From assembly GCA_964536835.1 (NCBI GenBank), contig CAZIAZ010000001.1, forward strand, positions 49,525 to 113,524: a stretch of 64,000 bases of DNA. The letters run 5' to 3'. The DNA comes from an uncultured Planctomycetaceae bacterium. Lineage in GTDB: Bacteria; Planctomycetota; Phycisphaerae; SM23-33. The translations under genes were made by a program, and so were the position numbers. Below are positions 1 to 64,000 of the stretch, one piece after another; position 1 is the first letter of the stretch; every line of letters begins with the position of its first letter. Under the pieces are notes generated by a model. The model saw nothing but the letters and a program-made list of their open reading frames with translations. It searched no databases and had not been told where the DNA came from.

Positions 1-476
1 TGGCGTTTACGATACGCAACGGAGAAATAAGCAAAAGCGGACCGACAGCGAAAAATTACTGCGAAAAACTGCTGCTCACCGGCGAAGGCCAATATACGCC
101 GACCCATTTTCACTGGTCGAAGATGGAAGACATCATCAATCGCGGCGGCGGCAAACTGGAGATACAATTCTGGAACGCCAACCCGAAAACCGAAGAAATC
201 GACACGGTTTCCGACGTGACGGTCAGCGTTGACGGCATCGTCAGAACAATACCGGCTGGCGGGAAAATACTCCTGTCGCCTGGAGAATCCGTGACCATTC
301 AGCCGTATCTCTATCACAATTTCTGTGCAGCGACAGGCACAGGCATGGTACTGGGCGGCGAAGTCTCGCGCGTAAATGACGACTCGAACGATAATCGCTT
401 TAATCCCAAGCTGCCGCGGTTTTCGGCTATCGAAGAAGACCAGCCTAAAAAATACCTGCTGTGCAACGAGTATTAA
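1..476 (+). CDS. D-lyxose/D-mannose ketol-isomerase (cupin fold), 5'-truncated at window edge
   Basis: The frame is open from the window start, so the ORF listed at 123 continues upstream. Translation ...NYCEKLLLTGEGQYTPTHFHWSKMEDIINRGGG...LYHNF...SRVNDDSNDNRF...LLCNEY matches the conserved metal-binding HFHW block and the C-terminal LCNEY end of characterised D-lyxose isomerases. Confidence 0.75.
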   Translation, partial: AFTIRNGEISKSGPTAKNYCEKLLLTGEGQYTPTHFHWSKMEDIINRGGGKLEIQFWNANPKTEEIDTVSDVTVSVDGIVRTIPAGGKILLSPGESVTIQPYLYHNFCAATGTGMVLGGEVSRVNDDSNDNRFNPKLPRFSAIEEDQPKKYLLCNEY

Positions 477-640
477 TTAACCCGTTTTATACACATATCT
501 TCCATTGCCATGAACGTTGGACATGTGTTTTGGAGTCGTTCCGGAAGGTCGGTTTTGTTGACTTAGTGGTGTTAATAGCCGAATTTTGTGAAATTCATGC
601 GGTTTTTGATATAAATTGCTGCCGAAACTGAAAATGCGGT

Positions 641-670
641 TTGCAAAAAGCCGGCTGCGGCTTATATAAT
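641..670 (+). promoter_or_regulatory. Putative sigma70-type promoter for pilM (-35 TTGCAA, 18-bp spacer, -10 TATAAT)
   Basis: TTGCAA at 641-646 and TATAAT at 665-670 are read directly. They lie about 50 bp upstream of the pilM ATG at 720. Prediction by consensus only. Confidence 0.35.
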
Positions 671-719
671 TACGCATAATGAAATAATTGGAAGCGAGGC
701 AAACTGCCGGAAAAATTAT

Positions 720-1784
720 ATGGCGGAAAAAAAACAGAAAAACGTATTGCCGATAGGCATAGATATCGGCACGGATATGATAAAAATCGCCCAACTGGTC
801 AGAAACGGCGATGGTTTCATGCTGCAAGCCTGTGCCGAAGCCGTCGTGCCCGCACATGTTCGCAATGACCCTCTGGCGCGGCTGGAGTTTTTTTCATCCG
901 CTATCCCGAAGGTGATAAGGGAGGGAAGTTTTTCGGGCAAAAAATGCGTTCTGTCCGTGCCGGCTGTCAATACGCTTGTACGACACGTCAAAGTGCCGAG
1001 GCTTGACCCGGCAGCCACCAGAACAGCCATCCTGAGAACCGCCCAGGATGAACTCTCCTATCCCGTTGCCGACGCGGTGGTTCAATATCTGCCGATAACC
1101 GAAATATACACCGAGGGCGAGCCGCGGCAGGAAATTCTTCTGATAGCTGTGCCGCGAACAACGGTTGAAGCATACATGACCATGGCTGGCCACGCGCACA
1201 TGGACGTGCTGGGCCTCAGCATAGAAGCGTTGGCCATCGCCGATTGTTTCGTGACGCTGTTTGACTGGGCGAAGGACGAGTCGCAGTCAAATCTCTTTCT
1301 CGACATCGGCCACGCTACGGCGCAGGTGGTTGTGACGCACGGGCCGAAGGTAGCGTTTGTGCGGAATCTTGAAAAAGGCATGACGCTGCTCGACGAGAGC
1401 ATATCCGACGCCATGAAAATTTCCGTCGAGGAGGCTCGCTCGGCAAGAACGCGTGCCACCGGACTGGATGCCTCCGGCGATGAATATATGAAAATCAAAC
1501 CTGTCCTGGAACCCTGGCTGGAGGGGCTGGCGGATGCGATAGACAAAAGCCTGTTATACTATCAGGCACTGTATCGAAAATCCGGCGTAAACAGGATAGT
1601 TTTTACGGGCGGCTTCGCCCAGGAAAGACGGTTATGTCAATTATTGGCCCAGCGGCTGAATCTGCCGGCGCAGGTAGGCGATCCGGTATCGGGTTTGGCT
1701 GGCGGCATGGAAAGGCTGATGGGCATGAAAACGCCGGCAAGCTCCATGGCAGTATGCTTCGGCCTTTCACTTGGTAATTTTTAG
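720..1784 (+). CDS. pilM: Type IV pilus assembly protein PilM (actin-like ATPase fold)
   Basis: The N-terminus has the GIDIGTDMIKIAQL sugar-kinase/actin-like phosphate-1 motif. It is about 350 aa and first in a pilMNOP-like series. Confidence 0.85.
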   Translation: MAEKKQKNVLPIGIDIGTDMIKIAQLVRNGDGFMLQACAEAVVPAHVRNDPLARLEFFSSAIPKVIREGSFSGKKCVLSVPAVNTLVRHVKVPRLDPAATRTAILRTAQDELSYPVADAVVQYLPITEIYTEGEPRQEILLIAVPRTTVEAYMTMAGHAHMDVLGLSIEALAIADCFVTLFDWAKDESQSNLFLDIGHATAQVVVTHGPKVAFVRNLEKGMTLLDESISDAMKISVEEARSARTRATGLDASGDEYMKIKPVLEPWLEGLADAIDKSLLYYQALYRKSGVNRIVFTGGFAQERRLCQLLAQRLNLPAQVGDPVSGLAGGMERLMGMKTPASSMAVCFGLSLGNF

Positions 1785-1950
1785 AGCATGCTCTGATATG
1801 TTGTTCGTAATTCTACGGTTTTTAGAAAAGTTGCCTGATAAAAGAATATTTTTTTGAGAACCGCGGTAAGCCATAGATGAAAGTATCCGCCGTCAGACGG
1901 ATATGCGAAAGGTTTGATAAATATGATGCTACGGGTTTTAGCCCGTAAAG
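1783..1950. repeat. Hairpin-rich modular intergenic repeat, inverted copy, between pilM and pilN
   Basis: The reverse complement of 1840-1950 aligns nearly base-for-base with 16790-16880 (tacgggYtaaaacccgtagcatcata...ccgYctSacggcggatactttcatcta). The segment aaaaaccgtagaattacgaa is shared with 16871-16890. The gagaaccgc module is also shared. Confidence 0.7.
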
Positions 1951-2046
1951 ATTTGTTTTTTATGCTGATTATGGCTGTTTGTAGCGTTGGGCTGGCCATA
2001 AATAAAATAGCCCGATTTGAAGACATTAATCACTGGCGGTACCGGA

Positions 2047-2799
2047 ATGAACCAGATAAACCTGTTACCCGAAGAGTTCATCAAAGAACGTTTCAGGCGA
2101 AGAATCGACCTGACGCTGGTTATCCTGTTTGCAATAGTGATGGTAAGCGTCATCATGGCTGAACGCCTGAGCAGCAGAAAATTCGACGCCGTCACGCAGA
2201 CGCAGACGAGAGAAGACGGCCAATTTGCACAGGTTGACAATTCGTCAAAAGATTTCTTTGCCCTGCTGACGAAACGCAGCGCTTATATCGGCGACGTCCA
2301 GAAGGCAAAGGCGCTTGAGCAGAAAGTGCCTCGCAGTTATCTTCTCGCCGTCATCAACAACGCATGCGGCGACGAACTTTCGCTGGAAAAAATCAACTGC
2401 AACATCTTCGAACAGGTGCAGGTGCAGCGAACCGGAAAAAGAGTCGTCATAACTTCTTCGACGGCTAATCCGACAAAACCGAAGGAAATGGATATAATAG
2501 ACATTTATGGCGTGGCGGCTTCTGACGGCGACGTTACTGACTTTGTTTCGCGGCTGAAGAGCAATCCGGTTTTTTCCGAAGTCAACCTGATACAGACCAA
2601 GGAATGGACGCCGATGAAAAAACCGTCCGACCAGCAACAGAAACTTTTTGAGCCCAATAGGGATTTCAGCGTAACCCTCAAAATCAATCCAAACGTGGAT
2701 GTGGAAGAACTCCTCAAAAAGCCGGCAGCCGCAAAGCCTCAGCCGCCCAAATCCGCCCCCAAAAGTGACGCAACTAAAAACAAGGGGGACGCGAAATGA
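2047..2799 (+). CDS. pilN: Type IV pilus assembly protein PilN
   Basis: It has the MNQINLLPEEF start typical of PilN (INLLP), one transmembrane segment, then a periplasmic domain. The listed ORF start at 2017 is an upstream alternative. The stop overlaps the pilO start (ATGA). Confidence 0.75.
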   Translation: MNQINLLPEEFIKERFRRRIDLTLVILFAIVMVSVIMAERLSSRKFDAVTQTQTREDGQFAQVDNSSKDFFALLTKRSAYIGDVQKAKALEQKVPRSYLLAVINNACGDELSLEKINCNIFEQVQVQRTGKRVVITSSTANPTKPKEMDIIDIYGVAASDGDVTDFVSRLKSNPVFSEVNLIQTKEWTPMKKPSDQQQKLFEPNRDFSVTLKINPNVDVEELLKKPAAAKPQPPKSAPKSDATKNKGDAK

Positions 2800-3380
2800 A
2801 AATAACCATAAGAGAAATTATATTTTTCGCATTGCTCTTCTGCCTGCCGCTTGCTACATATCTGCTGGTATTCAAGCCCCGCCAGGTCGCCGAACGGACT
2901 CTGAATGAAGACATATCCACCAAGCAGCAGATTCGCATGGAATTTGACCGGTATCGCATTATGGCGACGGAGAACCTCGAAGAAGACCTCGCCTCGCTGA
3001 TGTCGCTCAAGGATAAAGCCGCCGCCCGTCTGCCGCAGTCCGAAGACATGGGCCCCGTAATCGACGAATTGTCCAAAATCGCCAATGTAAACAAACTCAA
3101 AATAAGCAAAATGCAGAACGTCGCTCTTTCCGATAAGGAAAAACTGGAACTTGCGGATACATATTACGGCATTCAGCGGCTGGATGTGGAGCTGGAAGGC
3201 AATTATGTTGGTTTTTACAAATTTTTGACGGATATGGAAAAACAGCCCAGAATCATCCGCATACAGAATCTGGACATTCAGCGCATCAATGAAGGCGACC
3301 GCCAGGGTGACGTAAAAGTGCGAATGGATTTGCGTGTCTATTACGGCAAGGCTAAAGCAGACCAGGCGGTGAAAAAATGA
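2796..3380 (+). CDS. pilO: Type IV pilus assembly protein PilO
   Basis: N-terminal TM helix, then a coiled-coil region and an alpha/beta C-terminal domain, about 190 aa. Translationally coupled to pilN and to the next gene. Confidence 0.6.
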   Translation: MKITIREIIFFALLFCLPLATYLLVFKPRQVAERTLNEDISTKQQIRMEFDRYRIMATENLEEDLASLMSLKDKAAARLPQSEDMGPVIDELSKIANVNKLKISKMQNVALSDKEKLELADTYYGIQRLDVELEGNYVGFYKFLTDMEKQPRIIRIQNLDIQRINEGDRQGDVKVRMDLRVYYGKAKADQAVKK

Positions 3381-4015
3381 GCGAACCTGCAAATAACTTG
3401 TCGGAATACCAGGGTCCCGGGCCTGTCTCCAGAACGGAATCAGTAGAACTGCCGCCGATAGTGGACGCCGGCAAAAAGCATGACATAAAATACATACGCA
3501 GTACGCTGGTAATGTTGCTGATGTTCTGTGCCGGCCTTGGCTGGGTCTATTTTGAAGGCCGTCAGGGCATCAAAGCCGCCGGCCAGGATGCACGGCTGGT
3601 CACGGTAAAATCTGCTCTGGCTGCAATGCGGCCCAACGCTCTGAGCGGTGAAGACAGAAAGTTATCCAGAGAAAAACTCCTCTCGCCGCTGGAATTCATG
3701 CCCACGCAATGCCAGATACCTGCTACCCAACTGATATTCAATCCGTTTGAAATATATCTTTACCGCCAGGCTGTCCAGCAGGAGGCGTCAAAGCCCAAAG
3801 AATCCGAAAAAACCAAAGTGGTCGAGGAAAAAGCCCCGTCCGTCAAAAAAATGGTACTGGAATCGGTGCTTCTCGGCAGTCGGCCGGCGGCGATGATAAA
3901 CGGAAAAACCGTATATATCGGCCAGAAAGTAGGCGGCTGGACGTTGCAGGAAATCAAATACAACCGCGTCATTCTTCGCTGGAAAAACAGAACGCACGTC
4001 CTGAAAATGGAATGA
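3377..4015 (+). CDS. PilP-like pilus assembly protein (membrane-anchored)
   Basis: It sits where PilP is expected. One TM helix, a Pro/Lys-rich linker, and a C-terminal beta-domain (…INGKTVYIGQKVGGWTLQEIKYNRVILRW) resembling the PilP fold. Start overlaps the pilO stop and end overlaps the pilB start. Confidence 0.4.
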   Translation: MSEPANNLSEYQGPGPVSRTESVELPPIVDAGKKHDIKYIRSTLVMLLMFCAGLGWVYFEGRQGIKAAGQDARLVTVKSALAAMRPNALSGEDRKLSREKLLSPLEFMPTQCQIPATQLIFNPFEIYLYRQAVQQEASKPKESEKTKVVEEKAPSVKKMVLESVLLGSRPAAMINGKTVYIGQKVGGWTLQEIKYNRVILRWKNRTHVLKME

Positions 4016-5787
4016 GAATGGAAGATAATAATAAAGAATCAAAATCCGATAAGATATACGGGCTGGAAAATTTGTGGTCGCCGGACGAATCCGCCAACAG
4101 GTCTGTCGGGCCGGAACGGATTTTACTTGAAAAGGGCCGCATAACTCCCGGCCAGCTTGAACAGGCCAGGCAGCGACAACAGGATGACCCGCGGCTGAGC
4201 CTGATGGAAGCGCTTGTCAGAATAAACGCCGTCTCCTCCGAAGAAACGCTCGAAGCCATCGCCGAATATTTCCGTCTGCCGTTTCGTCGCGTGAATTACG
4301 CCGACGTTCAGAAAAAAGCGTTCAACGTTCTGCCTGTGGAATATCTCCGCGCAAAAAAAGTCCTTCCAATCGAATTCTATAACGACGGCATAGTGATAGC
4401 GATTTCCGACCCTGCCGATATTTTTCTTGTGGACGATTTCCGCCGGCGGCTTAACATGAAGGTTGAACTTGTCGTTACGCCGGTCACTGACATTCGGACC
4501 GCTATCGACGAACTTTCAGCCGGGCCGGGTCAGAAAGTCGACGACATAGTGGCTGACTTCGACGACAGCAGCGTCGAGGTCGTCGAGGAAAGCGAAGAAG
4601 AATTTGAAGACCTCGAAAAAATCGCCGGCGAAAGTCCTGTCATACGATACGTCAACTACGTCATATCGTCCGCCGTCGGCGAAGGCGCCAGCGACATTCA
4701 CATCGAACCAGGCGAAAAGACATTGAAAGTCCGATTCCGCATGGACGGCATACTGTTCGATCAGCCGTCGCCGCCGCTGAGCATGCATGCAGCAATCATT
4801 TCGCGTCTGAAAATCATGGCGAACCTCGACATCGCCGAACGCCGCCTGCCGCAGGACGGCAGAATCCGTGCTACGGTCAAACGTCGCAATATCGACCTTC
4901 GCGTAAGCATACTGCCGACGGTACACGGCGAAAAATGCGTCATTCGTCTGCTCGATAATCGTTCGATAAGCGTAGGCCTGGAAAATCTGGGATTTTCTTC
5001 GGAAACGCTGACGCTCTTTAAAAACCAGATACTTCAGCCGCACGGCGTTGTGCTTGTAACGGGACCGACCGGCAGCGGCAAAAGTACGACGCTCTATTCC
5101 GCGCTTCAGATAATGGACAGGGAACGGATGAACATCTCCACCGTTGAAGACCCGGTGGAATATGAACTCGGCGGGATAAACCAGGTTAACGTCATCGACT
5201 CGATAGGCATGTCGTTTGCCGCCGCGCTTAGAAGCCTTCTGCGACAGGACCCTGATGTTATAATGGTCGGCGAAATTCGTGACCCTGAAACGGCCCGCAT
5301 AGCGGTGCAGGCCGCGTTGACCGGCCACCTGGTGCTTTCGACTCTCCATACCAACGACGCACCTTCAAGCGTGACGCGACTGATAAACATCGGCGTTGAG
5401 CCGTTTCTGATTTCGGCATCGGTCAACGCCATTCTGGCACAGCGGCTTGTGCGAAGAATCTGCCCGAACTGCAAGGTCGAAGTGCCTCAGAACAACGTGC
5501 GGGAAGGTGAATATCTGCGTCGAAACGGCATAGAGGACATGACGCTCTTTCGCGGCGAAGGATGCGAGCAATGCAGGCATACGGGTTATAAAGGTAGGGT
5601 CGGCATTTACGAGCTTCTGGTTATTGACGATGTTATACGCACGATGATACCGCAGAATCCATCCGTGACCGAATTGACCAAACTGGCCATTGAGCACGGC
5701 ATGATAAGCCTTAAAATGGACGGCCTTAACAAGGTCGCCAAAGGCCTTACGACTGTTGAAGAAATAATGCGAGTTACCGAATCCTGA
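4012..5787 (+). CDS. pilB: Type IV pilus assembly ATPase PilB (GspE family)
   Basis: N-terminal GspE_N-like domain, Walker A GPTGSGKST, Asp box, His box, and a tetracysteine CPNC…CEQC motif. Confidence 0.9.
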   Translation: MRMEDNNKESKSDKIYGLENLWSPDESANRSVGPERILLEKGRITPGQLEQARQRQQDDPRLSLMEALVRINAVSSEETLEAIAEYFRLPFRRVNYADVQKKAFNVLPVEYLRAKKVLPIEFYNDGIVIAISDPADIFLVDDFRRRLNMKVELVVTPVTDIRTAIDELSAGPGQKVDDIVADFDDSSVEVVEESEEEFEDLEKIAGESPVIRYVNYVISSAVGEGASDIHIEPGEKTLKVRFRMDGILFDQPSPPLSMHAAIISRLKIMANLDIAERRLPQDGRIRATVKRRNIDLRVSILPTVHGEKCVIRLLDNRSISVGLENLGFSSETLTLFKNQILQPHGVVLVTGPTGSGKSTTLYSALQIMDRERMNISTVEDPVEYELGGINQVNVIDSIGMSFAAALRSLLRQDPDVIMVGEIRDPETARIAVQAALTGHLVLSTLHTNDAPSSVTRLINIGVEPFLISASVNAILAQRLVRRICPNCKVEVPQNNVREGEYLRRNGIEDMTLFRGEGCEQCRHTGYKGRVGIYELLVIDDVIRTMIPQNPSVTELTKLAIEHGMISLKMDGLNKVAKGLTTVEEIMRVTES

Positions 5788-5809
5788 TACGTCGGAGATT
5801 TTCTGTCAA

Positions 5810-6871
5810 ATGGAAATACATGAACTTCTTAGAACTGCGTTGACGTCTAGTGCGAGCGACGTGCATCTAGTCCCTGGCCAGCCGCCTATAATGCGCGTAC
5901 ATACCATGCTCGAACCGATACCGGGTTATGACGTATTTACAAAAGACGTTGCTGAAGAACTGATTAAAACTCTCGTCGAGCCGGCCAGAATGGAACGTCT
6001 GAAAAATCATCTCGACCTCGATTTCGGCCTTGAGTCGCCCGGCAATGGCCGTTTTCGCGTCAACGCCCATTACCAGAAAAACGGCTTGGGTTTCGCATTT
6101 CGTGCCATTCCGCAAAAGGTGCCGGCGCTGGCAGACCTGAACCTGCCGGCCGGCGTGCAGGAATTCGTCAAATATCCCAGGGGTCTGGTACTCGTAACGG
6201 GCGCGACGGGAAGCGGCAAAAGTACGACTCTGGCGTCAATGATAAACGCCATGAACCAGTCCATCAACAGGCATATCATAACGCTGGAAGACCCGATAGA
6301 ATATGAACTGGTAAGCAAAACATGTCTTATCGAGCAGCGTGAAGTCGGCCAGGACGTGGAAAGTTTCGCAAGCGGGCTCAAACATGCCCTGCGTCAGGAT
6401 CCGGACGTCATTCTCGTCGGTGAAATGCGCGACCTTGAAACCACGTCAGCCGCCATAACCGCCGCCGAAACCGGCCACCTGGTGCTTTCGACCCTGCATA
6501 CGCAAAGTGCGCATCAGACGCTGGCACGTATAATCGACATCTATCCGCCGGCACAGCAGAATCAGATACGCAGCATGCTGGCAACGACTCTGCGGGCAGT
6601 CGTTACGCAGACGCTTTTCAGACGTCACGACATAAAAGGCATGGCGCCAGCCTGCGAAATAATGGTATGTACGTCGGCAATAGCGAATTGCATTCGTGAA
6701 AACCGCCTGCATGAAATTCCGAACATCATTGAAACAAGCCGCCAACAGGGCATGCAACTGCTGGATGATTCCATCAAGGGCCTCGTACTCAACGGCCTCA
6801 TTTCACCCAAAGAAGCACTTACGAAGGCGAATCATCCTGAAACACTCAAGCAGGCTCTGGGGCTGGTGTAA
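5810..6871 (+). CDS. pilT: Twitching-motility retraction ATPase PilT
   Basis: About 350 aa with Walker A GATGSGKST, a PilT N-terminal region (SDVHLVPGQPPIMRV) and an AIANCIRE-type C-terminal motif. Confidence 0.9.
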   Translation: MEIHELLRTALTSSASDVHLVPGQPPIMRVHTMLEPIPGYDVFTKDVAEELIKTLVEPARMERLKNHLDLDFGLESPGNGRFRVNAHYQKNGLGFAFRAIPQKVPALADLNLPAGVQEFVKYPRGLVLVTGATGSGKSTTLASMINAMNQSINRHIITLEDPIEYELVSKTCLIEQREVGQDVESFASGLKHALRQDPDVILVGEMRDLETTSAAITAAETGHLVLSTLHTQSAHQTLARIIDIYPPAQQNQIRSMLATTLRAVVTQTLFRRHDIKGMAPACEIMVCTSAIANCIRENRLHEIPNIIETSRQQGMQLLDDSIKGLVLNGLISPKEALTKANHPETLKQALGLV

Positions 6872-6891
6872 GAAAAAAGCTGTAAAAGAAC

Positions 6892-8115
6892 ATGGCCAAA
6901 TTCAAATACGAAATTCAGAAAGCCAACCAGCAGATAGTCACCGGTATAGTTGAAGGCGCCTCCATTATGGAGGCGTCGGCAAAGGTTCGTCAGTTGGGCG
7001 GGTATCTTGTAAAAATCGAGCCGGCGATGAGTGCCGCCAGCGTAATCGACAAAATGCGCAATATTCGCATAGAGTCGCTTCCCAGCCACAAGGACATAAT
7101 GGGTCTGACGAAACAGCTGGCGGTCATGGTTCGCGCAGGCATAAGTATACGAGATGCACTGGAAGGCATCGCCGAGCAGCAGAAAAATCTGCGATTTCGC
7201 GACATACTCCGGCAATGCCGGGCTGATGTGGAATCCGGCAACCAGTTTTCAGATGCAATCGCAAAAAACCCCAAAGTTTTCTCGCTCATGTACGTGAACA
7301 TGGTGCGCGCATCCGAAATGTCCGGCACTTTTGCAAAAATGCTCGACCGCATAGGAAAATATCTCGAAGAACAGCACGAAACGAGAAGTATGGTGCGAGG
7401 CGCGATGATATATCCGGCGGTTCTCTTTTGTATGTCCGTCGGCGCAGTCATCTTTCTGCTTACGTGGGTTCTGCCGCGATTTATGGGTGTATTCAGGGGC
7501 AAGGAGCAGCTTTTGCCGAAGCCCACTAAAATGCTCATGGCGATGAGCAACTTCATGATTGCACATTGGCCGATAATACTGGTCGGCGCAGTCGTATTTA
7601 TCGTATTTATAATAGCCCTCAACAAAACGAAAAAAGGAAGACGATTTCTGGATCTTCTCAAGCTCAAAGTACCCATTCTGTCCAAAATGTTCCGTGCTAT
7701 TTATATCGCCCGCAGCCTTCAGACTATGGGTGAACTGGTTTTAGCCGGCGTACCGATGCTGGAAGTACTTCAGATAACATCCGACATTGCGGGAAACGGG
7801 TATTACTACGACATGTGGCAGAAAGTTAAAAACTCGGTAAAGGAGGGCAATAAAATAGTCACCGAACTTAACAACAGTCCGTTGCTGCCGCAGAGTGTCG
7901 TACAGATGATAGGCTCAGGCGAGGATTCCGGCCGTCTGGGTGAAGTTCTGGAAGACGTTTCCGAATTTTACGCAAAAGAACTCAGAGATACAATCAAGGC
8001 GGTTACCGCACTGCTTGAACCGTTGATGATAGTTTTTATGGGCTTTGTCGTAGGCTTTATCGCCATGAGCATCATCCTGCCGGTATTCAAGATGTCTAGC
8101 CTGGCCGGCAAATGA
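6892..8115 (+). CDS. pilC: Type IV pilus inner-membrane platform protein PilC (GspF family)
   Basis: 407 aa with two GspF repeats, each with TM helices. Follows pilB and pilT. Confidence 0.9.
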   Translation: MAKFKYEIQKANQQIVTGIVEGASIMEASAKVRQLGGYLVKIEPAMSAASVIDKMRNIRIESLPSHKDIMGLTKQLAVMVRAGISIRDALEGIAEQQKNLRFRDILRQCRADVESGNQFSDAIAKNPKVFSLMYVNMVRASEMSGTFAKMLDRIGKYLEEQHETRSMVRGAMIYPAVLFCMSVGAVIFLLTWVLPRFMGVFRGKEQLLPKPTKMLMAMSNFMIAHWPIILVGAVVFIVFIIALNKTKKGRRFLDLLKLKVPILSKMFRAIYIARSLQTMGELVLAGVPMLEVLQITSDIAGNGYYYDMWQKVKNSVKEGNKIVTELNNSPLLPQSVVQMIGSGEDSGRLGEVLEDVSEFYAKELRDTIKAVTALLEPLMIVFMGFVVGFIAMSIILPVFKMSSLAGK

Positions 8116-8222
8116 CAAAAGCCCCATAACCGATTATTTTCGCAAAGATTAACGCCCCGTATTGACGCCTGATTTTGAGCAGGAATCTGTTGCATATTGC
8201 CGGATTATATGTAATACTTAAG

Positions 8223-8374
8223 GCAGTTCTTGAAAAAATGTTCCATTTGGCCTTGCTGTAAGGTTTTTCGACTACGCCCGTCTGCATCGGAAACCATATA
8301 AGGTTGCCTGCTTCGACGTCCTTGTCAGAAAACCTTTAGCTGGCGTCAAAAAAGAAAAAACTTTCAAGAACTGC
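8223..8374. repeat. MITE-like palindromic intergenic element with a conserved 34-nt core
   Basis: 13-bp terminal inverted repeats gcagttcttgaaa (8223-8235) and tttcaagaactgc (8362-8374) flank the core ctgcatcggaaaccatataaggttgcctgcttcg (8283-8316). That core is identical to 27160-27193. Confidence 0.65.
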
Positions 8375-8405
8375 TCTAGCGAAGGTAAAGGAAGGAATTC
8401 AGAAT

Positions 8406-8744
8406 ATGGATTTGAACGTAGAAAAAAAGGACGGAGTGGCGATAGTGACTCTTTTGGGAAGTCATCTTGACGCCAGCAATCATGAATTGTTCATGCAGGA
8501 CATAACACCCGTCATCGAAGAAAATCCTAATCTGCTGCTCGATATCGGAGAATTACAGGCATTGGACAGTTCCGGCCTGGGGGCGTTTGCGTATTGTATG
8601 CGAACGGCGCGCGACGCCGGCGGCAGATTGACGATATGTCGTCCTTCGCCGCGGGTTCTGGTTACATTCGAACTGGTGCACATAGACAGAATCATCGGCG
8701 TATACGACACGCGGGATGCCGCCGTGGATTCATACAAAAAATAA
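8406..8744 (+). CDS. STAS-domain anti-sigma-factor antagonist (SpoIIAA-like)
   Basis: 112 aa. The LDxSxxxxIDSSGLG block carries the conserved phosphorylatable Ser context. Confidence 0.8.
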   Translation: MDLNVEKKDGVAIVTLLGSHLDASNHELFMQDITPVIEENPNLLLDIGELQALDSSGLGAFAYCMRTARDAGGRLTICRPSPRVLVTFELVHIDRIIGVYDTRDAAVDSYKK

Positions 8745-8775
8745 CCGGCGTAAGCTCCCGTTTGAATTTGAAAAA

Positions 8776-10635
8776 TTACATTTTTCTGCTTTTTTCCAAA
8801 ATATCTTTCAATTCGTCGCAGACTTTTTCGACCTGTCTGTCTTTAAGGTTGAGTATGTCTTTCAATGCCTGGCCGATGGCCGGGATGTATTTCTCTATGT
8901 AGCTGCGTTTTTTGAGTTCCTGCCTGATTCGGGACGTTTTACGAATATGCGCTCCCAGTTTTCTGCCGCATTCCTGGAGAGCGAGTCTTATTTCCTTCAA
9001 AATATCGGGATACGATGCGATAGCCTCTTTTGATTCGCTCGTAAAGGGGACCCACACGCTGCCCATATGTATGACTATGGTCAAATCGCCAGCCGGCAGG
9101 GCACCGCGGCTCTGTGAGAGGCCATACTTGCGCCAGCTCATCTGTGCCACGCTTTTGTAAATCGCGCATGCTCCCTGCTGATACTGCAGCGGCACACGAT
9201 TGGCGAGGCGGAGCACTCGCGCCAGAGAATCTCCGCCATTGTCGTCATCGGCCGACGTCGCGTCATCATTATCGTCGTCATTTTCGGTTTCATCAAGCAG
9301 GGTTTGCTGCTGTTGCGACTGGCAGGCTGGATTTTTGCCGTATGCGATAGCCGCTTCTATGACGAACGGATTGCCGCGATAGACCGCCGGCTTGCGCGAG
9401 ATGGCGGCGTAAAATTCCGCGTCGACCACCTGTTTTAATCCGGCAATCAACTGTTCGTGGCCGATGGGCACGATGCAGTCCGTATTCGGCGCGAGTATTT
9501 TGACGTCGTTTATTGCGACGTGGAGTGCTCTGGCCTTATCGCCGTCGACGCCCGCTGGCCGTGTTTTTGGAGTTAGACCCATGCCTGCTTTTTTGATTAT
9601 CTCGTCGGCGAGCTTGGGCGAGATGCGGGAAAATTCGCTCGTGAAAAACTGCTGCAGATTTTTAGCAGTCGTATCCTGGAGCATTTTTATGAAAACGCCC
9701 AGTTCCACTCCATGCGGATGGGGCTTGATTTCCTTGGGGATTGCGGGCAGTTCCATGACCGAGGCGGTGTAGGAAATATCGCGTCCGTCCGGCGTTTTAT
9801 ATTTGAATGTAACATGAGGATTTGCGACGGCCGTCTGCTGGAGATATTCATCTACGCTCTGGCGGCCTTTCTGATAGCGGGCTTCCAGCTCTATCTCCAC
9901 GCAAGTGCCGTGTTCCGGAGCCCAGTCGACGATTTCATCCGCGAGGATTTCCGGTTTGTTATTTCGCGTGTCGATTTTAAGCGTATATGAATGAGCCGGC
10001 GAGCGTTTGCCTGTGCGGCTGATGATTTTGACCGGCTTGCCCGTAGTCAAAAGGCCATACATGCCGGCTGCGGATATGCCGATACCCTGCTGGCCCCTGC
10101 TCATCCTCAGCCTGTGAAATTTACTCCCGTAAAGCAGTCTGCCGAAGATATTGGGTATCTGCTGCCTGACGATGCCAGGGCCGTTATCCTGTACCATGAC
10201 CCGAAAATGCGTCTCGGAAATCTGGTCAATGGCGACTTCTACCAGGGGCATTATGCCGGCTTCTTCGCAAGCATCCAGCGAGTTGTCAACCGCTTCTTTT
10301 ACCGTGGTCAGCAAAGCCTTTCTGGGATTGTCGAATCCCAGCAGATGGCGGTTCTTGGCGAAAAATTCGCTTACCGAAATACTCCGTTGAGCCTTGGCCA
10401 TGGATTCCGCCGTAGCATATTTCTGCTTCGCCGATTTTCTTTTCGTTACAGGCGAGTGTTCTTCCGTTTCTTCCGGAAGTTGAGGATTGGAGGGTGGTGT
10501 TTTTTTGCTTATCCGTTTGGCTTTAGCAGGTTTTTCCGCCACAGTTGACGATTCGGCGGTCACCTGGTTGTCGTCGAAAAGAAATCCTGTTGCGTCTTTT
10601 TTTGAGGTTTTTGTGTTGGGGGCTTTTTTGGCCAT
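8776..10635 (-). CDS. top6B: DNA topoisomerase VI subunit B (Top6B), with a basic H1-like N-terminal tail and an acidic insert
   Basis: GHKL Bergerat-fold motifs: EAVDNSLDA (N box), DNGPGI (G1), SRGQQGIGISAAGMY (G2). Also the Top6B-specific RLANRVPLQYQQGACAI, an H2TH region, and a transducer with conserved Lys. AAGGAG sits 7 bp upstream of the ATG. Confidence 0.85.
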   Translation of the reverse strand: MAKKAPNTKTSKKDATGFLFDDNQVTAESSTVAEKPAKAKRISKKTPPSNPQLPEETEEHSPVTKRKSAKQKYATAESMAKAQRSISVSEFFAKNRHLLGFDNPRKALLTTVKEAVDNSLDACEEAGIMPLVEVAIDQISETHFRVMVQDNGPGIVRQQIPNIFGRLLYGSKFHRLRMSRGQQGIGISAAGMYGLLTTGKPVKIISRTGKRSPAHSYTLKIDTRNNKPEILADEIVDWAPEHGTCVEIELEARYQKGRQSVDEYLQQTAVANPHVTFKYKTPDGRDISYTASVMELPAIPKEIKPHPHGVELGVFIKMLQDTTAKNLQQFFTSEFSRISPKLADEIIKKAGMGLTPKTRPAGVDGDKARALHVAINDVKILAPNTDCIVPIGHEQLIAGLKQVVDAEFYAAISRKPAVYRGNPFVIEAAIAYGKNPACQSQQQQTLLDETENDDDNDDATSADDDNGGDSLARVLRLANRVPLQYQQGACAIYKSVAQMSWRKYGLSQSRGALPAGDLTIVIHMGSVWVPFTSESKEAIASYPDILKEIRLALQECGRKLGAHIRKTSRIRQELKKRSYIEKYIPAIGQALKDILNLKDRQVEKVCDELKDILEKSRKM

Positions 10636-10684
10636 CCGTGGCTCCTTCGGTCCGTATATTCGTACAACGTATTTATAAGATTTT

Positions 10685-10886
10685 CATTTGTCCGTCTATC
10701 GGTGGACATTTTTATCTATGCTTTTTTAAAAAAACGGAAAATTACGACAGGCATATCAAAATTTTTTACGCGTTAAAACCGTTTAGAATCATATTTGTCA
10801 GGCTTTCGTTTATCTGCTTGTCGGGGGATATTTTTATCTATGTTTTTTAAAAAAACCGGAAAATTACGACCGTCATATTAAAAACT
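10685..10886. repeat. Two tandem copies of a ~85-bp hairpin-rich repeat unit (same family as 16750-16913 and 1783-1950)
   Basis: Copy 1 runs 10689-10762 and copy 2 runs 10798-10886. Both match caggctttcg…ggRgataYttTcatctaYgKttttaaaaaaCCGgaaaattacgaMNgNcatatYaaaa and align to 16815-16905. Confidence 0.7.
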
Positions 10887-11519
10887 GTTTTCGGCTTCAT
10901 CCGGATTTTCGATTTTTCTTACGGTTGAATCTTCATCGGTGATATGAGCCGTAATTGCCAGCTTCATGGCTGTCTCGACAGACATATCCAGCGGCGTCAA
11001 GTCGCACGGCCGTGCCAGTACCGTCGGCCCGCCTATCATGTATCCCATCGGGAGAAAGACGACTACGCGTTTTTCGCCGTTCACGCATACTTTGGGCTTT
11101 TCGTTCGTAACTATGCCGAGCATGGCGAAAGACGAGCCTTCCGGCTTGAACAGAACCGGCCGGCCACGTCTTTTTTCTGACGTCTGGCCGAAAAGTTTCA
11201 TCAGGTCTCGTACCGATTCGTATACCGTCTTTATGCCCGGCAGAGAGCTTAGCACCTGGTCTACCCAGTTGAAAAATCGGCTGAACATCCAGAAATCCGC
11301 CAGCACTCCAACCAGATAAATAAGCAGCAGCACAGCCAGTACGCCCAGGCCGCTGGCGACAGGTTCCCATTTGCTTTCGACCGACAGTTGGGTTATTCCG
11401 AAAACGCCTCGGCCCAGTCTGCCGACGAACTGGCCGACTATCACTATAATCCAGACGGTCGCACCAAGAGGGCCGACGATAAAAAGGCCAGTCATCATTT
11501 TCTTTACATGTTTACGCAT
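10878..11519 (-). CDS. DUF502 family membrane protein
   Basis: Two N-terminal TM helices, then SLPGIKTVYESVRDL…VFLPMGYMIGGPTVL…LDMSVETAMKLAITAHI blocks characteristic of DUF502/COG2928. Confidence 0.55.
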   Translation of the reverse strand: MRKHVKKMMTGLFIVGPLGATVWIIVIVGQFVGRLGRGVFGITQLSVESKWEPVASGLGVLAVLLLIYLVGVLADFWMFSRFFNWVDQVLSSLPGIKTVYESVRDLMKLFGQTSEKRRGRPVLFKPEGSSFAMLGIVTNEKPKVCVNGEKRVVVFLPMGYMIGGPTVLARPCDLTPLDMSVETAMKLAITAHITDEDSTVRKIENPDEAENSF

Positions 11520-11697
11520 TTTTCATTGCCTTTCGACTCGCGACATTTTGACAGAATTCCGGCGGAAATTCAACGGAATAATGGTTTTGTACGGCTGAGC
11601 TTACTATAATGGATAAAAATGATTTTGCGATATGAATATTGCGGTTGTGCGATGTAAGCCGAATCCGCCGTGGATATTATCTTATGTGGAGAACGAC

Positions 11698-12531
11698 ATG
11701 AAATTTACGCAAATCGGCCGAGCGGCAATTTTTGGATTAGTCGTAGCAGCGGTGGCAGTTTTTGCCGCTGGATGCAAAGAGAAGGTTCACCATCATCATG
11801 CAGAGCCTACGCCGCCGCCGAGGCCTTGCCCTGTCCCGCCGCAGCCGCAACCGAGTCCAATGCAGATGTGGACGGAAATATCGGGCAGAGTTTTCATAGA
11901 CGCCAAGCCGTGCAAAGACGCCACAATTACCGTATTCTGGGGCAAAGGCCGCTGTTACAAAAAATCCTGCCAGACGAACAAAAAAGGCGATTTCGTAATA
12001 TGTGAAATTCCGCCCAAACGGGAAATTGCGATTGAGTTCCGTGGCAGGCATCACGAGCGGGAATATTTTTCAGCCAGGTCGATGTGGACCGGCCGTGCCG
12101 GCGATATTATGGTACTGGGCAGAATAGACCTTTCCGAAGTTCGGCCACAGCCAAGGCCGCAACCTATGCCCGGCCCTGTACCAGGCCCCAAACCGGCTCC
12201 GCATCCCAAGCCCACGCCAGGCCCCATGCCGCATCCAGAACCAGTCAGCAGGTGTGACCTGAAAATAAGCGGTTGCGTCATGTTTGAAGGCCGTCCGGCT
12301 CAAAATGCCGCGGTACGAATAACGTCCGGCAGAATTTACGAACGCACCGTCAAAACCGACGACAGAGGCCGATTTCGCGTAGCAGATGTACCACGGCATG
12401 CAAGAATTGAGATATTCGCAGAGCAGAAAAAACATCATCTGGTACTGGTCGGGTCGGCTGTGATACAGACCGGCGACAACAATGTCGATATAGGGCCGTT
12501 GACGCTTTTTACAAAAAAGAAGAAAAAATAA
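11698..12531 (+). CDS. Lipoprotein with two CarboxypepD_reg-like beta-sandwich repeats and Pro-rich linkers
   Basis: Signal peptide ending in a lipobox (FAAGC), a His4 run, and PxPxP linkers. Internal duplication (ISGRVFIDAKPC… and ISGCVMFEGRPA…). The ORF listed from 11632 has no signal peptide, so the start was moved to 11698. Confidence 0.5.
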   Translation: MKFTQIGRAAIFGLVVAAVAVFAAGCKEKVHHHHAEPTPPPRPCPVPPQPQPSPMQMWTEISGRVFIDAKPCKDATITVFWGKGRCYKKSCQTNKKGDFVICEIPPKREIAIEFRGRHHEREYFSARSMWTGRAGDIMVLGRIDLSEVRPQPRPQPMPGPVPGPKPAPHPKPTPGPMPHPEPVSRCDLKISGCVMFEGRPAQNAAVRITSGRIYERTVKTDDRGRFRVADVPRHARIEIFAEQKKHHLVLVGSAVIQTGDNNVDIGPLTLFTKKKKK

Positions 12532-12541
12532 AAAACGACCT

Positions 12542-13594
12542 CTATTCGACCGTTCCGAATTTATATACCGTTACCTGCTTGTAAATATCGCCAGGCCGAA
12601 GGACGGCAGACGGAAAATTAGGTTTGTTGGGCGAATCGGGAAAATATTGCGTTTCAAGGCAAAATGCCGCGTAACGGGTCAGCGGCATACCTTTTTTGCC
12701 CGGCACGTCCAGGTTTAAAAAATTGCTCGTGCACAGTTGTATGCCTGGAGTGGTTGTGTGACATTCCAGACATCGTCCCGTATCATATTCTTCAACACGT
12801 GCGGCGAGGCTTAATTCGCCGGCTATGGTTTTGTTGAGCACCCAGTTATGATCATATCCGCCGCCTATCAGCAACTGCTCGTCATTGGCATCCATCCTGT
12901 CGCCAATCCGATGCAGGTTGACGAAATCCATCGGCGTGCCGGCGACAGGCCTGATTTCACCGGTTGGTATCTGGTTTTCGTCGGTCGGAGTGAAGCGATG
13001 GGCATTTATTGAAAGCATGTGGTTCAGGATATTGCCACGGCCGGCAAGATTGAAGTAACTGTGATTGGTAAGATTCAGTATGGTTGGTTTGTCCGTCACG
13101 GCATGATATGTGATTCGCAGGTCATTATCTTCGCCGAGCGAATAGGTGACATTGCACTCCAGGGTGCCCGGATAATTTTCCTCGCCGTCGGGGCTGACGT
13201 ACGTAAAACGCACGGCATTATCGTGATGGCTGACTTGTGCGGCCCAGGATTTTTTGTCGAACCCGATATCCCCGCCGTGCAGATGATTGCCGTTGTTGTT
13301 TACTGCGAGCTGATAATCGACGCCGTCGAGCGTGAACGTTCCGCAGGCGATTCTGTTGGCATATCGTCCCACGGTTGACCCGAAGAACTGGTTATGTTCC
13401 ACGTAATCTCTGAGATTATCGAACCCCAGCACCACGTCAGCCATTTTGCCGTAGCGGTCGGGCACTTCCACCCTGATAAGAGTCGCGCCATAATTCATAG
13501 CGGCGATTTTCATGCCGCCGCTGTTGGTTATGGTCAACTTTTCCACCGGTTTCCCGTCGGGCAGAGTGCCGATTACGTCACGTTCCACGCTCAT
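12542..13594 (-). CDS. galM: Aldose 1-epimerase (galactose mutarotase)
   Basis: 350 aa with conserved GalM blocks (GFDN, YFGSTVGRYANRI, NNGxNHLHGG, NLTNHSYFNL). Confidence 0.85.
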   Translation of the reverse strand: MSVERDVIGTLPDGKPVEKLTITNSGGMKIAAMNYGATLIRVEVPDRYGKMADVVLGFDNLRDYVEHNQFFGSTVGRYANRIACGTFTLDGVDYQLAVNNNGNHLHGGDIGFDKKSWAAQVSHHDNAVRFTYVSPDGEENYPGTLECNVTYSLGEDNDLRITYHAVTDKPTILNLTNHSYFNLAGRGNILNHMLSINAHRFTPTDENQIPTGEIRPVAGTPMDFVNLHRIGDRMDANDEQLLIGGGYDHNWVLNKTIAGELSLAARVEEYDTGRCLECHTTTPGIQLCTSNFLNLDVPGKKGMPLTRYAAFCLETQYFPDSPNKPNFPSAVLRPGDIYKQVTVYKFGTVE

Positions 13595-13735
13595 AAAAGT
13601 TCCTCATGCTGAAGCGGATTTTAAACAGCTTCCAAAATCGCAGCCGTATTTTCGCGTGTTGGCGACGAGCACCAGCAAGGCTGTGAGAGAATTGTAGGCT
13701 GTTCTTTTATTAAAAATACTGGAATTGACGGGTAA

Positions 13736-14935
13736 ATGAAAGTATTTTATTGCACTGTCATGAATCCACGGCCGGTACAATTAGACATATATCGCCTGTC
13801 GATACCCATGCGCGGTTTCGAGCACGCAGCCGCACGTCGTAAGACGGCGGAATCCGTTGTTGTAGCCATGCGTTACAGTGACGGCTACATCGGCTGGGGA
13901 GAAACTCTGCCGAGGGCTTACGTGACCGGCGAAACCATGGAAACAGTTCCCGCCGATATTGAGACGCTTTTCAAACGCTGTTGCGACGATGGCATATTGG
14001 ACGTAGCCGCCGGCAAAATCCCCCAAAAAGTGCCAACCGCCGTCAATAATCGTTGCGTCAACGCCGCTGCATGTGCCCTCGACCTTGCAGGCCTTCGGCG
14101 GTTTTTTGCCGATTTCAATACGGTAGACCCGAAAATTCTGATGGCATTGACCAATCGCGCCCGCGTGAGGAATTATATCGATTCGCACGTATCTGGCGTA
14201 TTGGGAAGTGCCAATCCACAAAAAACAGCCTGGCGTCTGAGGATTATGAAATTCGCCGATATCAAGGATTTCAAACTCAAGCTGGGCCTGGGTGAAGAAG
14301 TTGACCGGCAGAATCTTGACGCGGTTTATTCGCAGCTCCGGCGAGGCTTGCAAAAAGGCACGCACTCGTTGAGAGTGGATATCAACGGCGGATGGAAAAA
14401 GGAAGACGTGCCGCAGAAGGTCGCACAACTCCGCAAATACGGCGTCTGTGCCGTCGAACAGCCGTGCTACTGCTCCGCCGCCGAACTGGTGGAAATTTCA
14501 CGACAATGTAAAGTGCCCCTGATGGCGGACGAGTCGCTGCTGACGCTTGATGACGCCAGAACCCTGCTGGCTGAGCCGGAGAAAATCTGGTGGAATGTGC
14601 GGCTGAGCAAGAACGGCGGCCTGCTGCCGGTACTGGAACTGCTTGAGTTGGCGCAGAAAAGCAATGTCGTGGTGTCGCTTGGCTGTATGGTAGGCGAGAC
14701 GGCGATTCTGTCGGCTGCTCAGCGTAGGGTGCTTCAGCTTGGGCCGGTGCCGAAATTTTTGGAGGGTAATTATGGCCGCTACCTGCTCGACGATGATATT
14801 ATCCCTGGCCGCCGCAGTCTGATGTTCGGTTGGGCCGGTTCGCTGCGAGTTCTTAAAGGCGACGGCCTTGGCGTTACTCCCTGTCCAGAAAAACTCAAAA
14901 AATACGCAAAAAAACTCAAAACATTGACTGCATAA
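13736..14935 (+). CDS. Enolase-superfamily enzyme (mandelate racemase/muconate lactonising enzyme family)
   Basis: KxK (FKLKLG), DINGGW and ADES metal-ligand motifs in MR/MLE order. Substrate unknown. Confidence 0.65.
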   Translation: MKVFYCTVMNPRPVQLDIYRLSIPMRGFEHAAARRKTAESVVVAMRYSDGYIGWGETLPRAYVTGETMETVPADIETLFKRCCDDGILDVAAGKIPQKVPTAVNNRCVNAAACALDLAGLRRFFADFNTVDPKILMALTNRARVRNYIDSHVSGVLGSANPQKTAWRLRIMKFADIKDFKLKLGLGEEVDRQNLDAVYSQLRRGLQKGTHSLRVDINGGWKKEDVPQKVAQLRKYGVCAVEQPCYCSAAELVEISRQCKVPLMADESLLTLDDARTLLAEPEKIWWNVRLSKNGGLLPVLELLELAQKSNVVVSLGCMVGETAILSAAQRRVLQLGPVPKFLEGNYGRYLLDDDIIPGRRSLMFGWAGSLRVLKGDGLGVTPCPEKLKKYAKKLKTLTA

Positions 14936-15207
14936 ATGCATAAATTGAAAAGCATATCATAAAAACAATCAGCTCCCATCGTCACATAAATCTGCCGGAT
15001 GTTTAAAAAACCTTGTTTTTCGGCGGTTTTTGGCTACAATTCCCGTTTCCGCAAAAGTTACAAGTGACAAACAGGCAATTCCAAAGTTGCATGTTTAAAG
15101 AATCGCAGAAAACGTTTTTTGGAAATTTTGATAGATAATTGTAAGTTGGATTGCCTGAAACTTGTTTTTTGATTCTTGAAAATTTTATACGAATATGGAC
15201 ATAAATA

Positions 15208-16725
15208 ATGGCTGAAGTTAACGTTATGGAGCAGATAGTGTCGCTGTGCAAGCGGCGTGGTTTCGTGTTTCCCGCGTCCGAGATTTACGGCGGGATTAAC
15301 GGTTTTTGGGATTACGGCCCGTTGGGCGTACAGCTCAAAAACAATATCCGCGACTGGTGGTGGCGGTGTATGGTCGAGTGTCCGCCCATCGGCCCTGACG
15401 GCCATCCAGTGCAGATTGTCGGCCTTGACAGCGCGATAATTCAGAACCCACAGACTTGGGTAGCCTCCGGCCACGTCGGCGGATTCAACGACCCCATGGT
15501 CGACTGCCGCGAGTGTAAATCCCGTTTCCGCGCAGACCATGTTGCCGTCGTTGCGTTCAATAAAAGCGACGAACTCGTTATAGCAGTCGGCGTCGAAACA
15601 ACCAGCGAGGAAACCGCCGTCGCCGACGCCCTGGCCGCCATGAACTCCAAAAACCGACGCCGAGTCGAACAGGCTGGCGATGAAATTTCCACGACTATAT
15701 TCATGGCCGACAAAATGCCCGACGGTGTCAAGGCACTTTGCCCCAAATGCGGCGGAGAACTCACCGAGCCGCGCATGTTCAATCTCATGTTCGAGACTTA
15801 CGTCGGTGCAATCCGCAGCGATGAGGCCAAAGCTTATCTGCGTCCGGAAACGGCACAGGGCATTTTCCTGAACTATAAAAACATAGTCGACACCATGCGC
15901 GTTAAAATGCCGTTCGGCATTGCGCAAATCGGCAAAAGTTTTCGCAATGAAGTCACGCCCCGAAATTTCATCTTCCGCAGCCGCGAGTTCGAGCAGATGG
16001 AAATGGAATGGTTCTGCCAGCCGGCTGACGCCCGCGTCTGGTACGATTTTTGGAAAGAACAGCGCATGAACTGGTGGGAATCGCTGGGCATAGAAAAATC
16101 CCGCCTGCGATATCGTGACCACGACAAAGAAGAGCTGGCCCACTATTCGCAAGCCTGCGTGGACGTGGAATATTTGTACCCGTTCACATCGCCGGATTTC
16201 GGCGAACTGGAGGGCATTGCGCATCGCGGCAATTTCGACCTGACTCAGCATCAGACGCATTCAAAGGTCAAGATGGAATATTTCGACCAGGACACGAACG
16301 AGCGGTACATTCCGCACGTTATCGAGCCGGCTAGCGGCTTGACCCGTGCCGTGCTCGTGCTGCTTTGCGAAGCGTTTACGCCGGACGCCAACCGCCCCAG
16401 CCAGATGTTTTTCAAATTCAAGCCGAAATTCGCTCCCATAAAAGCCGCCATCCTGCCGCTCGTCGCCCGCGACGGCATGCCCGAAGTAGCCGAAAAACTC
16501 TACCTCGCCCTGCGTGACAGACATATCGTACAACTCGACGTCAAACAGAACATCGGCAAACGTTATGCGCGGCAGGACGAAATCGGCACGCCGTTCTGCT
16601 TCACCGTCGACGGCCAGACCATGCAGGACAACACCGTCACCGTTCGCGACCGCGATACGCTTGAACAGACCCGCATCAATCTCGACCAGGTCGAAAAATT
16701 CCTGGCCGACAGAATCGCCGAATGA
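15208..16725 (+). CDS. glyQS: Glycine--tRNA ligase, homodimeric type
   Basis: N-terminus LCKRRGFVFPASEIYGGINGFWDYGPLG is a GlyRS class-II hallmark. 505 aa. Confidence 0.9.
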   Translation: MAEVNVMEQIVSLCKRRGFVFPASEIYGGINGFWDYGPLGVQLKNNIRDWWWRCMVECPPIGPDGHPVQIVGLDSAIIQNPQTWVASGHVGGFNDPMVDCRECKSRFRADHVAVVAFNKSDELVIAVGVETTSEETAVADALAAMNSKNRRRVEQAGDEISTTIFMADKMPDGVKALCPKCGGELTEPRMFNLMFETYVGAIRSDEAKAYLRPETAQGIFLNYKNIVDTMRVKMPFGIAQIGKSFRNEVTPRNFIFRSREFEQMEMEWFCQPADARVWYDFWKEQRMNWWESLGIEKSRLRYRDHDKEELAHYSQACVDVEYLYPFTSPDFGELEGIAHRGNFDLTQHQTHSKVKMEYFDQDTNERYIPHVIEPASGLTRAVLVLLCEAFTPDANRPSQMFFKFKPKFAPIKAAILPLVARDGMPEVAEKLYLALRDRHIVQLDVKQNIGKRYARQDEIGTPFCFTVDGQTMQDNTVTVRDRDTLEQTRINLDQVEKFLADRIAE

Positions 16726-16749
16726 TTTTTTATGTTATGCGATAAACCA

Positions 16750-16913
16750 TAGCGGCTCTCTAAAATTTTTTGAGAACCGCTATAATCAATAGTGAATCTC
16801 TACGGGTTAAAACCCGTAGCATCATAGTCATCAGGCTTTCGCCTGTCCGCCTCACGGCGGATACTTTCATCTACGGTTTAAAAACCGTAGAATTACGAAG
16901 GACATATTAAAAC
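16750..16913. repeat. Hairpin-rich modular intergenic repeat (reference copy)
   Basis: Contains perfect hairpins tacgggtt-aa-aacccgta and ctacggttt-aa-aaaccgtag, plus agcggctctc…gagaaccgct. Homologous to 10685-10886 and to the inverted copy at 1783-1950. Confidence 0.7.
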
Positions 16914-16965
16914 TTACAATTTTGTCGCGCGAAGTAAAAAATTGGGGAAATATTGAGCAATTTGC

Positions 16966-16994
16966 GACACATGGATTGAATAAATGACTGAGTT
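16966..16994 (+). promoter_or_regulatory. Putative sigma70-type promoter for carA (-35 TTGAAT, 17-bp spacer, -10 TAATAT), followed by a structured ~155-nt leader
   Basis: Both hexamers read directly. The downstream leader has two hairpins, each followed by a T-run, at 17033-17060 and 17081-17110. Confidence 0.35.
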
Positions 16995-17155
16995 TTGCTA
17001 ATATCCTCTAAATTCCGAGAGTAAGCGGTGTGCGCGTGCGCCGCGGATATTTTTCGAGGCCTTGGCCCATGTTAAGAAATCGCCGGTTTTGACGGCGAAA
17101 ACGCTGTTTTTCAAGTATTTTGATGAAAACAGGTAAAAACAGCAGGAGTTTTTTT

Positions 17156-18298
17156 ATGACCCAGCGTGCTATTCTGGCGATGGAAGATGGAAGCGTGTTC
17201 GAAGGAACGGCCTTCGGGGCCGCCGGAGAATGCTCCGGCGAGGTGGTTTTCAACACCTCTATGACGGGCTATCAGGAGGTATTGACCGACCCGTCATACC
17301 GCGGCCAGATTGTCGCCATGACTTATCCGCTCATCGGCAATTACGGCGTCAACGCCGCGGATGCCGAAAGCAAAGGCCTCTGGCTGAGCGGATTCATCGT
17401 CCGCGAACTCAGCAGAATCACCAGCAATTTCCGCTCTGAAAAAGACCTCGATACCTATCTGCGAGAAAACGGCGTGATGGGCATCGAGGGCATTGACACG
17501 CGCGAAATCACCAAAAAACTGAGAACAAAAGGCGCATTGCGCGGCGTAATTTCGACGGAAGAAACCAATCATGCGACGCTGGTTAAACAGGCGAAAAACT
17601 CTCCATCCTTGGAGGGCAGAAACCTCGTCCGCGAAGTAACCGCCGGCGAGGTTTTTTCATGGACGCAGGGCCTCGACGGCACAAGCGACGTCGTGGAGGA
17701 AAAATACAACATCGTCATGATGGATGCCGGCGCAAAATACGGCATCATGCGCTGCCTGCGCAGCCTTGGCGCCAAGGTCACCGTCGTGCCGTTCGATACG
17801 CCGGCAAAGGAAATCGCCGCCATGAATCCAGACGGCATAATGCTCTCCAACGGCCCTGGCGACCCTGAGCCGGTCACGGAAGTCATTCAGACCGTGCGGG
17901 AACTGATGTTCAATCCGCCGGCGGGCAAAGTGATTCCCATGTTCGGCATATGCCTGGGCCAGCAGATGATAGGCCTTGCGCTGGGCGGCAAAACATATAA
18001 ACTCAAGTTCGGCCATCACGGCGGCAATCAGCCGGTAAAAGACCTCCGCACCGGCCAGGTCGCCATCACCGTCCAGAATCACGGCTTCTGCGTGGATATG
18101 GATTCGCTGCCGGCTGACGACGTTCAGGTAACGCACATAAACCTCAACGACAATACGCTCGAAGGTTTTGAACATAAAAAATTCCCTGTATTCTGCGTGC
18201 AGTATCATCCCGAAGCCTCTCCAGGCCCGCATGACGCAAGATATCTTTTCAAACGTTTCGCGTCACTTATGGATGAGTACAGGAAAACGAAATTATAA
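17156..18298 (+). CDS. carA: Carbamoyl-phosphate synthase small (glutaminase) subunit
   Basis: CarA N-domain plus class-I GATase with catalytic Cys in the GICLGQQ context. AGGAG lies 8 bp upstream of the ATG at 17156. The listed start at 17120 is an upstream alternative. Confidence 0.9.
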
Positions 18299-18323
18299 AA
18301 CCAAAGGATTGGGAATCGGAAAA

Positions 18324-19937
18324 ATGTCGAAGCACATATTCATAACAGGCGGCGTGGTTTCTTCGTTGGGCAAGGGCATAACCGCAGCCTCGCTCGGCCT
18401 GCTGCTAAAACAGCGCGGCCTAAAGGTGGCCATGCAGAAATTCGACCCTTACCTGAACGTCGACCCGGGCACGATGAACCCATATCAGCACGGCGAAACG
18501 TACGTAACCAGAGACGGTGCGGAGACTGACCTCGACCTGGGTCACTATGAGCGATTCACCGGCATAGAAACCACACGCAACAGCAACTACACGTCGGGCC
18601 GCATTTATTCGTCCGTCATCGCCAAGGAGCGGCGAGGCGATTATCTGGGCGGGACCGTTCAGGTCGTACCGCACATCACCGATGAGATTAAAAACGCCGT
18701 CCGCAGCGTGACCGATAGCGTAGACGTCGTGATAACCGAACTCGGCGGCACTGTGGGCGACATAGAAGGCCTGCCGTTCCTGGAAGCGATTCGCCAGTTC
18801 GGCCTGCAGGAAGGCCGCGATAACGTCGTGTTCGTACACGTAACGCTTATCGTGAACGTGGTAGCCGCCGGCGAACGTAAGACAAAACCCACTCAACACA
18901 GCGTGCAGAAATTGCGTGAAATCGGCATAATTCCGGACTTCCTCGTCTGCCGCTGCAACGCCCCGCTAAACGACGATATGAGACGGAAAATCGCTCTTTT
19001 TACTAATGTGAGCGAAGATTGCGTCATAGACGAGCCGGATGTGAAAGACACGATTTTTGAAGTGCCGTTCCAATTCGTCGACCAGCAGCTTGATATGAAG
19101 ATTATCAAACGGCTGGGCCTTAACGCCAAAAATCTTGACATGTCCGAATGGAAAACCATCATTGAACGCATACGTCATCCCAAAGGTGAACTCACAGTAG
19201 CCGTCGTCGGCAAATACGGCGAACTGCAGGATGCGTACAAAAGCATATACGAAGCGCTCGACCACGGCGGAATAGCCAACGAATACAAAGTGAAAATCAA
19301 ACGTGTTCTGGCGGAAAAAGTCGAAGCCGGCAGAGTCGAGGATTTTCTCAAGGATGTCGACGCCGTTCTTGTGCCAGGCGGTTTCGGCAATCGCGGCATG
19401 GAAGGTAAAATAGCAGCCTGCCGTTATGCCCGTGAAAACGGCATACCTTTCCTGGGATTATGTCTGGGCTTGCAGGCGGCGGCTATCGAGTTCGCCCGCA
19501 ACGTCTGCGGCCTCGAAGGCGCCAACACCACGGAAATAGACGAAAAAACCCCGCACCCAGTCATCTACATAATGGAAGACCAGAAGCATATAACCGACAA
19601 GGGCGCGACAATGCGGCTTGGGAATTGGCCGTGCAGGGTTATCGACGGCACAAAAGCCCGCGCAGCCTACGGCGAAGAAATGATTCTCGAACGCCATCGG
19701 CACAGGTACGAGTTCAACAACAGATACCGCAAAATTTTCGAAGAAAAAGGCATGGTCTTCAGCGGCATGAATCCGGATAAGGAAATAGTGGAAATTATCG
19801 AACTGAGAGACCATCCCTGGTTTGTCGCCACGCAGGCACATCCGGAATTCCGCTCTACGCCTGTACGGCCGCATCCGCTTTTCGTGAAACTGGTTGAAAA
19901 CGCCATAAAATACAAGCAGGACAAAAAAAAGGCCTAA
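18324..19937 (+). CDS. pyrG: CTP synthase
   Basis: [19 protein letters not shown] start, synthetase domain, and C-terminal GATase with GLCLGLQ. Confidence 0.9.
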
Positions 19938-20013
19938 CTTTGACCAATGACTAATTTATCTTAAAAAAAAATTGAAAAAAATCGTAAGAATCAGAACTTG
20001 AACGGAATACGAT

Positions 20014-23000
20014 ATGCCCAAAAGAACCGACATACGCAAGATATTGATTATAGGCGCAGGCCCGATAGTAATCGGCCAGGCTTGCGAGTTTGACTACTCC
20101 GGCGTCCAGGCGTGCAAAGCCTTGCGCGACGAAGGCTACGAAGTGGTTCTTCTGAACTCCAACCCAGCCACAATCATGACCGACCCCGAAATGGCGGAAC
20201 ATACATATATCGAGCCCATAACGCTCGAAATACTCGAACGAATCCTGGAGAAGGAACGTCCCGACGCCATATTGCCGACCCTCGGCGGCCAGACTGCGCT
20301 GAATCTCGCTTCGTCCGCATACAAGACCGGCCTTCTGCGGAAGTACGACGTAGAAATGATAGGCGCAACTGCGGAAGTCATCAAGCGTGCCGAAGACCGC
20401 GACGAATTCAAGGAAATCGTCACGGCTGAAGGCATAGAAGTTCTCCGCAGCGAACAGGTCGAGAACATGGACGAAGCCCGCAAAGTCATAAAAGACCTGG
20501 GCCTGCCGGTAGTCATACGTCCAAGTTTTACGCTCGGCGGTACTGGCGGAAGCATAGCGTATAACTATGACGACTTTGAAAAGAAATGCAAAAGCGGGCT
20601 GGAGATTTCGCCGGTTCACAGCGTATTGCTGGAAGAGTGCGCCGTCGGCTGGAAAGAGTTCGAGCTCGAAGTCATGCGCGACAAAGCCAATAATTCCGTC
20701 ATAATCTGCTCGATTGAAAACCTCGACCCTATGGGCGTTCACACCGGCGATTCCATAACCGTCGCCCCGATTCAGACGCTCACCGACCGTGAATATCAGG
20801 CAATGCGGGATGAGGCGCTGGTGATAATCAAGGCTATCGGCGTCGAGACGGGCGGCTGCAATATCCAGTTTGCCGTTCATCCTCAGACCGGCCGCCGCGT
20901 AGCCATCGAAATGAATCCGCGAGTCAGCCGTTCGTCGGCGCTGGCATCGAAGGCTACCGGTTTTCCGATAGCCAAAATAGCGGCTAAGGTAGCAGTAGGC
21001 ATGACGCTGGATGAAATCCCGAACGACATCACGCTGGAAACACCGGCGTGTTTCGAGCCGACGATAGACTACTGCGTCGTAAAAATACCACGATTCACGT
21101 TTGAAAAATTTCCGGCGTCCGACCCCACTCTTACGGTCAGCATGAAGTCCGTAGGCGAGGTAATGAGCATCGGCCGAACGTTCAAAGAGGCGTTCCAGAA
21201 GGCGTTGAGAGGCCTTGAAACCAAGCGGTTCGGCTTAGGTGCGGACGGCAGGGACGTCAACCTCGACGATATCGACGATTCAATGATTGAGGAAAAACTC
21301 AGCATCCCGAATGCAGAAAGAGTTTTTTGGCTGCGATATGCGTTCCAGAAGGGTTACTCGGTGGACGACGTGTATGGGCTGACCATGATAGACCCGTGGT
21401 TTCTGGATAATATCAAGCAGATAGTCGAATACGAATCGACGTTAGCCGGCAAGGCATCGCTAACCGACAAGGAACTTTTCGATGCCAAGCGAATGGGTTT
21501 CAGCGACGTTCAGCTTGCGCATCTGCTTGGGAAAACGCAGGATGAAATTCGCGAACAGCGCTACGACGCCGATATTCGCGCCGTCTTCAAACAGGTCGAC
21601 ACCTGCGGCGGAGAATTTGAAGCTCATACGCCGTATTTCTATTCGACGTATGAAAAAACCGACGAATCCGAATCCAAAGGCGGCGGGATAATGATTCTGG
21701 GCGGCGGGCCGAACCGCATCGGCCAGGGCCTTGAATTCGACTACTGCTGCGTACATGCCGCCGACGCCATCACCAACGCCGGCTTTGAATCCATAATGGT
21801 CAACTGCAACCCTGAAACGGTTTCGACCGATTATGACACATCCGACAGGCTGTACTTCGAGCCGTTGACGCTGGAGGACGTGTTGGAGATAGTCAATCGC
21901 GAAAAGCCGCGTGGCCTTATCGTGCAGTTCGGCGGCCAGACGCCGTTGAACCTGTCGTCAGGCCTTAAAAAGTGCGGCGTTCCGATACTCGGCACAAGCC
22001 CCGACTCCATCGACCGCGCCGAAGACCGCAAACTTTTCTCCGAAATGGTTCGCAAACTCAATCTCCGTCAGCCGGCGAACGGCATGGCTGACACGGTACA
22101 GGGCTCGCTCGACATCGCCGCACAGATAGGATATCCCGTAATAGTTCGGCCGAGTTTCGTACTCGGCGGCCGAGCGATGGAAATCGTCTATTCGCCGGAA
22201 GACCTCAAAGTTTTTGCGAAAATGGCGTTTGAAACTTCAGACGGCGCGGCAGTTCTCATCGATAAATTCCTTGAAGACGCCATAGAGGTCGACGTCGACG
22301 CCGTAAGCGACGGCACGGACGTTTACATCGCCGGCCTTATGGAACACATCGAATACGCCGGCTGCCACAGCGGCGACGCCGCCATGGTTCTGCCGCCACA
22401 GCAGCTCCCTCAATCGGTAATTGACGAAATATCAGACGCGACGCGAAAACTCGCATTTGAGCTCGACGTGCGCGGCCTTATGAACGTGCAGTTCGCCGTC
22501 TCACAGGATAACGAAGTCTACATACTCGAAGTCAATCCGCGAGCGTCGCGTACCGTGCCGTTCGTCTCCAAGGTCACCGGCGTGCCGATAGCCAAGGTGG
22601 CGACGCACATCATGCTCGGCAGCACGCTGAAGGAGATGGGCCTTGACAAGCCGCTGCCGCCGCTCAACCATATGGGCGTCAAGGAATCGGTATTCCCGTT
22701 CAACCGCTTCCCTGGCGTCGACGCAATGCTGGGACCTGAAATGAAATCAACGGGCGAGGTCATGGGCATAGATACCGATTTCTGCCTCGCCTACGCCAAG
22801 AGCCAGCAAGCCTCCGGCACAAAACTGCCCATCAGCGGTACGGTCTGCATTTCCGTCAAACGAGCCGACAGAGCCGCCATGGCCCCCATCGTGGCCAAGC
22901 TAAAGGAAATGGGTTTCAACATCCTCGCGACCGAAGGCACAGCCAAAACGCTGGCGGAAAACGGCGTGGAGTCCAAACGTATCAACAAGGTCGGCCAGGG

Positions 23001-23271
23001 CCAGCCGCATATCGTCGACGCGATAAAAAACGGCGAAATAGACCTGATTATCAATACGCCGTCAGGCCGCCGGCCAAGAGCGGACGAACAGGCGATACGC
23101 ATAAGCGCCGTCAACAACGGCATATCGCTGATAACCACCGTCACCGCCGCCAGCGCGTGCGTGGACAGCATCGAGCGGCTGCGGGAAACGCATCTTGCTG
23201 CCGTGCCGATTCAGAATTATCTCAAAGACAGAATAAACGCGGTTAATCTGCCGGTTAAACCGAAGAAATAG
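20014..23271 (+). CDS. carB: Carbamoyl-phosphate synthase large subunit
   Basis: 1085 aa with duplicated ATP-grasp halves and an MGS-like C-terminal domain. N-terminus is [23 protein letters not shown]. Confidence 0.95.
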
Positions 23272-23327
23272 AACTGCGCATCAAGGCTGTTTGTTAAAAC
23301 GGCTTTTTATGATATAATCGGTGAGTT

Positions 23328-24920
23328 ATGACTGAAGAATTGCATCACGAATGTGGCGTTGCAGCCCTTTACTGGCTGAACGAAGCGTATAACGGCTCAA
23401 GGGACGGACAGGCGTCGGAACTGGTGGTCAATGACGATGTTACGCCGCTGATGTCGCCGTTGTTGCTGGACTTGCAGAATCGCGGCCAGCTTGCCGCCGG
23501 CATAAGCTCATATAACCCAAAACGGGTACAGGTTCTCGATACCTTCAAGGACGTCGGCAGGGTCAGCGAAGTTTTTCGCATGTCGCACCCCGGAAAGTAT
23601 AAGGCGATAATGGAGGAATACGCCGGCCGTGCCGTTATCGGCCATACGAGATACGCAACCTGCGGCGCGGACGATTCCCGTTACGCGCAGCCGTTCGAAC
23701 GGCATCACGGCAGAGCATGGAAATGGTTTACATTCGCATTCAACGGCAACCTTTCAAACTATCGCGAATTGAGAGAGAGACTCCTCAGCCGCCGCGATTA
23801 TATAATTACGCTTGATACCGATACTGAAATCATCATGCATATGCTGGCTTACCAGCTGCGGCACGATTCCCCGCCGGATCTTGCCAAGGTCATGAGCGAA
23901 TTAGCCGTCGATTTTGACGGCGCGTACAATATAGTCTTTCTCGATGCCAAGGGACGTATGTTCGTATGTCGCGACCCGCTGGGCCTACGGCCGTTGTGCT
24001 GGGCCGTCCAGGGAAAACTTTTCGGCGTCGCCAGTGAATCGATGGCATTGTCCAATCTCGGTTTTGACGACATTCATTCGCTTGAACCAGGCATGATGGG
24101 TATAGTAGAAGAAGGCAGGCTGCGATTCGAGCGATTCGCGCCTTCAACGCGCAAGGCACACTGCTTTTTTGAATGGGTATATTTTTCCAACGTCGGCAGC
24201 GTTCAGGACGATTCGAGCGTTTACCTGTCGCGCAGCCGGGCAGGCAAAATACTCGCAGCCAAGGAAGACCAGAACGTCAAAGGCGACGACGTAGTCGTCG
24301 TGCCGGTTCCCGACACCGCGAAAGCCGCTGCGGATTCATTTGCATTCGCATTGGGCATTCCCTGCATGGAAGGCCTTATACGCAATCGTTACGTCGGCAG
24401 GACGTTCATTCAGCCAGGTTCATCGCGCGGCATGACAGTACGCAGCAAGTACACGCCACAGCCGGCTCTGCTGAAAGGCAGAAAAGTTTTCCTGGTAGAC
24501 GATTCAATAGTGCGGTGCACGACCATGAAGGCGCTGGTCAAACGGCTCAAGGAATTCGGCAAAGCCAGGGAAGTGCACGTCCGCGTGGCATGTCCTCCGA
24601 TTATAGCGCCGTGTTTTTACGGCATTGACATGTCGACTCTCGGTGAGCTTTTTGCGCACAGATACATAGACGAAAACTATGCGGGTGACCTCACGCCGCA
24701 GCAGGAAAAAACCATGGCTGCCGAACTGGGCGTGGATTCGCTGCGATATCTCAGCGTGGACGACCTTTCGGCCAGCATATTGATGCCCAAAAATCATCTT
24801 TGCACCGGCTGTGTTTTGGGCAAATATCCAACAGACTACGGCAATCGCCTCATGTGTGCCGCCAGGAAAAACGACGCCGAAGGTAAAATCGGCAGAACCT
24901 ACGAAAGCTGCAATTCCTAG
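23328..24920 (+). CDS. purF: Amidophosphoribosyltransferase (glutamine PRPP amidotransferase)
   Basis: A short propeptide then the catalytic Cys (HHE-CGVAALY), an Ntn GATase domain, a PRTase domain, and C-terminal Cys residues consistent with an Fe-S type. Confidence 0.85.
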   Translation: MTEELHHECGVAALYWLNEAYNGSRDGQASELVVNDDVTPLMSPLLLDLQNRGQLAAGISSYNPKRVQVLDTFKDVGRVSEVFRMSHPGKYKAIMEEYAGRAVIGHTRYATCGADDSRYAQPFERHHGRAWKWFTFAFNGNLSNYRELRERLLSRRDYIITLDTDTEIIMHMLAYQLRHDSPPDLAKVMSELAVDFDGAYNIVFLDAKGRMFVCRDPLGLRPLCWAVQGKLFGVASESMALSNLGFDDIHSLEPGMMGIVEEGRLRFERFAPSTRKAHCFFEWVYFSNVGSVQDDSSVYLSRSRAGKILAAKEDQNVKGDDVVVVPVPDTAKAAADSFAFALGIPCMEGLIRNRYVGRTFIQPGSSRGMTVRSKYTPQPALLKGRKVFLVDDSIVRCTTMKALVKRLKEFGKAREVHVRVACPPIIAPCFYGIDMSTLGELFAHRYIDENYAGDLTPQQEKTMAAELGVDSLRYLSVDDLSASILMPKNHLCTGCVLGKYPTDYGNRLMCAARKNDAEGKIGRTYESCNS

Positions 24921-24964
24921 AAAAATTTTGCGCCGTTAAAAACTCACGATTTTTAATTTTTAAT

Positions 24965-27034
24965 ATGGACATTCAACTCGATACGCCGGTGCAATATGTA
25001 AAACGGGTCGGCCCAGCCAGAGCCGAGCAACTTGCGGCATTGAATATTCACAACGTCGAAGATCTCATAATGCACTTCCCTCGCAGATTCGATCTTCGCA
25101 GGCAGGCACAGCCGATAGCATCGCTCAACGACGGCAATGAAGCAACGGTAGTCGGCACGGTAATAACCGCCAAACTCGGCGGCCCAAGGAAAAAGCCCAT
25201 CTTTTCGGCTACCATCGAGGATGATACGGCGACCATTTCAATCCGCTGGTTTTTCGGCGGATATCTCGCAAAGACGATTCAGGAAGGCACGGTCATAGCG
25301 GTATCGGGCAAAGTCTGCCGTTATCGCGGCGCGCTGCAGTTCATCAATCCCGGACATCAGGTAATTTACGACCCGCACGGAACGTCTCTCGACCGCGATG
25401 AACTCATGCCGGTATATCCGGCTAGCGGCAAACTCTCCAGCAATATCATAGCCGGCATAATCAAAATCGTTCTGCCGGAAGTGCCGCGGCTGATTCGTCC
25501 CTGGTTCGACAAGGCATTCCTCGCCAAGCGAAGCCTCATGGACAGGCCCACTGCGATAACAGCCATGCACAATCCCGACGACCGTGAGCATTGGCTGCAG
25601 GCGCGGCGGCGGTTAGCCTACGACGAATGCATGTTGATGCAGCTTGGAATCGCACTTATGCGCACGCGGGAAGTTTCCAGGCCGGCCCACTCGCTTAAAT
25701 GGACACCGGCGATAGATTCGCACATCCGCGCCAGATTCCCGTTTGAATTGACGGCTGCCCAGAACGGCGCCATTAAGGAAATAGTATCCGACCTTGCAAA
25801 AAATCACCCGATGAACCGGTTGGTACAGGGCGACGTCGGCAGCGGCAAAACAGTCGTCGCGGTTTATGCGGCACTCACTGCGGTAGCGAATAAAAAGCAG
25901 GTCGCCATAATGGCGCCAACAGAAATTCTTGCCCGCCAGCATTACGAAAAAATCACCCGATACCTCGACGGCAGCCAGGTTCGCACGGCACTGCTGGTCG
26001 GTGCAATGCCCGGCAATGCGGCTGACCGCATCAGGGCTGAGCTCGCAAATGGAGATGTGCATATTGTAGTCGGCACTCATGCACTGCTCGGCGAAACGGT
26101 GAAATTCCGCGAGCTGGCACTTGTAATAGTGGACGAGCAGCACAAGTTCGGCGTGGAGCAGCGAACCGGCCTTCGCGGCAAGGGATTCGCGCCGCATTAC
26201 CTGGTCATGACGGCGACGCCGATACCGCGAACGCTGGCTATGACAGTTTTCGGCGACCTGGACGTTTCGACGATAGATTCTCTGCCGCCCGGCCGCGGCG
26301 TTACGCATACCAGTTGCGTGACGCCGTCAAAATTTGACGAAGTTATCGATTTCACAGCAAACAAAATCCGGCAGGGTCAGCAGGCATACTTCATCTATCC
26401 GCTGGTAACGCCGTCGCCGACGCTGGAACTCCAAGCCGCCGAGCAGGCGCTGAAAAAACTCTCTGCCGGCCCATTGGGCGAATTCGGCGTGGGAATGATT
26501 CACGGCCAAATGAAGGCGGAACAGAAAAACGATATCATGCGGGCATTCGCGGCCGGCCGCATAAAAATTCTCGTGGCATCAGTGGTGGTCGAAGTCGGCG
26601 TAGATGTGTCGCAGGCAAATGTAATTGTAATAAACCACGCCGAACGTTTCGGCTTAGCCCAGCTTCATCAGCTCAGGGGTCGCGTCGGCAGAAGCGCCGA
26701 TGACGCAAATTGCATACTCGTCGCATCGCCAAATAACCCCATTGCAAAACGACGCATGGAAATTCTGTGTGAAACGTCAGACGGATTTAAAATTTCCGAG
26801 GAAGACTTGCGGCTGAGAGGGCCTGGAGAGATTTTCGGCACACGTCAGCACGGCATGCCGGAATTGAAGGTGGCTGACCTTGTGGAAGATTTCGATCTGC
26901 TGCGGCTGGCGAGGCGGGACGCTTTCAAAATAATAGAAGAAGACCCCGACCTGGCCGCTCCGCATAATCAGCAACTCCGCCGTATGATGCTGCGAATGTA
27001 CGCCGGAAAATTGACCTTCATAACCGGAGCATAA
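24965..27034 (+). CDS. recG: ATP-dependent DNA helicase RecG
   Basis: 689 aa. Wedge/OB domain, then SF2 helicase motifs (GDVGSGKT, DEQH, TATPIPRT) and the TRG motif region. Confidence 0.9.
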   Translation: MDIQLDTPVQYVKRVGPARAEQLAALNIHNVEDLIMHFPRRFDLRRQAQPIASLNDGNEATVVGTVITAKLGGPRKKPIFSATIEDDTATISIRWFFGGYLAKTIQEGTVIAVSGKVCRYRGALQFINPGHQVIYDPHGTSLDRDELMPVYPASGKLSSNIIAGIIKIVLPEVPRLIRPWFDKAFLAKRSLMDRPTAITAMHNPDDREHWLQARRRLAYDECMLMQLGIALMRTREVSRPAHSLKWTPAIDSHIRARFPFELTAAQNGAIKEIVSDLAKNHPMNRLVQGDVGSGKTVVAVYAALTAVANKKQVAIMAPTEILARQHYEKITRYLDGSQVRTALLVGAMPGNAADRIRAELANGDVHIVVGTHALLGETVKFRELALVIVDEQHKFGVEQRTGLRGKGFAPHYLVMTATPIPRTLAMTVFGDLDVSTIDSLPPGRGVTHTSCVTPSKFDEVIDFTANKIRQGQQAYFIYPLVTPSPTLELQAAEQALKKLSAGPLGEFGVGMIHGQMKAEQKNDIMRAFAAGRIKILVASVVVEVGVDVSQANVIVINHAERFGLAQLHQLRGRVGRSADDANCILVASPNNPIAKRRMEILCETSDGFKISEEDLRLRGPGEIFGTRQHGMPELKVADLVEDFDLLRLARRDAFKIIEEDPDLAAPHNQQLRRMMLRMYAGKLTFITGA

Positions 27035-27096
27035 CCGGCTTTCAAAATTTCCGCCCAGCCGGCCACTCTTGTAGATGTCATCGAGTTTTTCCCCAT

Positions 27097-27257
27097 TAGA
27101 GCATATTAAACTTGACTTTGCGCTTGTTGCTGTTTGCGGCGTCGGCTGGCTGCGTCAGGCTGCATCGGAAACCATATAAGGTTGCCTGCTTCGCCTTCCT
27201 TGCCAGCCTCGTCCTCAACGACGCAACAAGTCGCAATTTCAAATTTAACATGCTCTA
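27097..27257. repeat. Palindromic intergenic element with the same conserved 34-nt core as 8223-8374
   Basis: A long imperfect inverted repeat, tagagcatattaaacttgactttgcgcttgttgc (27097-27130) against gcaacaagtcgcaatttcaaatttaacatgctcta (27224-27257). The core ctgcatcggaaaccatataaggttgcctgcttcg lies at 27160-27193. Confidence 0.65.
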
Positions 27258-27339
27258 AAAAATCCAAGTGGTATTTTTCTGAACGATAATATAACGTTTT
27301 TTAAAAATTACTTTCCTCTTAAAAAAATATTTTAACCTG

Positions 27340-28044
27340 TCAATCAACATCCTGCCCTGAAATACCGTCGGTAGTAAGATTCGGATCAGGGTAACCGTCG
27401 TTCGCGGTGTGCATTTCCCCGGCACGCAAAAACCGGACCGACCCGTCAGCGAAAACAAAATTCCTTGCGCCGTAATCGCTCCACCAGCCGTTATCCGATG
27501 CAAAATCGTCATGGTTGCCGTTCCATTCTCCCGAAAGTATCTTTTTTGACGTATATGTCAGTGCATTGCCGTTCTGCACAATGGTGGGATATTCCGATTG
27601 ACACGTATAGGAGTATACCTTGTCGACCATATCGTTTATCTGTTTTAAAGAATGATAAAAACTCATGGAATAGGCGTAACTCGTAGCGTCGTATGTCGTC
27701 TTGGCGGCTGGGTCAGCCGGACAGAGCATGACGGAATGCGCACCGGATATACCGGCATGCATGGCAAGCTCATCAGCCATCACGTCGCGCATGCCGCGGC
27801 CCATCCACGTCCAGTAAAACGGCGACGTCGAAACAGGATCCTGCCTGGCCGGGTAAATATCATTATAATTACTGCGATACATCTCGATTGCTTTATAAAT
27901 ATTGCCCAAATTGACCTGGCAGAGGATTTTGCGGCTCATCTCCTTAGCCTGCGAAAGCGACGGCAGAAGAATGCTGGCTAATAATGATATTATCCCCACG
28001 ACCATCAGAAGTTCGATTAGTGAAAAGGCTTTTTTTGTGCGCAT
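27340..28044 (-). CDS. Prepilin-type N-terminal cleavage/methylation domain protein with DUF1559 (HX9DG) domain; pseudopilin-like
   Basis: N-terminus KKAFSLIELLMVVGIISLLASILLP is a class III signal/methylation motif. C-terminus carries NFVFADGSVRFL (the H-X9-DG motif). This architecture is typical of Planctomycetota. Confidence 0.8.
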   Translation of the reverse strand: MRTKKAFSLIELLMVVGIISLLASILLPSLSQAKEMSRKILCQVNLGNIYKAIEMYRSNYNDIYPARQDPVSTSPFYWTWMGRGMRDVMADELAMHAGISGAHSVMLCPADPAAKTTYDATSYAYSMSFYHSLKQINDMVDKVYSYTCQSEYPTIVQNGNALTYTSKKILSGEWNGNHDDFASDNGWWSDYGARNFVFADGSVRFLRAGEMHTANDGYPDPNLTTDGISGQDVD

Positions 28045-28097
28045 ATTCCGACTCCCGTAATAATGGATTCCGAGATTTTCCGTAACAGGCGTGCGTT

Positions 28098-29099
28098 TCA
28101 GAATTTTATAACTGCGCCGGCCCAGGTAAGGCCTGCCCCGAAAGCAACCATGACAATGGTTTTGCCGGAACTCAGGAGACCGTGCCTGGCGGCTTCGTCC
28201 AATGCAAGCGGTATCGATGCCGCCGACGTGTTGCCGCGTTTGTCGATGTTGACGAAAACTTTTTCTATCGGAAACTTGTGCTTTTCCGTTGCCGACTCGA
28301 TTATGCGAATGTTTACCTGATGCGGCACGACAAGATCAACATCGTTTACTGTCAGATTGGTTTTTTCCATGCAGTCGCCGAGCAGCCATTGCATTTTTTC
28401 TACGGCAAACTTGTAGACTTCGCGGCCTTTCATCTTTATGAAATGGTCGCGGGCATCCACGGTTTCATGTGACGCAGGAGTTTTCGACCCGCCGGCTGGC
28501 GTGCAGATGAAATCCCAGCCTTCGCCGTCGGCTTTCAGGACTGTATAAAGAACGCCGACATTTTCGTCGGCAGTAGGTTCAAGAATCACCGCTCCGGCGC
28601 CGTCACCGAATATGATACAACTGCCCCTGTCCTGATAATCGGTCATGGTCGTAAGCGAGTCGGCTCCGATAACGAGGATTTTTTTATATTTCCCGGTTTC
28701 GATAAACTGGCTGCCTACAGTCAAACCGTAAATGAAACCACTGCAGGCTGCCGCCAGGTCAAAACATGGTACTTCGGTAGCACCGATGGCTTTCTGGACA
28801 AAGCAGGCGGTCGAAGGAAGCGGCATATCGGGAGTGCAGGTGGCTACGATAATCAGGTCAAGGTCGGTTGCTTTTACGTTGGCGTTTTCAAGCGCGGCAG
28901 AGGCAGCTCTGGCGGCAAGAACGGATGTGTATTCCCCGTCAGAAACGACGTGCCGTTGACGTATGCCGGTGCGCTGAACTATCCATTCGTCGGTGGTGTC
29001 GACTATCTTCTCAAAATCCTTGTTGGTCATCACCCTGGACGGGACAGCCGACCCGAAGCCGGTTATCTTTGCTCTGACACCTGCCATTGATTGCTCCAA
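28098..29099 (-). CDS. fabH: 3-oxoacyl-ACP synthase III
   Basis: Catalytic Cys in AACSGF, plus His/Asn blocks. 333 aa. Sits in an rpmF-plsX-fabH arrangement. Confidence 0.85.
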   Translation of the reverse strand: MEQSMAGVRAKITGFGSAVPSRVMTNKDFEKIVDTTDEWIVQRTGIRQRHVVSDGEYTSVLAARAASAALENANVKATDLDLIIVATCTPDMPLPSTACFVQKAIGATEVPCFDLAAACSGFIYGLTVGSQFIETGKYKKILVIGADSLTTMTDYQDRGSCIIFGDGAGAVILEPTADENVGVLYTVLKADGEGWDFICTPAGGSKTPASHETVDARDHFIKMKGREVYKFAVEKMQWLLGDCMEKTNLTVNDVDLVVPHQVNIRIIESATEKHKFPIEKVFVNIDKRGNTSAASIPLALDEAARHGLLSSGKTIVMVAFGAGLTWAGAVIKF

Positions 29100-29251
29100 T
29101 CATTAAGTAAAAGGCCCCATTATGGGGGCCCCGCCAGAATTTTTTTGTTCCTACTTTTCCAGTCAGCCGATTCCGGCTGGCCGGCTCATGGTGCATTTTT
29201 CGCAAAAGTAAAGATTCATTCTGCAATAAAAAATTCAAGCGGCGGCTGTTT

Positions 29252-30256
29252 TCAGACCGTTACTTCAACATCATTCGCCAGATGTTCCAGAATATGCTGG
29301 TTAACATCCTGACTGCCGAAAATTTTGGCTTTTAATATGGCGTTCATTATGCCGCTGGAACTGCTGGCACCGTGGCATATCAGCCATATGCCGTCCATGC
29401 CCAGAAGCGGCGCACCGCCGTAATTGTTCGAATCAAACTCTTCCGCAAGCTTGCCGACGACCTGTAAAACGCGGCCGAGCTGGTCGGGCATGATTTCCTC
29501 AAACTTCTGCAACATGCCCTTGACTATGCTTTCCGCCATCCCCTCGATAACCTTGAGGATGACATTGCCCACAAACCCTTCGCAGACCATCACGTCGGCT
29601 ACGCCGCGCAGGATGTCCCGCCCTTCGACGTTGCCTACGAACCGGATGCGCTTTTCTGCCCGCATCAATTCATTAGTCTGCTTTACAAGGTCGTTGCCTT
29701 TGACGTCCTCCTCGCCGATGCTTATAAGACCGACGCGGGGATTTTCAACATTGTGCGTATACTTGAGATACTCTGAGCACATGATGCCGTATTGCAGCAG
29801 ATTCTGCGGCCGACAGTTTACGTTAGCCCCGACGTCGCACAGGGCGAATATGCCCTTAAACGTCGGTGCCACCACCATTATGCCCGGCCTGGCAACGCCC
29901 TTCAGACGTCTCATATACATCTGGGCAGCCGCCACGCATGCGCCGGTATTGCCCGCCGATATGCAGGCGTCAATTTCGCCTTCACGATGCTGAACAGTCA
30001 TAACCACCAGCGAGGAATCCTTTTTCGAACGGATTGCCTCAACCGGCGAATCGTCCATCGCCACGACCTGCGACGTATGGACTACTTCTATCAGCGAGAC
30101 ATCGTCAGCCTTGGCCAATTCGGCGGTAATAGCATCACGGTCGCCAAACAGGACAATCCGGTCGCCTGAGTCCAACCTGGACTGGGCGGCTACCGCGCCG
30201 GCGACCACGACTGATATGCCGCGATCACCACCCATAGCATCGACACCAATACGCAT
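29252..30256 (-). CDS. plsX: Phosphate acyltransferase PlsX
   Basis: MRIGVDAMGGDRG start and overall PlsX blocks. Confidence 0.9.
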   Translation of the reverse strand: MRIGVDAMGGDRGISVVVAGAVAAQSRLDSGDRIVLFGDRDAITAELAKADDVSLIEVVHTSQVVAMDDSPVEAIRSKKDSSLVVMTVQHREGEIDACISAGNTGACVAAAQMYMRRLKGVARPGIMVVAPTFKGIFALCDVGANVNCRPQNLLQYGIMCSEYLKYTHNVENPRVGLISIGEEDVKGNDLVKQTNELMRAEKRIRFVGNVEGRDILRGVADVMVCEGFVGNVILKVIEGMAESIVKGMLQKFEEIMPDQLGRVLQVVGKLAEEFDSNNYGGAPLLGMDGIWLICHGASSSSGIMNAILKAKIFGSQDVNQHILEHLANDVEVTV

Positions 30257-30281
30257 ATACTCGCTCCAGATAGTTTCTGGC

Positions 30282-30464
30282 TTACTTTTCTTCGTTGACC
30301 TTGAGGCTCAGCCCGGGCCGGACATAGCCGCAATTATCACACGCCGCATGGGGCAGCTTGGGAGAATTGCAACGGGGGCAATCTACATAGTTAGCCGGTA
30401 CGTGAGCATTATGGCTACGACGGCGACGTGTCCGTGAACGGCTGATTTTATATTTCGGTACCAT
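30282..30464 (-). CDS. rpmF: 50S ribosomal protein L32
   Basis: Internal start MVPKYKISRSRTRRRRSHNAHV… with a CPRC…CDNC zinc ribbon, about 60 aa. The longer listed ORF from 30554 begins upstream of the conserved N-terminus. Confidence 0.75.
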   Translation of the reverse strand: MVPKYKISRSRTRRRRSHNAHVPANYVDCPRCNSPKLPHAACDNCGYVRPGLSLKVNEEK

Positions 30465-30711
30465 TTTTCCTGTTCCTGTATCCTGTAAAACCAAAATGGG
30501 CTGTGCAGCGCAATGCCAGCCCGCATATAACCTTGCAAAAATCATTTTGCGCACAACACCTGCGCGCCCGTTTTACGTACGGAGCGGGAAAAATACCCGC
30601 TAAACGCCTCTTTGTCAAGAAAAAAAACCCGCATGCGACGACTTCCGCCGCTACACGCGGGTCAATGTTTTGCCTTACGATATCTTAAAATCCGGCGTTT
30701 ACAGCCGTCCT

Positions 30712-32193
30712 TCATTTGCACAGTGCCAGAAGAACGCCAGCCGCCACCGCTGACCCGATAACGCCAGCCACATTCGGGCCCATGGCATGCATGAGCAGAA
30801 AATTGTGCGGGTCTTCTTCCTGGCCGACCTTATTGCAGACGCGGGCAGCCATCGGCACGGCGGATACGCCCGCAGCTCCGATAAGCGGATTTATCTTGTT
30901 CTTGCTGAACATATTCATTATGTGTGCCATAATCACGCCGCCGGCTGTGCCGAAACTGAACGCTATCAGGCCCAGAACCAATATGTATATCGTCTGAAGA
31001 TTAAGGAATTTGTCCGCTGCCAGCTTCATGCCGACGGAAAGGCCCAGGAAAATCGTAACTATATTGATAAGAGCGTTGGCCATCGTCGTGCTCAGACGCT
31101 CAACCACGCCAGACTCCTTGGCCAGATTGCCGAACATCAGTGCGCCGATAAGCGGACATGCACTGGGCAACAGCACCGCACAAAGGCCCAAAACTACCAA
31201 CGGGAAAAGAATCTTTTCCAACTTGGAAACATGCCTGAGCTGTTCCATTTTTATGGCTCGCTGCTTTTTGGTAGTCAACAGCCGCATTATGGGCGGCTGA
31301 ATTATCGGCACAAGGGCCATGTAACTGTATGCCGCCACGGCAATTGCGCCCAGCAAATCCGGCGCCAGCTTGCGAGCCACGAATATCGACGTCGGGCCGT
31401 CCGCACCGCCGATAATGCCTATCGCCGACGCCTGGTTAATATCGAAGCCCAACATCAACGCACCAAAAAGCGTGGTAAAAATGCCTAACTGTGCAGCTCC
31501 GCCGAGTAGTGCCGTCTTGGGATTGGCAAGCAGCGGGCCGAAGTCGGTCATAGCTCCTACGCCCATGAAAATTATCAGCGGAAACAGGCCCGTAGCTACG
31601 CCGGTTTCATAAATAATCGTTAAAAAACCGTCGGTTTCCTGATAAGGTTTGAATTTTTCGCCGGCAGCGGCGGCTTTGGCGGCATAAAAGCTGTTGAACG
31701 CCGCCACAGCTACCGACTTCTGCGTTCGTAAATAGCTGGCAAAATCGGGGTTTATAACCATTTTGCCGGCCTTTTCGCTGACAGTGGGAGTCTTTTTCGC
31801 GGCAGCTTTAGCCTGCTCGCCTTCAGCCCTCGCCACCATGTGATTGATATATTCCTTCTCAATGCTTGCCAGCAGATTGTTGTTCGGGTCGGCATTGTCG
31901 GCGATGGCAACTATTTTTGCGTTATCCATCTTTGAATATTCCTGGGCAAGGAAATAATTGTATTCCGTCGCCGGCGGCGTACAGTCGGTAATGCCGGCTA
32001 GCGGAATATTCGAGAGTATGCAGCCAAAGCCTATTGGAATCAGCAACAGCGGCTCAAACCCCTTGCGGATAGCCAGAAACAGCAGCACACAGCCTACGCC
32101 CAGCATTACCAGATTCTGCCAGCCTGTGCCCGTGACGAACTGACTCAGGCCGGTCTGCAACCACAGGTCGTGGAAACATTCTACTATATTCAT
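30712..32193 (-). CDS. oadB: Na+-translocating oxaloacetate decarboxylase beta subunit, with a ~70-aa Ala/Lys-rich insertion
   Basis: Long conserved blocks ([73 protein letters not shown]). Confidence 0.85.
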
Positions 32194-32216
32194 GATACTG
32201 CTCCCTTATATATTGC

Positions 32217-34067
32217 TCAGGCGCTGATATGAACGAGTTCATCGCTGGCATTTATCTGGTCACCCTGCTTGACAAGCACACGGGCAATAGTGCCGCTGAA
32301 CTGGCTTTTGATTTCCGTTTCCATCTTCATGGCTTCCATAACCATGAGCACGTCGCCTTCCGAAACGCTATCGCCTTCCGCAGCTTCCATGCGAACTATA
32401 ACACCCGGCAGAGGCGCTTTCACGACATGGTCAGCCGCCGATGAAAGGCCGGCGACACCACCATTGCCGTTGCCGTTACCACTGCCAACAGCTGCGGCAA
32501 AACCTTCACCAACGGCATAATTGTAACTTCTGCCGTTGACAACCGCCTTGCCGCCGTCAAGTTGCACATTATACTTCTTGCCATTGAGCGTAACGCAGTA
32601 TGCGCCGTTCGCATTCGCACTTTTGACGGATGCGGCTGTGCCGGTGGCGGCTTTGGAAGCAGGCTCGTTCTTGCGAACGCCCAGCGTGCAATTGCCCTTC
32701 AGGAACGCTATACCCTTATCGCCGCAGGCTGCGGCAATAAATATATTCTCATCGCTCAGGTCGGTTATGCCTGCTTCGGTAAGTTTCTTTTTAGCTGCAG
32801 CGACGCCTTTGGCCGGATTGCCGTCATTGAGCAGACGAGGATCCTGCGTAGTCGGTTCGAGCTTGAGCTGGTCGGCGGCTAATTTTACGATTTCTTCGTC
32901 CGGCGCAACCGGCGTCTTGCCGAAATAACCCAAAACCATTTTGCCGTAACCCTCGGCGATTTTCTTCCACGGCCCGAACATGACGTTGTTGAACGCCTGC
33001 TGGAAATAAAACTGACTTACCGGCGTAACGCTCGTGCCGAAACCGCCGCGGCAAACGACTTCGCTCATGGCCTTTATGCAATCGTCGTACTTATCCATAA
33101 TCCCGTTATCGCGCAACATCTGCGTATTGGCGGTAAGTGCGCCGCCGGGCATGGGCGACCACGGAATAAGCGGTTCGACGGCAGAGGCTTCGGGCGGCAT
33201 GAAATAGTCCTTCATGCAATTTTTGAATATCTCTTCAGCCTCGCGCAGCTTATCCACGTCAAAGCCGAGCTCATATTCCGTTCCCCTCAACGCGTGCCAC
33301 ATAGTCAATACGTCCGGCTGACCAGTGCCGCCGCTCATGGGATTCAGGCCCAGGTCTATCTGAGAAGCGCCTGCGTCAAGCGCAGACCTGTAAACCAGCA
33401 CACTCGTGCCGGCGGTTTCGTGCGTATGCATTACTATGGGCATGTCCTGGCCGAGCTTGGCGCGAGCCTGCCGGACAGTCTCGTACACGACCGACGGCGT
33501 CGCCGTGCCGGATGCGTCCTTGAAACAAAGGCTATCGAATTCAACGTCTGCGGCAAGTATCCTGTCCAGGCAGCCTATGTAAAACTCAGGGGTATGTGCA
33601 CCCTCACAGCCTGGCGGAAGAGCCATCATCGTTATGACTATCTCATGCCTGAGGCCATGCTTCTTTATGCACTGGCCGGAAAAAATGAGGTTATTGACGT
33701 CATTCAACGCGTCAAAGTTGCGAATCGTAGTAGTGCCATGCTTTTTGAAAAGTTTTGCGTGCAGGTCGATAATATCGCTGGACTGGCTGTCCAGCCCGAC
33801 GACGTTAATGCCGCGTGCAAGAGTCTGAAGATTTACATCCTGGCCGACCGTACGACGGAATTCGTCCATGCTGTCGAAAGCGTTTTCGCCGCAATAAAAA
33901 AACGGCGACTGGAAACGCGCGCCGCCGCCGAATTCAAAATGCCGGATGCCGGCTTTATGGGCAGCCTCAACGGCAGGCATGAAGTCTTTCGTAAAAACAC
34001 GCGCACCGACGACCGACTGAAAACCGTCGCGGAACGCCGTCACCATTACATTAACTTTCCTGGTCAT
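32217..34067 (-). CDS. oadA: Oxaloacetate decarboxylase alpha subunit (carboxyltransferase + biotinyl domain)
   Basis: HMGL-like TIM-barrel carboxyltransferase N-terminal domain and a C-terminal biotinyl-lysine motif EAMKME. Confidence 0.85.
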   Translation of the reverse strand: MTRKVNVMVTAFRDGFQSVVGARVFTKDFMPAVEAAHKAGIRHFEFGGGARFQSPFFYCGENAFDSMDEFRRTVGQDVNLQTLARGINVVGLDSQSSDIIDLHAKLFKKHGTTTIRNFDALNDVNNLIFSGQCIKKHGLRHEIVITMMALPPGCEGAHTPEFYIGCLDRILAADVEFDSLCFKDASGTATPSVVYETVRQARAKLGQDMPIVMHTHETAGTSVLVYRSALDAGASQIDLGLNPMSGGTGQPDVLTMWHALRGTEYELGFDVDKLREAEEIFKNCMKDYFMPPEASAVEPLIPWSPMPGGALTANTQMLRDNGIMDKYDDCIKAMSEVVCRGGFGTSVTPVSQFYFQQAFNNVMFGPWKKIAEGYGKMVLGYFGKTPVAPDEEIVKLAADQLKLEPTTQDPRLLNDGNPAKGVAAAKKKLTEAGITDLSDENIFIAAACGDKGIAFLKGNCTLGVRKNEPASKAATGTAASVKSANANGAYCVTLNGKKYNVQLDGGKAVVNGRSYNYAVGEGFAAAVGSGNGNGNGGVAGLSSAADHVVKAPLPGVIVRMEAAEGDSVSEGDVLMVMEAMKMETEIKSQFSGTIARVLVKQGDQINASDELVHISA

Positions 34068-34137
34068 ATTCCGATATCCTGTTTATTGGGTTAAAATTGA
34101 AAAACAGCTTGTAGAGTTCATGAAAATATCGCGAAAA

Positions 34138-34371
34138 TCAGTTCTGAACACTGGCGACGGCAACGGCGGCGGCAACGGCGGCCTCATCGTCACCATTGTT
34201 GTTCTTCTTGACTTTCGCCACAGGCACTTTTTCAGGAAAAAACTTACTCAGCCATGCCGACAGCTTCGCACAGAACCCCATCGCCCATATCATCACGCTC
34301 AGAAAAATGTAGACCACGCCCATTCCGACGCAGAGAAACACAACGCCTTCTTCCATTATTCTTTCGAGCAT
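34138..34371 (-). CDS. oadG: Oxaloacetate decarboxylase gamma subunit
   Basis: 77 aa with one TM helix then an Ala/Pro-rich tail. Sits first in the oadGAB order. Confidence 0.6.
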   Translation of the reverse strand: MLERIMEEGVVFLCVGMGVVYIFLSVMIWAMGFCAKLSAWLSKFFPEKVPVAKVKKNNNGDDEAAVAAAVAVASVQN

Positions 34372-34818
34372 TTTCTTTTTCTCCAGCCATTACAGACTTT
34401 TACAGACTTTTAAAAAAACTCGCCTTTTCACTTATTCAAACAGGGTACGTCATATAATGCCGTTAATTCTGTAAAAACGGCGTCATATGGATAGACCTTT
34501 ACCGCAGAACGTAAGCAGTCCGATAGCCATTATGGCATTAAATGGGCAGTTCCTGGCAAACCAGGGTCGGGCCTGCCATGATTCCGCCGCAGAGGGAGAG
34601 CGGAAACAAACGTTCAAGTCAGGCCGCACTTAGAGGACGCAAACGGCTGCCGATTCACAAATCAATTCGAGCATAACCTAAACCGCACTCATTTTTCAAG
34701 AGCATTTTTTCAATATTTTGATAACTTTTTATCGAATAGCCTTGCAGAAAATGTCGCCCGCCGGTTGACTTGCCGCCACAAGGTCTTACAATACAAGGCG
34801 TTATCAGGAGCTTATTGC

Positions 34819-35568
34819 ATGTATTTCCAGCCTGTGAAAAAATTCGACTCTTTAGCTTCCACCAGCATCCGGTTGCGTGAAATGTTAAACGCCGACCCGA
34901 CACTGCCCGGCGGCCTCGTTATATGCGCAGCCGGACAAATTGACGGCAGAGGCAGATTCGACCGAAAATGGATATCGCCTGCCGGAGATTGCCTTACATT
35001 CTCCGCCCTGCTGCGTATCGACGTACCTGCGGAATACCTGCTTTCCCTGCCGATGGTCGTCAGCGTCGCAGTAACCAGAATGCTCAAAAAACTGAACATC
35101 GACGCAAAACTCAAATGGCCCAATGACGTGTTGGTGAACAACAGGAAAATCTGCGGAATTTTGTGCGAAAACGTGTCGATGAAAAACTGCACCGTGCCGG
35201 CGGCGATTATCGGGGTCGGCCTTAACGTGAACCTTTCAGCCGATGCAGCCGCTGAAATTTCACAGCCCGCGACATCCATGCTTATTGAAACATCGCAGAA
35301 ATACAGCATTGACGGCGTTCTGAACATACTGCTGGAAGCGTTGGATGCCGCCGTATCCGCATGGGCCGGAGAAGGCTTTGTCGCCGCGCGGCAGACATGG
35401 CTGGCCAATACGGACGACATCGGCAGAGACGTGGAAATTCACTCGACAGGTGAAATCTTCAGAGGCACAATAATCGGCCTCGGCCGATTCGGCCAACTCC
35501 TGGTAAAAGACGCCGAAGGTGTTTCGAGGGAAATCCTCGAAGGCGACGTAAAAGTCACGAGGCAATAA
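34819..35568 (+). CDS. birA: Biotin--protein ligase
   Basis: Contains the KWPNDV motif and a GRGRxxRxW biotin-binding loop (GRGRFDRKW). No N-terminal HTH, so a group I ligase. Start moved from 34765 to the MYFQP Met. Confidence 0.7.
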   Translation: MYFQPVKKFDSLASTSIRLREMLNADPTLPGGLVICAAGQIDGRGRFDRKWISPAGDCLTFSALLRIDVPAEYLLSLPMVVSVAVTRMLKKLNIDAKLKWPNDVLVNNRKICGILCENVSMKNCTVPAAIIGVGLNVNLSADAAAEISQPATSMLIETSQKYSIDGVLNILLEALDAAVSAWAGEGFVAARQTWLANTDDIGRDVEIHSTGEIFRGTIIGLGRFGQLLVKDAEGVSREILEGDVKVTRQ

Positions 35569-35596
35569 TAAACAAAAAAAACGAAGCGTTAAAAAA

Positions 35597-36973
35597 ATGT
35601 CGACGCCACATCTTAAAATTTTTTTAAAGCATCAGCCCGTTCGCGTGTGGCTATGGATTTTCGCGATATGGGCCGTGCTGGAAGCATTTTGCGTCTGGCT
35701 GCGCATCGGCCTTTCGATAGAAGATGTGCCGTTAAAATTTCCCATTTCAATATGCATCATTTCACCGCATCTGAAAAACTGGCCCATGCTGGCGGTTTTC
35801 TGCACAATAGCGTGGCTGGTCATGAAAAACATCCGTCAAATCAAAACGGCCGGATTGATACTATTCAGCCTGCTGCTGATATGCAGCGGCAACCTCATGC
35901 AGGGTTTTAATGGAGCGTTTCTGTATCCGCTCGGCGTAGAAACAGGAAATACCGACCAGTATTATGCGGAGGCCGCCGGCATAAAAATCTCCTCTGCCGA
36001 ATGGCTGGCTGATTTTAATGAAAATCAGCGTGATTTGATGACACATTCGCGTACGCATCCGCCATTTGCAGTGCTGCTGTTTCGCGAACTGGCGGGAGCG
36101 GCCACAAATGACGGCACATGTTCCAGATGGCCGGTACTCGCAGTATGGCTGATTTGCACAAGCCTCTGTGTGCCGATGCTTTTTGAAATATTCCACAAAA
36201 TCGGAATCGGTATAAACCATGCGAAATATCTGGCTATATTTCTGGCCGTCATGCCGGCATTCAACATATACAGCGTGCTGAGCCTGGACAGCATGATATT
36301 TTTCCTGTCGCTATTCTTCTTCCACGGCATAACGGACATAAATGCCCGCGGTGCAAACCTGGAAAATATCGTCGCAGTGACAATTTCGACGATTGCGATA
36401 AATCTTCTGACCTTCGGCGGGATTTTCTTTTTCGTCCTGTTGTTAACGCTGGCGATAATCCGGCTGATACGACATGAAAAAAAGGGATATGTGGCGGCAT
36501 TGTTAATCGCGGCAGTTGTTTTCGGAGCGATTATAATCTATCTGAATTTTTATTGCGGTTATGACCATTTGAGGGCGTTTTTAACGGCTTGCGGGCTGGA
36601 GTCGCACGGCAGAACAGCGGCACAGCGGGTATGGCTGTATATCGAATCGCGATTCGAAGACGTCTGCGAAATAGGCCTCTGCCTGGGGCTGGTGACACTG
36701 GCGACGATGCTGTCTGCGAAAAATCGCCGGCTTGACATTTTGGATTTTAGAGACCGTCGCAACGAGATTGCGGTTACAGCCATCGGCGTATTGTTTGCGA
36801 TATTTCTCGGCGGCGCTTACAAGACGGGCGAGACGGCTCGTACCTGCATGTTCATTTATCCATACATCTTTCTGCTGATGCGCGGCTTGAGCGTGCGGAC
36901 GTTGCGGGAGATTTTCGTCTGCTGTACAATTCAGACGGCAATGATGCAGTTCATGGGTTCATACGACTGGTAA
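35597..36973 (+). CDS. Polytopic integral membrane protein, possibly a GT-C-type glycosyltransferase or ligase
   Basis: At least 10 predicted TM helices and no recognisable catalytic motif. Adjacent to a GT9 heptosyltransferase. Confidence 0.35.
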   Translation: MSTPHLKIFLKHQPVRVWLWIFAIWAVLEAFCVWLRIGLSIEDVPLKFPISICIISPHLKNWPMLAVFCTIAWLVMKNIRQIKTAGLILFSLLLICSGNLMQGFNGAFLYPLGVETGNTDQYYAEAAGIKISSAEWLADFNENQRDLMTHSRTHPPFAVLLFRELAGAATNDGTCSRWPVLAVWLICTSLCVPMLFEIFHKIGIGINHAKYLAIFLAVMPAFNIYSVLSLDSMIFFLSLFFFHGITDINARGANLENIVAVTISTIAINLLTFGGIFFFVLLLTLAIIRLIRHEKKGYVAALLIAAVVFGAIIIYLNFYCGYDHLRAFLTACGLESHGRTAAQRVWLYIESRFEDVCEIGLCLGLVTLATMLSAKNRRLDILDFRDRRNEIAVTAIGVLFAIFLGGAYKTGETARTCMFIYPYIFLLMRGLSVRTLREIFVCCTIQTAMMQFMGSYDW

Positions 36974-37007
36974 AACCGGCGAATAAAAACATACGGTTTA
37001 TATTTAT

Positions 37008-38135
37008 ATGTCTAAAAAAATTTCGGCTATCCTGAAAACGATAATCGCAGCATTTTTGTGGCTACCGTGCAGTTTTGCGCGCGCAGCCAGAAGATACGCC
37101 TCGCCGGCGAAAGCGGCTGCCACGGAACAGCCTTCGATACTGGTCGTCGCCTGCCACTGGCTGGGCGATACGTTATGGGCGGCACAGGCAGTACCGCATC
37201 TGCGACAGCGATGGCCGGATGCGCATATCGCCGCGATTACAAAATCTTTCGCCGCGCCGCTGTGGAGCGGCCGGCTGAGCGTAGATGAAATCATAAACGG
37301 CGACGCCATAGTCAGCGACCGTCGCCGCGAAAACGTCGATTGGCAGGCGATGAAAAAACTCGCATCGCAACTAGCCGCGCGACGCTGGGATATCGTCATC
37401 GATTTGACGGGCAATCGGTACAGTGCGATTTTCTGTCACCGGCTGAGGGCGAGGTATACGGTGGGTTTTGACGGCGGGGAATTCGGCCGGCTTTATGCGA
37501 CATGCGTAACTGGCGCAAAACAGCATGGCGAACATCTGTCTCATCAGCCATTCCGCGTAATAAAACCTCTACTCGGAACATTTTTTGATGAAGAAGATGA
37601 ATATGCGGACAAAAACATCCTGCCGCCGGAGCCGCAAACGGATTACCGGCAGGCATGCGAAATTCTGAAAATGGCGGCAGATTGCCCGACGGCGATAATA
37701 GCCCCAGGCGCAGGCTGGCGTGAAAAATGCTGGGCTGCGCAAAACTTCGCAGACATCGCCAATATACTGCTGCGCGAAAAATGGCAGATTGTGCTGGCCG
37801 GCTCGCCGCAAGAGTACGAACTGTCGCAAAAAATTCAAAAACTCATCTATGAACAGTTCAAACCGTCGGTACATCTGATACACGAAAAAAGCGTCGGCAC
37901 AATTTTGACGATACTATCGGGCGGGGCAGCGTTTCTGGGTAATGATTCCGGCTTGGGACACATCGCCGCAGCAATGAATCTGCCTGTAATTGTCGTCTTC
38001 AACGGCCAAACCGACCCCGCCGCCTGCAAACCACTGGGCAGGCTAGCCAAATACGTCATCGCCGGCACACCCGACGCCACGCCTGAAAACATCGCACAAT
38101 TTTTCATACATATGCGTCAGGAACGCCCATGTTGA
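37008..38135 (+). CDS. Glycosyltransferase family 9 (ADP-heptose:LPS heptosyltransferase-like)
   Basis: GT-B fold with GT9-typical blocks (ILVVACHWLGDTLWA, LPVIVVFNGQTDP). Confidence 0.65.
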   Translation: MSKKISAILKTIIAAFLWLPCSFARAARRYASPAKAAATEQPSILVVACHWLGDTLWAAQAVPHLRQRWPDAHIAAITKSFAAPLWSGRLSVDEIINGDAIVSDRRRENVDWQAMKKLASQLAARRWDIVIDLTGNRYSAIFCHRLRARYTVGFDGGEFGRLYATCVTGAKQHGEHLSHQPFRVIKPLLGTFFDEEDEYADKNILPPEPQTDYRQACEILKMAADCPTAIIAPGAGWREKCWAAQNFADIANILLREKWQIVLAGSPQEYELSQKIQKLIYEQFKPSVHLIHEKSVGTILTILSGGAAFLGNDSGLGHIAAAMNLPVIVVFNGQTDPAACKPLGRLAKYVIAGTPDATPENIAQFFIHMRQERPC

Positions 38136-38346
38136 GAGGATGGTTCTAAAAACCTTCAATAACAAACATAAGTCTAACGGGGAAAACTTTTACGGCCATC
38201 GCCATAAAATAATTGAAAAAAATCAATCATCCCTTGTTTTTTCAAAGCGAATCGCCATAATCGTCAAATACTGTTTACGTAAGTAAGGACTGTTTCGTCC
38301 CGATATTGACACAAAAACCGAATATGGAAGATGAAGGAACAGGCAA

Positions 38347-39081
38347 ATGGGCCCGATAATACAGGCATTGGTTAAATTACAGGCGATTGAGCTTGACCTG
38401 ACGCGGATTAAACGCCGACGGAAAGCCAAGGGAAACGCCGTGACCGCTCAGGAAAACCGCATCGCCCAATTGAACGACGAACTTTCAAGCCTGAAAGAAC
38501 AATCGCTGGGGAAACGCAAGAAAGCCGACGAGTTTGAGCTTTTCCTCAACACCAACCGGCAGCGGGTTGAAAAACTCCGCACCGACCTCAACGCCGCCAG
38601 AACCAACAAGGAATACGCAGCCATCCTCACGCAGATAAACACTCAAAAAGCCGACGATGCCCGCGTGGAAGAAGAAGCCCTGGCACTCATGAACGAAATC
38701 GACAGCCTTCAGGCACAGATAACCGATATAGAAACCCGCACCGCACAGGAAACGGAAAAACTCGCTACCATCAAAGGCTCATGTGCGGAAGAAATAGAAA
38801 AGCTCGACAGGATGATAACCGAGCTTACCGAAAAGCGCAACGCCGCGGCAGTCGAAGTCCCAAAAGAAGAACTCGCCATCTTCAACAGGCTGTCCAACCG
38901 TTTCGAGGGCGAAGCGATGGCGGAGGTTCTGGTGGAAGGCAAAAAACCGCCCTACACATACACCTGTTCGGGCTGTTATATGTCGCTGAAGGCTGAACAC
39001 GCCAACGCCCTTCTCAGCCACGACAAGGTACGTCTCTGCGACAACTGCGGCAGAATAATATATCTCACCGCGCTGAAGTAA
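38347..39081 (+). CDS. COG1579-type coiled-coil protein with C-terminal C4 zinc ribbon
   Basis: Long coiled coil followed by CSGCYMSL…CDNCGRII. Confidence 0.65.
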   Translation: MGPIIQALVKLQAIELDLTRIKRRRKAKGNAVTAQENRIAQLNDELSSLKEQSLGKRKKADEFELFLNTNRQRVEKLRTDLNAARTNKEYAAILTQINTQKADDARVEEEALALMNEIDSLQAQITDIETRTAQETEKLATIKGSCAEEIEKLDRMITELTEKRNAAAVEVPKEELAIFNRLSNRFEGEAMAEVLVEGKKPPYTYTCSGCYMSLKAEHANALLSHDKVRLCDNCGRIIYLTALK

Positions 39082-39087
39082 GACGCC

Positions 39088-39852
39088 ATGGACCGGCTGG
39101 ACAGGCAAAAGCTGGACTCTCTCTATCGCAGGTACAATAACCGCCGTTGGGCGGAATTAGACCCCATAAAATTCCTTTACTCATACGACTCGGCGGCTGA
39201 TATCGAAGTGGTCGGCCTGATTGCCGCGAGTTTCGCCTACGGCAGGGTCGAACAGATACTGAAATCCGTCGAACGGATTTTAACGCCGCTCGGCCGTCAG
39301 CCGGCGAAATTTCTTCTCTCTACGCCGCCGCAGGAAATTCGACGTCTGTATCCCGATTTCCGCCACCGTTTTCAGACATCAAGCGAATTGTCGGCGTTGC
39401 TTGTCGGCATACGGAAAACACTCGCATCGGACGGCTCACTTGAAAAAGCCTTCGCCGCCGCTTTTGCAAAAAAGCCAAATACGCCCGATGCATTGACCCT
39501 TTGGCGCGACGCGATATTTCTCGCCGGCGATTCAAAAGCCGGCCATCTTCTGCCCGACCCGCGACGCGGCAGCGCATGCAAAAGGATGTTCATGTACCTG
39601 CGATGGATGATACGAAAAGACGACGTCGATATGGGTGTCTGGAAGTGCATTACGCCGGCGGAGCTGATTTTCCCGCTTGACGTTCATATGCATCGGCAGG
39701 CGATGGCGCTTCACGCCACGTCCCGCAAAGCAGCCGACCTGAAAGCCGCCCTGGAAACTACCGAATCTTTCCGAAAAATTCAGCCGTCAGACCCCGTCAA
39801 ATACGATTTCGCCCTGGCGCATCAGGGTATGGATATTCACAGGAACGGCTGA
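39088..39852 (+). CDS. Conserved hypothetical protein, DUF2400/TIGR02757-like
   Basis: About 250 aa; general similarity recalled, not verified. Confidence 0.4.
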   Translation: MDRLDRQKLDSLYRRYNNRRWAELDPIKFLYSYDSAADIEVVGLIAASFAYGRVEQILKSVERILTPLGRQPAKFLLSTPPQEIRRLYPDFRHRFQTSSELSALLVGIRKTLASDGSLEKAFAAAFAKKPNTPDALTLWRDAIFLAGDSKAGHLLPDPRRGSACKRMFMYLRWMIRKDDVDMGVWKCITPAELIFPLDVHMHRQAMALHATSRKAADLKAALETTESFRKIQPSDPVKYDFALAHQGMDIHRNG

Positions 39853-39965
39853 CGGCATTCGACCGATTTTCCACGTCCAAGCTGGACTTGGCAAACCGTT
39901 TCTGATATAAATTCCCATACATGGACTGACGTTTTTCGATTTTTTACGTTGTATGAGGTGGATAT

Positions 39966-40769
39966 ATGGGCGCCATAGTAACCATAACGAGTGATTACGG
40001 TCTTCATGACCCATACGTCGGCATACTCAAAGGCCAGATATTCCGGCACTGCCCCGATGCCAATATTGTCGACATTTCCCACACCATCACCCCCTGCAAC
40101 ATACTTGAGGCGGCGTTCATCATCGCCGGAGCGGCGCCGTACTTTCCCGCCGGCACACTACACGTGGTAGCCGTCGACCCGCACGGCACAGACCGGAACA
40201 TAATCGCCGCACAATTCCAGGGCCAGCTTTACATATTTCCGGATAACGGCGTAATTACGCTCATAAAGGAAATGCTGCCGCTGGAGGCTATCGTAGCCGT
40301 AGAGCCCCAAAAGTTCCTTCCGCGTGAAATTGTCGACCGCTGCCACGGCCGGGATATCCTGGCTCCGCTGGCTGGCGCCATTCTCAAGAACATAGGCCTT
40401 AGCCGCCTAGGCCATCGGCCGCATTCGTTCAAGCTGCTCGAACTCCCCAAACCGCTCGCCATGCCGAATGAAATCGTCGGCTCGGTGATGTACGTCGACA
40501 GCTTCGGCAACATGATATCGAACATCACCGGCACACTCATCTCGGAACGCTGGCCCGGCGCGAAAAAACTCAGCGTAGTCTGCAATACAAAGGCTGTCGA
40601 TACAGTCACCGACAATTACGCATCCAGAAACCCTGGCGAGGCGATGGCTGTCGTCAATCCCATGGGCCTGCTGGAAATAGCCGTCGTCGCCGGCCGTGCC
40701 TGCGATACTTTCGACGCAAAAACCGGCACGGAAATCCGCGTTTCGTTCGGAAAATTCCTCGACGCATAA
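39966..40769 (+). CDS. SAM hydroxide adenosyltransferase family protein (DUF62)
   Basis: N-terminal IVTITSDYGLHDPYVGILKG block is typical of the DUF62 / fluorinase-like family. Confidence 0.7.
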   Translation: MGAIVTITSDYGLHDPYVGILKGQIFRHCPDANIVDISHTITPCNILEAAFIIAGAAPYFPAGTLHVVAVDPHGTDRNIIAAQFQGQLYIFPDNGVITLIKEMLPLEAIVAVEPQKFLPREIVDRCHGRDILAPLAGAILKNIGLSRLGHRPHSFKLLELPKPLAMPNEIVGSVMYVDSFGNMISNITGTLISERWPGAKKLSVVCNTKAVDTVTDNYASRNPGEAMAVVNPMGLLEIAVVAGRACDTFDAKTGTEIRVSFGKFLDA

Positions 40770-40838
40770 CTCAATAACACAGCCGATATTCGTTGCCTTT
40801 CGGAATCGTTTCGGATATAATTCCCGCTATGTTTTTTA

Positions 40839-40871
40839 GAGCAGTTCTCAAAAAAATTTTGAGAACTGCTC
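40839..40871. repeat. Perfect 13-bp-stem hairpin (gagcagttctcaa / ttgagaactgctc) with tagagca terminus
   Basis: Read directly. The terminus motif tagagca is shared with the elements at 27097, 1783 and 8362-8376 (reverse complement). Confidence 0.6.
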
Positions 40872-41037
40872 CAGATTCGAACCGGTGTCGTCATCTGCAT
40901 TTTCCGGCATAATATTTCATCGTACGGAAATTCGCTTTTACTGTTTTTTAAAAATTTTAAATTTAAAATTTTAAAAAACGGTTTTTACGTATATCGCGAT
41001 GGCAGTCTGACCGGAAACGCATGCAGACGACATTGAT

Positions 41038-43794
41038 TTGAGACGTCTTGATAACGAATGGAGTTCAAAAGTGGCCGACGACGATCAGGAACAATACGAA
41101 GAGAACATGGATGGACAAAACCTGCCCGAAGATGACGGCGGCGATGACGACGATTCGCCGATAGTCGCAGCGATGTTCCCCGGCGAGCGCATAGACGAGC
41201 TTCCCATCGAAGAGGAAATGCGCGAGAGCTACCTCACCTACGCCATGAGTACCATCATGGACCGGGCATTGCCCGACGTTCGCGACGGGCTCAAGCCTTC
41301 TCAACGTCGCGTACTGGTAGCCATGAACGACCTTAACCTCGGCCCCCGCAGCAAGCATCGTAAGTGCGCAAAAATAGCAGGCGACACTTCCGGTAACTAT
41401 CATCCGCATGGCGAAGCAATAGTTTACCCAACTCTGGTACGGCTGGGTCAGCCGTGGAACATGCGATATCCGCTTATCGACCCGCAGGGCAATTTCGGTT
41501 CTATCGACGGCGATCCGCCGGCTGCCATGCGTTATACCGAAGCACGCATGAAAGCCCCAGCCATGGAATTGCTGGCTGACCTGAATCTGCAAACCGTGGA
41601 TTTGCAGCCGAATTACGACGATACCCGTACCGAGCCTACAGTTCTGCCGTCCAAATTTCCTAATCTGCTGGTCAACGGCTCACAGGGCATAGCAGTCGGC
41701 ATGGCCACCAGCATCCCGCCGCACAACGTTACGGAAATATGCGACGCGCTGGTAAAAATGATTGACAACCCGGACATAACCATCGATGAGCTTATGGAGA
41801 TTGTCAAGGGGCCGGATTTCCCGACGGGCGGTCTGATATGTGGCCGTCGCGGCATAGTGGAAGGTTACCACACCGGCAGAGGCCGGCTGTGCGTCCGCGC
41901 TAAAATGCATACCGAACAGACGCGGGGCGGCAAGGAACAGATTGTCATTACGGAAATACCTTACCAGGTTCTCAAAAGCACGATTATCGAGCACATCGCC
42001 GAAACTGTAAAAGCCGGCAAAATCCCCGACATCGCCGACGTACAGGATCACTCCGACCGTACCGGCATGCGAATAGTCGTGGACTTGAAGAAAGGCGCCG
42101 AATCGTCGGTCGTAATCAACCAGCTTTACAAATTTACGCCGCTCCAGAGCACTTTTAGCATAATCAACATCGCCCTTGTCAATCGTGCGCCTCGCACGCT
42201 GAATCTTCGCGACATGCTCTATTATTTCCTAGAGCATCGTAAGGACGTTATACGCCGCAGAACCATATTTCTGTTGCGTCGCGCACGTCAACGGGCACAC
42301 ATATTGGAAGGCCTGATACTCGCAGTAGCCGATATCGACGCCATTATAGAACTTATCAAGAAATCGCCCGACGTGCCGACCGCCAAAGAGCGGCTGATGA
42401 AATACCAGCTCAGCCTTACGGAAGACGCAACGGTAAGAAAACTTCTGCCCGACTCGTTCCTCAACCGCACGGTCGGCAAGCCGCAGAATCTTACCGGCGT
42501 ACAGGCTGACGCAATCCTGGCCATGCAGTTGCAGCGGCTGACCGGCCTTGAGATAGAGAAGCTCGCCAACGATTACTCCAGATTAACCGAGGAAATCGAA
42601 GGCTACGAAGCCATCCTCACTCAGGAATCGCTCCTGCTGGACGTCATCCGCGAAGATATTTTTGAGATAAAGGACAAATACGGCGATGAACGTCGCACGC
42701 AGATTGTCCAGGACGCGAATGAAATCGACATAGAAGACCTCATCGCCGAAGAAGACGTGGTAGTTACGCTATCGCACGAGGGCTACATCAAGCGTATGCC
42801 GGTTTCCACCTATCGCCGTCAGGGCCGCGGCGGCCAGGGCATAATCGGCGGCGAAAGCAAAGAGGGCGATTTCATCGAGCAGCTCTTTATCGCCTCCACG
42901 CACGATTACCTGCTGGTATTCCTGAACACCGGCAAGATGCACTGGCTGAAGGTCTACGACATCCCGTCGATGACCCGCACGAGCAAAGGCCGCGCAATCG
43001 TAAATCTGCTCCAGATGGAACAGAACGAAAAAATCTGCGCCGTCGTAAACGTCCGCGAATTTTCCGACGACAAGTACCTGTTCATCGCCACAAAAAAAGG
43101 ACAGGTCAAAAAGACCGAACTGTCTGCGTATGAAAACGTCCGCAAGGGCGGCCTTATTGCGACGGGCCTCAATGAAGGCGACCAGGTCATCGGCGTGGCG
43201 ATAACCAACGGCAATGACGAGATAGTTCTCGGCACGCGGGACGGCCAGGCGATTCGCTTCAAGGAATCCGACGTCAGACCGATGGGCCGAACGGCAGCCG
43301 GCGTACGCGGCATAAACATACGCGATGAAGATGAAGTAGTCGACATGGTCGTAGTCAATACACACGAGACGCTTCTGACGGTCTGCGAGAACGGCTACGG
43401 CAAGCGGACGGATTTTGACGAATACCGCATACAGGGCCGTGGCGGCAGCGGCATTATCAACATCAAGGCATCCGACCGTAACGGGCCGGTGGTGGCTATC
43501 AAGTCCATCCACGACGCCGACGAACTCATGATGATAACGCAGAACGGCAAAGTCGTACGAATAGCTGTCCGGGAGCTTCGCACCATAGGCCGCGCAACGC
43601 AGGGCGTCCGTGTCATATCGCTCAAACCAGGCGATAAACTCATGGCTGTCGCAAAAGTCGTTCCGGATGACGACGAAAACGCCAATCAGCATGAACTGCC
43701 TCTGACGCCTGCCGACCCGCAGCAGAAACTCATCCCCGATTCGTCTGAGCCGGAAGAAAACGGCTCTCCCGATACCGTGAATGACGAAGAATGA
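41038..43794 (+). CDS. gyrA: DNA gyrase subunit A with acidic N- and C-terminal extensions
   Basis: GyrA N-terminal blocks ([26 protein letters not shown], active-site Tyr region), GyrA-box beta-pinwheel repeats, and an acidic tail. The listed start is TTG at 41038; the first ATG is at 41092. Confidence 0.9.
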
Positions 43795-43820
43795 TTTGAT
43801 AATTTTTAAAAAACTTTCTG

Positions 43821-43861
43821 AAAAAAGCCGGTCGTTTTAATAAGACGACCGGCTTTTTTTG
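43821..43861. terminator. Bidirectional rho-independent terminator between convergent gyrA and glmS
   Basis: aaaaaa-gccggtcgt-tttaataa-gacgaccggc-ttttttt: a 9-10 bp GC stem flanked by an A-run and a T-run. Confidence 0.8.
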
Positions 43862-43895
43862 TGTCCATTTATTTTCAGGGCGGTTCCCTGGGACG

Positions 43896-45752
43896 TTATT
43901 CGACGGTTACGCTCTTTGCCAGGTTGCGCGGCTGGTCTATCTCACAGCCGCGAGCGGCTGCTATATGATATGCCAGCATCTGCAGCGCAACGACAGTGGT
44001 TATTGGCGCGGCATATTTCGACGTCCGCGGCAGATATATCACATCGTTGGCATGCTGAGCCACTTCCGTATCGCCCGCCGTCGCAGTCGCGATAATCGGC
44101 GCTTTGCGTGCCCGACATTCCTGCATATTGCCGATAATTTTGTCTTTTCCCGGCAAATCGTTAGCCAACGCCACCACCGGCACTTTTTCTTCCAGCAATG
44201 CAATAGGCCCGTGCTTGAGTTCGGCGGCGTGATAACCTTCGGCATGAATGTAGCTGATTTCCTTGAGTTTCAGCGCACCCTCCATAGCCACCGGATACAG
44301 ATATCCACGGCCGATGAAGAAGAAATCATGGGCCTGCGCATATTTTTTGGCTATTTTCTTTATGTCGTCATTCCGTTCAAGTACCTGTTCGACGTAAGAG
44401 GGGATTTTTAAAATTTCTTCGCAAAGTTCCATGCCGTCGGTGCGGCTAAGACGGCGGCATCGCCCGAATTTCAACGCCATCAATAGCATTACCGACACCT
44501 GACAGGTGAACGCTTTGGTGGAGGCGACGCCTATTTCCGGGCCGGCGTGCAGATAAACGCCGCGGCCGGCTTCACGGGCGATGGTCGAGCCGACAACATT
44601 GCACAAGCCCGCCACCATAGCCCCCTTCATTTTTGCCTCGCGGACAGCAGCCAGCGTATCCGCCGTTTCGCCGGACTGGCTGACGGCTATCACGAAATCG
44701 CGGCTGGTGACTATAGGATTGCGATAGCGGAACTCAGCCGCCTGTTCCACGTCGGTAAGCATGTCGGCGAGATCTTCAAAGAAATATTTGCCCACCATGC
44801 CGGCGTGCATTGACGTCCCGCACGCCAGGACGATAATGCGGTTGAATTCCGCCATTTCCCTCGGCGTGAGAGCAAGGCCCGACAGCACCGCCGAGCCGAA
44901 GGTCTCATCCACGCGGCCACGAATGGCATTACGGATGGCGTCTGGCTGTTCGAATATCTCCTTAAGCATGAAATGTTCGTAACCGCCTTTCTGGGCGGCG
45001 GAGTCTTCCCAGTCCAGAGACGCCACTTCACGCGAGACGGGCACGTTATCGATGTTGCGGATGTCGACCTTTTTGGCAGTTATAGTAGCCACGTCGTCGT
45101 CGTTGAGATAGATAACGCTGTTGGTGTGCGAAATAATCGCCGACGCATCGCTGGCGACAATCGTTTCGCCGTCGCCGACGCCGATGACTATCGGGCTGCC
45201 GCGCCTTGCGACTATTATTGCGTTGGGGATGTCCTTGCACGCCAGCGCTATGCCGAACGTGCCTTCAGCCATCCTTAACGCCGCACAGACCGCCTGAACG
45301 AGCTTTTCCAGCCCTTTGCCGTCAGCTATATAATGCTCGCCGATAAGGTGACAGAGAACCTCGCTATCGGTATCGGACGTAAAGACGTGGCCTTTCGCCT
45401 GCAACTGTTTTTTCAGGTCGGAATAATTGTCGATAATGCCGTTGTGCACCATCGCAAGGCCGGCTTTGGGGTCTACGTGTGGATGCGCGTTTGCCTGCGT
45501 CGGCAGGCCATGCGTAGCCCAGCGGGTGTGCGCTATGCCCAACTTGGCTGACGACACAATATCATCGGCATTAGCGAAAACGAATTCACTCAGATTTCGA
45601 ACCTTGCCGGGCTGTTTGAAGACGTCCATCTTCCCGTCGTCCAGCAGCGCAATGCCGGCTGAATCATACCCGCGATACTCCAACCTCTGCAAGCCGCCGA
45701 GCAGCACTTCCGTCGCCTGCCTGTGTCCTATATAACCAACTATTCCGCACAT
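43896..45752 (-). CDS. glmS: Glutamine--fructose-6-phosphate aminotransferase
   Basis: MCGIVGYIG N-terminus (Ntn Cys), two SIS domains, and C-terminal …AKSVTVE. Confidence 0.95.
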   Translation of the reverse strand: MCGIVGYIGHRQATEVLLGGLQRLEYRGYDSAGIALLDDGKMDVFKQPGKVRNLSEFVFANADDIVSSAKLGIAHTRWATHGLPTQANAHPHVDPKAGLAMVHNGIIDNYSDLKKQLQAKGHVFTSDTDSEVLCHLIGEHYIADGKGLEKLVQAVCAALRMAEGTFGIALACKDIPNAIIVARRGSPIVIGVGDGETIVASDASAIISHTNSVIYLNDDDVATITAKKVDIRNIDNVPVSREVASLDWEDSAAQKGGYEHFMLKEIFEQPDAIRNAIRGRVDETFGSAVLSGLALTPREMAEFNRIIVLACGTSMHAGMVGKYFFEDLADMLTDVEQAAEFRYRNPIVTSRDFVIAVSQSGETADTLAAVREAKMKGAMVAGLCNVVGSTIAREAGRGVYLHAGPEIGVASTKAFTCQVSVMLLMALKFGRCRRLSRTDGMELCEEILKIPSYVEQVLERNDDIKKIAKKYAQAHDFFFIGRGYLYPVAMEGALKLKEISYIHAEGYHAAELKHGPIALLEEKVPVVALANDLPGKDKIIGNMQECRARKAPIIATATAGDTEVAQHANDVIYLPRTSKYAAPITTVVALQMLAYHIAAARGCEIDQPRNLAKSVTVE

Positions 45753-45906
45753 TCATATATCTCCAAATTTTTTACTTTTTTAATAACACCTCAAAATGAC
45801 GGATTCACTTTACCAGACCTGATAACGCAAATTGTTCACTTTGAGAATTTTTTTAAATCTTTAAATTTAAATTTTGAAAAATTTAAAAATTTACAATTTT
45901 AAAAAA

Positions 45907-46806
45907 TCATGCGGTGACATCATATTTTACTATTGCACCAGGCAGTGTCGAACAGCCGGCCCATATCTTTCGGCCCGGATAAATGCTCGTATGTATGCCG
46001 GTGTGGACTCCGTCACCGATGATGCTGCCGAATTTCCGACGGCCGGTATCGACGAGCTTTTCGCCGACCATCGAGCGATGATTCCTGCCGTCATGCCGGA
46101 AATTCGACGTTATCGTACCTGCGCCGAAATTCGTTTTTTCGCCGGCAATGGTATCGCCGCAATAACTCAGATGGCCGACGCTTACCCTGTCGTACAATAT
46201 CGAGTTCTTGACTTCCACGGCATTGCCGACATGGCAGTTATCGCCGATGGCGGTATAACCACGGATGTAGCAGTTCGGCCCGATATTGCAGTTTTTTCCG
46301 ATAATCACATTGCCTTCGATAACCACGCCAGGCAATATCCGGCTGCCTTCGCCGTAAACAAGATTACCCATGACAAGGACGCCTGGCAGATTTATAGGCT
46401 GGGCATGCAGGTCAGCCAGCAGCATCTCGTTGAGTTTGAGCAAATCCCAGGGATATTTTAGAAAAATATCGCCGTCGGCGGCAGTTATACTTTCCGCATC
46501 ATCGCACATGGAATCACCGGCAGACAGCCACGCCAGAAGATTTTGGGCTGAGTCGACAATTCTCATCGGCTTTTTTGCAGCCGCCAGTTTTTTGAGCGTA
46601 TCTGCGCCCAGATACGCACTGCCGCACACGTTCAGTAACAATTCGCCATCGGCAGCATCGCCGAATTCAAAATCCGCCGCAGTCAACGCCGCAGTCTGCA
46701 GTTCGATAATAGATTTGTTGGCAACACGCATTTCACTGACGTTTCGCGTACAGCTCAGCGGCTGCATAGTCTGCGGCCGGCCGGCATCTGTTATTTTTAC
46801 CTTCAT
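45907..46806 (-). CDS. Left-handed beta-helix acetyltransferase resembling the C-terminal two-thirds of GlmU, lacking the N-terminal uridyltransferase motif
   Basis: Hexapeptide repeats ([LIV]-G-x-x-x-x) run through the C-terminal 170 aa. The PWDLLKLNE linker resembles the end of a nucleotidyltransferase domain, but there is no GxGTRM motif. The ATG overlaps the glmM stop (ATGA). Confidence 0.55.
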   Translation of the reverse strand: MKVKITDAGRPQTMQPLSCTRNVSEMRVANKSIIELQTAALTAADFEFGDAADGELLLNVCGSAYLGADTLKKLAAAKKPMRIVDSAQNLLAWLSAGDSMCDDAESITAADGDIFLKYPWDLLKLNEMLLADLHAQPINLPGVLVMGNLVYGEGSRILPGVVIEGNVIIGKNCNIGPNCYIRGYTAIGDNCHVGNAVEVKNSILYDRVSVGHLSYCGDTIAGEKTNFGAGTITSNFRHDGRNHRSMVGEKLVDTGRRKFGSIIGDGVHTGIHTSIYPGRKIWAGCSTLPGAIVKYDVTA

Positions 46807-48158
46807 GCCCCTATCTCCTGCCGGATGGCGGAAACAATCCTGTCTGTCCAGGTATCGACAAGGTTGCTGTCCGACGCCTCAACCAACAGCCGCATTTTCA
46901 TTTCAGTACCGCTGTAGCGAATGATGACTCTGCCGTTATCGCCCAGCGAGGAGCGACATTCCTTAACGTGCGCATTTACAATCGGCAGTTCGTCGAGCGG
47001 TTTTTTTTCGCGAACGTAAACGCCTTCAAGCCGTTTGGGAAATTCTCTCATGCAGTCAGCCAGTTGCGAAATCTTTTTGCCGGTGCGTTTCATCAGATTC
47101 ATCACCGACAGCGCCGTTATTATTCCGTCGCCGGTGGTGGCGTAATCCAATACGATGACATGGCCTGATTCCTCACCGCCCAGGTTGTATTTTTTCTCAA
47201 GCATGCGTTCGATTACATACCTGTCGCCGACGTCAGTCGTCTCGACCTTTATGCCGGCGGCGTGCATGGCCTGATGCAAGCCGAGATTGCTCATCGACGT
47301 TACGACCAGCGTATCTTTCGCCAGCCTGCCGCTTTTTTTGAAATCCAGCGCCAACATCGCAAGCACGCGGTCGCCGTTTATCAGATGGCCGTTTTCATCA
47401 GAAAAAATCACACGGTCTGCATCGCCGTCAAATGCAATTCCGATATCCGCGCCGGTTTCAACGACTTTTCTGGCCATCATCTGCGGATGCATGGCGCCAC
47501 AGTTTTCGTTTATGTTCAGCCCGTCCGGCGAGGCTGCCATTTTTATGACTTTCGCCCCAAGCTCGCAAAATATCCACGGCCCAAGCAGATAACTCGCGCC
47601 GTTGGCGCAATCGAGCACTATTTTCATATCGCGTATATTTTCCGAACGGATGGCGCTTTTGGCGAACTCGATATAGCGGCCCCTGGCGTCCTCGATGCGC
47701 CTGGCTTGGCCGAGTTTGGGGGCATCTTCATCGCTGGGCTGAAGATCGCCGTCGAAAATGTAGCCCTCAATTTCCTCTTCGGCGGCGTCATTCAGTTTAA
47801 ATCCGTCGGCATTGAAGATTTTTATGCCGTTATCCGTATACGGATTATGCGAAGCGGTTATCATGAATCCTGCGATACACGCCAGCGATTTAGTCAGGTG
47901 TGCCACTGCCGGCGTCGGCACAGGGCCGACCAGGAAAACATCCATGCCCATCGAAACCAGGCCGCTCGTAAGGGCATTTTCCAACATGTACCCGCTCAGC
48001 CGCGTATCCTTGCCGATAACCACACGCTGCCCGAATCCGCCGATAGCCTTAAAATGTTTGCCAACAGCCTTGCCGAGCTTGAGCGCAATTTCGGGGTTCA
48101 CCGGATAGGTGTTAGCCCGCCCGCGTATGCCGTCCGTACCGAATAATTTTCTCGCCAT
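46803..48158 (-). CDS. glmM: Phosphoglucosamine mutase
   Basis: MARKLFGTDGIRG start, active-site Ser in the TASHNP block, 451 aa. Confidence 0.9.
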   Translation of the reverse strand: MARKLFGTDGIRGRANTYPVNPEIALKLGKAVGKHFKAIGGFGQRVVIGKDTRLSGYMLENALTSGLVSMGMDVFLVGPVPTPAVAHLTKSLACIAGFMITASHNPYTDNGIKIFNADGFKLNDAAEEEIEGYIFDGDLQPSDEDAPKLGQARRIEDARGRYIEFAKSAIRSENIRDMKIVLDCANGASYLLGPWIFCELGAKVIKMAASPDGLNINENCGAMHPQMMARKVVETGADIGIAFDGDADRVIFSDENGHLINGDRVLAMLALDFKKSGRLAKDTLVVTSMSNLGLHQAMHAAGIKVETTDVGDRYVIERMLEKKYNLGGEESGHVIVLDYATTGDGIITALSVMNLMKRTGKKISQLADCMREFPKRLEGVYVREKKPLDELPIVNAHVKECRSSLGDNGRVIIRYSGTEMKMRLLVEASDSNLVDTWTDRIVSAIRQEIGA

Positions 48159-48657
48159 TTGTCCTGCCTTCCAAAATCCTTTTCCCCATACTTCATATTA
48201 AAGTATAGGTCTCATACGATAAATTAATGATAACAAAGAAATTGTTAAATACAATAATTTTTAACATCTTTAGAATAAACATGTTATGTTTTATATGCAG
48301 CGTTTTAGTTAAAAACTTACCCCAAACATCCGTCAGTCGCAACTTGCACGGCTGCCGGAAACCAAGTTTTAGCCTTATTTTAAAGGATTCTCAGCAATAA
48401 ACTTAATTCCAAAAAAGGTCTCCTTTTAAATCTTACACGTTTTCAGCCGCCAGCCTAATCAGCGTAATAGTTAAAAATAATTTACATAACTCCTTATTAT
48501 ACAAGGTCCGATATTTTTTCATGGTATTTTTGTTAACAGGCTTATTCAAACAAAAAAACCGCAGGCAACCACGTTCAGGGATAATTCAAAATCGGGGAAC
48601 ATTTTCAGCCCGATATCATCCAAGTATTTAGATGTGTATTTTAAGGAGACAGCGAAA

Positions 48658-49614
48658 ATGTCAATCGCAATCGACAGCCAGCCGCTTCAGGAACAGGAAA
48701 GTCAACGAATGATGGCACTTATAGCAAAGGCAGCGCCCTGGACTCTCAGTGCGTTACTGCATGTCGCCATTTTGCTGGTGCTGCTGTTCACGGTATTTTT
48801 CACAATTAACGATATCCCGCCGGCGGAATTAGATATACGGACGGAATTCTGGGCTGAAACAAAACCCATTATAGCTGCCTCGCCAATGGCCGCCGCTGCC
48901 ACGTCTATGAATAAACATTCCATAAACCCGAGGGCAGATAAAGCTCTTCCGGTCGCCATTAAAAAACTGCCGCCAATTATCGCCAAAAAAAACTTAAACA
49001 ATGCTCAGCTTTCTTTGAATAATCCGATATCGAATTCGGCATTTGACATGCATATTTCAGCCGGAAGCGATAAATGCTTTTTTGATGATAATGCCGGCAA
49101 AACAGGCCGCGCGGATAACATCGTATACGTCATCGATGCCTCCGGTTCGATGATGCTTTCCGGCGCAGCGCAAGCCGTTCGGGATGAACTTTACAGGGTA
49201 TTGGGCCGATTGTCGAAAAAACAGTTTTTCGGAATAATCTTTTTCACCGGCAGCCGGACGTTGACGTTTCACAAAAAACTGCTTGCGGCCAATTCCCGAA
49301 ATATTTATGCCGCGGTGGATTTTTCTCAAGGCATTGCAAGCACCGGCCCGAGCGATGCCTGCGACGCAGTACGTCAGGCATTTGCATTATTGAAAAATTC
49401 GCCGAAAAAACGCAACCTGATATGCCTGCTCAGTGACGGCGAACTGAAAGATTCCGTGAAAGTACAAACATTAATCAGAGAACTCAATCGCGGCGGCAAT
49501 GTACGAATCAATACCATTTTGAGCGGCAGCAGGGAATCAGCGGCTATGCAATCCATGCGTGCAATCGCAGCCGGCAACGGCGGAACGTTTAAATACGTCG
49601 ACCTGACAGACTAA
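48658..49614 (+). CDS. Membrane-anchored von Willebrand factor A domain protein
   Basis: TM helix, then a MIDAS motif DASGSM with downstream T and D ligands. AAGGAG lies 8 bp upstream of the ATG at 48658. Confidence 0.65.
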   Translation: MSIAIDSQPLQEQESQRMMALIAKAAPWTLSALLHVAILLVLLFTVFFTINDIPPAELDIRTEFWAETKPIIAASPMAAAATSMNKHSINPRADKALPVAIKKLPPIIAKKNLNNAQLSLNNPISNSAFDMHISAGSDKCFFDDNAGKTGRADNIVYVIDASGSMMLSGAAQAVRDELYRVLGRLSKKQFFGIIFFTGSRTLTFHKKLLAANSRNIYAAVDFSQGIASTGPSDACDAVRQAFALLKNSPKKRNLICLLSDGELKDSVKVQTLIRELNRGGNVRINTILSGSRESAAMQSMRAIAAGNGGTFKYVDLTD

Positions 49615-49639
49615 AGTTTTTATAATCTGGAAAATGTAA

Positions 49640-52600
49640 CTATATGGTTTTACGTCGCAGAGTCGATGATATGGCACGGGCGGCTTTGCGGCCTGAGTCG
49701 ATAGCCGTTGCAACATAGGCCGAGCCGGTCGCCAAATCACCTGCTATGAACACTCGCGAATTGGTGGTCGTATATTTGCCAGGAATAATCACACTGCCGC
49801 GGTTGTCCGTCTGTATTTTCAAATCTTTCGCAAGATTTGACGGAATCTGCGGCAGAAAACCTGCTGCGATTATGACGATATCGGCGGCGATTGAAAACTC
49901 ACTGCCGTCGACTTTCTCCATAACCGGGCCTTTCGCCGTCGGCCTATATTCCACCCGCAGAGCCTTAACGCCCGTAACACTGCCGCTTTGCGACGTAAAT
50001 TCAGTCGCCCTGACCTGCCACATGCGTTTGACGGCTGGATTTTCATCCAGCACCGCCGTCATGTCCTGCGGCAGAATTTCAAGCTGATAAACTTCCTTCG
50101 CGCCCTGCCGCATCGCCGTTTCCACGCAATCTTCGCCGGTAAGGCCGCCGCCTATGACAACCACCGTCTTGCCTGAGGCGGAAATAGACGGCTGTGATTT
50201 TTCGACATCCGCGCGATTCTGGCTGCCGAGATAGTCCAGCGCGAAATGAATATTCGCCGCCGCTCTGCCGGGCAGATCAAGTTCGCGCGGCACTATAGCA
50301 CCGCAGGCCAGACAGACAACATCGAAATCATGCAACAGCGATTCGCCTGAAACATCCCTGCCGACTTCCACGCCGTACATGAATTGCACGCCTTCCTGGC
50401 GGAGTTGTTCGATGCGTCGATCTATAAGCTGCTTGGCCAATCTTGCAGCCGGCACGCCGACCCGCAACATGCCGCCTGCCGCATCGTTCTTTTCAAACAC
50501 AGTCACTGTATGGCCTGTGCGGCAGAGCTGCTGCGCAGCAGCCAGGCCGGCCGGCCCGCTACCTATCACCGCAATATTTTTGCCCGTCGCTCCACGCGGT
50601 TTGAACGGCTGGACCCAGCCCTGTTCGAAGGCGCGGTCGATTATCTCCCGCTCCATTTCCCGAACCTGCACGGAATATCCGCCGATACCCTGATGGCAGT
50701 TCTGCTCGCAGAACGCAGGACAGATGCCTGCGGTAAATTCCGGAAAATTGTTCTTTTCCGCAAGTTTAGCGTAGGCGACTTTCCATTTGCCTTCGCGAGC
50801 CAGGCTAATCCATTTCGGCACATCGTTGCCGAGCGGACAGCCCTGCTGGGAACACGATGGCATATAGCAATTCTGGCACAAAGGCCCGGAAAGCAGACGC
50901 ACCTGACGACGATATTCTTCGGCATCGCCGAATGCGAATCGACTGGTCAGATTGATGTATTCTTCTCGGAAGCCGTATTCTTGCGGCATGAAAAATCTTG
51001 TAACGGAACGAATGAACCGCATCCGTCGCAAGATTTTCAGCTGCCAATCATATACGCTGAAACGAATCTGTTTTTCCCATGAGCCGATTTTTATATGACG
51101 CTTCCAGAGATGACGGTAAATAATTCTGTCGCCGTTAGCCGGATTGACGTTGTATTTTTCGGCATCGCGACGATATTTTTCATGGCTGGTGGAAAGTTCG
51201 GCTTTGAATACGGCATCCTTTATGAGCATCGCCTGCGCCAGATTTTTCACTACAGCGCCGGATGCGGCATAACCGTATTCCGGCCGGTCTTTTTCGCAAA
51301 TGTTCCGAACGAGATTTACGTACTGTCTACAATAATCCACGCCGCCCCACCGGACGCAATCATAAGCGCGAATTACGATATCCCGCAAAATGGTTTGGTT
51401 GAATTCGCGAAGTTTTTCCAGCAACGAAACCAGCATGTCGCGAAACTCGGCAACCGCCTGAGCGTTTTTGCCGAATCGACGCTGAAGTTCGCGGGCTTTA
51501 TCGTCCAACGTCTCACGCCATGTCGTGCGTTTGTGCGGGCCCTGGAACAGGTCCGGACTGTCAACGAGTTTTCGGCCCATATTGAATGCGTAAAGATTCT
51601 TTTTGAAATCGACGCGTATCGTATCCTTTATTGCCCAGGCCATCGAATGCATGGAAACCGGAATCAGTCCCTGCTGGAAAGCGTAACCGAGCATCATCAC
51701 GTTGGCATACAGCCTGCTTCCTAGATATTTTTCGCAGATTCGTGAAATATTGCGAGCGAGAAATTCATCGCCGCGCGTATTAGCCTGTATCAGCCGCACG
51801 AGTTCATCCGTGTCGAAATCCTCGCGTCCCATAATGCCGGCGATGGTTTGCACTTTGTCCATATTGATGACAGCCGCCGTTTTATCTTTGCTTATTACAC
51901 GGACGCGGTTTTTCGGGTCGAGGATTCTGGCGGCTTCAAGGACGTCCACGCCGATGAGCAGGTCGGCTTTGCCGTGCGGTATTACAGCGGTGACCGGCTG
52001 TTGCGTGAGGTTGAACGTCACCTGAGAAAACACTCCGCCGTTGCGGATAGCCATGCCCTTGCGATCCATGAATATGACGCGATAGCCTTCATTATGGCCG
52101 GCTCGCACAAGTATGCTGGTCGCCAGGCCTATGCCCATGCCGCCCACACCCGTCAGGCAGCATCGCCAGACATCTTCCGTCGGACGCTTGCGAGGTTCGG
52201 GAATATTGTCCAGGTCGAGTTCGGGCACTCTGCTTCTGGGCTGAGCCTTGCGCTTGACTACAACTCGCTCGAACGCATCGCACTCGCCGATACGTTCACA
52301 TGCGCCGTCGGCGACGCAGTTGCTCAGGTCGGTGTCCATCTTTACGCCATAATCCGTCTGTACGTGTTTCAGACCCGGACAGCCGGTAAGCTTCGTACAA
52401 GCCAGACAGAAACGACAGATTTCCTGGTTGATGTTCATATGCTCCCTGGCCGGCAGGAAGCCTTTGCTCTTTATGACATCGCGCTCGAAACGGCGTAACC
52501 GGCGGGTTCTGGTTATGCCGCACTCCTTGTCCGCGATAATTATCTTGACGCCCGGCATAAGAAACGTACGTTCTAGAAGTTCGCGATATTCACCCCGTCT

Positions 52601-54361
52601 GGCCGGGTTCATACGAATGACCGGTATCTCCAGCGACCCGACGAGGCCGCGCACGACATTCTCGATATCCTGAGCCGGCGTACGATTGCCCAGCACATCG
52701 TAATCGACGCCTGGAGTCGGCTGATGGCCGGTCATGGCGGTCGTAGAATTATCCAGTATTATGTAGGTTATGTTCTGATTGAACTTGATAGCCTGGCTGA
52801 TGGACGTCATGCCGATATGGAAAAACGTGCTGTCGCCCATAAAAGTGACTTTGTTGTTCGTGGTAAACGGGTCAATGCCGCTGCCCGTTCCACCGCCAAG
52901 TCCCATGCCCGACAAATCATGCATAAGTTCGTTATTCGGCGGAAACATGAGCATGGTATAGCAGCCGATATCGCCGTGAAAAATCAGATCCACCGGCTCA
53001 CGGTGATGCTTCTGTCGCATATAATCCGGGTCGGCAAAACAGCGCTTGATATCCGTGCAGAGATTGGCTGAATCGCGGTGCGGACAACCAGGGCAGAACG
53101 TCGGCAGACGAGCCGGCAGTTTTGTCGTGACCTTGACGCTTTCAGTCTGTTCGATTGTGCGGATTTCTGTCTGAATAGTGCTCGCTGCCATGCTGTCCGC
53201 CGTCGTACAATAACGACAGACTAGCGGGCCGAGCGTCTGGATGATTATCGACGGGTCTAGGCCGCGTATTTCCGGCAAGCCTTTGAGGCCGTCGGGAAAT
53301 TTTTTGCCGAATATCATCACGTCGTCAAACGCGGCGTCTTTCTGACGCAACGCCGTCATGATTTCAGCAATCTGCTCTTCCATGAAGCCGCGCCGTTCCT
53401 CAACAACAATTATCCGCTCCACCTGCCGCGCCAGGTCTTCTATCATTTCCGGGTCGACCGGATACGACAGGCCGAGTTTGAGTATAGGCGCCTGGCCGAG
53501 CTGGCCCATTTCGTACAGCGCCTGGGTAAGATAATCATGTCCCAAGCCGGCACAGACGAAGCCCAGCGGCTTGCGGACGGAAGTTTCATTACGATATTCA
53601 AAGCGGTTCAGCCCCAATTCACGGGCGGCTTTCATCGCGCGGCTGAATCGGCCGGTCAGCGACGCCTCCTGCCACCACGTCCGCGGCGGCAGAAGTACGC
53701 GTTTGTCAAAATCTATGTCTTTCGTAACCATCTCGATACGGTCATACATGTTGACCGACGGGAAATGGTTGGGCCGACACTCCACAGTGCCGCCGCCGTC
53801 GGCAAGATTCGTGGTGATGATGTAACCCACTACCAGTTCACTGATAGCCGACAGTTTGAACGAAAGATTTACAAAATCCTTGATTTCCTGCGGATTGGAA
53901 GGCTCGATGGTGGGAATGAACAGGTGCTTGGAGATATAGCGGCTGTCGCTGGCGACCTGGGTGGAATCGCTCCACGGGTCGTCGCCGTAAATAACGATAG
54001 CTCCGCCTTCCGGATTAGCCCCAGCCAGGTTGGCAAGGGCAAGGGCATCGGCGGCTACGTGCACGCCGACGCTTTTCATCGCTATCATGGAACGCAACGG
54101 CAGCGATTGTGTGCCGTTGAGCATGGCTGCCGCCAGCGCTTCGTTGTTATTGATTACGGCACGTATGCCCTTTTCACGCAAAACATCCTTCAACGCAGTC
54201 AGCGAGTCGAAATAGCCTGCTATCGGCGAACCTGGATAACCGCCGAGCAGATGTACGCCGCCTTCCGTCTCAAGGGCGCCTTTCACGAGCAATTCACTGC
54301 CAGTGAACACTTCCGTGCCCTCGCACTTCATGAATCTTCCTTCTGTCTTCATAGTCGTCAT
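49640..54361 (-). CDS. Fusion protein: indolepyruvate/2-oxoacid:ferredoxin oxidoreductase (IorA+IorB modules) joined to a GltD-like NAD(P)H-binding flavoprotein domain
   Basis: IorA blocks: YPGSPIAG, CPGCPH, GDIGCY, GDSTFFH, and two ferredoxin-like Cys clusters. IorB/gamma block: GVGGMGIG. C-terminal ~450 aa are GltD-like: Cys-rich N-region, FAD site AVIGSGPAGLAAA…VTVFEK, NAD(P) site VVVIGGGLTGEDC. One continuous 1573-codon frame. Confidence 0.8.
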   Translation of the reverse strand: MTTMKTEGRFMKCEGTEVFTGSELLVKGALETEGGVHLLGGYPGSPIAGYFDSLTALKDVLREKGIRAVINNNEALAAAMLNGTQSLPLRSMIAMKSVGVHVAADALALANLAGANPEGGAIVIYGDDPWSDSTQVASDSRYISKHLFIPTIEPSNPQEIKDFVNLSFKLSAISELVVGYIITTNLADGGGTVECRPNHFPSVNMYDRIEMVTKDIDFDKRVLLPPRTWWQEASLTGRFSRAMKAARELGLNRFEYRNETSVRKPLGFVCAGLGHDYLTQALYEMGQLGQAPILKLGLSYPVDPEMIEDLARQVERIIVVEERRGFMEEQIAEIMTALRQKDAAFDDVMIFGKKFPDGLKGLPEIRGLDPSIIIQTLGPLVCRYCTTADSMAASTIQTEIRTIEQTESVKVTTKLPARLPTFCPGCPHRDSANLCTDIKRCFADPDYMRQKHHREPVDLIFHGDIGCYTMLMFPPNNELMHDLSGMGLGGGTGSGIDPFTTNNKVTFMGDSTFFHIGMTSISQAIKFNQNITYIILDNSTTAMTGHQPTPGVDYDVLGNRTPAQDIENVVRGLVGSLEIPVIRMNPARRGEYRELLERTFLMPGVKIIIADKECGITRTRRLRRFERDVIKSKGFLPAREHMNINQEICRFCLACTKLTGCPGLKHVQTDYGVKMDTDLSNCVADGACERIGECDAFERVVVKRKAQPRSRVPELDLDNIPEPRKRPTEDVWRCCLTGVGGMGIGLATSILVRAGHNEGYRVIFMDRKGMAIRNGGVFSQVTFNLTQQPVTAVIPHGKADLLIGVDVLEAARILDPKNRVRVISKDKTAAVINMDKVQTIAGIMGREDFDTDELVRLIQANTRGDEFLARNISRICEKYLGSRLYANVMMLGYAFQQGLIPVSMHSMAWAIKDTIRVDFKKNLYAFNMGRKLVDSPDLFQGPHKRTTWRETLDDKARELQRRFGKNAQAVAEFRDMLVSLLEKLREFNQTILRDIVIRAYDCVRWGGVDYCRQYVNLVRNICEKDRPEYGYAASGAVVKNLAQAMLIKDAVFKAELSTSHEKYRRDAEKYNVNPANGDRIIYRHLWKRHIKIGSWEKQIRFSVYDWQLKILRRMRFIRSVTRFFMPQEYGFREEYINLTSRFAFGDAEEYRRQVRLLSGPLCQNCYMPSCSQQGCPLGNDVPKWISLAREGKWKVAYAKLAEKNNFPEFTAGICPAFCEQNCHQGIGGYSVQVREMEREIIDRAFEQGWVQPFKPRGATGKNIAVIGSGPAGLAAAQQLCRTGHTVTVFEKNDAAGGMLRVGVPAARLAKQLIDRRIEQLRQEGVQFMYGVEVGRDVSGESLLHDFDVVCLACGAIVPRELDLPGRAAANIHFALDYLGSQNRADVEKSQPSISASGKTVVVIGGGLTGEDCVETAMRQGAKEVYQLEILPQDMTAVLDENPAVKRMWQVRATEFTSQSGSVTGVKALRVEYRPTAKGPVMEKVDGSEFSIAADIVIIAAGFLPQIPSNLAKDLKIQTDNRGSVIIPGKYTTTNSRVFIAGDLATGSAYVATAIDSGRKAARAISSTLRRKTI

Positions 54362-54549
54362 ATTGTAACGAACTGGCGACCCTCTTTACATGCCTATTTT
54401 CAAAAAACACTCCGCGAAACGTACCTTTGGGAAAATGCGCGACTTGCAACTCCGGCAGGCTGCGGATATCATGATTTGAACGAATCGGAAAGTCAGGAAA
54501 ATTCGCATATGCCCGTTTCCAGAATTTAAAAATATTTTGAAATTCACTT

Positions 54550-55077
54550 ATGTTGCGAGCGTTCAAACCTGTTGCTGCACCTGATGCGAGAGTGCTTGTA
54601 CTCGGCTGTATGCCTGGCGTAAAGTCGCTGGAGATGGGTCAATATTACGCCCATCCGCACAACGCATTTTGGCCGATATGCGAAAAACTTTTCGCCGCCA
54701 GCCCCCAGCTACCTTATAAAATGCGATGCGACAGATTAATCGCCGCCGGCATAGCCCTGTGGGACGTACTGCACTCATGCCGCCGCAAAGGCTCGCTGGA
54801 CTCCAACATTGAACCTGATTCGATGCAGCCCAATGATTTTGCAGCTTTTTTTCGCAAACACCGTAAAATCAGGGCGATTTTCTTCAACGGCACAACTCCG
54901 CAGAAAATTTTTACAAAGCAGATTCTGCCGACGCTTAACAGCCAAGCCGCCGCTCTGCCCATGACTCGCCTTATCTCCACCAGCCCAGCCTGCGCAGCCT
55001 GGAATTTCGAACAAAAACTTGAAAATTGGCGCCAAATATTGATGATTCTGAAATCCGACGAAATTTCAAATCCGTAA
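54550..55077 (+). CDS. Uracil-DNA glycosylase superfamily protein, hypoxanthine-DNA glycosylase-like (family 6)
   Basis: VLVLGCMPGV…YAHPHNAFW block. Confidence 0.6.
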   Translation: MLRAFKPVAAPDARVLVLGCMPGVKSLEMGQYYAHPHNAFWPICEKLFAASPQLPYKMRCDRLIAAGIALWDVLHSCRRKGSLDSNIEPDSMQPNDFAAFFRKHRKIRAIFFNGTTPQKIFTKQILPTLNSQAAALPMTRLISTSPACAAWNFEQKLENWRQILMILKSDEISNP

Positions 55078-55215
55078 GCCCATTAAATACAGGCACTTAA
55101 AATCGAAACTTAAAAATTCATGAAAAAAAGTGCTTGACAAAACACCGTCTGCCATTCAATGATTCTGTCCTTTGGCAAGTTGAAATCTGACCCTTTTTGC
55201 GAGTTGGGAGGTTCG

Positions 55216-57753
55216 ATGGGCAAGGCAGTAAAGGACAAGAAGGTTGACGGCAAGTGTCTGGTGATAGTCGAATCGCCAGCCAAGGCAAAAACCATAAACA
55301 AATACCTCGGAAGCGATTTCGTCGTAAAAGCCTCCATGGGCCACGTCCGCGACCTGCCCAATAAAAACCCCAAAGGCGTAAAGGCTCCCGTTCCAGGCGT
55401 TGACCTGGAACATGATTTTGAGCCGACTTACGAAGTTCTGCCCCGCGGCAAAAAGACCCTCGCCGAACTCAAGCCGCTTGCTAAAACCGCACCGCTAGTC
55501 TATCTGGCAACCGACCTTGACCGCGAAGGAGAAGCCATCGCCTGGCATCTCGCGCAGTCGCTCAAACTTAACCCCGAAAATACCCGTCGCGTGGTTTTTA
55601 ATGAAATTACCCGCTCCGCTATAAAAGAGGCTTTCGCCAACCCGCGCGACGTCGATATGAACATGGTAGATGCTCAGCAGGCAAGACGAATTCTCGACCG
55701 CATAGTTGGTTACCAGGTTTCGCCGCTGTTGTGGAAAAAAGTCGCCGGTGGCTTGTCGGCTGGACGCGTACAGTCGGTGGCTGTGCGGTTGATAGTCGAA
55801 CGGGAGCGTGAAATTGACGCTTTCATGCCGGAAGAATTCTGGCGAATCGGCGGAATTTTCACAAAAAACGCATCCGATGCCCCGTCGATTGCCGCCAAAT
55901 GGCAAAAATTTTTAGCCGACACCGATGAAAAAGGCGATGGCCCGACAAAAAAGTCGCAACTTGAATTTCTGGCTCAGAATCACGCTTTTACTGCGGAGCT
56001 TGTAAGTTTTGCCGGCCAGAAGTTTAATGCGAATAATGTCGAGCAGGCTACCCGCGTCGCCAGGGCACTGGGCGTATCCGTCAAGGATACGCAAACAAAG
56101 GAAGACCCCAAGGCTAAAGGCCCGGCCAGAAATAAAATAACCGTCGTCGCATCACTGGCGGCGGATAAAAATTTCATCGTTACGGACGTTAGCCAGAAAC
56201 TGACGTTTTCGCACCCCGGAGCGCCGTTCATAACGTCCACGCTTCAGCAGGCAGCCAGCACGCAGATTTACTTCGCCGCCCGTCGTACCATGAGCGTAGC
56301 GCAGCAGCTTTACGAAGGCATATCTATTCCCGGCGAGGGCGAAGTCGGCCTGATTACTTACATGCGTACCGACAGCAGAAACATATCGGCGGAGGCAATC
56401 GCCGCGGTGCGCAATCTTATAGAAGATAAATTCGGCCCCAAATATCTGCCGGACAAACCGAACTTTTACGCATCGGGCAAGATGGCCCAGGAAGCCCACG
56501 AGGCAATCCGTCCAACCGACGCATCCCGCACACCGGAGAGCATAAAGTCCAGCCTGACCGACGACCAGTTCAAACTTTACCGCCTTATATGGCAGCGATT
56601 CGTAGCCAGCCAGATGACATCAGCCCAGTGGAACGTCACTGAAGCCGCCATCACCACCGACACATCGGACGGTATTGCACAATTCAAAGCCGCCGGCCGT
56701 TCGCTCGCATTCGACGGCTATTTGCGCGCCACCGGCATCAGCAGCAACGGCGAACAGATTTTGCCCGAACTGGCGGCACATGACCGCGTAGCGCCGGTAG
56801 ACATTAGTCCGACGCAACACTTCACGCAAGGCCCGTCGAGGTATACCGAGGCGTCGCTGGTCAAGGCTCTGGAAGCCGACAATATCGGCCGGCCCAGTAC
56901 TTATGCCGCAATTATCCAGACCATACAGGACAGGAATTATGTCGTGCAGGAGAACCGCGCCTTCCGGCCGACTGACCTGGGCTTCGTTGTCACGGATAAG
57001 CTCGTCGCGCATTTCCCCGAAATTTTTGAGGTGAAATTCACCGCGCATATGGAAGACCAGCTAGACGCCGTTGAAGCGGCACGCGAAGACTGGATTGCCG
57101 TACTCAAGGAATTTTACGAGCCGTTCAGCCGGCAACTCGTCCAAGCCACCGAAGATATGGTGCACGCCAAGGCTGAAACCCAGCCGAGCGAATATAAATG
57201 CCCTCAATGCGGCAAACCGATGGTATACCGCTTCGGCAAGAACGGCCGATTCCTCAGTTGCAGCGCGTATCCGGACTGCAAAGCCGCCCAACCTATAGAT
57301 CGCGACGGCAAACCCGTCGGCACGACGCATACCGATATCGCGTGCCCGAAATGCGGTAAGCCGCTGATTTTGCGCAAAGGCCGTTTCGGGCCGTTCCTGA
57401 GCTGCGAAGATTATCCCAAATGCGACGGCATTGTTAATCTTGACCGCAAGGGCGGCGTAAAACTGCCCTCCGCTCCGCCGCTTCAAATAGAAGTGACATG
57501 TCCCAAGTGCAATTCGCCGGTAATGAACCTGCGGCGTTCCAAAAAAGGGCCGTGGATAAGTTGTGCGGCGTATCCCAAATGCAGAGGCCGCGTAGCCTGG
57601 AGCAAACTGGATACGGCTGACCAGAAAAAATATGAAGCAGCCCTGGAAAAACATGAAGCGCAGCACCCCAAAATTACCATTCGCAAAACTAATGGCGACG
57701 AAGCCGAAGAAGGCTACACGCCGCAAATCATCCAGGAAGAAATCGACAGCTAG
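55216..57753 (+). CDS. topA: DNA topoisomerase I with three C-terminal zinc ribbons
   Basis: TOPRIM domain (CLVIVESPAKAKTI), active-site Tyr region, and CPQC…, CPKC…, CPKC… ribbons. GGAGG lies 6 bp upstream of the ATG at 55216. Confidence 0.9.
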   Translation: MGKAVKDKKVDGKCLVIVESPAKAKTINKYLGSDFVVKASMGHVRDLPNKNPKGVKAPVPGVDLEHDFEPTYEVLPRGKKTLAELKPLAKTAPLVYLATDLDREGEAIAWHLAQSLKLNPENTRRVVFNEITRSAIKEAFANPRDVDMNMVDAQQARRILDRIVGYQVSPLLWKKVAGGLSAGRVQSVAVRLIVEREREIDAFMPEEFWRIGGIFTKNASDAPSIAAKWQKFLADTDEKGDGPTKKSQLEFLAQNHAFTAELVSFAGQKFNANNVEQATRVARALGVSVKDTQTKEDPKAKGPARNKITVVASLAADKNFIVTDVSQKLTFSHPGAPFITSTLQQAASTQIYFAARRTMSVAQQLYEGISIPGEGEVGLITYMRTDSRNISAEAIAAVRNLIEDKFGPKYLPDKPNFYASGKMAQEAHEAIRPTDASRTPESIKSSLTDDQFKLYRLIWQRFVASQMTSAQWNVTEAAITTDTSDGIAQFKAAGRSLAFDGYLRATGISSNGEQILPELAAHDRVAPVDISPTQHFTQGPSRYTEASLVKALEADNIGRPSTYAAIIQTIQDRNYVVQENRAFRPTDLGFVVTDKLVAHFPEIFEVKFTAHMEDQLDAVEAAREDWIAVLKEFYEPFSRQLVQATEDMVHAKAETQPSEYKCPQCGKPMVYRFGKNGRFLSCSAYPDCKAAQPIDRDGKPVGTTHTDIACPKCGKPLILRKGRFGPFLSCEDYPKCDGIVNLDRKGGVKLPSAPPLQIEVTCPKCNSPVMNLRRSKKGPWISCAAYPKCRGRVAWSKLDTADQKKYEAALEKHEAQHPKITIRKTNGDEAEEGYTPQIIQEEIDS

Positions 57754-57995
57754 AGGGTGTTCTCAATTAAGCTGTGAGACGCAAATGAGCGGCAATTATG
57801 CATCTGCTACGTCATAAAAACGGTCCGATGGCGGCGCAGCTTTCGAAAATCTTATAATATTGCTCCTATACAACTATAGCAATAAATTACCTGCTAAAAC
57901 AATATGTTACTCTATGCATCTCGAATATCCGTGGTAATATTTCATAAGTGATAATATGTTGTTTCAAACTAAACATAGTATAAGGTTTTATCATC

Positions 57996-59051
57996 ATGAA
58001 ATATAAGCCCGACTGGGCAGAAGCCCGTGAACGGTTAACCGCCCTTTGGAATCACGAAACGCTTGACCGACCCTGCATTGCAGTAATAGCCCCAAACGGT
58101 AAAAAAACGCCGGCACCTGAATTACCAGCAAATCTGGAAGACATATGGCTAAACATTGAATGGGTAAAAAAGGCTTATTTGGCAAAGCTCGAAAACACAT
58201 GGTGGGGCGGCGAGGCTATTCCGTCATACCTGACAATGGGCGGATGGGTACTCTGTCTGGGCGGCACGCCAAAATTTGCACAAGACACAATATGGTTTGA
58301 GCACGTTAATATTGATTTTAATGGCCCTTCTCCATTTTATTACAAAGATGGCGACCCGTGGGTTGAAAAATACATGGCCTTATATAACGTCATTGTCGAA
58401 ATGGCCGGCAAAGATGATTTTCTGGTAGGGAAACCCTCTAATCTTCCTGCCAATGACCTTTTCTCGATGTTTATGGGAACAGAAGAATTTTTGTTCAGCC
58501 TCATTGACCATCCGGAATGGATGCGTAATGCAATCATCAAGGGCGCTCAGGAACAATTGAAATTATGTCGCAAAATTGAAAAAAACATTTGCGAAAAACA
58601 TGACTTCTGGTACGGCCACGGCGGATGGATGTGCTTTTGGGCTCCTCAGCCGTTCACATCCACGCAATCAGACGTGTCGTGCATGCTCTCGCCGGAAATG
58701 TTTGAAGAATTCATTATGCCGGAAATGGATATACTTGGGCAGGCCTACGGTGCGTTGTGGTATCATCTGGACGGCGGTAATGCCCGCCAGCATTTGCCGC
58801 GATTGTTGTCGCTGCCTTATTTGAAAGTTCTTCAATACGTGCCGGCACCATGCGAACCGGCTAACGGCCCTGAACATCTTGATTTTTACCGTACTATACA
58901 GGCAGCCGGCAAAATAGTTCATATCGGAGTGCCAAAAGAAAATGTCCTCCCATTGGTAAAATCACTGGATACATCTTTGTTAATGCTGGATGTGACGTGC
59001 AACAGTGTGGAAGAAGGACAGGCATTGCTGAAGGCAACCAAAAAAGCCTGA
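57996..59051 (+). CDS. Uroporphyrinogen decarboxylase (URO-D)-like family protein, function unknown
   Basis: Blocks DHPEWMRNAI, SPEMFEEFIMPEMDIL and HLDGGNARQHL resemble the URO-D / MtaA methyltransferase fold. Lies in an AT-rich island. Confidence 0.45.
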   Translation: MKYKPDWAEARERLTALWNHETLDRPCIAVIAPNGKKTPAPELPANLEDIWLNIEWVKKAYLAKLENTWWGGEAIPSYLTMGGWVLCLGGTPKFAQDTIWFEHVNIDFNGPSPFYYKDGDPWVEKYMALYNVIVEMAGKDDFLVGKPSNLPANDLFSMFMGTEEFLFSLIDHPEWMRNAIIKGAQEQLKLCRKIEKNICEKHDFWYGHGGWMCFWAPQPFTSTQSDVSCMLSPEMFEEFIMPEMDILGQAYGALWYHLDGGNARQHLPRLLSLPYLKVLQYVPAPCEPANGPEHLDFYRTIQAAGKIVHIGVPKENVLPLVKSLDTSLLMLDVTCNSVEEGQALLKATKKA

Positions 59052-59076
59052 AAAATAACGACCCGCCACTGCCGGA

Positions 59077-59445
59077 TTAAATTGAATCGAACAGCAGGCC
59101 AAAATCGTCAAATGCTTTTGCGATAATCGTCGGCATTTCTTCCATCGCCGCTGTCGAATAGTTTTTTTCGAACGTTTTAATTTTCGCCGAACCATTGCCC
59201 GGCATGGATAATTGCACGATAATTCTGTCGGGCTGAACGGTTATGGACAGATAATGCCTGCGGCCGAACGTCACCAGAAAACTCGGCGGACAACAGTCGT
59301 CGGTCTTCTGCGATGTCTGCTCGAAAACACTCACCCTGGGGGCCCAATCTATCGACCGGAACGCCGCCTCAGCCTGGTCACGATCAAGATCGCCGAATTC
59401 CATTTCGTTATAATCAACTTCCTGTAAACTCACATTTGCCTGCAT
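59077..59445 (-). CDS. Hypothetical protein
   Basis: 122-aa ORF in an intergenic-sized gap; no recognisable motif. Confidence 0.3.
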   Translation of the reverse strand: MQANVSLQEVDYNEMEFGDLDRDQAEAAFRSIDWAPRVSVFEQTSQKTDDCCPPSFLVTFGRRHYLSITVQPDRIIVQLSMPGNGSAKIKTFEKNYSTAAMEEMPTIIAKAFDDFGLLFDSI

Positions 59446-59690
59446 TATTTGTCTCCGTAAAAACCAGCCCGTCCGGCGGACTTATGTCGGATTGTTAATA
59501 ATAACATTTTGCGGCGGCTCTGAAAACAAAATAGGTCGATTTTATTGAAATTCATCGCAAAAAAATCAGCCTCGCTGCGCCGGAACTGTTTGCCGCAAAT
59601 CAGCGTCTTAATCTGAAATTAATTGATTATTTCGTCAAAAAATGCGATACTTCCGAGGTTATAAATTCAGCCATACGAACAGGAAACAAG

Positions 59691-62600
59691 ATGTTAAAAA
59701 TATTGCAGAAATTGTTCATAAAAAGTATCGGCGGGTCGCGTAACGACCGCATTATCCGTTCATGCATGAACCTTGTGCATGAAAAAATCAATCCTCTGGA
59801 AACGATGATGCAGTCCCTGGACGATAATGAACTGCGCGCCGCCTCGCTCGACCTGCGAAAACAGACGCTAGCCGGCGACGTCAAGCGTAACGACGTTCTG
59901 CCGCAGGCGTTCGCCCTTATCCGCGAAGCCTCCCGCCGCGGCCGTAACCATCGCCAATATGACGTACAACTGGTAGCCGGCATGATACTCGACCGCGGCT
60001 GGATTGCCGAAGAAGCCACCGGCGAAGGTAAAACCATCGCATGTTATCCAGCCATCTACATGGCGTGGCTGGAAGGTTTTAAAACGCACGTCGTCACCGT
60101 CAACGACTACCTTGTCGAACGCGACGCCAATTTTGCAAAACCCATTTTCGAACTGCTGGGCGTTACAGTTGGTTTCATACGTTCGGAAATGCCGGCATAC
60201 GGCGACGGCGCAACCGCGCGGCGGGCAGCGTACGAATGTGACGTGACATACGGCACAAATAGCGAATTCGGCTTCGATTATCTGCGCGACAACATGAAGA
60301 TGTCGCCTGCGGAACAGGTACAGGGACGGCTGGATTTCGCCATCGTCGACGAGGTTGACTCCATCCTGATAGACGAGGCTCGTACGCCGCTGATTATTTC
60401 CGGCCCCGCCTACGGCAAAACCGACCGCTACAACAAGGCTGACGCCGTGGCACGCGAACTGATTTCCCGTAATCGGCCGTATGACCAGGCAAACAGACAG
60501 GTCGAAAACCTAACAATGAGACTTCAGACGCTTGAAGGCGAACTGAAAAAGAACAAAAAATCCGACGCCGCCGACAAACTGCAGAAACAGATTGAACAGA
60601 CCCGCGACGAACTCGTCCAGGCGGAAGACGCCCGAAGCCGGCAAACTCAATATTACGAAGTGGTGCTGGACAAGAAGTCGGCTCACATGACGCACGAGGG
60701 CGTAACCGCGGCACAGGAAATCGCAGGCGTGGGCAGCTTTTACGTCGGCGCCAACATGGAATGGCCGCATCTCATGGAGCAGGCCCTGCGCGCTCATCTG
60801 GTCTATGAACGCGACAAGGATTATGTCGTGCAGGACGGCCAGATAGTCATAGTCGATGAATTTACCGGCCGACTGCTGGAGGGCCGGCAGTGGTCGGACG
60901 GCCTTCACCAGGCAGTCGAAGCCAAAGAACGCGTCACCGTCAAGGAAGAAAATCAGACGCTAGCGACAATCACGCTGCAGAATTATTTCAAGCTCTACAA
61001 AAAGCTCGCAGGCATGACTGGCACAGCCATGACCGAAGCCGAAGAATTCGCCAAAATCTACAAGCTCGACGTAGCCAGCGTGCCCACTAACGTACCCTGC
61101 TGCCGTAACGACTCCGAAGACCGCATCTACGCCGACGAAGACGCCAAATTCAAAGCCATCGTCGAAGAGATAAATGAATATTCAAAAACCGGCCGCCCCG
61201 TCCTCGTCGGCACAACCAGTATCGAGAAGAGTGAAAAACTCTCACAAATGCTCGTACACACATACGGCATTGAACACGAACTGCTCAACGGCCGGCCGGA
61301 AAACGCGGCTCGCGAGGCTGAAATAGTATTCAAAGCCGGCCAACAGCACGAACTGAGCAAGAAAAACTCGCAAATGGTCGGCAACGTCACGATAGCCACC
61401 AACATGGCTGGCCGCGGCACGGACATCAAACTTTCCGACGGCGCAAAACAGTCCGGCGGCCTGCATATCGTCGGCACGGAACGTCACGAGGCAAGGCGCA
61501 TCGACAACCAGCTGCGCGGCCGAGCCGGCAGGCAGGGCGACCCTGGCTCAAGCAGATTCTTCCTCAGCCTCGAAGACGACCTGATGAGCATATTCGCAGG
61601 CGACTGGACAAAAAAAATGCTCGCGTGGCTGGGTCTGACCGGCGACATGGCCATCGAAAACAAACGTATCTCAAATGGCATAGAACGCGCTCAGAAGAAA
61701 GTCGAAGAACGCAACTTCGAAATCCGCAAAAACCTGCTTGAATACGACGAAATAATGGATGTGCAACGTCATGGGTTTTACAGCATGCGACAGGCGGTGC
61801 TCGAAGGCAGGAATATCCAGAGACTTGTTTTTCGAATGGTCAACGATTCCATTGCGTCGGCGGCTGAAAATTTCCTGGACGGCTCTTATCCCCAGCGATG
61901 CATCGGCGAATGGGCCCGCAATACTCTCCAGGCTGCCGTGCGTGACGAGCATATAAAAGCGAAAACGGCTGACGATATGCCCTCGCTTGAGGCTGACCTC
62001 CGCGAAGCCGCCAAATCAGAAGCCTACGCCACCATCGCCATAACTCTCGGCGAATATATGGACGAAGAACTCGAAGCGTCGGCGTGGGATTTAAGGGGCC
62101 TGAGCAGTTGGGCCAAAAGCCGCTTCGGTGTCGACATCTCGCAAAATCAGTTGCGAAAGATGAATCCTCACGAAGTAGAGCAGGCGCTATGCGATTCAGC
62201 CGCCGAGAAAATCGACAAAATCGACCTCTCGCCGCTGCTGGAATGTCTTGAGCCGGATTTTGCAAAAAAATCGTTCGCCGGCTGGGCAAATTCAAAATTC
62301 AACCTTGGCCTTTCCGGCGATGATTTCGACGGCACAGCACAACAGGCGGTGGAAAAAATCATGACCGGCGTTCATGAGCTTTATCGCCGGCGGCAGGTGG
62401 AATATCCCGTTGAATATGCTGTCGAAATGACCGTTGGCCGCAACGGCGAAGATAACATCTACGCACTGGAAGAACTCTGCCGATGGGCAAATGTGAAATT
62501 CGGAACCGACTTCACCGCAGAAAATCTTCAGGGCAAAAACGCACACGAATTGCTGAAAATGCTGACCGACATTTCGCATGAATGGCTCGAAGGCGATAAA

Positions 62601-63212
62601 CTTTCACAGTGCATAAACGGGGCTGCCGGTATTGAACCGTCCGTCAAAGACGCTATCGAATTCGCCAAAAAAAGATTTTATACCGAATTGGCGGAAAAGG
62701 ATTTCGAAGGCTGTGACGTTTTGGAAAAACTCATAGAAATCGGCAGATTATTCCTGACGCGCGAATTGGCTGAGCTGGAACGTTTCGTACTGTTGCAGAT
62801 TTTCGACCAGTCATGGAAAGACCATCTGCTTAGCATGGATCATCTGAAGAGCGCAATAGGCTTACGCGGTTACGCCGAACAGGACCCAAAAGTAGCCTAC
62901 AAACGCGAAGGCGGCAAACTGTTTGAAGAAATGTTCGCCGGCATTCGTGAAAAACTCAGCAGCATGATTTTCAAAGTTCGACTGGCCAGCCGTGAAGACG
63001 AACTGGAAAGCGTATATCAGGTCTCCGAGCAGGTTCACGAGCAATTACACGGTTACGGCCATCTTGCACAAGGCGCCGGCCAGGCGGCTCAACAGCCCGG
63101 GGAGTCACAAAAAATAAAACAGATTGTACGGCAAGACGTAAAAGTGGGCAGAAACGACCCATGCCCGTGCGGCAGTGGGAAAAAATATAAAAAATGCTGT
63201 GGCCGAATGTAA
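59691..63212 (+). CDS. secA: Preprotein translocase ATPase SecA (extended, 1173 aa)
   Basis: DEAD-like motor motifs, a preprotein cross-linking domain, and a C-terminal zinc motif CPCGSGKKYKKCCG. Confidence 0.9.
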   Translation: MLKILQKLFIKSIGGSRNDRIIRSCMNLVHEKINPLETMMQSLDDNELRAASLDLRKQTLAGDVKRNDVLPQAFALIREASRRGRNHRQYDVQLVAGMILDRGWIAEEATGEGKTIACYPAIYMAWLEGFKTHVVTVNDYLVERDANFAKPIFELLGVTVGFIRSEMPAYGDGATARRAAYECDVTYGTNSEFGFDYLRDNMKMSPAEQVQGRLDFAIVDEVDSILIDEARTPLIISGPAYGKTDRYNKADAVARELISRNRPYDQANRQVENLTMRLQTLEGELKKNKKSDAADKLQKQIEQTRDELVQAEDARSRQTQYYEVVLDKKSAHMTHEGVTAAQEIAGVGSFYVGANMEWPHLMEQALRAHLVYERDKDYVVQDGQIVIVDEFTGRLLEGRQWSDGLHQAVEAKERVTVKEENQTLATITLQNYFKLYKKLAGMTGTAMTEAEEFAKIYKLDVASVPTNVPCCRNDSEDRIYADEDAKFKAIVEEINEYSKTGRPVLVGTTSIEKSEKLSQMLVHTYGIEHELLNGRPENAAREAEIVFKAGQQHELSKKNSQMVGNVTIATNMAGRGTDIKLSDGAKQSGGLHIVGTERHEARRIDNQLRGRAGRQGDPGSSRFFLSLEDDLMSIFAGDWTKKMLAWLGLTGDMAIENKRISNGIERAQKKVEERNFEIRKNLLEYDEIMDVQRHGFYSMRQAVLEGRNIQRLVFRMVNDSIASAAENFLDGSYPQRCIGEWARNTLQAAVRDEHIKAKTADDMPSLEADLREAAKSEAYATIAITLGEYMDEELEASAWDLRGLSSWAKSRFGVDISQNQLRKMNPHEVEQALCDSAAEKIDKIDLSPLLECLEPDFAKKSFAGWANSKFNLGLSGDDFDGTAQQAVEKIMTGVHELYRRRQVEYPVEYAVEMTVGRNGEDNIYALEELCRWANVKFGTDFTAENLQGKNAHELLKMLTDISHEWLEGDKLSQCINGAAGIEPSVKDAIEFAKKRFYTELAEKDFEGCDVLEKLIEIGRLFLTRELAELERFVLLQIFDQSWKDHLLSMDHLKSAIGLRGYAEQDPKVAYKREGGKLFEEMFAGIREKLSSMIFKVRLASREDELESVYQVSEQVHEQLHGYGHLAQGAGQAAQQPGESQKIKQIVRQDVKVGRNDPCPCGSGKKYKKCCGRM

Positions 63213-63310
63213 TAAACGTATGTTCAAAATGAAAATAATTTACAGAACCTCGCTAACGGGTTGACACCGCTTCAAACAAAAAATATGATATATTTTATTG
63301 TGTAGGGGGT

Positions 63311-63985
63311 GTGGCCATGAATAATAATTGGGATATGTCGAAATACGATGTAATATTTTTTGATCTCGACGGTACACTGACAGATCCGAGCATGGAGATG
63401 GTCAGCAGTGCGGTTTATGCGCTGCAGAAATGCGGGATTGCCTCGCCTGATAAGGCAAAACTCCAAAAATTCCTGACAGAGCCGCTGCTGGAATGTTTTG
63501 AACAACATTTCGGCATGACGCAGGAACAGGCGAACGAAGCATTTAACCATTACTGGCAGTACTACGCGACGCAGGGCATTAGCCGCAACAAACCCTACAA
63601 CGGCGTGCCGGAACTGCTCGATAAACTGTCGGAACAGGGAAAAATCATGTGTGTTGCGACGGCGCGTCAGACCGAGAATGCCGTCGGGGTTCTGGCTGCT
63701 ACCGGGTTGACCAGATATTTTACGCACATTCTCGGGGCAAGCAACGACATGTCCCGCCGTACGAAAAAGATGATAATATTCGACTTGATAGCATCCATCG
63801 GCGAACATGACATGGAAAAAATTATCATGGTCGGCGACCGCACTGCCGACATCCTCGGTGCACAAGCCAACGGCATAGACACTATCGGCGTAACATGGGG
63901 CCAGGATTCGCAAGACGAAATCAAGGCGACAAATCCGACGTACATGGCTAATTCCGTCAAGGAAATGGCGGATTTACTGCTATAA
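63311..63985 (+). CDS. HAD-superfamily hydrolase (phosphoglycolate phosphatase-like)
   Basis: Motif I FDLDGTL, motif III K, and motif IV GDRTAD. Confidence 0.75.
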   Translation: MAMNNNWDMSKYDVIFFDLDGTLTDPSMEMVSSAVYALQKCGIASPDKAKLQKFLTEPLLECFEQHFGMTQEQANEAFNHYWQYYATQGISRNKPYNGVPELLDKLSEQGKIMCVATARQTENAVGVLAATGLTRYFTHILGASNDMSRRTKKMIIFDLIASIGEHDMEKIIMVGDRTADILGAQANGIDTIGVTWGQDSQDEIKATNPTYMANSVKEMADLLL

Positions 63986-64000
63986 TGTTTCGTAGCGATG

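Follow-up and report, generated by a model that had tools for sequence, protein, structure and literature searches.

The two palindromic intergenic elements described here, which lie in a single analysed stretch of 64,000 nucleotides (hereafter ‘the window’), are very probably copies of one non-autonomous MITE family of approximately 160 bp that resides in Phycisphaerae (Planctomycetota). The family is previously undescribed, and no MITE family described for Planctomycetes was found in the literature searched. Its members display several features by which MITEs are recognized: they are non-coding and shorter than 300 bp, carry terminal inverted repeats, occur in many copies, are present at a given site in one genome and absent in another, and are accompanied by a target duplication. 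A MITE family with the shared core at its heart was among the roles suggested in the initial annotation of this DNA, and that suggestion is borne out by copies at many unrelated loci, by empty sites in relatives and by the duplication of TA; the accompanying view that the two sites held two different elements gives way to that of a single family, because their arms have common tips and a common order.

The host of the window is an uncultured Phycisphaerae, the name under which an identical PilC is entered at NCBI; this DNA is also present in several anaerobic-digester metagenomes and in the MAG GCA_035403485.1. The core that first drew attention to the two sites is the 34-mer CTGCATCGGAAACCATATAAGGTTGCCTGCTTCG, which occurs exactly twice in the window, both times on the plus strand (Table 1). 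The identical 34-nt core described earlier is therefore real, its first copy starting at 8282 and not, as had been given, spanning 8283-8316, which is one base off. No third match was found in the window when up to three mismatches were allowed, and a chance origin of the repeat is ruled out, with 0 occurrences expected from 100 shuffles. The similarity of the two copies outlasts the 34-mer, and extends across 57 nt at 88% identity.

The terminal inverted repeats and the palindromic elements of ~155 bp that had been outlined around these cores are likewise real, with limits that are now read as 160 bp and 161 bp. In the first copy, positions 8223-8235 (GCAGTTCTTGAAA) form the perfect complement of 8362-8374 (13 nt), and the longer segments 8219-8235 and 8362-8378 are complementary except at the tip (TAAGGCAG versus TAGAGCAG); in the second, the pairing segments are 27096-27122 and 27232-27258 (27 nt, 85%). 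Both copies are imperfect palindromes with the shared core at the apex, where the central module of the first contains the apical hairpin GGAAACC-ATATAA-GGTTGCC, and both are predicted to fold as long hairpins (-58.7 kcal/mol, z -5.2 versus shuffles, for 8219-8378; -73.5 kcal/mol, z -8.8 versus shuffles, for 27097-27257). A profile of the family, when run on the window, recovered only these two copies, at E = 6.5e-28 (8219) and E = 1.6e-48 (27097).

Table 1. Coordinates of the elements, their parts, their subfamilies and the associated genes (window positions unless a locus is named)
Feature	Position	Strand	Remarks
Complete MITE copy, subfamily B	8219..8378	+	160 bp including terminal TA; ends TAAGGCAG...CTGCTCTA
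B copy, left terminal inverted repeat TAAGGCAGTTCTTGAAA	8219..8235	+	TA at 8219-8220
B copy, right terminal inverted repeat TTTCAAGAACTGCTCTA	8362..8378	+	TA at 8377-8378
B copy, conserved central module, 57 nt	8272..8328	+	contains 34-mer 8282-8315; apex of predicted hairpin
Complete MITE copy, subfamily A	27097..27257	+	161 bp including terminal TA; ends TAGAGCAT...ATGCTCTA
A copy, left arm TAGAGCATATTAAACTTGACTTTGCGCTTGTTGC	27097..27130	+	inverted repeat with 27224-27257
A copy, right arm GCAACAAGTCGCAATTTCAAATTTAACATGCTCTA	27224..27257	+	inverted repeat with 27097-27130
A copy, conserved central module	27150..27206	+	34-mer at 27160-27193
Probable relic hairpin, 37 bp	40837..40873		TAGAGCAGTTCTCAAAA-AAA-TTTTGAGAACTGCTCCA, near-perfect; two B-type terminal repeats, no interior
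pilC	6892-8115		upstream of B copy; T2SSF domain
STAS gene (anti-sigma-antagonist)	8406-8744		downstream of B copy
recG	24965-27034		upstream of A copy; RecG wedge and helicase domains
Minus-strand gene	27340-28044	-	its 3' end faces the A copy (convergent spacer)
Subfamily A	window 27097		the abundant type
Subfamily B	window 8219; L019:4729-4883		L019 copy at another locus, loop ATGCA
Subfamily C	L013, L016, L032, L048		
Subfamily D	L044		halves in L018 and L027
Subfamily E	L040		tips TWAGGCAC
Subfamily F	L033:9530-9691		fully compensated apical stem GGAATAC/GTATTCC
Subfamily G	L016:345-542		199 nt; larger GC-rich apical hairpin in place of apex
Core-less form	L033:5786-5880		95 nt, A/F-type terminal repeats
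Truncated copy	L031		
Transposase genes	L050: 13606-14892, 18411-19718, 19737-20927		DDE_Tnp_1/DDE_5

A scan of metagenomes, together with a profile search of the fetched loci, identified at least seven subfamilies and several shorter forms, with full-size units of 160-162 bp. One genome harbours subfamilies A, B and F together (A and F on one contig; A and B both in the window and on L019), and C, D and E were found on contigs of 57-68% GC, versus 52% for the window, with neighbouring genes that match Phycisphaerae or Planctomycetota; one gene that is shared displays only 41% protein identity. What the subfamilies have in common are 7-nt tips (TAGAGCA or TAAGGCA) and a centre of the form GCGTCAG.CTGCATCGG-(variable hairpin)-CCTGCTTCGCCTTCCTTGC, while the arms between tips and centre differ in sequence and keep their self-complementarity. 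Among six subfamily representatives, mean identity amounts to 81% in the tips, 41% in the outer arms, 56% in the inner arms, 89% in the core flanks and 64% in the apical hairpin; the outer arms of A and B are 26% identical. The extent of the conserved centre depends on the pair of subfamilies compared, from approximately 95 nt among A, C and D to 57 nt between A and B and the flanks only between A and F, and the apical hairpin covaries, being AACC/GGTT in most subfamilies and AATAC/GTATT in F, with stem-extending loop changes in C, D and E.

Selection on the core had been proposed from the two window copies, and is upheld by core flanks that stay 89% identical over six subfamilies, some of them from genomes of 57-68% GC, against 41% for the outer arms. 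The exact 34 nt, however, do not form the conserved unit that they had been taken for: the apical stem-loop varies and covaries between subfamilies, and it is the sequences beside it that are kept, so that the 34-mer is, on this comparison, a mix of conserved and variable parts. Subfamilies B2 and F, from the same genome, differ within it. We infer that the perfect identity of the two window copies over 34 nt reflects their residence in one genome, whether through shared recent ancestry or through conversion.

Genome-wide occurrence of the 34-mer, proposed earlier as a check, was approached with patterns derived from the core, in two collections. In 185,579 species-representative genomes, the 20-mer GGAAACCATATAAGGTTGCC gave three unrelated chance matches (two in one Bacteroidales MAG, one in an archaeon), the host genome not being among them, and a wide conservation of that 20-mer is thereby ruled out. 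A scan of metagenomes in which the loop was left free (ATCGGAAACCNNNNNNGGTTGCCTGC) returned 39 loci, approximately 24 of them with the match at the very end of a contig, which indicates a repeat that breaks assemblies. Several assemblies end inside the element, often in the core (L004 at window 8309; L051, a 160-kb contig, at window 27104; L014; and L054), and the family is a practical cause of MAG fragmentation for the organism of the window. The unit of the 27097 type (subfamily A) was found, in metagenomes of the same population, at 17-25 loci with differing flanks and ~99% identity from TA to TA, a number of insertion sites that derives from 17 distinct left and 17 distinct right flanks on contigs from a few related digester metagenomes, representing one population and including no closed genome. 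The extracted A copies are almost constant from TAGAGCA to TGCTCTA; because they are near-identical, and because the search pattern fixed 20 core positions, a comparison of post-insertion constraint among them is uninformative. Fifteen pattern matches on viral contigs were all due to chance, and blastn of the element against plasmids gave no match.

Empty sites in relatives delimit the unit that moves. In L049, whose PilC is 86% identical, the 90-nt spacer between pilC and the STAS gene aligns on both sides of 8219-8378 with exactly that unit absent, at a junction too diverged for a target duplication to be read. At a second empty site, in L070 (neighbouring histidine kinase 96% identical), the sequence is ...GATTGACAAGGTCGCT-TA-GTACCACACC (in a shorter view, ...CAAGGTCGCT-TA-GTACCAC), and the corresponding filled site in L044, which is occupied by a subfamily D element, is ...GATTGACAAGGCCCAT-CA-[155 nt]-TA-GTACCACACC (in a shorter view, ...CAAGGCCCAT-CA-[155 nt]-TA-GTACCAC). 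The net gain is 157 nt, that is, 155 + 2, with one TA in the empty site and TA on both sides of the filled one, the left of which has mutated to CA. The TA duplication is thus derived from one clean empty site, at which the left TA reads CA and the adjacent 5 nt differ at 3 positions; the flanks of other copies agree with it. The left TA has a pyrimidine on its outer side at ~28 of 29 sites, and the right TA a purine on its outer side at ~22 of 25 (counted by hand), in the pattern Y/TA...TA/R. The target looks like a YTAR-like sequence in which TA is duplicated, and the moving unit, as read from these alignments, runs from TA to TA. At the recG site no empty allele was found; every contig with the neighbouring gene either has the element or ends in it.

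Transposases of the IS630 family insert at TA and duplicate it (PMC2170065), and bacterial MITEs are elements of 100-200 bp with terminal inverted repeats, terminal TA and long stem-loops (PMC2229807). The combination of a YTAR target with TA duplication, a hallmark of IS630/Tc1-mariner transposition (PMC2170065) that most bacterial MITEs display as well (PMC2229807), points to a transposase of the IS630/Tc1 type. No transposase gene adjoined any copy in the fetched loci, and none with matching ends was found; long TAGAGCA...TGCTCTA pairs in the fetched DNA, considered as the ends of a transposase partner, were coincidental. In a distant relative (L050, PilC 65% identical, on a 2.4-Mb contig), three transposase genes lie near the pil cluster, and no copy of the MITE family was present in the 21 kb fetched from that contig.

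On balance, mobilization of the family is probably the work of a DDE transposase related to IS630/Tc1-mariner, a cut-and-paste enzyme that would act in trans, cleave at the conserved tips and duplicate TA. An element that arose from an insertion sequence by simple deletion would not be expected to have a conserved centre, which tells against this account. A cis-acting role of the core in mobilization is favoured. It is tentatively proposed that the central module is needed in cis for propagation, for example as a site for the transposase or for a host accessory protein at the apex of a hairpin or cruciform; an RNA-level role for that module is rather unlikely. The IHF consensus is absent from every subfamily.

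That one genome contains three subfamilies whose arms are unrelated is awkward for a single transposase that reads the arms and is poorly explained by one, which leaves room for a structure-based recognition of tips and apex. In an unlikely extension of that idea, the mobilizing machinery or a host factor would recognize the central module and not the arms, in a folded hairpin with conserved tips at its foot and a conserved asymmetric apex, for which the arms of ~50 bp would serve only as complementary spacer. Recognition of this kind would account for the coexistence and spread, within a genome, of subfamilies that differ in their arms and, if true, would be of a type that has not been described among MITEs that duplicate TA. 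The same unlikely reading has a variant in which the apex is a mobile regulatory RNA module, which would be under selection across Phycisphaerae.

It is more doubtful still that the folded single strand is read, in place of an arm-reading DDE transposase, by a structure-specific enzyme that recognizes both the tips at its foot and the conserved, asymmetric apex (an HUH/tyrosine enzyme of the RAYT or IS200/IS605 type, or one that is integrase-like). Such an enzyme would be compatible with A, B and F in one genome, with only tips and core in common and arms that are 26-41% identical yet always complementary, and the core has fixed unpaired bases in its predicted fold (U, UC, UUC and UCCUU) that resemble the extrahelical bases by which folded recombination sites such as attC are given their strand identity. 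The TA on both sides of the filled site, versus a single TA in the empty one, nevertheless fits a staggered cut of the DDE type, whereas HUH elements produce no target duplication and have no terminal inverted repeats, and no structure-specific enzyme was present near any copy in the gene tables of the fetched loci. Nor do the tips bear GTAG or CGTC, the tags by which REP sequences are marked (PMC3733652).

Both window copies lie, as had been described, after the last gene of an operon (pilC and recG, respectively). Upstream of the B copy is a conserved promoter-like block, and downstream of it comes the ribosome-binding site for STAS, the start codon of which lies 27 nt beyond the element. 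That block (~8176-8218; 45 nt, TTGCAT-N17-AATACT) is almost unchanged in the relative L049, where the rest of the pilC-STAS spacer has diverged, and the element starts at the base right after it. The block is a probable promoter of the STAS gene; if so, the STAS mRNA would start with a hairpin of 160 nt. Any co-transcribed copy would add a double-stranded stem of ~70 bp, which at 8219 would lie within the STAS 5' leader and could change the expression of that gene. Across the family, copies insert in either orientation and mostly at the 3' ends of genes, with 31 of 46 flanking genes turning their 3' end toward the element. Among the 11 spacers for which both neighbours are known, five are convergent and only one is divergent, and the co-directional spacers contain four copies in sense and one in antisense orientation, a ratio of 4:1 that is not significant. 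This preference for 3' ends is the usual pattern of repeats that survive where they are least harmful.

Covariation across the copies, a further check proposed with the initial annotation, gave an answer in two parts: pairing is kept, and no strand signal accompanies it. In a consensus fold (RNAalifold, 12 sequences, 53 predicted pairs), compensatory changes were found at 30 of the 53 pairs, versus 6-14 when partners were slid by 1-3 columns; 91.5% of cells pair on the consensus fold, versus 32-45% with partners slid by 1-3 columns, and 0 of 500 shuffles reached the observed values. These figures demonstrate that the predicted complementarity is maintained across the family. They do not establish that selection acts on an RNA, since covariation of the same sort is expected of two ends that must be bound by one protein. 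G-U and A-C mismatches are about equally frequent, insertion orientation is likewise uninformative and, since no strand signal emerges from either, covariation does not separate symmetry at the level of DNA from the folding of RNA. The candidate of a small RNA encoded by a stand-alone gene, also raised earlier, received no support: Rfam gave no match at gathering score in the window and none at E <=1 in four loci (subfamilies A, C, D and E), neither window copy contains a sigma-70-like promoter or an intrinsic terminator, and the family inserts in either orientation. No open frame is conserved across the subfamilies, and a small protein was rejected as a candidate on finding that a 51-aa ORF running across the A copy on the minus strand is not maintained elsewhere in the family.

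It is also very unlikely that the core represents a small structured RNA or cis-regulatory RNA module (such as an RNase target, or an anti-Shine-Dalgarno-like UCCUU bulge) that is merely spread by the repeat and would be selected by way of the transcripts of the host. The covariation of the apical hairpin between flanking sequences that stay fixed would suit such a module, as would the preference for 3' ends (31/46 flanks), the sense orientation of 4/5 co-directional copies, the position of the 8219 copy within a probable 5' leader, and the effects of ERIC and Correia elements on mRNA stability (PMC2229807, PMC2649163). The absence of Rfam matches (gathering score, E <=1) and of an internal promoter or terminator in the window copies argues against it, however, as do the lack of significance of the 4:1 orientation, the fact that an element in a convergent spacer is antisense to one neighbour, and mismatch frequencies that favour neither strand. 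Scarcely credible, finally, is the notion that two unrelated older palindromes (for example, terminator hairpins) each gained a separate mobile core of 57 nt, for which core-less tip-like hairpins in the window (40837-40873, 16751-16785 and the palindrome at 1781) and the core-less 95-nt variant might be cited, but against which stand an A unit that keeps the same sequence over its full TA-to-TA length at 17-25 loci, amid flanks that are unrelated, two empty sites that both lack the whole unit and not the core alone, limits of the centre that vary by subfamily pair (and thus reflect graded conservation, not a discrete insert), and a core that is not bounded by any duplication or repeat.

In architecture, the nearest known counterparts of this MITE family are the Correia and ERIC elements. 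With the Correia elements (CREE/NEMIS) of Neisseria its members have in common terminal inverted repeats (~26 bp) that exist in more than one variant per genome, a TA duplication in which an end sometimes reads CA, a core that is conserved and directional, long hairpin transcripts (predicted here) and no known transposase (PMC2649163, PMC2229807). The Correia size classes of 153-157, 104-108 and 69-73 bp (PMC2649163, PMC2229807) have their likeness in the 160-162 bp units, the 95-bp core-less form and the 37-bp terminal-repeat pair described here, and the short and long forms of Correia elements are paralleled by the 95-nt and 199-nt variants. The tips also look alike (TATAGCGGATTAAATTT in Neisseria, TAGAGCATGTTAAATTT here). 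For all the sameness of architecture, homology is not demonstrable, as the similarity is not significant either by profile or by local alignment. In particular, the family profile found nothing (E > 0.1) in 24 Neisseria loci with real CREE copies (prophage contigs), local alignments of the family with Correia elements were merely z = 1-3 above shuffles, and the Correia repeat TATAG[CT]GGATTAA(CAAAAA/ATTTAAA)... is identical to the ends of the family at only 9-13 of 26 positions, ungapped (patterns from PMC2649163). Unlike Correia elements, which in their long form contain an IHF site, the family is devoid of an IHF consensus and has its hosts in another phylum, and its arms diverge far more between subfamilies than its centre.

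The ERIC (or IRU) element of enterobacteria, an imperfect palindrome of ~127 bp, has a highly conserved inverted repeat at its centre and short repeats and TA at its ends; it duplicates its target, is found in transcribed intergenic regions, and exerts an orientation-dependent effect on mRNA stability (PMC2229807). The family described here differs from it in length and in its tips, and a blastn search of 5,426 E. coli genomes (ERIC carriers) with the element as query gave no match. The RUP element of Streptococcus pneumoniae, like other IS630-derived MITEs, also inserts at TA, and its terminal repeats are thought to be read by an IS630-family transposase in trans (PMC2229807); RUP has a known parental insertion sequence whose ends match its own, whereas none was found for the present family, and RUP, at 107 bp, has no reported conserved centre common to subfamilies with differing arms. 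A likeness to REP and REPIN sequences, which RAYT mobilizes, lies in short extragenic hairpin palindromes that are spread within a genome by a trans-acting enzyme. REPs measure 20-40 bp, have GTAG or CGTC as a tag at their foot and do not duplicate their target (PMC3733652); the present family differs in its 160-bp unit, its terminal inverted repeats, its YTAGAGCA tips and its TA duplication.

Additional repeats are found elsewhere in the window. The sharing of tagagca with other window sites, mentioned in the initial annotation, was confirmed, in that TTAGAGCA is found at 1781 and at 40836. The hairpin at 40837-40873, between the gene for a SAM hydroxide adenosyltransferase and gyrA, is probably a terminal-repeat pair that remained after loss of the interior. 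Both of its arms read AGCAGTTCTCAAAA after the tip and match the B/B2 consensus TAGAGCAGTTCTCAAAA at 17/17 positions on the left and 16/17 on the right; two positions, TC/TT and CA/TG, distinguish them from the arms of the B copy in the window (TTCTCAAAA versus TTCTTGAAA). The site at 1781-1796 is a perfect palindrome of 12 nt (AGAGCATGCTCT) with tips as in the A element (TAGAGCAT/GCTCTGA), and the TAG in this palindrome serves as stop codon for pilM (720-1784). The palindrome might have arisen from an element by extreme deletion, might represent a footprint, or might be coincidental.

A hairpin similar to the one at 40837-40873 is found at 16749-16786 (TAGCGGCTCTCTAAAA/TTTTGAGAACCGCTA), just 3' of a class II aminoacyl-tRNA synthetase gene (tRNA-synt_2b, HGTP_anticodon). 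A 27-nt motif, TTTTTTGAGAACCGC..TAA.C.ATAG, occurs three times in the window, at 1850, 16726 and 16766 (the region 1845-1876 being included), and a hairpin, CTACGGGTT..A.CCCGTA, is found downstream in both motif regions, at 1929-1948 (near 1850) and at 16800-16819 (near 16770); the motif and the hairpin may together belong to another small repeat, or represent a regulatory signal that the two regions share. Two direct repeats of 92 nt (10670-10761 and 10792-10883; 80% identical, 122 nt apart) are located in the spacer upstream of a minus-strand gene (8776-10635) for a bacterial protein of 619 aa that contains HATPase_c and Topo-VIb transducer domains and is similar to topoisomerase VI B. AT-rich repeats of the type TTTAAATTTAAAATTTTAAAAA are present at 40931-40977 and 45835-45905, upstream of gyrA and of another gene.

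For an abundant Phycisphaerae population of anaerobic digesters, the practical meaning of these observations is that a 160-bp unit breaks its assemblies, and that it should be masked or annotated as such, and not as a regulatory RNA or a terminator. Its modular conservation, in which tips and centre are kept and the arms are free to change so long as they remain paired, is unusually clear and spans genomes of very different GC content. The family thereby offers a tractable case in which to ask what purpose the conserved centres of palindromic MITEs serve, a question that stands equally for ERIC and for Correia elements.

What the first reader, a model, noticed from the sequence alone, without database searches (positions are those of the whole stretch)
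8776..10635. Solitary topoisomerase VI B subunit with a histone-H1-like basic tail and an acidic insertion, and no Top6A nearby
The ORF carries every Top6B signature: the GHKL N, G1 and G2 boxes, RLANRVPLQYQQGACAI, and the transducer. It is flanked by a STAS antagonist gene on the left, convergent at 8406-8744, and a DUF502 gene on the right at 10878-11519. No Spo11/Top6A-like ORF exists on either strand for about 10 kb around it. From established knowledge, topo VI is an A2B2 enzyme and bacterial examples normally encode A and B adjacently. Two features are unusual. The first ~95 residues (nt ~10350-10635) are Lys/Ala/Pro-rich (AKKAP, KPAKAKR, KRKSAKQK), resembling eukaryotic H1/HU-like DNA-binding tails. 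A DETENDDDNDDATSADDDNGGD acidic loop is inserted at nt ~9250-9315. The window also encodes gyrA and topA, so gyrase is present. Inference: either a distant unlinked Top6A completes the enzyme, or this B subunit has an A-independent role.
Basis: partly seen in the sequence, partly recalled or inferred. Interest (0 to 1): 0.65.

Follow-up and report, generated by a model that had tools for sequence, protein, structure and literature searches.

The report
Unlinked topoisomerase VI B subunit gene
This is an intact gene for the ATPase half of DNA topoisomerase VI in a planctomycete bacterium; in its whole lineage it lies apart from the gene for the DNA-cutting half, which most likely sits elsewhere in the genome, so it is an ordinary enzyme with unusual gene order and two lineage-specific floppy appendages.

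Summary
The ORF at 8776-10635 (-) is a full-length, intact topoisomerase VI B subunit. It passes both NCBIfam equivalog cut-offs, matches M. mazei Top6B at E=3.7e-142, and keeps every ATPase motif. No Top6A is encoded anywhere in the 64-kb window.

The gene belongs to a large Planctomycetota clade (Phycisphaerae- and Planctomycetia-labelled MAGs, 61-74% identical). In this clade top6B never has top6A beside it. All members carry a disordered basic N-terminal tail and a roughly 30-residue acidic expansion of one transducer loop.

Basic tails are common in other bacterial Top6B and Top6A proteins. The acidic insert is specific to this clade.

Other bacteria show every stage of separation:
- B and A adjacent, which is the majority.
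- One to five genes inserted between them.
- Fully unlinked top6A, seen in Brocadiia-type planctomycetes.

The clade evolves at a normal rate and conserves the C-terminal stalk.

Most likely this is the B subunit of a normal A2B2 topo VI whose top6A is unlinked.

About a third of the tails, including this one in degenerate form, hold a QxxLF-type motif. It resembles the bacterial sliding-clamp binding motif. This is untested.

The parts
8776..10635 (-). top6B coding sequence (619 aa plus stop)
   Evidence: The predicted fold best matches M. mazei Top6B chains 9o0g_B and 2q2e_B.
10414..10635 (-). N-terminal extension, aa 1-74: Lys/Ala/Pro/Thr-rich and predicted disordered
   Evidence: The alignment to 2q2e_B starts at aa 75. 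pLDDT is below 50 over aa 1-80. Tails are present throughout the clade: median 86 aa, with 25 K+R against 4.5 D+E.
10570..10590 (-). Short linear motif T-G-F-L-F-D-D (aa 16-22) inside the tail; a degenerate copy of the QxxLF / QLSLLD motif seen in relatives
   Evidence: L[FL][DASG] occurs in 31 of 100 tails against 1.7 expected from shuffles. Q..L[FL] occurs in 12 of 100 against 0.15. The published clamp-binding consensus is QLxLF (PMC4549789).
9736..10413 (-). N-terminal strap plus GHKL/Bergerat ATPase domain (aa 75-300), with N, G1 and G2 boxes and a KGRQ loop
   Evidence: The strap is 93.5% identical and the GHKL domain 72.5% identical within the clade.
9490..9735 (-). H2TH domain (aa 301-382)
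   Evidence: Aligned to M. mazei residues 235-311. The DNA contacts K268 and K308 correspond to R337 and K379 (PMC13040014).
8956..9489 (-). Transducer domain (aa 383-560), including WRKY (501-504) and the switch lysine K536
   Evidence: PF09239 E=8.9e-51. Motif positions. DNA-contact mapping.
9220..9330 (-). Clade-specific acidic insertion (aa 436-472); the acidic run DETENDDDNDDATSADDDNGGD is aa 448-469
   Evidence: This is the gap in the alignment to 2q2e_B between chain residues 364 and 372. The loop is 12 aa in all other lineages and 31-46 aa in this clade. The clade median is 35 aa with 9 D+E. pLDDT is below 50 at aa 450-467.
8779..8955 (-). C-terminal stalk helices (aa 561-619), the region that holds Top6A in solved holoenzymes
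   Evidence: 71% identity within the clade and 47.5% to lineages with adjacent Top6A. The shared motif is KKRSYIEKYIP.IG.AL..IL...LE[RK]SRK. Predicted helices H543-595 and H599-616. The role in binding Top6A is from my own knowledge of 2Q2E and 2ZBK.
10878..11519 (-). DUF502 gene, upstream and co-directional; the only partly conserved neighbour
   Evidence: PF04367. The same position is occupied in L004 and L006, and it lies 5 kb away in L009.
8406..8744 (+). STAS-domain gene, convergent, ending 31 nt from the top6B stop
   Evidence: PF01740 and PF13466. It is not conserved next to top6B in relatives.
10670..10883 (.). Two copies of a 92-nt direct repeat (10670-10761 and 10792-10883, 80% identical) in the DUF502-top6B intergenic region
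   Evidence: Function unknown; possibly a duplicated promoter region.

Best explanation
The gene encodes the ATP-binding B subunit of a canonical A2B2 type IIB topoisomerase (topo VI).

Shown:
- The protein is intact and carries all ATPase and transducer signatures.
- It keeps most of the basic residues that contact DNA in the M. mazei enzyme.
- Its C-terminal stalk is conserved.
- In its whole planctomycete clade the gene stands alone.

Inferred:
- The partner top6A is encoded elsewhere on the chromosome. The ancestral B-A operon was broken up, as all the intermediate stages seen in other bacteria suggest.
- The enzyme works alongside gyrase, probably as a decatenase and relaxase.
- The disordered basic N-terminal tail adds non-specific DNA affinity, as lysine repeats do for actinobacterial TopA.
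- The tail may also carry a QxxLF-type docking motif for the beta sliding clamp.
- The acidic loop sits about 30 residues before the DNA-binding WKxY stalk motif. It may modulate DNA binding.
For: Family membership.
- Equivalog HMMs are above their cut-offs.
- E=3.7e-142 to 2q2e_B, with only two extra segments.
- Motifs are intact.
- The AlphaFold core is confident and best matches M. mazei Top6B.

DNA contacts. 7 of 12 basic residues that contact DNA in M. mazei Top6B are kept as K or R, and W and Y of WKxY are kept.

Clade-wide solitary arrangement.
- The window, three other assemblies of the same organism, L004, L005/L007, L006, L010 and L034 have full 10-kb flanks and no Top6A.
- L008, L009 and L011 have shorter flanks and also show none.

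Normal evolutionary rate. The clade is 56% identical to other type-1 Top6B, against 58% among the others, and 68% within the clade.

Stalk conservation. 71% within the clade, with a motif shared with linked lineages.

Break-up series in other bacteria.
- 54 of 80 top6A loci have top6B adjacent.
- 1-5 genes are inserted in L040, L079, L086, L109, L118 and L125-L128.
- top6A has no top6B within up to +-10 kb in L045, L106, L113, L130-132 and L134. All of these are Planctomycetota-labelled or related to such proteins.

Precedent for tails. They occur on both subunits elsewhere. Lysine repeats raise TopA processivity (PMC5714199).
Against: - No Top6A of this organism or of any member of this clade was found.
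- Two Top6A profile searches listed no protein named Phycisphaerae. Those lists saturate at about 70% identity, so this is weak evidence.
- No contig carrying both genes of a clade member was identified.
- The decatenase role, the tail's DNA binding, clamp docking and the function of the acidic loop are all inferred, not tested.
- The window's own motif (TGFLF) lacks the consensus glutamine.
Confidence: 0.8

Rival explanations
1. Orphan Top6B. The clade has lost Top6A. The B subunit then acts alone as a DNA-binding GHKL ATPase or clamp, or works with an unrelated nuclease partner.
For: No Top6A lies within the window or near the gene in 8 relatives. No Phycisphaerae-named Top6A appears in the top lists. 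The clade has its own insertion and tail.
Against: The evolutionary rate is normal, and the transducer, switch lysine and C-terminal stalk are strongly conserved. These features only make sense for signalling to an A subunit. No conserved alternative neighbour exists apart from DUF502 in 3-4 loci. Unlinked top6A is demonstrably common in the phylum.
Confidence: 0.07
2. Spare paralogue. The genome has a complete second topo VI operon, for example the divergent Phycisphaerales type. This lone B is an extra copy that shares or competes for that A subunit.
For: Two distinct topo VI types exist in Planctomycetota. The second (L022, L024-L033, L040) is 44-49% identical and has A adjacent or, in L040, about 5 kb away.
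Against: The second type was seen only in other lineages (Phycisphaerales, Tepidisphaeraceae). No locus or contig showed both types. The lone B is as conserved as the single-copy B subunits of other phyla.
Confidence: 0.06
3. Partner is a divergent A-like protein (Mini-A or Topo VIII-like) rather than canonical Top6A.
For: Stand-alone A-like proteins with no B partner are known (PMC7671362).
Against: [quoted passage not shown] The window is ordinary chromosome, with carAB, pyrG, proS, secA, gyrA and topA.
Confidence: 0.03
4. Assembly or binning artefact, or a decaying gene.
For: The source is a metagenome-assembled genome. One NCBI MAG of it is highly fragmented, with contigs of 4.7 and 8.6 kb.
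Against: The identical gene and neighbourhood occur in three independent assemblies from JGI, ENA and NCBI. The same solitary arrangement appears on contigs of 71 kb to 916 kb in relatives. The ORF is intact.
Confidence: 0.01

Closest known systems
Methanosarcina mazei topoisomerase VI B subunit (PDB 2Q2E chain B; cryo-EM 9O0G, 9O8P)
   Same: Shares the GHKL, H2TH and transducer architecture. Alignment covers aa 75-435 and 473-596 at E=3.7e-142. It is the best fold match. The WKxY motif, the switch lysine and most stalk DNA contacts are conserved.
   Different: The window protein adds a 74-aa N-terminal tail and a roughly 30-aa acidic loop expansion. It lacks the Ig-like C-terminal domain of the M. 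mazei protein, because the alignment ends near chain residue 495 of 621. Its gene is not next to top6A.
Bacterial type-1 topo VI operons (Eisenbacteria, Latescibacteria, Krumholzibacteria, Myxococcota, some Planctomycetota)
   Same: The Top6B core is 53-58% identical, with the same C-terminal ...LE[RK]SRK end. Many also have basic N-terminal tails.
   Different: In those operons top6A overlaps or directly follows top6B, and the transducer loop is 12 aa.
Brocadiia/Brocadiales-type planctomycete topo VI
   Same: top6A and top6B are unlinked (L019, L045, L106, L113, L130, L134).
   Different: This is a different Top6B clade (L019/L020, 54% identical), with a short tail of 23 aa and the 12-aa loop.
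Actinobacterial TopA C-terminal lysine repeats
   Same: A disordered Lys-rich appendage on a topoisomerase. It stabilises the enzyme-DNA complex and raises processivity (PMC5714199).
   Different: That enzyme is type IA and its tail is C-terminal. The analogy is functional only and was not tested here.
Topo VIII and Mini-A (type IIB relatives on mobile elements)
   Same: They belong to the same type IIB superfamily, and Mini-A shows that A-like and B-like parts can occur apart (PMC7671362).
   Different: Topo VIII is a B-A fusion and Mini-A is an A-like protein. The window protein is a canonical stand-alone Top6B in a housekeeping chromosomal context.

Membership tests
Topoisomerase VI subunit B (Top6B) | GHKL/Bergerat ATPase fold with N box (catalytic Glu, Mg-binding Asn) and G1 and G2 boxes | tested here: met
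   HATPase_c hits. EAVDNSLDA at 114-122, DNGPGI at 150-155 and GQQGIGISAAG at 181-191 are invariant across 50 clade members.
Topoisomerase VI subunit B (Top6B) | Transducer domain with the switch lysine | tested here: met
   PF09239 E=8.9e-51 over profile positions 1-158 of 159. K536 in SESKEA aligns to the M. mazei and S. shibatae switch lysine.
Topoisomerase VI subunit B (Top6B) | [quoted passage not shown] | tested here: met
   Continuous alignment to 2q2e_B through chain residues 235-311. Helices are predicted at 310-378. The fold matches Top6B chains only at E<1e-30.
Topoisomerase VI subunit B (Top6B) | Full-length score above the curated equivalog cut-off | tested here: met
   NF003218 scores 650.6 bits (cut-off 274). 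TIGR01052 scores 510.5 bits (cut-off 380.7).
Topoisomerase VI subunit B (Top6B) | A Top6A/Spo11-type partner encoded in the same genome (A2B2 holoenzyme) | not testable with these tools
   It is absent from the 64-kb window. The rest of the genome could not be searched. Caps on the genome and metagenome scans and the protein searches were reached.
Topoisomerase VI subunit B (Top6B) | top6B-top6A adjacency (typical, not defining) | tested here: not met
   No Top6A lies within 10 kb downstream or 53 kb upstream of the gene. The same holds in the clade relatives.
Topoisomerase VI subunit B (Top6B) | ATP-dependent strand passage with Top6A | not testable with these tools
   This needs biochemistry.
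Beta sliding-clamp binding proteins (QLxLF motif) | A QLxLF-like pentapeptide in a disordered segment | tested here: inconclusive
   The window has TGFLF (aa 16-20), which lacks Q, in a region with pLDDT below 50. Eleven relatives have Q[LAPG][STDE]L[FL] against 0.02 expected from shuffles, and 31 of 100 have L[FL][DASG] against 1.7. The consensus is from PMC4549789. Binding was not tested.
Histone H1 / Hc1-like basic DNA-binding tails | Long Lys/Ala/Pro-rich low-complexity segment with high net positive charge | tested here: inconclusive
   The window tail has 18 K+R against 10 D+E in 84 aa, a modest net charge. The clade median is 25 K+R against 4.5 D+E. The resemblance is compositional only, with no homology.
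Topo VIII (fused B-A type IIB topoisomerase of mobile elements) | A single polypeptide with the B-like half fused to a 5Y-CAP plus Toprim half | tested here: not met
   The protein ends after the transducer stalk, has no Toprim or TP6A_N hit, and sits in a housekeeping context.

The most novel reading that the evidence does not exclude
A large planctomycete clade has dispensed with Top6A. Its tailed, acid-looped Top6B would work either as a stand-alone DNA-binding GHKL ATPase or with a non-Spo11 partner. Docking on the replisome through a QxxLF sliding-clamp motif in the tail would be possible in this reading.
Probability: 0.07. Interest if true: 0.8.

Novelty: new variant of a known kind. Interest (0 to 1): 0.35.

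Why it matters
Bacterial topo VI is almost unstudied. The reviews held here say only that it occurs in 'some bacteria'.

This locus shows three things about a widespread, abundant planctomycete lineage that also has gyrase:
- It keeps a well-conserved topo VI B subunit.
- The two subunit genes have drifted apart in this lineage.
- Disordered basic tails on the subunits are a recurrent bacterial addition.

The QxxLF motif in many tails gives a cheap, testable idea. A type IIB topoisomerase may be tethered to the sliding clamp for decatenation behind the fork. If the partner A subunit truly were missing, it would be the first A-independent Top6B, but that is unlikely.

Tried and rejected
1. Finding this organism's Top6A.
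- Two profile searches of the 5.8-billion-protein set returned only saturated top-120 lists. The first list was Eisenbacteria and other FCB-group proteins. The second was Brocadiia-type planctomycetes.
- Type-1 Top6A is about 70% identical across phyla, so the target cannot rise to the top without a close query.
- The search against 50%-identity representatives collapsed all type-1 Top6A into one full-length cluster, P0361. It was useless for this purpose.

I compared the Top6B and Top6A hit tables for matching contig lengths. The only coincidence was a 5,683-bp value shared by a Logan-only Top6B (P0013) and a Krumholzibacteria-named Top6A (P0343), which I took as chance.

3. Pairing by NCBI accession proximity. 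The proteins came from the same submission batches but lay 57,000-81,000 accessions apart, so they are not from the same MAGs.

4. P0312 as this organism's Top6A. It is an unlinked top6A in a TPA MAG from the same digester series. I rejected it because its GC is 59% against 52% and its DUF2400 is only 44% identical.

5. Extending the window leftwards with the last contig look-up returned only short contigs.

6. Looking for a conserved alternative partner next to top6B found only DUF502, and that only in some relatives.

7. The two family-less window ORFs (57996-59051 and 35597-36973) as cryptic Top6A. Rejected by the HMM and by hhalign.

8. The idea that the clade is fast-evolving or degenerate. 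Rejected.

9. The promoter and terminator scan around the gene gave no more matches than shuffled sequence.
Full report
**What is there**

The minus-strand ORF at 8776-10635 is real and starts with ATG. A GGAG sits 8 nt upstream of the start. It encodes 619 aa.

Family evidence is strong:
- Pfam finds the topo VI B transducer (E=8.9e-51) and the GHKL ATPase.
- Both NCBIfam Top6B equivalog models score far above their cut-offs: 650.6 against 274, and 510.5 against 380.7.
- The closest solved protein is M. mazei Top6B (2q2e_B, E=3.7e-142). It aligns in two blocks, aa 75-435 and aa 473-596.

The alignment therefore leaves exactly two extra pieces. One is a 74-aa N-terminal extension. The other is an insertion at aa 436-472.

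All functional signatures are present:
- the N, G1 and G2 boxes
- a KGRQ version of the KGRR loop
- WRKY at 501-504, the WKxY stalk motif
- the switch lysine K536

An AlphaFold model built from 50 clade members is confident in the core. Its pLDDT is below 50 for aa 1-80 and aa 450-467. Its best structural matches are the M. mazei Top6B chains.

I mapped the DNA-contact residues reported for the M. mazei holoenzyme on minicircle DNA (PMC13040014) onto the window protein. Seven of the 12 basic contact residues are kept as Lys or Arg, and W and Y of WKxY are kept too.

**No Top6A in the window**

- I built a Top6A HMM from four Pfam-verified Top6A ORFs. It found nothing at E<10 among all six-frame ORFs of at least 60 aa across the 64 kb. 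The same HMM scored even the divergent planctomycete Top6A type at 207-230 bits.
- Every long ORF was also scanned with Pfam or NCBIfam.
- The two ORFs with no family hit are not Top6A-like by profile comparison.
- The stated neighbours (STAS, DUF502) and the presence of gyrA and topA are confirmed.

**Who it belongs to**

The identical protein occurs in JGI, ENA and NCBI assemblies. NCBI names it as topoisomerase VI subunit B of a Phycisphaerae bacterium.

The 120 best database relatives are 62-74% identical. Every one that carries a name comes from Planctomycetota MAGs.

A scan of one genome per species returned 38 Top6B loci. In a neighbour-joining tree the window groups with L004, L006-L011 and L034. 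I call this group the solitary clade.

None of its members has Top6A in the available flanks. Flanks are a full 10 kb on both sides in L004, L005/L007, L006, L010 and L034. The only partly conserved neighbour is DUF502 directly upstream.

**Is the clade degenerate? No**

- Its Top6B is 56% identical to other type-1 Top6B. The others are 58% identical among themselves. Identity within the clade is 68%.
- The N-terminal strap, GHKL domain and transducer are 72-94% identical within the clade.
- The C-terminal stalk (aa 561-619) is 71% identical within the clade. It shares the motif KKRSYIEKYIP.IG.AL..IL...LE[RK]SRK with lineages whose top6A is adjacent.
- From my own knowledge of 2Q2E and 2ZBK, this stalk is the part that holds Top6A in the solved holoenzymes. 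This pattern is what one expects if a Top6A partner still exists.

**Gene order elsewhere**

In the genome scan, top6A directly follows top6B in Eisenbacteria, Myxococcota, Woesearchaeota, Methanosarcinales and several Planctomycetota.

A metagenome scan with a Top6A profile gave 80 loci:

| Arrangement | Loci |
|---|---|
| top6B directly upstream | 54 |
| top6B 0.8-2.6 kb upstream | 8 |
| No top6B in the available upstream sequence | 10 (5 of them with at least 2 kb upstream) |
| Uninformative | 8 |

Look-ups added more intermediate cases, with one to five genes between B and A in L125-L128. L040 has A about 5 kb away on the other strand.

Fully unlinked top6A genes form their own clade: L082, L092, L106 and L113. 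Their database relatives are named Planctomycetes SM23_32, Brocadiaceae, Brocadiia or Planctomycetota. L045 and L049 are 87-89% identical to a Brocadiales protein.

P0312 and P0253 were confirmed as unlinked. P0312 comes from a TPA MAG of the same anaerobic-digester series as the window organism. It is a different organism, because its GC is 59% against 52% and its DUF2400 is only 44% identical.

So separation of the two genes is a recurrent, graded process in bacteria, and especially in Planctomycetota.

**What I could not do**

I did not find the Top6A of this organism or of any solitary-clade member.
- Type-1 Top6A is about 70% identical across phyla and exists in thousands of clusters. The top-120 lists therefore saturate, at bit scores of 722-742 and 671-797. 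Absence from them carries no weight.
- The 50%-identity representative search collapsed the family into a single cluster.

**The two 'unusual' features**

Tail. In the 88 of the 120 closest relatives where both flanking motifs could be located, the tail is a median 86 aa long before the SISVSEFF motif, with a median of 25 K+R against 4.5 D+E. The window's own tail is less basic, with 18 K+R against 10 D+E.

Basic tails are not specific to this clade.
- They occur on Top6B of lineages with adjacent top6A: L012, L018, L023 and L118.
- They occur on Top6B of loosely linked lineages: L125 and L126.
- They also occur on Top6A: P0344, P0346, P0350, P0360 and P0368.
- In this window, gyrA has acidic tails and topA has none.
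- A functional analogue is the lysine-repeat tail of actinobacterial TopA, which raises processivity (PMC5714199).

Acidic insertion. It is specific to this clade. The loop is 12 aa in every other lineage examined (consensus G-D-L-P-x-D-E-x-x-x-L-x) and 31-46 aa here. It lies about 30 residues before the DNA-binding WKxY motif. Its function is unknown, and a role in tuning DNA binding is only a guess.

**A motif in the tail**

The tails do not align with one another, yet they share a short motif:
- QPSLFD, QASLFD, QATLFS, QGELFA and QLSLLD in relatives
- TGFLFDD in the window (aa 16-22)

| Pattern | Observed in 100 tails | Expected from shuffles |
|---|---|---|
| L[FL][DASG] | 31 | 1.7 (maximum 8 in 300 shuffles) |
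| Q..L[FL] | 12 | 0.15 |

The motif matches the published beta-clamp binding consensus QLxLF (PMC4549789) and lies in a predicted disordered region. The shuffles ignore relatedness. However, the surrounding tail sequence is only about 21% conserved within the clade, so retention of the motif suggests selection.

The idea is that topo VI is tethered to the sliding clamp. It is a hypothesis only. The window's copy lacks the glutamine.

**Verdict**

The most likely explanation (about 0.8) is an ordinary topo VI B subunit whose partner gene is unlinked. It belongs to a planctomycete lineage with a clade-specific acidic loop and a commonly seen basic tail.

An A-independent role is not excluded but is unlikely (about 0.07). 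The papers I searched and read do not describe this clade, its gene separation or the tail motif. The distance from known biology is nonetheless small.

Noticed in passing
window 10670-10761 and 10792-10883: Two copies of a 92-nt direct repeat, 80% identical, fill the DUF502-top6B intergenic region. The core GTCGTAATTTTCCG.TTTTTTTAAAAAA occurs nowhere else in the window. It may be a duplicated promoter or regulatory region.
   Followed up: partly
window 10570-10590 (aa 16-22 of Top6B), and the tails of P0002, P0021, P0025, P0027, P0044, P0063, P0068, P0080, P0092, P0094 and P0111: A QxxLF / QLSLLD-type short linear motif recurs inside otherwise unalignable basic tails. It is found in 31 of 100 tails against 1.7 expected from shuffles. 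It resembles the beta sliding-clamp binding consensus QLxLF.
   Followed up: partly
L015 10001-11806 and L016 2016-3797 (Planctomycetia Top6B): An 85-aa insertion sits at the same transducer loop as the window's acidic insert. It reads like a second H2TH-like segment (FLTASFDGVGTDGADKIIKTA...). This loop appears to be a hotspot for lineage-specific insertions.
   Followed up: no
P0344, P0346, P0350, P0360, P0368; L125 2221-3957 and 10001-11194; L126 3758-5551 and 7620-8852: In another bacterial topo VI lineage both subunits carry long Lys/Ala/Pro-rich N-terminal tails, and the two genes are separated by 2-6 kb of unrelated genes. The Top6A tail of P0368 contains QGELGF, which is similar to the QGELFA in the Top6B tails of P0063 and P0080.
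   Followed up: partly
L022, L024-L033, L040: Planctomycetota hold a second, divergent topo VI type. Its Top6B is 44-49% identical to the window's, and its Top6A scores only 207-230 bits with the type-1 HMM. It has adjacent genes and occurs in Phycisphaerales and Tepidisphaeraceae.
   Followed up: partly
L025 (CAYMSD010000082.1): A contig titled 'uncultured Klebsiella sp.' carries a Phycisphaerales-type topo VI operon nearly identical to L033. It is probably a mis-binned or mislabelled MAG.
   Followed up: no
window 41038-43794 (+): gyrA has strongly acidic N-terminal ([26 protein letters not shown]) and C-terminal tails. The annotated TTG start may lie too far upstream.
   Followed up: no
window 49640-54361 (-): A 1573-aa ORF fuses indolepyruvate:ferredoxin oxidoreductase alpha- and beta-like parts with a GltD-like NAD(P)H flavoprotein module.
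   Followed up: no
window 57996-59051 (+) and 35597-36973 (+): Two long ORFs (351 aa, just downstream of topA, and 458 aa) have no Pfam or NCBIfam match. They are not Top6A-like.
   Followed up: partly
L004 2064-4889 versus 10001-11860; window 41038-43794 versus 8776-10635: gyrA lies 5 kb from top6B in the closest long-contig relative and 30 kb away in the window. Gyrase and topo VI genes are adjacent in haloarchaea and Methanosarcina (PMC2647321). This may be coincidence.
   Followed up: no
L130 7696-9824 and 11716-12534; window 8406-8744 and 39088-39852: An unlinked top6A in another digester planctomycete sits beside a STAS-SpoIIE-STAS partner-switching cluster and a DUF2400 gene. The window's top6B sits beside a STAS gene, with a DUF2400 gene 30 kb away. 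This is probably coincidence, because STAS genes are abundant in the phylum.
   Followed up: no

Follow-up and report, generated by a model that had tools for sequence, protein, structure and literature searches.

The hairpin-rich repeat found between the genes of this 64,000-nucleotide stretch (hereafter the window, meaning the whole of the DNA that was analysed) probably represents a family of non-autonomous IS200/IS605-type elements, each 115 nt long, resembling the PATEs and 'mini-IS605' elements. The family is new in its sequence and in its host, an uncultured Phycisphaerae bacterium, and known in kind. An earlier description, made from the sequence only (the sequence-only reading), had recognized a dispersed, hairpin-rich, non-coding mobile repeat with four related copies, and in this general sense it holds. 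All four copies are present where they had been placed, and the names proposed for the neighbouring genes (pilM, pilN, top6B, DUF502 and glyQS) are supported by precomputed Pfam matches on identical public contigs, namely PilM/PilN, Topo-VIb_trans, DUF502 and tRNA-synt_2b (glyQS), the last followed by carA.

Within the window, which has a G+C content of about 51%, a degenerate 21-nt core, CGGNGGAYAYTTTYATCTAYG, matches four times, with 0.00 matches expected from 100 shuffles. The pattern search places these matches at 1872-1892 on the minus strand and at 10700, 10822 and 16855 on the plus strand. A de novo repeat search recovered the same copies, which headed both its direct families and its inverted pairs (D1, D2, I1, I2 and I5). 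An nhmmer profile which was built from canonical copies and run on the window detected all four, as follows:

16792..16906, minus strand: canonical copy (c3) in the glyQS-carA spacer, its ends being the limits of conservation; nhmmer match 16789-16911, E=4e-45.
10762..10877, minus strand: decayed copy (c2) with the left flank TTTTAA at 10878-10883, found by repeat search, nhmmer and alignment; nhmmer match 10766-10882, E=2e-16.
10655..10755, minus strand: decayed copy (c1) with the left flank TTTTGA at 10756-10761, its right boundary approximate; nhmmer match 10661-10760, E=8e-9.
1797..1956, plus strand: old long-variant copy (c4) in the pilM-pilN gap, its top strand being the window's plus strand, supported also by alignment; nhmmer match 1793-1953, E=1e-22.

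The similarity between these copies does not collapse under proper statistics. The 16.8-kb copy and the pilM-pilN copy are 86% identical over 80 nt (blastn, E=7e-13), the two tandem units are 87% identical to each other over 63 nt (blastn, E=3e-12) or 80% over 92 nt when aligned without gaps at a period of 122, and a gapped alignment of the 16.8-kb copy with the second tandem unit gives 75% over 117 nt (E=2e-16). A search of the window for tRNA and tmRNA genes returned none.

The four copies differ in age. The copy after glyQS is presumably a recent insertion, and the tandem pair between topoVIB and DUF502 and the copy between pilM and pilN are old, decayed insertions. The tandem units are arranged head-to-tail, with the period of 122 corresponding to 115 nt plus the target, and retain 3-5 pairs in each hairpin. 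They had been described as overlapping the 3' end of the DUF502 gene; an overlap exists, limited to the conserved 6-nt TTAAAA flank at 10878-10883, where 10878-10880, inside the left flank of c2, is the DUF502 stop codon TAA read on the minus strand. Both ends of the pilM-pilN copy are degenerate (left flank CTGA where the canonical flank is TTAA, right end TTGT where the canonical end is TCAC), and judging by these ends it is probably immobile; its locus is the same in four other assemblies.

Next to the tandem pair, window positions 8776-10635 encode a full-length homologue of DNA topoisomerase VI subunit B in a bacterial host. Its closest relative beyond an identical protein from a Phycisphaerae metagenome-assembled genome (MAG) is 74% identical, and because thousands of homologues at 62-74% identity occur in Planctomycetota and Phycisphaerae, the gene is a feature of the lineage and no recent transfer. 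Three loci of TopoVIB relatives (54 kb in all, 67-74% identity) contain no copy of the element, and in a relative in which DUF502 and topoVIB are adjacent the 113-nt spacer lacks it.

The anatomy of the element can be read from the copy after glyQS. The sequence-only reading had proposed a unit of about 85 bp, which falls short of the actual 115 nt (16792-16906) and the conserved 6-nt flank. On the top strand, the window's minus strand, the copy reads 5'-TATGTCCTTCGTAATT[CTACGGTTTTTAAACCGTAG]ATGAAAGTA[hp3][hp2]ATGACTATGATG[CTACGGGTTTTAACCCGTAG]AGATTCAC-3', preceded by ...TTTTAA and followed by T. Its parts are, in top-strand order:

16907..16912, minus strand: conserved flank and target TTTTAA, abutting the left end; cleavage on the left (site C_L) is predicted for the final TTAA, which is not part of the element.
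16891-16894, minus strand: predicted guide G_L, AATT, the 4 nt 5' of the foot of IP_L.
16871..16890, minus strand: left-end palindrome IP_L (previously 'ctacggtttaaaaaccgtag'), 16 nt from the left end; a predicted hairpin on either strand.
16832..16863, minus strand: internal hairpins hp2 (CAGGCtttcGCCTG) and hp3 (TGTCCGCCtcacGGCGGATA), given in plus-strand letters, just 3' of IP_L on the top strand.
16820-16823, minus strand: predicted guide G_R, GATG, the 4 nt 5' of the foot of IP_R.
16800..16819, minus strand: right-end palindrome IP_R, 8 nt from the right end.
16792-16795, minus strand: predicted right cleavage site C_R, TCAC, inside the element.

Four hairpins can fold on either strand, two of them near-identical 20-nt palindromes near the ends and two short and G+C-rich in between; the latter, hp2 and hp3, are partly kept in the relics. 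Predicted folding energies are -45.8 and -46.7 kcal/mol as RNA (z=-7.1 and -5.8) and -28.8 kcal/mol as DNA (z=-7.1). Both palindromes, on the top strand CTACGGTTTTTAAACCGTAG for IP_L and CTACGGGTTTTAACCCGTAG for IP_R, are perfect, with CTAC and GTAG forming the outer stem pairs, and both loops are T-rich on the 5' side and A-rich on the 3' side, which sets the palindromes in a head-tail arrangement. The module 'tacgggYtaaaacccgta', which had been noted as an addition in some copies, is an integral part of the element, namely its right-end palindrome. The extreme ends, TATGTCC... and ...GATTCAC on the top strand, form no terminal inverted repeats, and the sole inverted similarity of the element ends comes from the internal palindromes. 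At the junctions, TTAA|TATGTCC...CTACGG... on the left and ...CCCGTAGAGATTCAC|T on the right, the exact position carries a 1-nt ambiguity (A/T) on both sides. The foot of IP_L is possibly one pair longer, in which case G_L would be TAAT.

Copies are not limited to the window, and 14 or more intergenic sites lie outside it. A metagenome scan with the 21-nt core returned 37 loci, 19 of them with the repeat. One of these (L055) is the window's own pilM-pilN locus; at the other 18 the unit is about 95-99% identical to window positions 16788-16912 and the flanks are unrelated, with 14 distinct left and 14 distinct right flanks. Eighteen copies measure 115 nt and a single copy 114 nt, and both limits fall at the same nucleotide in every copy. 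The family has thus amplified recently, and its dispersal is intergenic throughout: every canonical copy lies between genes, be it upstream, downstream, or between convergent or divergent genes, and in either orientation. Seven copies lie no more than about 100 nt from the end of a contig, where a repeat that breaks short-read assemblies would be expected. Repeat-bearing contigs of at least 2.9 kb correlate with the window in tetranucleotide composition at r=0.92-0.97 (loci with chance hits reach at most 0.65, with one at 0.82), and from this shared signature they derive from the same organism or very close kin; a pilM identical to that of the window is present in two of the repeat-bearing samples.

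Profile searches uncovered many decayed fragments besides the canonical copies, and 74 kb of contiguous genome holds one canonical copy and four relics. Terminal-only derivatives with a single hairpin occur at L050 1806-1842 and L053 4531-4572. A decayed long-variant copy (L084 20292-20442) is situated on the sense strand of the rplQ-rpoA gap, about 6.8-6.9 kb past the right end of the window, within a normally compact and highly conserved operon. At L064 570-830, about 100 nt from a canonical copy, a 40-nt unit (TTGTTTAAAAACCGTTAGATTACGGTTGACGTATTAAAAA) that resembles the left-end module with its TTTTTAA target is repeated in tandem at least seven times. Beyond the source organism, the 21-nt core found no family member in a collection of 185,579 species representatives, its 22 matches being chance matches, three of which represent one paralogous coding motif in an Acidobacteriota MAG. 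Scans of viral contigs with the core and with a palindrome pattern yielded single chance matches only, and BLAST searches of plasmids and phages with the unit gave no match.

The flanks reveal a short target on one side. On the left, TAA precedes the element at 14 of 14 distinct loci and TTAA at 12 of them, which resembles the targets of IS605 (TTTAA/TTTAAA; PMC2993954) and of the IS200/IS605 elements of S. islandicus (Sulfolobus; TTTAA). On the right, the base after the end is T at all distinct loci and the remainder of the flank varies: at 13 loci it starts with TTTT, TATG, TAAA, TATA, TATT or TACG. The frequency of TTTT (7/13) could reflect a longer target or another mechanism. Judged by these flanks alone (left ...AA, right T..., 13 loci), insertion appears to proceed without duplication of the target.

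Nested copies fix the boundaries independently of conservation. In two cases (L050/L054 and L080), a young copy sits exactly between the TATGTCC... start of an older, diverged copy and that copy's TTTTAA, and nothing is duplicated. The TTTTAA now precedes the young nested copy, as would be expected of an element that inserts 3' of a short target and so keeps the target at its own left flank. In the head-to-tail copies at L056/L076, as in the tandem pair of the window, each copy has its own TTTTAA or TTTTGA.

With the boundaries set beforehand by conservation and nesting, the element ends can be compared with those of IS608, whose transposase TnpA binds subterminal hairpins on one strand (PMC3201880). 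In IS608, cleavage on the left occurs at TTAC, which is external to the element and precedes the hairpin foot by 19 nt; on the right it occurs at TCAA, an internal site that follows the foot by 10 nt. Both sites are recognised through pairing with guide tetranucleotides located 5' of the feet, AAAG and GAAT, respectively (PMC3201880). A+16 pairs with T-3 and A+17 with T-4, that is, G1:C2 and G2:C1 (PMC5934647). Either end of IS608 shows a further complementarity, between base 4 of the guide and base 4 of the cleavage site. This G4:C4 pair is reportedly part of the IS608 rule, as described by Barabas in 2008. In the element studied here, AATT with TTAA gives A:T, A:T and T:A at G1:C2, G2:C1 and G4:C4, and GATG with TCAC gives G:C, A:T and G:C at the same positions. 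Hence, all six of the IS608 pairing positions are Watson-Crick pairs, which would arise by chance with a probability of about (1/4)^6, and of less than 1% even if a few alternative registers are allowed for. On the opposite strand the rule fails, with an unconserved left flank and with TCAT and CATA unpaired. The relic at L053 4531-4572 combines the guide AACT with the flank TTGA; its three pairs are kept, and position 3 has changed on both sides (T/A to C/G). As a single case, this apparent covariation gives a hint in favour of the pairing rule.

Together, these features would be explained by an element that consists of a fused left end and right end only and is moved by an enzyme which, like the chemistry on single strands, we infer. 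A Y1 (HUH) TnpA encoded elsewhere in the genome would act in trans, binding both subterminal hairpins of the top strand in its single-stranded form and cutting after TTAA in the left flank and after TCAC at the right end, with base pairing to the tetranucleotide before each hairpin foot (AATT on the left, GATG on the right) setting the position of the cut. The excised strand would form a circle and re-insert 3' of another (T)TTTAA, preferably before a T and without target duplication. The sequence-only reading had suggested searching for an IS200/IS605-type transposase of the TnpA(REP) kind; a Y1 enzyme of the IS200/IS605 type is indeed what such a search should aim at. In the window and the other loci (about 0.4 Mb), no Y1 transposase, RAYT or full-length insertion sequence with these ends was found. 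Likewise, tblastn with IS200 TnpA and the E. coli RAYT against the window and L047-L083 (38 sequences, about 0.3 Mb) returned nothing better than E=0.4. Any effect on neighbouring genes, such as the polarity suggested for the pil operon or hairpins in pil or rpoA-rplQ transcripts, is conjectural and would be a by-product.

The main rival, which we consider unlikely, holds that the repeat is a REP/BIME- or REPIN-like element kept by a domesticated RAYT (TnpA_REP), with the palindromes as REPs and hp2/hp3 as their linker. Such elements are likewise short, intergenic, hairpin-based and clustered or in tandem, and the unit is about the size of a BIME-1. The right junction CAC|T contains the C|T dinucleotide preferred for RAYT cleavage (PMC3333891), GTAG-type REPs are known in Planctomycetes (PMC3733652), and the stems contain CTAC...GTAG. 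However, REPs are imperfect palindromes of 20-40 nt, and their GTAG is unpaired and lies directly 5' of the hairpin foot, whereas here the palindromes are perfect, GTAG is paired in the stem, and the feet are preceded by AATT and GATG. BIMEs and REPINs moreover combine a REP with an inverse iREP, head-tail dimers being rare, but here the palindromes are direct, both hairpins carrying their guide 5' on the same strand. A unit of constant length (115 nt) whose ends are asymmetric and which has its target on one side only follows the pattern of IS200/IS605 elements, and the REP/BIME label given to the repeat earlier does not fit it.

A more speculative reading, to which we would give a small chance, adds a guide RNA to the transposon. 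Many PATEs encode an omega-RNA, and the top-strand transcript, with its four hairpins ending at the right boundary, could be read into the flank as a minimal omega-RNA-like guide scaffold. A TnpB or IscB nuclease encoded elsewhere could then use this scaffold, with TTTAA as its TAM, to home the element. If so, the element would be among the smallest guide-RNA-bearing PATEs; we know of none described in its phylum. Taken together with this reading and at the same low odds, the small palindromic repeat described below may specifically invade PATE hairpin loops by analogy with the haloarchaeal SMR-A repeats.

It is very improbable that the repeat is a conventional MITE dependent on a DDE transposase, one that duplicates a minimal target (TA or A) and has imperfect inverted repeats near its ends (GTGAATCTCTACGG / CCGTAGAATTAC). 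The arrangement ...TA|GTGAAT...GGACA|TA fits a TA duplication in 6/13 copies and in the nested cases, and there is inverted similarity between the two ends. This similarity arises because both hairpins are palindromic, however, and 16 more nucleotides are conserved beyond it at one end only. Furthermore, the other side carries AA and not TA in 7/13 copies, the outermost bases (TATGTCC vs GTGAATC) do not form an inverted repeat, and TTTTAA is found on one side only. Without terminal inverted repeats and target duplication, the MITE label of the TIR type, which had also been suggested, does not apply.

Least credible of all is the view that the copies are genes for a structured RNA, or cis-regulatory RNA modules (an sRNA, terminator or stabiliser), which selection maintains and which are not mobile. 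Its attractions are the strong folding (z = -5.8 to -7.1) and the copies which lie on the sense strand inside operons (pilM-pilN and rpoA-rplQ). Against it, copies are found in all orientations and settings, convergent gene pairs among them, the hairpins of older copies are lost and their wobble pairs show no bias towards one strand, and near-identical copies in unrelated flanks, together with nesting and absence of the element from relatives, speak for transposition. No Rfam family matched even at E up to 10 among credible hits: nothing in the window reached the gathering score, and 16700-16960 gave noise only (E>=1.4, <=16 bits). A comparison of G:U with C:A in the relic hairpins showed no strand bias and therefore no evidence of an RNA function, and a promoter and terminator scan of the glyQS-carA spacer found nothing attributable to the element above shuffle expectation. 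CRISPR, integron attC, retron, group II intron fragment and IS91/Helitron-like ends were rejected for want of matching end motifs or neighbouring genes.

What had been taken as modular shuffling, typical of REP/BIME-like or MITE-like elements, has another origin. The module 'gagaaccgc' does not belong to the element but stems from another small palindromic repeat that is unrelated to it, AGAGCAGTTCTC-loop-GAGAACTGCTCT, so that the differing order of modules results from two nested repeat families and not from rearrangement. Two occurrences of it adjoin or interrupt the copies in the window:

16751..16781, no strand assigned: solo small repeat (AGCGGCTCTC-taaaatttttt-GAGAACCGCT), adjoining the copy after glyQS and outside the region common to 14 or more copies.
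1824..1867, plus strand: insertion of about 44 nt in the IP_L loop of the pilM-pilN copy, a decayed copy of the small palindromic repeat according to alignments.

The same insert occupies the same position in the copies at L074 1106-1262 and L084 20292-20442, and by sequence these two and the pilM-pilN copy make up an older 'long' sub-family, in which the small repeat is nested in the left hairpin loop. Relatives of the small repeat are present at 40839-40872, at L080 6902-6945 and at 1783-1794, where a minimal form, AGAGCATGCTCT, directly follows the pilM stop codon; besides its nested occurrences, the repeat is also found solo downstream of genes.

Other repeats share the intergenic space. 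A second dispersed family consists of an element of about 162 nt with TIRs TAGAGCAT...ATGCTCTA and a conserved core, CTGCATCGGAAACCATATAAGGTTGCCTGCTTCG; it is found at window positions 27096-27258, with a diverged relative at 8222-8392, at L050 686-851 (97.6% identical) and at L082 1-179, where the copy itself has a nested insert. The right flank of the L050 copy consists of the 3' half of a PATE left-end palindrome and its tail. Low-complexity A/T repeats (TTTAAAATTTTAAATTTAAAATTTT...) occupy two intergenic regions immediately before gene starts, at 40931-40977 and 45835-45905, and can be matched to each other in either orientation. At 48159-48633 there is an unusually long (475 nt), A+T-rich intergenic region without a recognised element, and the 2 kb around it have a G+C content of 45.5%, compared with about 52% elsewhere.

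The identification of the element provides a precise annotation for sequences in the pil operon, in rpoA-rplQ and after glyQS that would otherwise be mistaken for regulatory hairpins or sRNAs, and it explains the assembly breaks at element copies in the source organism. It further illustrates that the IS608 guide and cleavage rule can be read from a 115-nt element in a distant phylum, where it predicts the target (TTAA|T) and the active strand without a transposase in hand. The second layer of small repeats in hairpin loops extends a pattern so far mainly haloarchaeal. The current understanding of the element class is unchanged.

Among known systems, high-copy REP/BIME repeats and their RAYTs share with the family the intergenic hairpins, the occurrence as pairs with a structured linker and in tandem clusters, and the (presumed) processing of single-stranded DNA by a Y1 HUH enzyme (PMC3333891, PMC3733652); they differ in that the element has no unpaired GTAG, direct hairpins, and a fixed asymmetric unit with a one-sided target. 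The resemblance to IS608 and IS605 concerns the predicted cuts, on the left outside and upstream of IP_L and on the right inside and just after IP_R, and the 4-nt guides 5' of the feet, whose predicted pairing with the cleavage tetranucleotides uses the three positions known from IS608. The spacings, the base preference after the cut and the extra hairpin 3' of IP_L recall IS608 or ISDra2; in IS608, a second hairpin lies 3' of IP_L (PMC5934647). The spacings are 16/8 nt here and 19/10 nt in IS608, the third guide base is T here and A in IS608, and the palindromes are perfect with no extrahelical T seen, whereas those of IS608 are imperfect. The target resembles the TTTAA/TTTAAA of IS605. Protein-less elements mobilised in trans have been described as mini-IS605/606 in H. 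pylori (PMC2993954), and similar ones in Geobacillus stearothermophilus (PMC10055086); of each end, mini-IS605 elements retain 100-150 bp, as against a total of 115 nt for the element described here.

The closest parallel is with the PATEs of Haloquadratum walsbyi (PMC3119063) and Geobacillus stearothermophilus (PMC10055086). PATEs are without terminal repeats, have near-terminal palindromes, cause no target duplication and are too short to encode a transposase (PMC3119063). The distance of their palindromes from the ends is 'longer at the 5' end', and families above 90% identity are called 'homogeneous' (PMC3119063). Correspondingly, the family described here lacks TIRs, has similar palindromes at both ends at distances of 16 nt (left) and 8 nt (right), shares with PATEs a short target oligonucleotide that adjoins the 5' end and not the 3' end, appears not to duplicate this target, is too short for a protein at 115 nt, and would count as 'homogeneous' at about 95-99% identity. 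Its terminal derivatives with a single palindrome are paralleled by 52-bp PATEs, which arise by deletion between the two palindromes (PMC3119063). It is distinguished by its own sequence family and host, an uncultured member of the Phycisphaerae (Planctomycetota), and its 115 nt lie at the small end of the PATE range. In both systems, other small repeats invade the near-terminal palindromes, and the nesting of the small repeat in the left hairpin loop is reminiscent of the SMR-A repeats of haloarchaea, which target the palindromes of PATEs.

What the first reader, a model, noticed from the sequence alone, without database searches (positions are those of the whole stretch)
49640..54361. 1573-aa single-chain fusion of a 2-oxoacid:ferredoxin oxidoreductase (IorA+IorB) with a GltD/NfnB-like NAD(P)H flavoprotein
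The sequence shows one uninterrupted reading frame. The first ~1100 residues carry the full indolepyruvate:ferredoxin oxidoreductase architecture: a pyrimidine-binding domain, CPGCPH, the TPP motifs GDIGCY and GDSTFFH, two ferredoxin-type Cys clusters, and the IorB GxGGxG module. The last ~450 residues (approximately nt 49640-51000) are a complete glutamate-synthase-small-subunit-like unit: a Cys-rich FeS region, an FAD Rossmann site GSGPAGLAAA, and an NAD(P) Rossmann site GGGLTGEDC. From established knowledge, IOR/OFOR enzymes normally hand electrons to a separate ferredoxin, and GltD/NfnB/SudA-type domains move electrons between FeS centres and NAD(P)H. Inference: this polypeptide could oxidise an aromatic or branched 2-oxoacid and reduce NAD(P)+ directly, or run in reverse as a reductive carboxylase. 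That would be a bacterial analogue of the eukaryotic pyruvate:NADP+ oxidoreductase fusions, but built from different parts. The gene is monocistronic and convergent with its neighbour, so no partner ferredoxin is encoded nearby.
Basis: partly seen in the sequence, partly recalled or inferred. Interest (0 to 1): 0.78.

Follow-up and report, generated by a model that had tools for sequence, protein, structure and literature searches.

The report
Single-chain 2-oxoacid oxidoreductase fused to NADH flavoprotein
One very long gene in this Phycisphaerae (Planctomycetota) genome joins a complete thiamine-dependent 2-oxoacid oxidoreductase to a glutamate-synthase-small-subunit-type iron-sulfur flavoprotein; the enzyme probably passes electrons from a 2-oxoacid directly to NAD+ without a separate ferredoxin, a chemistry known from multi-subunit enzymes but not described in this fused form.

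Summary
Window 49640..54361 (-) is one uninterrupted 1573-codon ORF. Residues ~19-1157 form a single-chain indolepyruvate-type 2-oxoacid:ferredoxin oxidoreductase (OFOR) ending in DUF6537. Residues ~1159-1573 form a complete GltD-like module with 2x[4Fe-4S], FAD and a NAD(P)H site.

It is not an assembly artefact. An independent assembly carries the identical gene. More than 120 full-length relatives (55-62% identity, all named ones Phycisphaerae/Planctomycetota MAGs) share the architecture, and every cofactor ligand is 119-120/120 conserved.

The fusion is one monophyletic, lineage-restricted family. An exhaustive search of 1.84 billion representatives found a single full-length fused representative. 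The closest unfused relatives (Poriferisphaera, Verrucomicrobiia; 47-50% identity) stop exactly at the junction.

AlphaFold models are confident (pLDDT 89-91, pTM 0.87-0.89). The C-terminal module matches GltD (TM 0.81) and the N-terminal module matches PFOR-type enzymes.

Best explanation (inferred): a self-contained, CoA-acylating 2-oxoacid:NAD+ oxidoreductase. An invariant Glu at the dinucleotide site suggests NADH rather than NADPH. The substrate is unknown.

The principle has precedents: Azoarcus 2-oxoglutarate:NADP+ oxidoreductase with a GltD/NfnB-like subunit, and eukaryotic PNO. This is therefore a new variant of a known kind, uncharacterised and generically annotated. Interest is moderate.

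The parts
49640..54361 (-). Whole gene: 1573-codon ORF including stop. Probable true start is M4 at 54350-54352; the public record calls M11 at 54329-54331.
53162..54307 (-). Residues ~19-400: OFOR pyrimidine-binding (Pyr) domain with invariant E74, plus domain II (transketolase-C-like).
   Evidence: NCBIfam IOR_alpha 19-697. E74 is 120/120 conserved. AF2 pLDDT is mostly >90. Foldseek matches PFOR.
52502..53110 (-). Residues ~418-620: TPP-binding (PP) domain. It holds the G509-D510...N538 Mg-TPP motif and the four Cys of the proximal [4Fe-4S] (C423, C426, C467, C614).
   Evidence: Pfam TPP_enzyme_C 464-600. All listed residues are 120/120 conserved.
52262..52429 (-). Residues ~645-700: ferredoxin-like insert with 7 invariant Cys (649, 652, 655, 661 / 682, 688, 694). 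Presumed to be the two medial Fe-S clusters of the electron wire.
   Evidence: The same 4+3 pattern occurs in the unfused Verrucomicrobia homologue.
51563..52162 (-). Residues ~734-933: OFOR gamma / IorB-type CoA-binding domain with invariant G738-x-G740-x-x-G743-x-G745.
   Evidence: Pfam POR 740-930. NCBIfam IOR_beta models 734-933. Conservation.
50891..51376 (-). Residues ~996-1157: helical DUF6537 domain, the normal C-terminal domain of single-chain IOR-family proteins. Unfused relatives align up to residue 1157.
   Evidence: Pfam DUF6537. BLASTP against the unfused L045 protein ends at 1157. Helices in the AF2 model.
50612..50887 (-). Residues ~1159-1250: GltD-type N-terminal Fe-S domain. 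It has C1162/1165/1170/1175 plus C1214/1218/1222 plus E1237, i.e. two [4Fe-4S]. It follows DUF6537 without a flexible linker.
   Evidence: Pfam Fer4_20. Alignments to GltD structures. 119-120/120 conservation. pLDDT >90 across the junction.
49643..50584 (-). Residues ~1260-1573: FAD (G1267-x-G-x-x-G1272, E1290) and dinucleotide (G1404-x-G-x-x-G1409) Rossmann domains of the GltD-like flavoprotein.
   Evidence: Pfam Pyr_redox_2. GOGAT_sm_gam. Foldseek 6s6s_E TM 0.81, rmsd 2.7 A.
50069..50164 (-). Residues 1400-1431: pyridine-nucleotide site VVVIGGGLTGEDC...EVYQLEILP. E1428 sits at the end of the second beta-strand, giving a predicted NADH preference.

Best explanation
The gene encodes a self-contained, CoA-acylating 2-oxoacid:NAD+ oxidoreductase.

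Proposed mechanism:
1. The N-terminal ~1157 residues are a complete single-chain OFOR of the indolepyruvate-oxidoreductase family.
2. TPP, bound between the Pyr and PP domains, decarboxylates a 2-oxoacid.
3. The acyl group goes to CoA, bound by the gamma-type domain.
4. The two electrons leave one at a time through the proximal [4Fe-4S] and then the 7-Cys ferredoxin-like insert.
5. They do not reduce a free ferredoxin. [quoted passage not shown]
6. They are collected on FAD and delivered as a hydride to NAD+. NADH is preferred over NADPH because of the invariant Glu1428.

The roughly 180 mV drop makes the reaction effectively irreversible in the oxidative direction. It also frees the cell from needing a ferredoxin-reoxidising system for this step.

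Shown: the architecture, cofactor ligands, folds, conservation, the single origin of the fusion, and the absence of an adjacent ferredoxin.

Inferred: electron flow between the modules, the direction, the NADH preference and the nature of the 2-oxoacid. The substrate is unknown; aryl- or branched-chain pyruvates are family-based guesses.
For: - The ORF and domain order are established.
- All catalytic and cofactor residues are invariant in 120 family members: E74; C423/426/467/614; G509-D510...N538; 7 Fd-like Cys; the G738/740/743/745 CoA loop; 7 GltD Cys plus E1237; the FAD GxGxxG plus E1290; the NAD GxGxxG plus E1428.
- The C-terminal module is closest to true GltD (7mfm 8e-85; 2vdc/6s6s 3e-75), ahead of the NfnB-type modules (9bov, 9n5u, 4ylf, 5vj7, 8oh5, 5jca: 1.6e-52 to 2.5e-44). 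Its predicted fold matches GltD (TM 0.81).
- The N-terminal model matches PFOR, OorDABC and oxalate oxidoreductase.
- Two overlapping AF2 models are confident: residues 400-1573 give pLDDT 91.2, pTM 0.89; residues 1-1160 give pLDDT 88.8, pTM 0.87. pLDDT is >90 through the junction, so the fusion is rigid rather than beads on a string.
- The fusion is conserved and monophyletic. It is present identically in an independent assembly.
- No ferredoxin motif occurs in the window, and 35 of 36 related loci have none within 3 kb.
- GltD-like modules are defined as devices that connect NAD(P)H to a second domain through low-potential [4Fe-4S] clusters (review PMC8097209).
- A GltD/NfnB-homologous subunit is part of the Azoarcus evansii 2-oxoglutarate:NADP+ oxidoreductase (PMC10134865).
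- NADH preference: the site reads Q-L-E-I-L-P, as in the eukaryote-type fused glutamate synthase (P0197: NFELLP; that class uses NADH according to PMC8097209). NADPH-type Azospirillum GltD and NfnB-like proteins have Y-R-R there, and NADPH-type B. subtilis GltD has G-K-H-P-K.
Against: - There is no biochemical data for any member.
Distances between the Fd-like clusters and the GltD clusters could not be measured, so intramolecular (or intradimer) electron transfer is not demonstrated.
- The neighbourhood gives no pathway context. Neighbours are housekeeping genes: UDG-family, topA, a VWA protein here; NAD kinase or endonuclease III elsewhere.
- Scores are below the curated cut-offs of both parent families, so function transfer is by analogy.
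- The QxExxP motif is shared by many bacterial GltDs whose coenzyme preference I could not verify. The NADH call is moderate.
- The exposed Fd-like domain might still serve an external ferredoxin or flavodoxin.
Confidence: 0.6

Rival explanations
1. Dual-outlet enzyme. The OFOR still reduces a free ferredoxin or flavodoxin through its surface-exposed Fd-like insert. The fused GltD-like module acts as a built-in ferredoxin:NAD(P)+ valve, so the protein equilibrates 2-oxoacid, ferredoxin and NAD(H) pools rather than being strictly NAD-linked.
For: Unfused relatives with the same 7-Cys insert must use an external acceptor, so the docking surface existed before the fusion. GltD-like modules exchange electrons with Fe-S partners (PMC8097209).
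Against: No ferredoxin gene is linked in the window or in 35 of 36 loci. The rigid, linker-less, invariant junction suggests a dedicated internal path.
Confidence: 0.17
2. Reverse, biosynthetic direction. This would be an NAD(P)H-driven 2-oxoacid synthase that reductively carboxylates an acyl-CoA (for example arylacetyl- or branched acyl-CoA) to make amino-acid precursors. IOR/VOR are proposed to do this with ferredoxin in methanogens and Bacteroides.
For: OFORs are reversible. Biosynthetic roles are discussed for IOR/VOR (PMC13285125). The gene sits among housekeeping or biosynthetic genes rather than in a catabolic cluster.
Against: From established thermodynamics, the NAD(P)H couple (about -320 mV) is ~180 mV too positive for the acyl-CoA+CO2/2-oxoacid couple (about -500 mV). 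No second, high-potential electron outlet that could drive bifurcation is present in the polypeptide or conserved nearby.
Confidence: 0.08
3. Flavin-based electron bifurcation or confurcation. The GltD/NfnB-type FAD splits NAD(P)H electrons between the low-potential Fe-S chain leading to the OFOR site and an unidentified high-potential partner that docks where GltB or NfnA would bind.
For: The same module carries the bifurcating FAD in NfnB and in the NfnABC/StnABC complexes, which are among the structural matches (PMC8097209).
Against: Sequence is clearly closer to non-bifurcating GltD than to NfnB. No NfnA/PyrK-like or other redox partner is conserved next to the gene in 36 loci. The dinucleotide site is not the NADPH-type of NfnB.
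Confidence: 0.06
4. Artefact: a sequencing or assembly error fused two adjacent genes (an IOR-family gene and a gltD-like gene).
For: None found. It was considered because MAG assemblies can contain frameshift errors (for example L065, a related locus whose gene is broken into several frames).
Against: An identical protein occurs on an independently assembled contig. There are more than 120 distinct full-length homologues of 1546-1632 aa. 36 genomes carry a full-length fused ORF. There is no stop or linker at the junction, and junction residues are conserved (L1157, C1162). Unfused relatives have no gltD gene downstream.
Confidence: 0.01

Closest known systems
Single-chain indolepyruvate:ferredoxin oxidoreductase family proteins (NCBIfam PRK13030/PRK13029; about 1150-1290 aa, ending in DUF6537). 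Examples: the unfused proteins of Poriferisphaera sp. WC338 and Verrucomicrobiia MAGs, and the characterised steroid 2-oxoacid enzyme EdcC.
   Same: Same domain order (Pyr, II, PP, 7-Cys Fd-like insert, gamma, DUF6537). 47-50% identity over residues 2-1157. Same Cys ligands and TPP motif.
   Different: These proteins end about 35-100 residues after the point where the GltD-like module starts here. They must use an external acceptor. The window protein scores 428 bits against a curated cut-off of 816.
Glutamate synthase small (beta) subunit GltD (TIGR01317; PDB 7mfm, 6s6s, 2vdc)
   Same: 33-36% identity to solved GltDs in the fold comparison and 40-46% to the closest free-standing GltD-like proteins. 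Same 7 Cys plus Glu for two [4Fe-4S], and the same FAD and dinucleotide Rossmann sites. Predicted fold TM 0.81, rmsd 2.7 A.
   Different: The first ~40 residues of GltD are missing, replaced by DUF6537. It lacks the PWPxWP-containing insertion after the NAD site. It is just below the curated cut-off (408.8 vs 447.7). No GltB large subunit is nearby. The electron partner is an OFOR, so electrons would flow towards NAD+ rather than from NADPH.
2-Oxoglutarate:NADP+ oxidoreductase of Azoarcus evansii (KGOR; Ebenau-Jehle et al. 2003). From my own knowledge, also phenylglyoxylate:NAD+ oxidoreductase PadEFGHI of the same organism.
   Same: An OFOR core is combined with a GltD/NfnB-homologous Fe-S flavoprotein that lets the enzyme reduce NAD(P)+ directly. 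KGOR-alpha is placed among GltD/NfnB homologues in PMC10134865.
   Different: Those are multi-subunit enzymes built on KOR or four-subunit-type OFOR cores in Betaproteobacteria. Here everything is one polypeptide built on an IOR-family core, in Phycisphaerae. No sequence comparison with KGOR or Pad subunits was possible here; the primary paper is not held.
Pyruvate:NADP+ oxidoreductase (PNO) of Euglena gracilis and Cryptosporidium parvum
   Same: A single polypeptide in which an OFOR is fused at its C-terminus to an NAD(P)-linked flavoprotein, making the enzyme ferredoxin-independent. PNO is named as the alternative form of PFO in PMC6856725. The details of its domain composition are from my own knowledge.
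   Different: PNO uses a PFOR-type core and, from my own knowledge, an FMN/FAD cytochrome-P450-reductase-type module. This protein uses an IOR-family core and a 2x[4Fe-4S]/FAD GltD-type module. The two are independent inventions.
Other proteins carrying a GltD/NfnB-like module fused or bound to a catalytic unit: dihydropyrimidine dehydrogenase, NfnAB, NfnABC/StnABC, AegA/YgfT
   Same: The same module serves as the NAD(P)H port, wired through Fe-S clusters to another active site. In DPD the wire runs through an 8Fe ferredoxin-like domain of the other subunit (PMC8097209; structural matches).
   Different: None of them has a TPP/OFOR partner. The 2021 review of this module lists GltS, DPD, Nfn and AegA only.

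Membership tests
2-oxoacid:ferredoxin oxidoreductase (OFOR) superfamily | Mg-TPP binding motif GD(G/S)-x24-27-N in the PP domain | tested here: met
   G509-D510-S...N538. G509, D510 and N538 are 120/120 conserved. Pfam TPP_enzyme_C.
2-oxoacid:ferredoxin oxidoreductase (OFOR) superfamily | Four Cys ligating the [4Fe-4S] cluster proximal to TPP (C-x2-C ... C ... C) | tested here: met
   C423, C426, C467 and C614 are all 120/120 conserved. The assignment of these four to the proximal cluster is by analogy with solved OFORs.
2-oxoacid:ferredoxin oxidoreductase (OFOR) superfamily | OFOR fold (Pyr, domain II, PP and gamma domains) | tested here: met
   The AF2 model of residues 1-1160 (pLDDT 88.8) matches PFOR 6cio/1b0p (E ~1e-14), OorDABC 8ys5_A (TM 0.66) and oxalate oxidoreductase 5c4i.
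2-oxoacid:ferredoxin oxidoreductase (OFOR) superfamily | CoA-binding gamma / domain III (Pfam POR) | tested here: met
   PF01558 at 740-930, 52.5 bits against a cut-off of 27.4. The G738/740/743/745 loop is invariant.
Indolepyruvate:ferredoxin oxidoreductase IorA/IorB (TIGR03336/TIGR03334) and single-chain IOR family (PRK13030) | Score above the curated family cut-off | tested here: not met
   IOR_alpha 321 vs 651. IOR_beta 62.7 vs 205.8. PRK13030 428.5 vs 816. It is a divergent relative, not an equivalog.
Indolepyruvate:ferredoxin oxidoreductase IorA/IorB | Ferredoxin-type domain with eight Cys (two CxxCxxCxxxCP motifs; from my knowledge of archaeal IorA) | tested here: not met
   Only seven invariant Cys are present, with spacing C-x2-C-x2-C-x5-CP / C-x5-C-x5-C. 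The regex for the canonical motif finds nothing in the window.
Indolepyruvate:ferredoxin oxidoreductase IorA/IorB | Activity on arylpyruvates with ferredoxin as acceptor | not testable with these tools
   This needs enzyme assays. EdcC shows that the family also handles other 2-oxoacids.
GltD-like Fe-S flavoproteins (glutamate synthase small subunit type) | [quoted passage not shown] | tested here: met
   C1162/1165/1170/1175, C1214/1218/1222 and E1237 are 119-120/120 conserved. E1237 aligns with the Glu of the 'VEKY' stretch of Azospirillum GltD. Its role as a ligand is by analogy (PMC8097209).
GltD-like Fe-S flavoproteins (glutamate synthase small subunit type) | Adrenodoxin-reductase-like FAD and NAD(P)H Rossmann domains; overall fold | tested here: met
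   GxGxxG at 1267-1272 and at 1404-1409. Foldseek 6s6s_E TM 0.81, rmsd 2.7 A.
Bona fide glutamate synthase beta subunit (TIGR01317) | Score above the curated cut-off and association with a GltB large subunit | tested here: not met
   408.8 bits against a cut-off of 447.7. No gltB lies among the 33 window ORFs scanned against Pfam (all the long ORFs from 17120 to 63212, plus 4012-5787 and 8776-10635) or among the conserved neighbours. ORFs in 1-17 kb other than those two were not scanned.
NfnB (bifurcating NADH-dependent ferredoxin:NADP+ oxidoreductase large subunit) | Paired with an NfnA ([2Fe-2S]/FAD) subunit or domain; NADPH-type site | tested here: not met
   No NfnA-like neighbour is conserved. 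The site has Q-L-E-I-L-P instead of Y-R-R. Similarity to NfnB is weaker than to GltD.
Pyruvate:NADP+ oxidoreductase (PNO) | PFOR-type core fused to an FMN/FAD cytochrome-P450-reductase-type domain (from my own knowledge) | tested here: not met
   There are no flavodoxin or FNR-type domains. The core is IOR-type with DUF6537 and the reductase is GltD-type. PNO is a functional analogue only.
NAD(P)+-reducing OFOR complexes with a GltD/NfnB-like subunit (KGOR of Azoarcus evansii) | OFOR core plus a GltD/NfnB-homologous flavoprotein in one enzyme | tested here: met
   Both are present in one chain. The precedent is documented in PMC10134865.
NAD(P)+-reducing OFOR complexes with a GltD/NfnB-like subunit (KGOR of Azoarcus evansii) | Orthology to the KGOR subunits; demonstrated NAD(P)+ reduction | not tested
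   KGOR sequences and the primary paper were not available. Activity needs an assay.

The most novel reading that the evidence does not exclude
The GltD/NfnB-type FAD is a bifurcating centre. With an as yet unseen high-potential partner, the enzyme would use NADH to push one electron uphill into the OFOR site. That would allow ferredoxin-independent, NADH-driven reductive carboxylation of acyl-CoA to 2-oxoacids. In reverse, it would confurcate 2-oxoacid electrons with a second donor.
Probability: 0.06. Interest if true: 0.85.

Novelty: new variant of a known kind. Interest (0 to 1): 0.5.

Why it matters
If the inferred chemistry holds, a clade of Phycisphaerae oxidises a 2-oxoacid to an acyl-CoA and makes NADH with one polypeptide. 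No lipoamide complex and no ferredoxin pool would be needed. Phycisphaerae are abundant and mostly uncultured polysaccharide and protein degraders of sediments, peat and bioreactors.

- This would change how redox balances are drawn in metabolic reconstructions of these MAGs. The gene is currently labelled 'FAD-dependent oxidoreductase', 'glutamate synthase small subunit' or 'indolepyruvate ferredoxin oxidoreductase'.
- It would add a bacterial, independently evolved counterpart to eukaryotic PNO, and a fused counterpart to the Azoarcus NAD(P)+-reducing OFORs.
- It offers a compact model for studying how an OFOR cluster chain is wired to a GltD-type module.
- It would also give the first functional handle on the large, uncharacterised DUF6537 / single-chain IOR family.

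Tried and rejected
- Assembly or frameshift artefact: rejected.
- Split versions with an adjacent gltD in relatives: looked for, not found. Verrucomicrobia L045 has a molybdopterin-oxidoreductase-domain gene and a HEAT-repeat gene downstream. Poriferisphaera has a glyoxalase-family gene. The small 69-aa ORF upstream of the Poriferisphaera gene is not a ferredoxin.
- Conserved operon partners: all-against-all BLAST of neighbours in 53 loci gave only NAD kinase (upstream, ~10 of 36 fused loci) and endonuclease III (downstream, ~10 of 36). That is synteny, not a pathway.
- Other fused lineages: the exhaustive HMMER search returned one full-length fused representative plus fragments. Other long proteins carrying the GltD module (P0229, P0234, P0245, P0248, P0197) matched only through that module.
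- Measuring inter-cluster distances in the AF2 models: not possible, because coordinates are not exposed to the script machine.
- The afdb50 fold library was unavailable.
- Literature: no paper mentions DUF6537 or Phycisphaerae together with indolepyruvate. Searches for OFOR-GltD/NfnB fusions found nothing specific. The primary KGOR paper is not held. The PadEFGHI subunit composition could not be verified from held papers and is given from memory only.
- Promoter and terminator scans were uninformative.


Full report
**1. The observation**

Window 49640..54361 on the minus strand is a single ATG-initiated ORF of 1573 codons with no interruption.

Pfam places the following domains, in this order:
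- TPP_enzyme_C at residues 464-600.
- The OFOR gamma-type POR domain at 740-930.
- DUF6537 at 996-1119.
- The GltD/DPD-type Fer4_20 domain at 1162-1248.
- Pyr_redox_2 at 1262-1557.

NCBIfam matches:
- The single-chain 'indolepyruvate ferredoxin oxidoreductase family protein' model PRK13030 over residues 38-1061 (E 5e-128).
- IOR_alpha over 19-697 (E 1e-95).
- The glutamate synthase small-subunit model over 1159-1568 (E 3e-122).
- All three scores are below the curated family cut-offs.

There are two small corrections:
- The ferredoxin-like insert of the OFOR part has seven, not eight, conserved cysteines, with unusual spacing.
- The family consensus start (MKVDPRF) aligns with M4 of this ORF. 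The public record calls M11.

The gene is convergent with a VWA-domain gene and divergent from a UDG-family gene followed by topA. It therefore looks monocistronic.

**2. Not an artefact, and how widely it occurs**

- A word-indexed search of 5.8 billion proteins returned more than 120 distinct full-length proteins (1546-1632 aa). They are 55-62% identical (one at 85%, one at 100%) and all have the same domain set. Every protein that carries an organism name comes from Phycisphaerae/Planctomycetota MAGs.
- The 100% match is also found on an independently assembled contig (ERZ795026 NODE_8096) with the same UDG and topA neighbours.
- A scan of one genome per species found 66 related loci. Of these, 36 hold a full-length fused ORF (>=1450 aa), all in Phycisphaerae/Planctomycetota MAGs.
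- The closest relatives that lack the C-terminal module are ~1190-1270-aa proteins of Verrucomicrobiia MAGs, at about 50% identity. Their similarity stops at residue 1157.
- An exhaustive HMMER search of 1.84 billion 50%-identity representatives used residues 400-1573 as query. It found only one full-length fused representative (P0091) plus fragments. After that came unfused IOR-family proteins (31-50% identity, matching only the OFOR part) and free-standing ~450-500-aa GltD-like proteins (40-46%).
- One unfused relative (47% identity) belongs to the cultured Phycisphaerae isolate Poriferisphaera sp. WC338, where it is annotated 'DUF6537 domain-containing protein' and is a stand-alone gene.
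- In a neighbour-joining tree of the OFOR part, 25 sampled fused sequences form a clade that excludes all 32 unfused representatives.

The fusion therefore arose once, inside Phycisphaerae, and has been kept.

**3. Is every part functional?**

Across 120 family members the following are conserved in 119-120 sequences:
- E74 of the Pyr domain.
- C423/C426/C467/C614, the pattern of the TPP-proximal [4Fe-4S].
- G509-D510...N538, the Mg-TPP motif.
- The seven Cys of the ferredoxin-like insert.
- The G738-x-G-x-x-G-x-G745 loop of the CoA-binding domain.
- The seven Cys plus E1237 of the GltD Fe-S domain. E1237 aligns with the Glu that ligates one cluster in GltS, which is a Gln in DPD.
- The FAD GxGxxG.
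- The dinucleotide GxGxxG with E1428.

E1290, which follows the FAD GxGxxG, is Glu in 112 and Asp in 8 of the 120 sequences.

The junction has no low-complexity linker and is itself conserved (L1157, then C1162).

AlphaFold2 models built with the family alignment are confident:
- Residues 400-1573: pLDDT 91.2, pTM 0.89, with pLDDT >90 across the junction.
- Residues 1-1160: pLDDT 88.8, pTM 0.87.

Fold comparisons:
- The C-terminal module superposes on Azospirillum GltD (TM 0.81, rmsd 2.7 A), NfnB-type subunits and the DPD N-terminal region.
- The N-terminal module hits PFORs over ~980 aligned columns. The global TM is low because the domain order differs. It also hits OorDABC and oxalate oxidoreductase subunits.
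- By sequence, the module is clearly nearer to true GltD (E 8e-85 to 3e-75) than to the NfnB-type modules (E 1.6e-52 to 2.5e-44).

**4. How it most likely works**

[quoted passage not shown] OFORs release two low-potential electrons one at a time through a chain of clusters.

Putting the two in one rigid polypeptide gives a simple reading: TPP -> proximal cluster -> ferredoxin-like insert -> GltD clusters -> FAD -> NAD(P)+. Three observations fit this:
- No ferredoxin gene occurs in the 64-kb window, and only 1 of 36 fused loci has one within 3 kb.
- No NfnA-like or other redox partner is conserved nearby.
- OFORs and DPD are dimers. In DPD the wire crosses between subunits, so the path here may also be inter-subunit.

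This step is inferred, not shown.

Direction: from established redox potentials, the 2-oxoacid/acyl-CoA+CO2 couple is about -500 mV and NAD(P)+/NAD(P)H is -320 mV. Oxidation is therefore strongly favoured, by roughly -35 kJ/mol.

Coenzyme: the strand after the second GxGxxG ends in Q-L-E1428-I-L-P.
- The Glu is present in 119 of 120 sequences.
- NADPH-dependent Azospirillum GltD and NfnB-type proteins have Y-R-R at this position.
- NADPH-dependent B. subtilis GltD has G-K-H-P-K.
- The eukaryote-type fused glutamate synthase has N-F-E-L-L-P. That class uses NADH.

An acidic residue at this position is the classical marker of NAD(H) sites. I therefore predict NADH, with moderate confidence.

Substrate: this is unknown.
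- Scores are far below the curated IOR cut-offs.
- The family includes EdcC, which acts on a steroid-derived 2-oxoacid.
- OFOR specificity does not follow family labels closely (PMC13285125).
- The neighbourhood is housekeeping: UDG, topA and VWA here; NAD kinase or endonuclease III in about 10 of 36 other loci.

**5. Comparison with what is known**

The parts are ordinary. The combination is not described in the literature I could search:
- No paper mentions DUF6537.
- No paper mentions Phycisphaerae together with indolepyruvate.
- A 2021 review of GltD-like modules lists only GltS, DPD, Nfn and AegA.
- Targeted searches found no OFOR-GltD fusion.

The principle, however, is known:
- A published phylogeny places the alpha subunit of Azoarcus evansii 2-oxoglutarate:NADP+ oxidoreductase among GltD/NfnB homologues (PMC10134865).
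- From my own knowledge, the five-subunit phenylglyoxylate:NAD+ oxidoreductase of the same organism is an FAD-containing OFOR that reduces NAD+.
- Eukaryotic PNO (PMC6856725) is, from my own knowledge, a PFOR fused to a P450-reductase-type flavoprotein.

The present protein is an independently evolved, single-chain version built from an IOR-family core and a GltD-type port.

**6. Verdict**

The direct NAD-coupling is plausible and is the best explanation (confidence ~0.6). The reverse-carboxylase option is unlikely. The claim of novelty needs tempering, and the coenzyme is probably NADH.
- Novelty: a new variant of a known kind. It is an uncharacterised, lineage-restricted fusion family that public databases annotate generically.
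- Interest is moderate (0.5). It is a clean, testable enzyme candidate that matters for reconstructing redox metabolism in Phycisphaerae and for understanding the DUF6537/IOR family. It does not overturn a concept.
- The most novel reading not excluded is flavin-based bifurcation driving NADH-dependent reductive carboxylation. Its probability is low (~0.06).

Noticed in passing
window 8776..10635 (-): A 619-aa ORF matches topoisomerase VI subunit B (Topo-VIb_trans plus HATPase_c). This is an archaeal/eukaryotic-type topoisomerase subunit in a planctomycete genome. The window also encodes gyrase A (41038..43794) and topoisomerase I (55159..57753).
   Followed up: no
window 30712..32193 (-) and 32217..34067 (-): These are adjacent genes for the beta subunit (OAD_beta) and the carboxyltransferase/biotinyl alpha subunit (PYC_OADA plus Biotin_lipoyl) of a Na+-translocating oxaloacetate-decarboxylase-type pump. 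This hints at an anaerobic, sodium-based energy metabolism.
   Followed up: no
window 52262..52429 (-), residues 645-700 of the fusion protein: The ferredoxin-like insert of this OFOR family has seven invariant Cys (C-x2-C-x2-C-x5-CP ... C-x5-C-x5-C) instead of two canonical CxxCxxCxxxCP motifs. The unfused Verrucomicrobia homologue has the same pattern. It may bind [4Fe-4S]+[3Fe-4S] or use a non-Cys ligand.
   Followed up: partly
L014 7072..7917 (+) and equivalents in about 10 of 36 fused loci: An NAD kinase gene sits immediately upstream of the fusion gene on the same strand. An endonuclease III gene sits downstream in about 10 of 36 loci. This is probably synteny, but the NAD kinase link to a pyridine-nucleotide enzyme is noted.
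   Followed up: partly
window 35597..36973 (+) and 57996..59051 (+): ORFs of 458 aa and 351 aa have no Pfam match at E<=1e-4 and E<=1e-3 respectively.
   Followed up: no
L065 8001..11500: The unfused homologue in this Verrucomicrobiae MAG (long-read style contig) is broken into several overlapping frames. This is probably frameshift sequencing error. It is a reminder that single loci of this gene can be mis-assembled.
   Followed up: no
window 54329..54361 (-): There are three in-frame ATG codons (M1, M4, M11). The family consensus supports M4, while the public annotation uses M11.
   Followed up: partly
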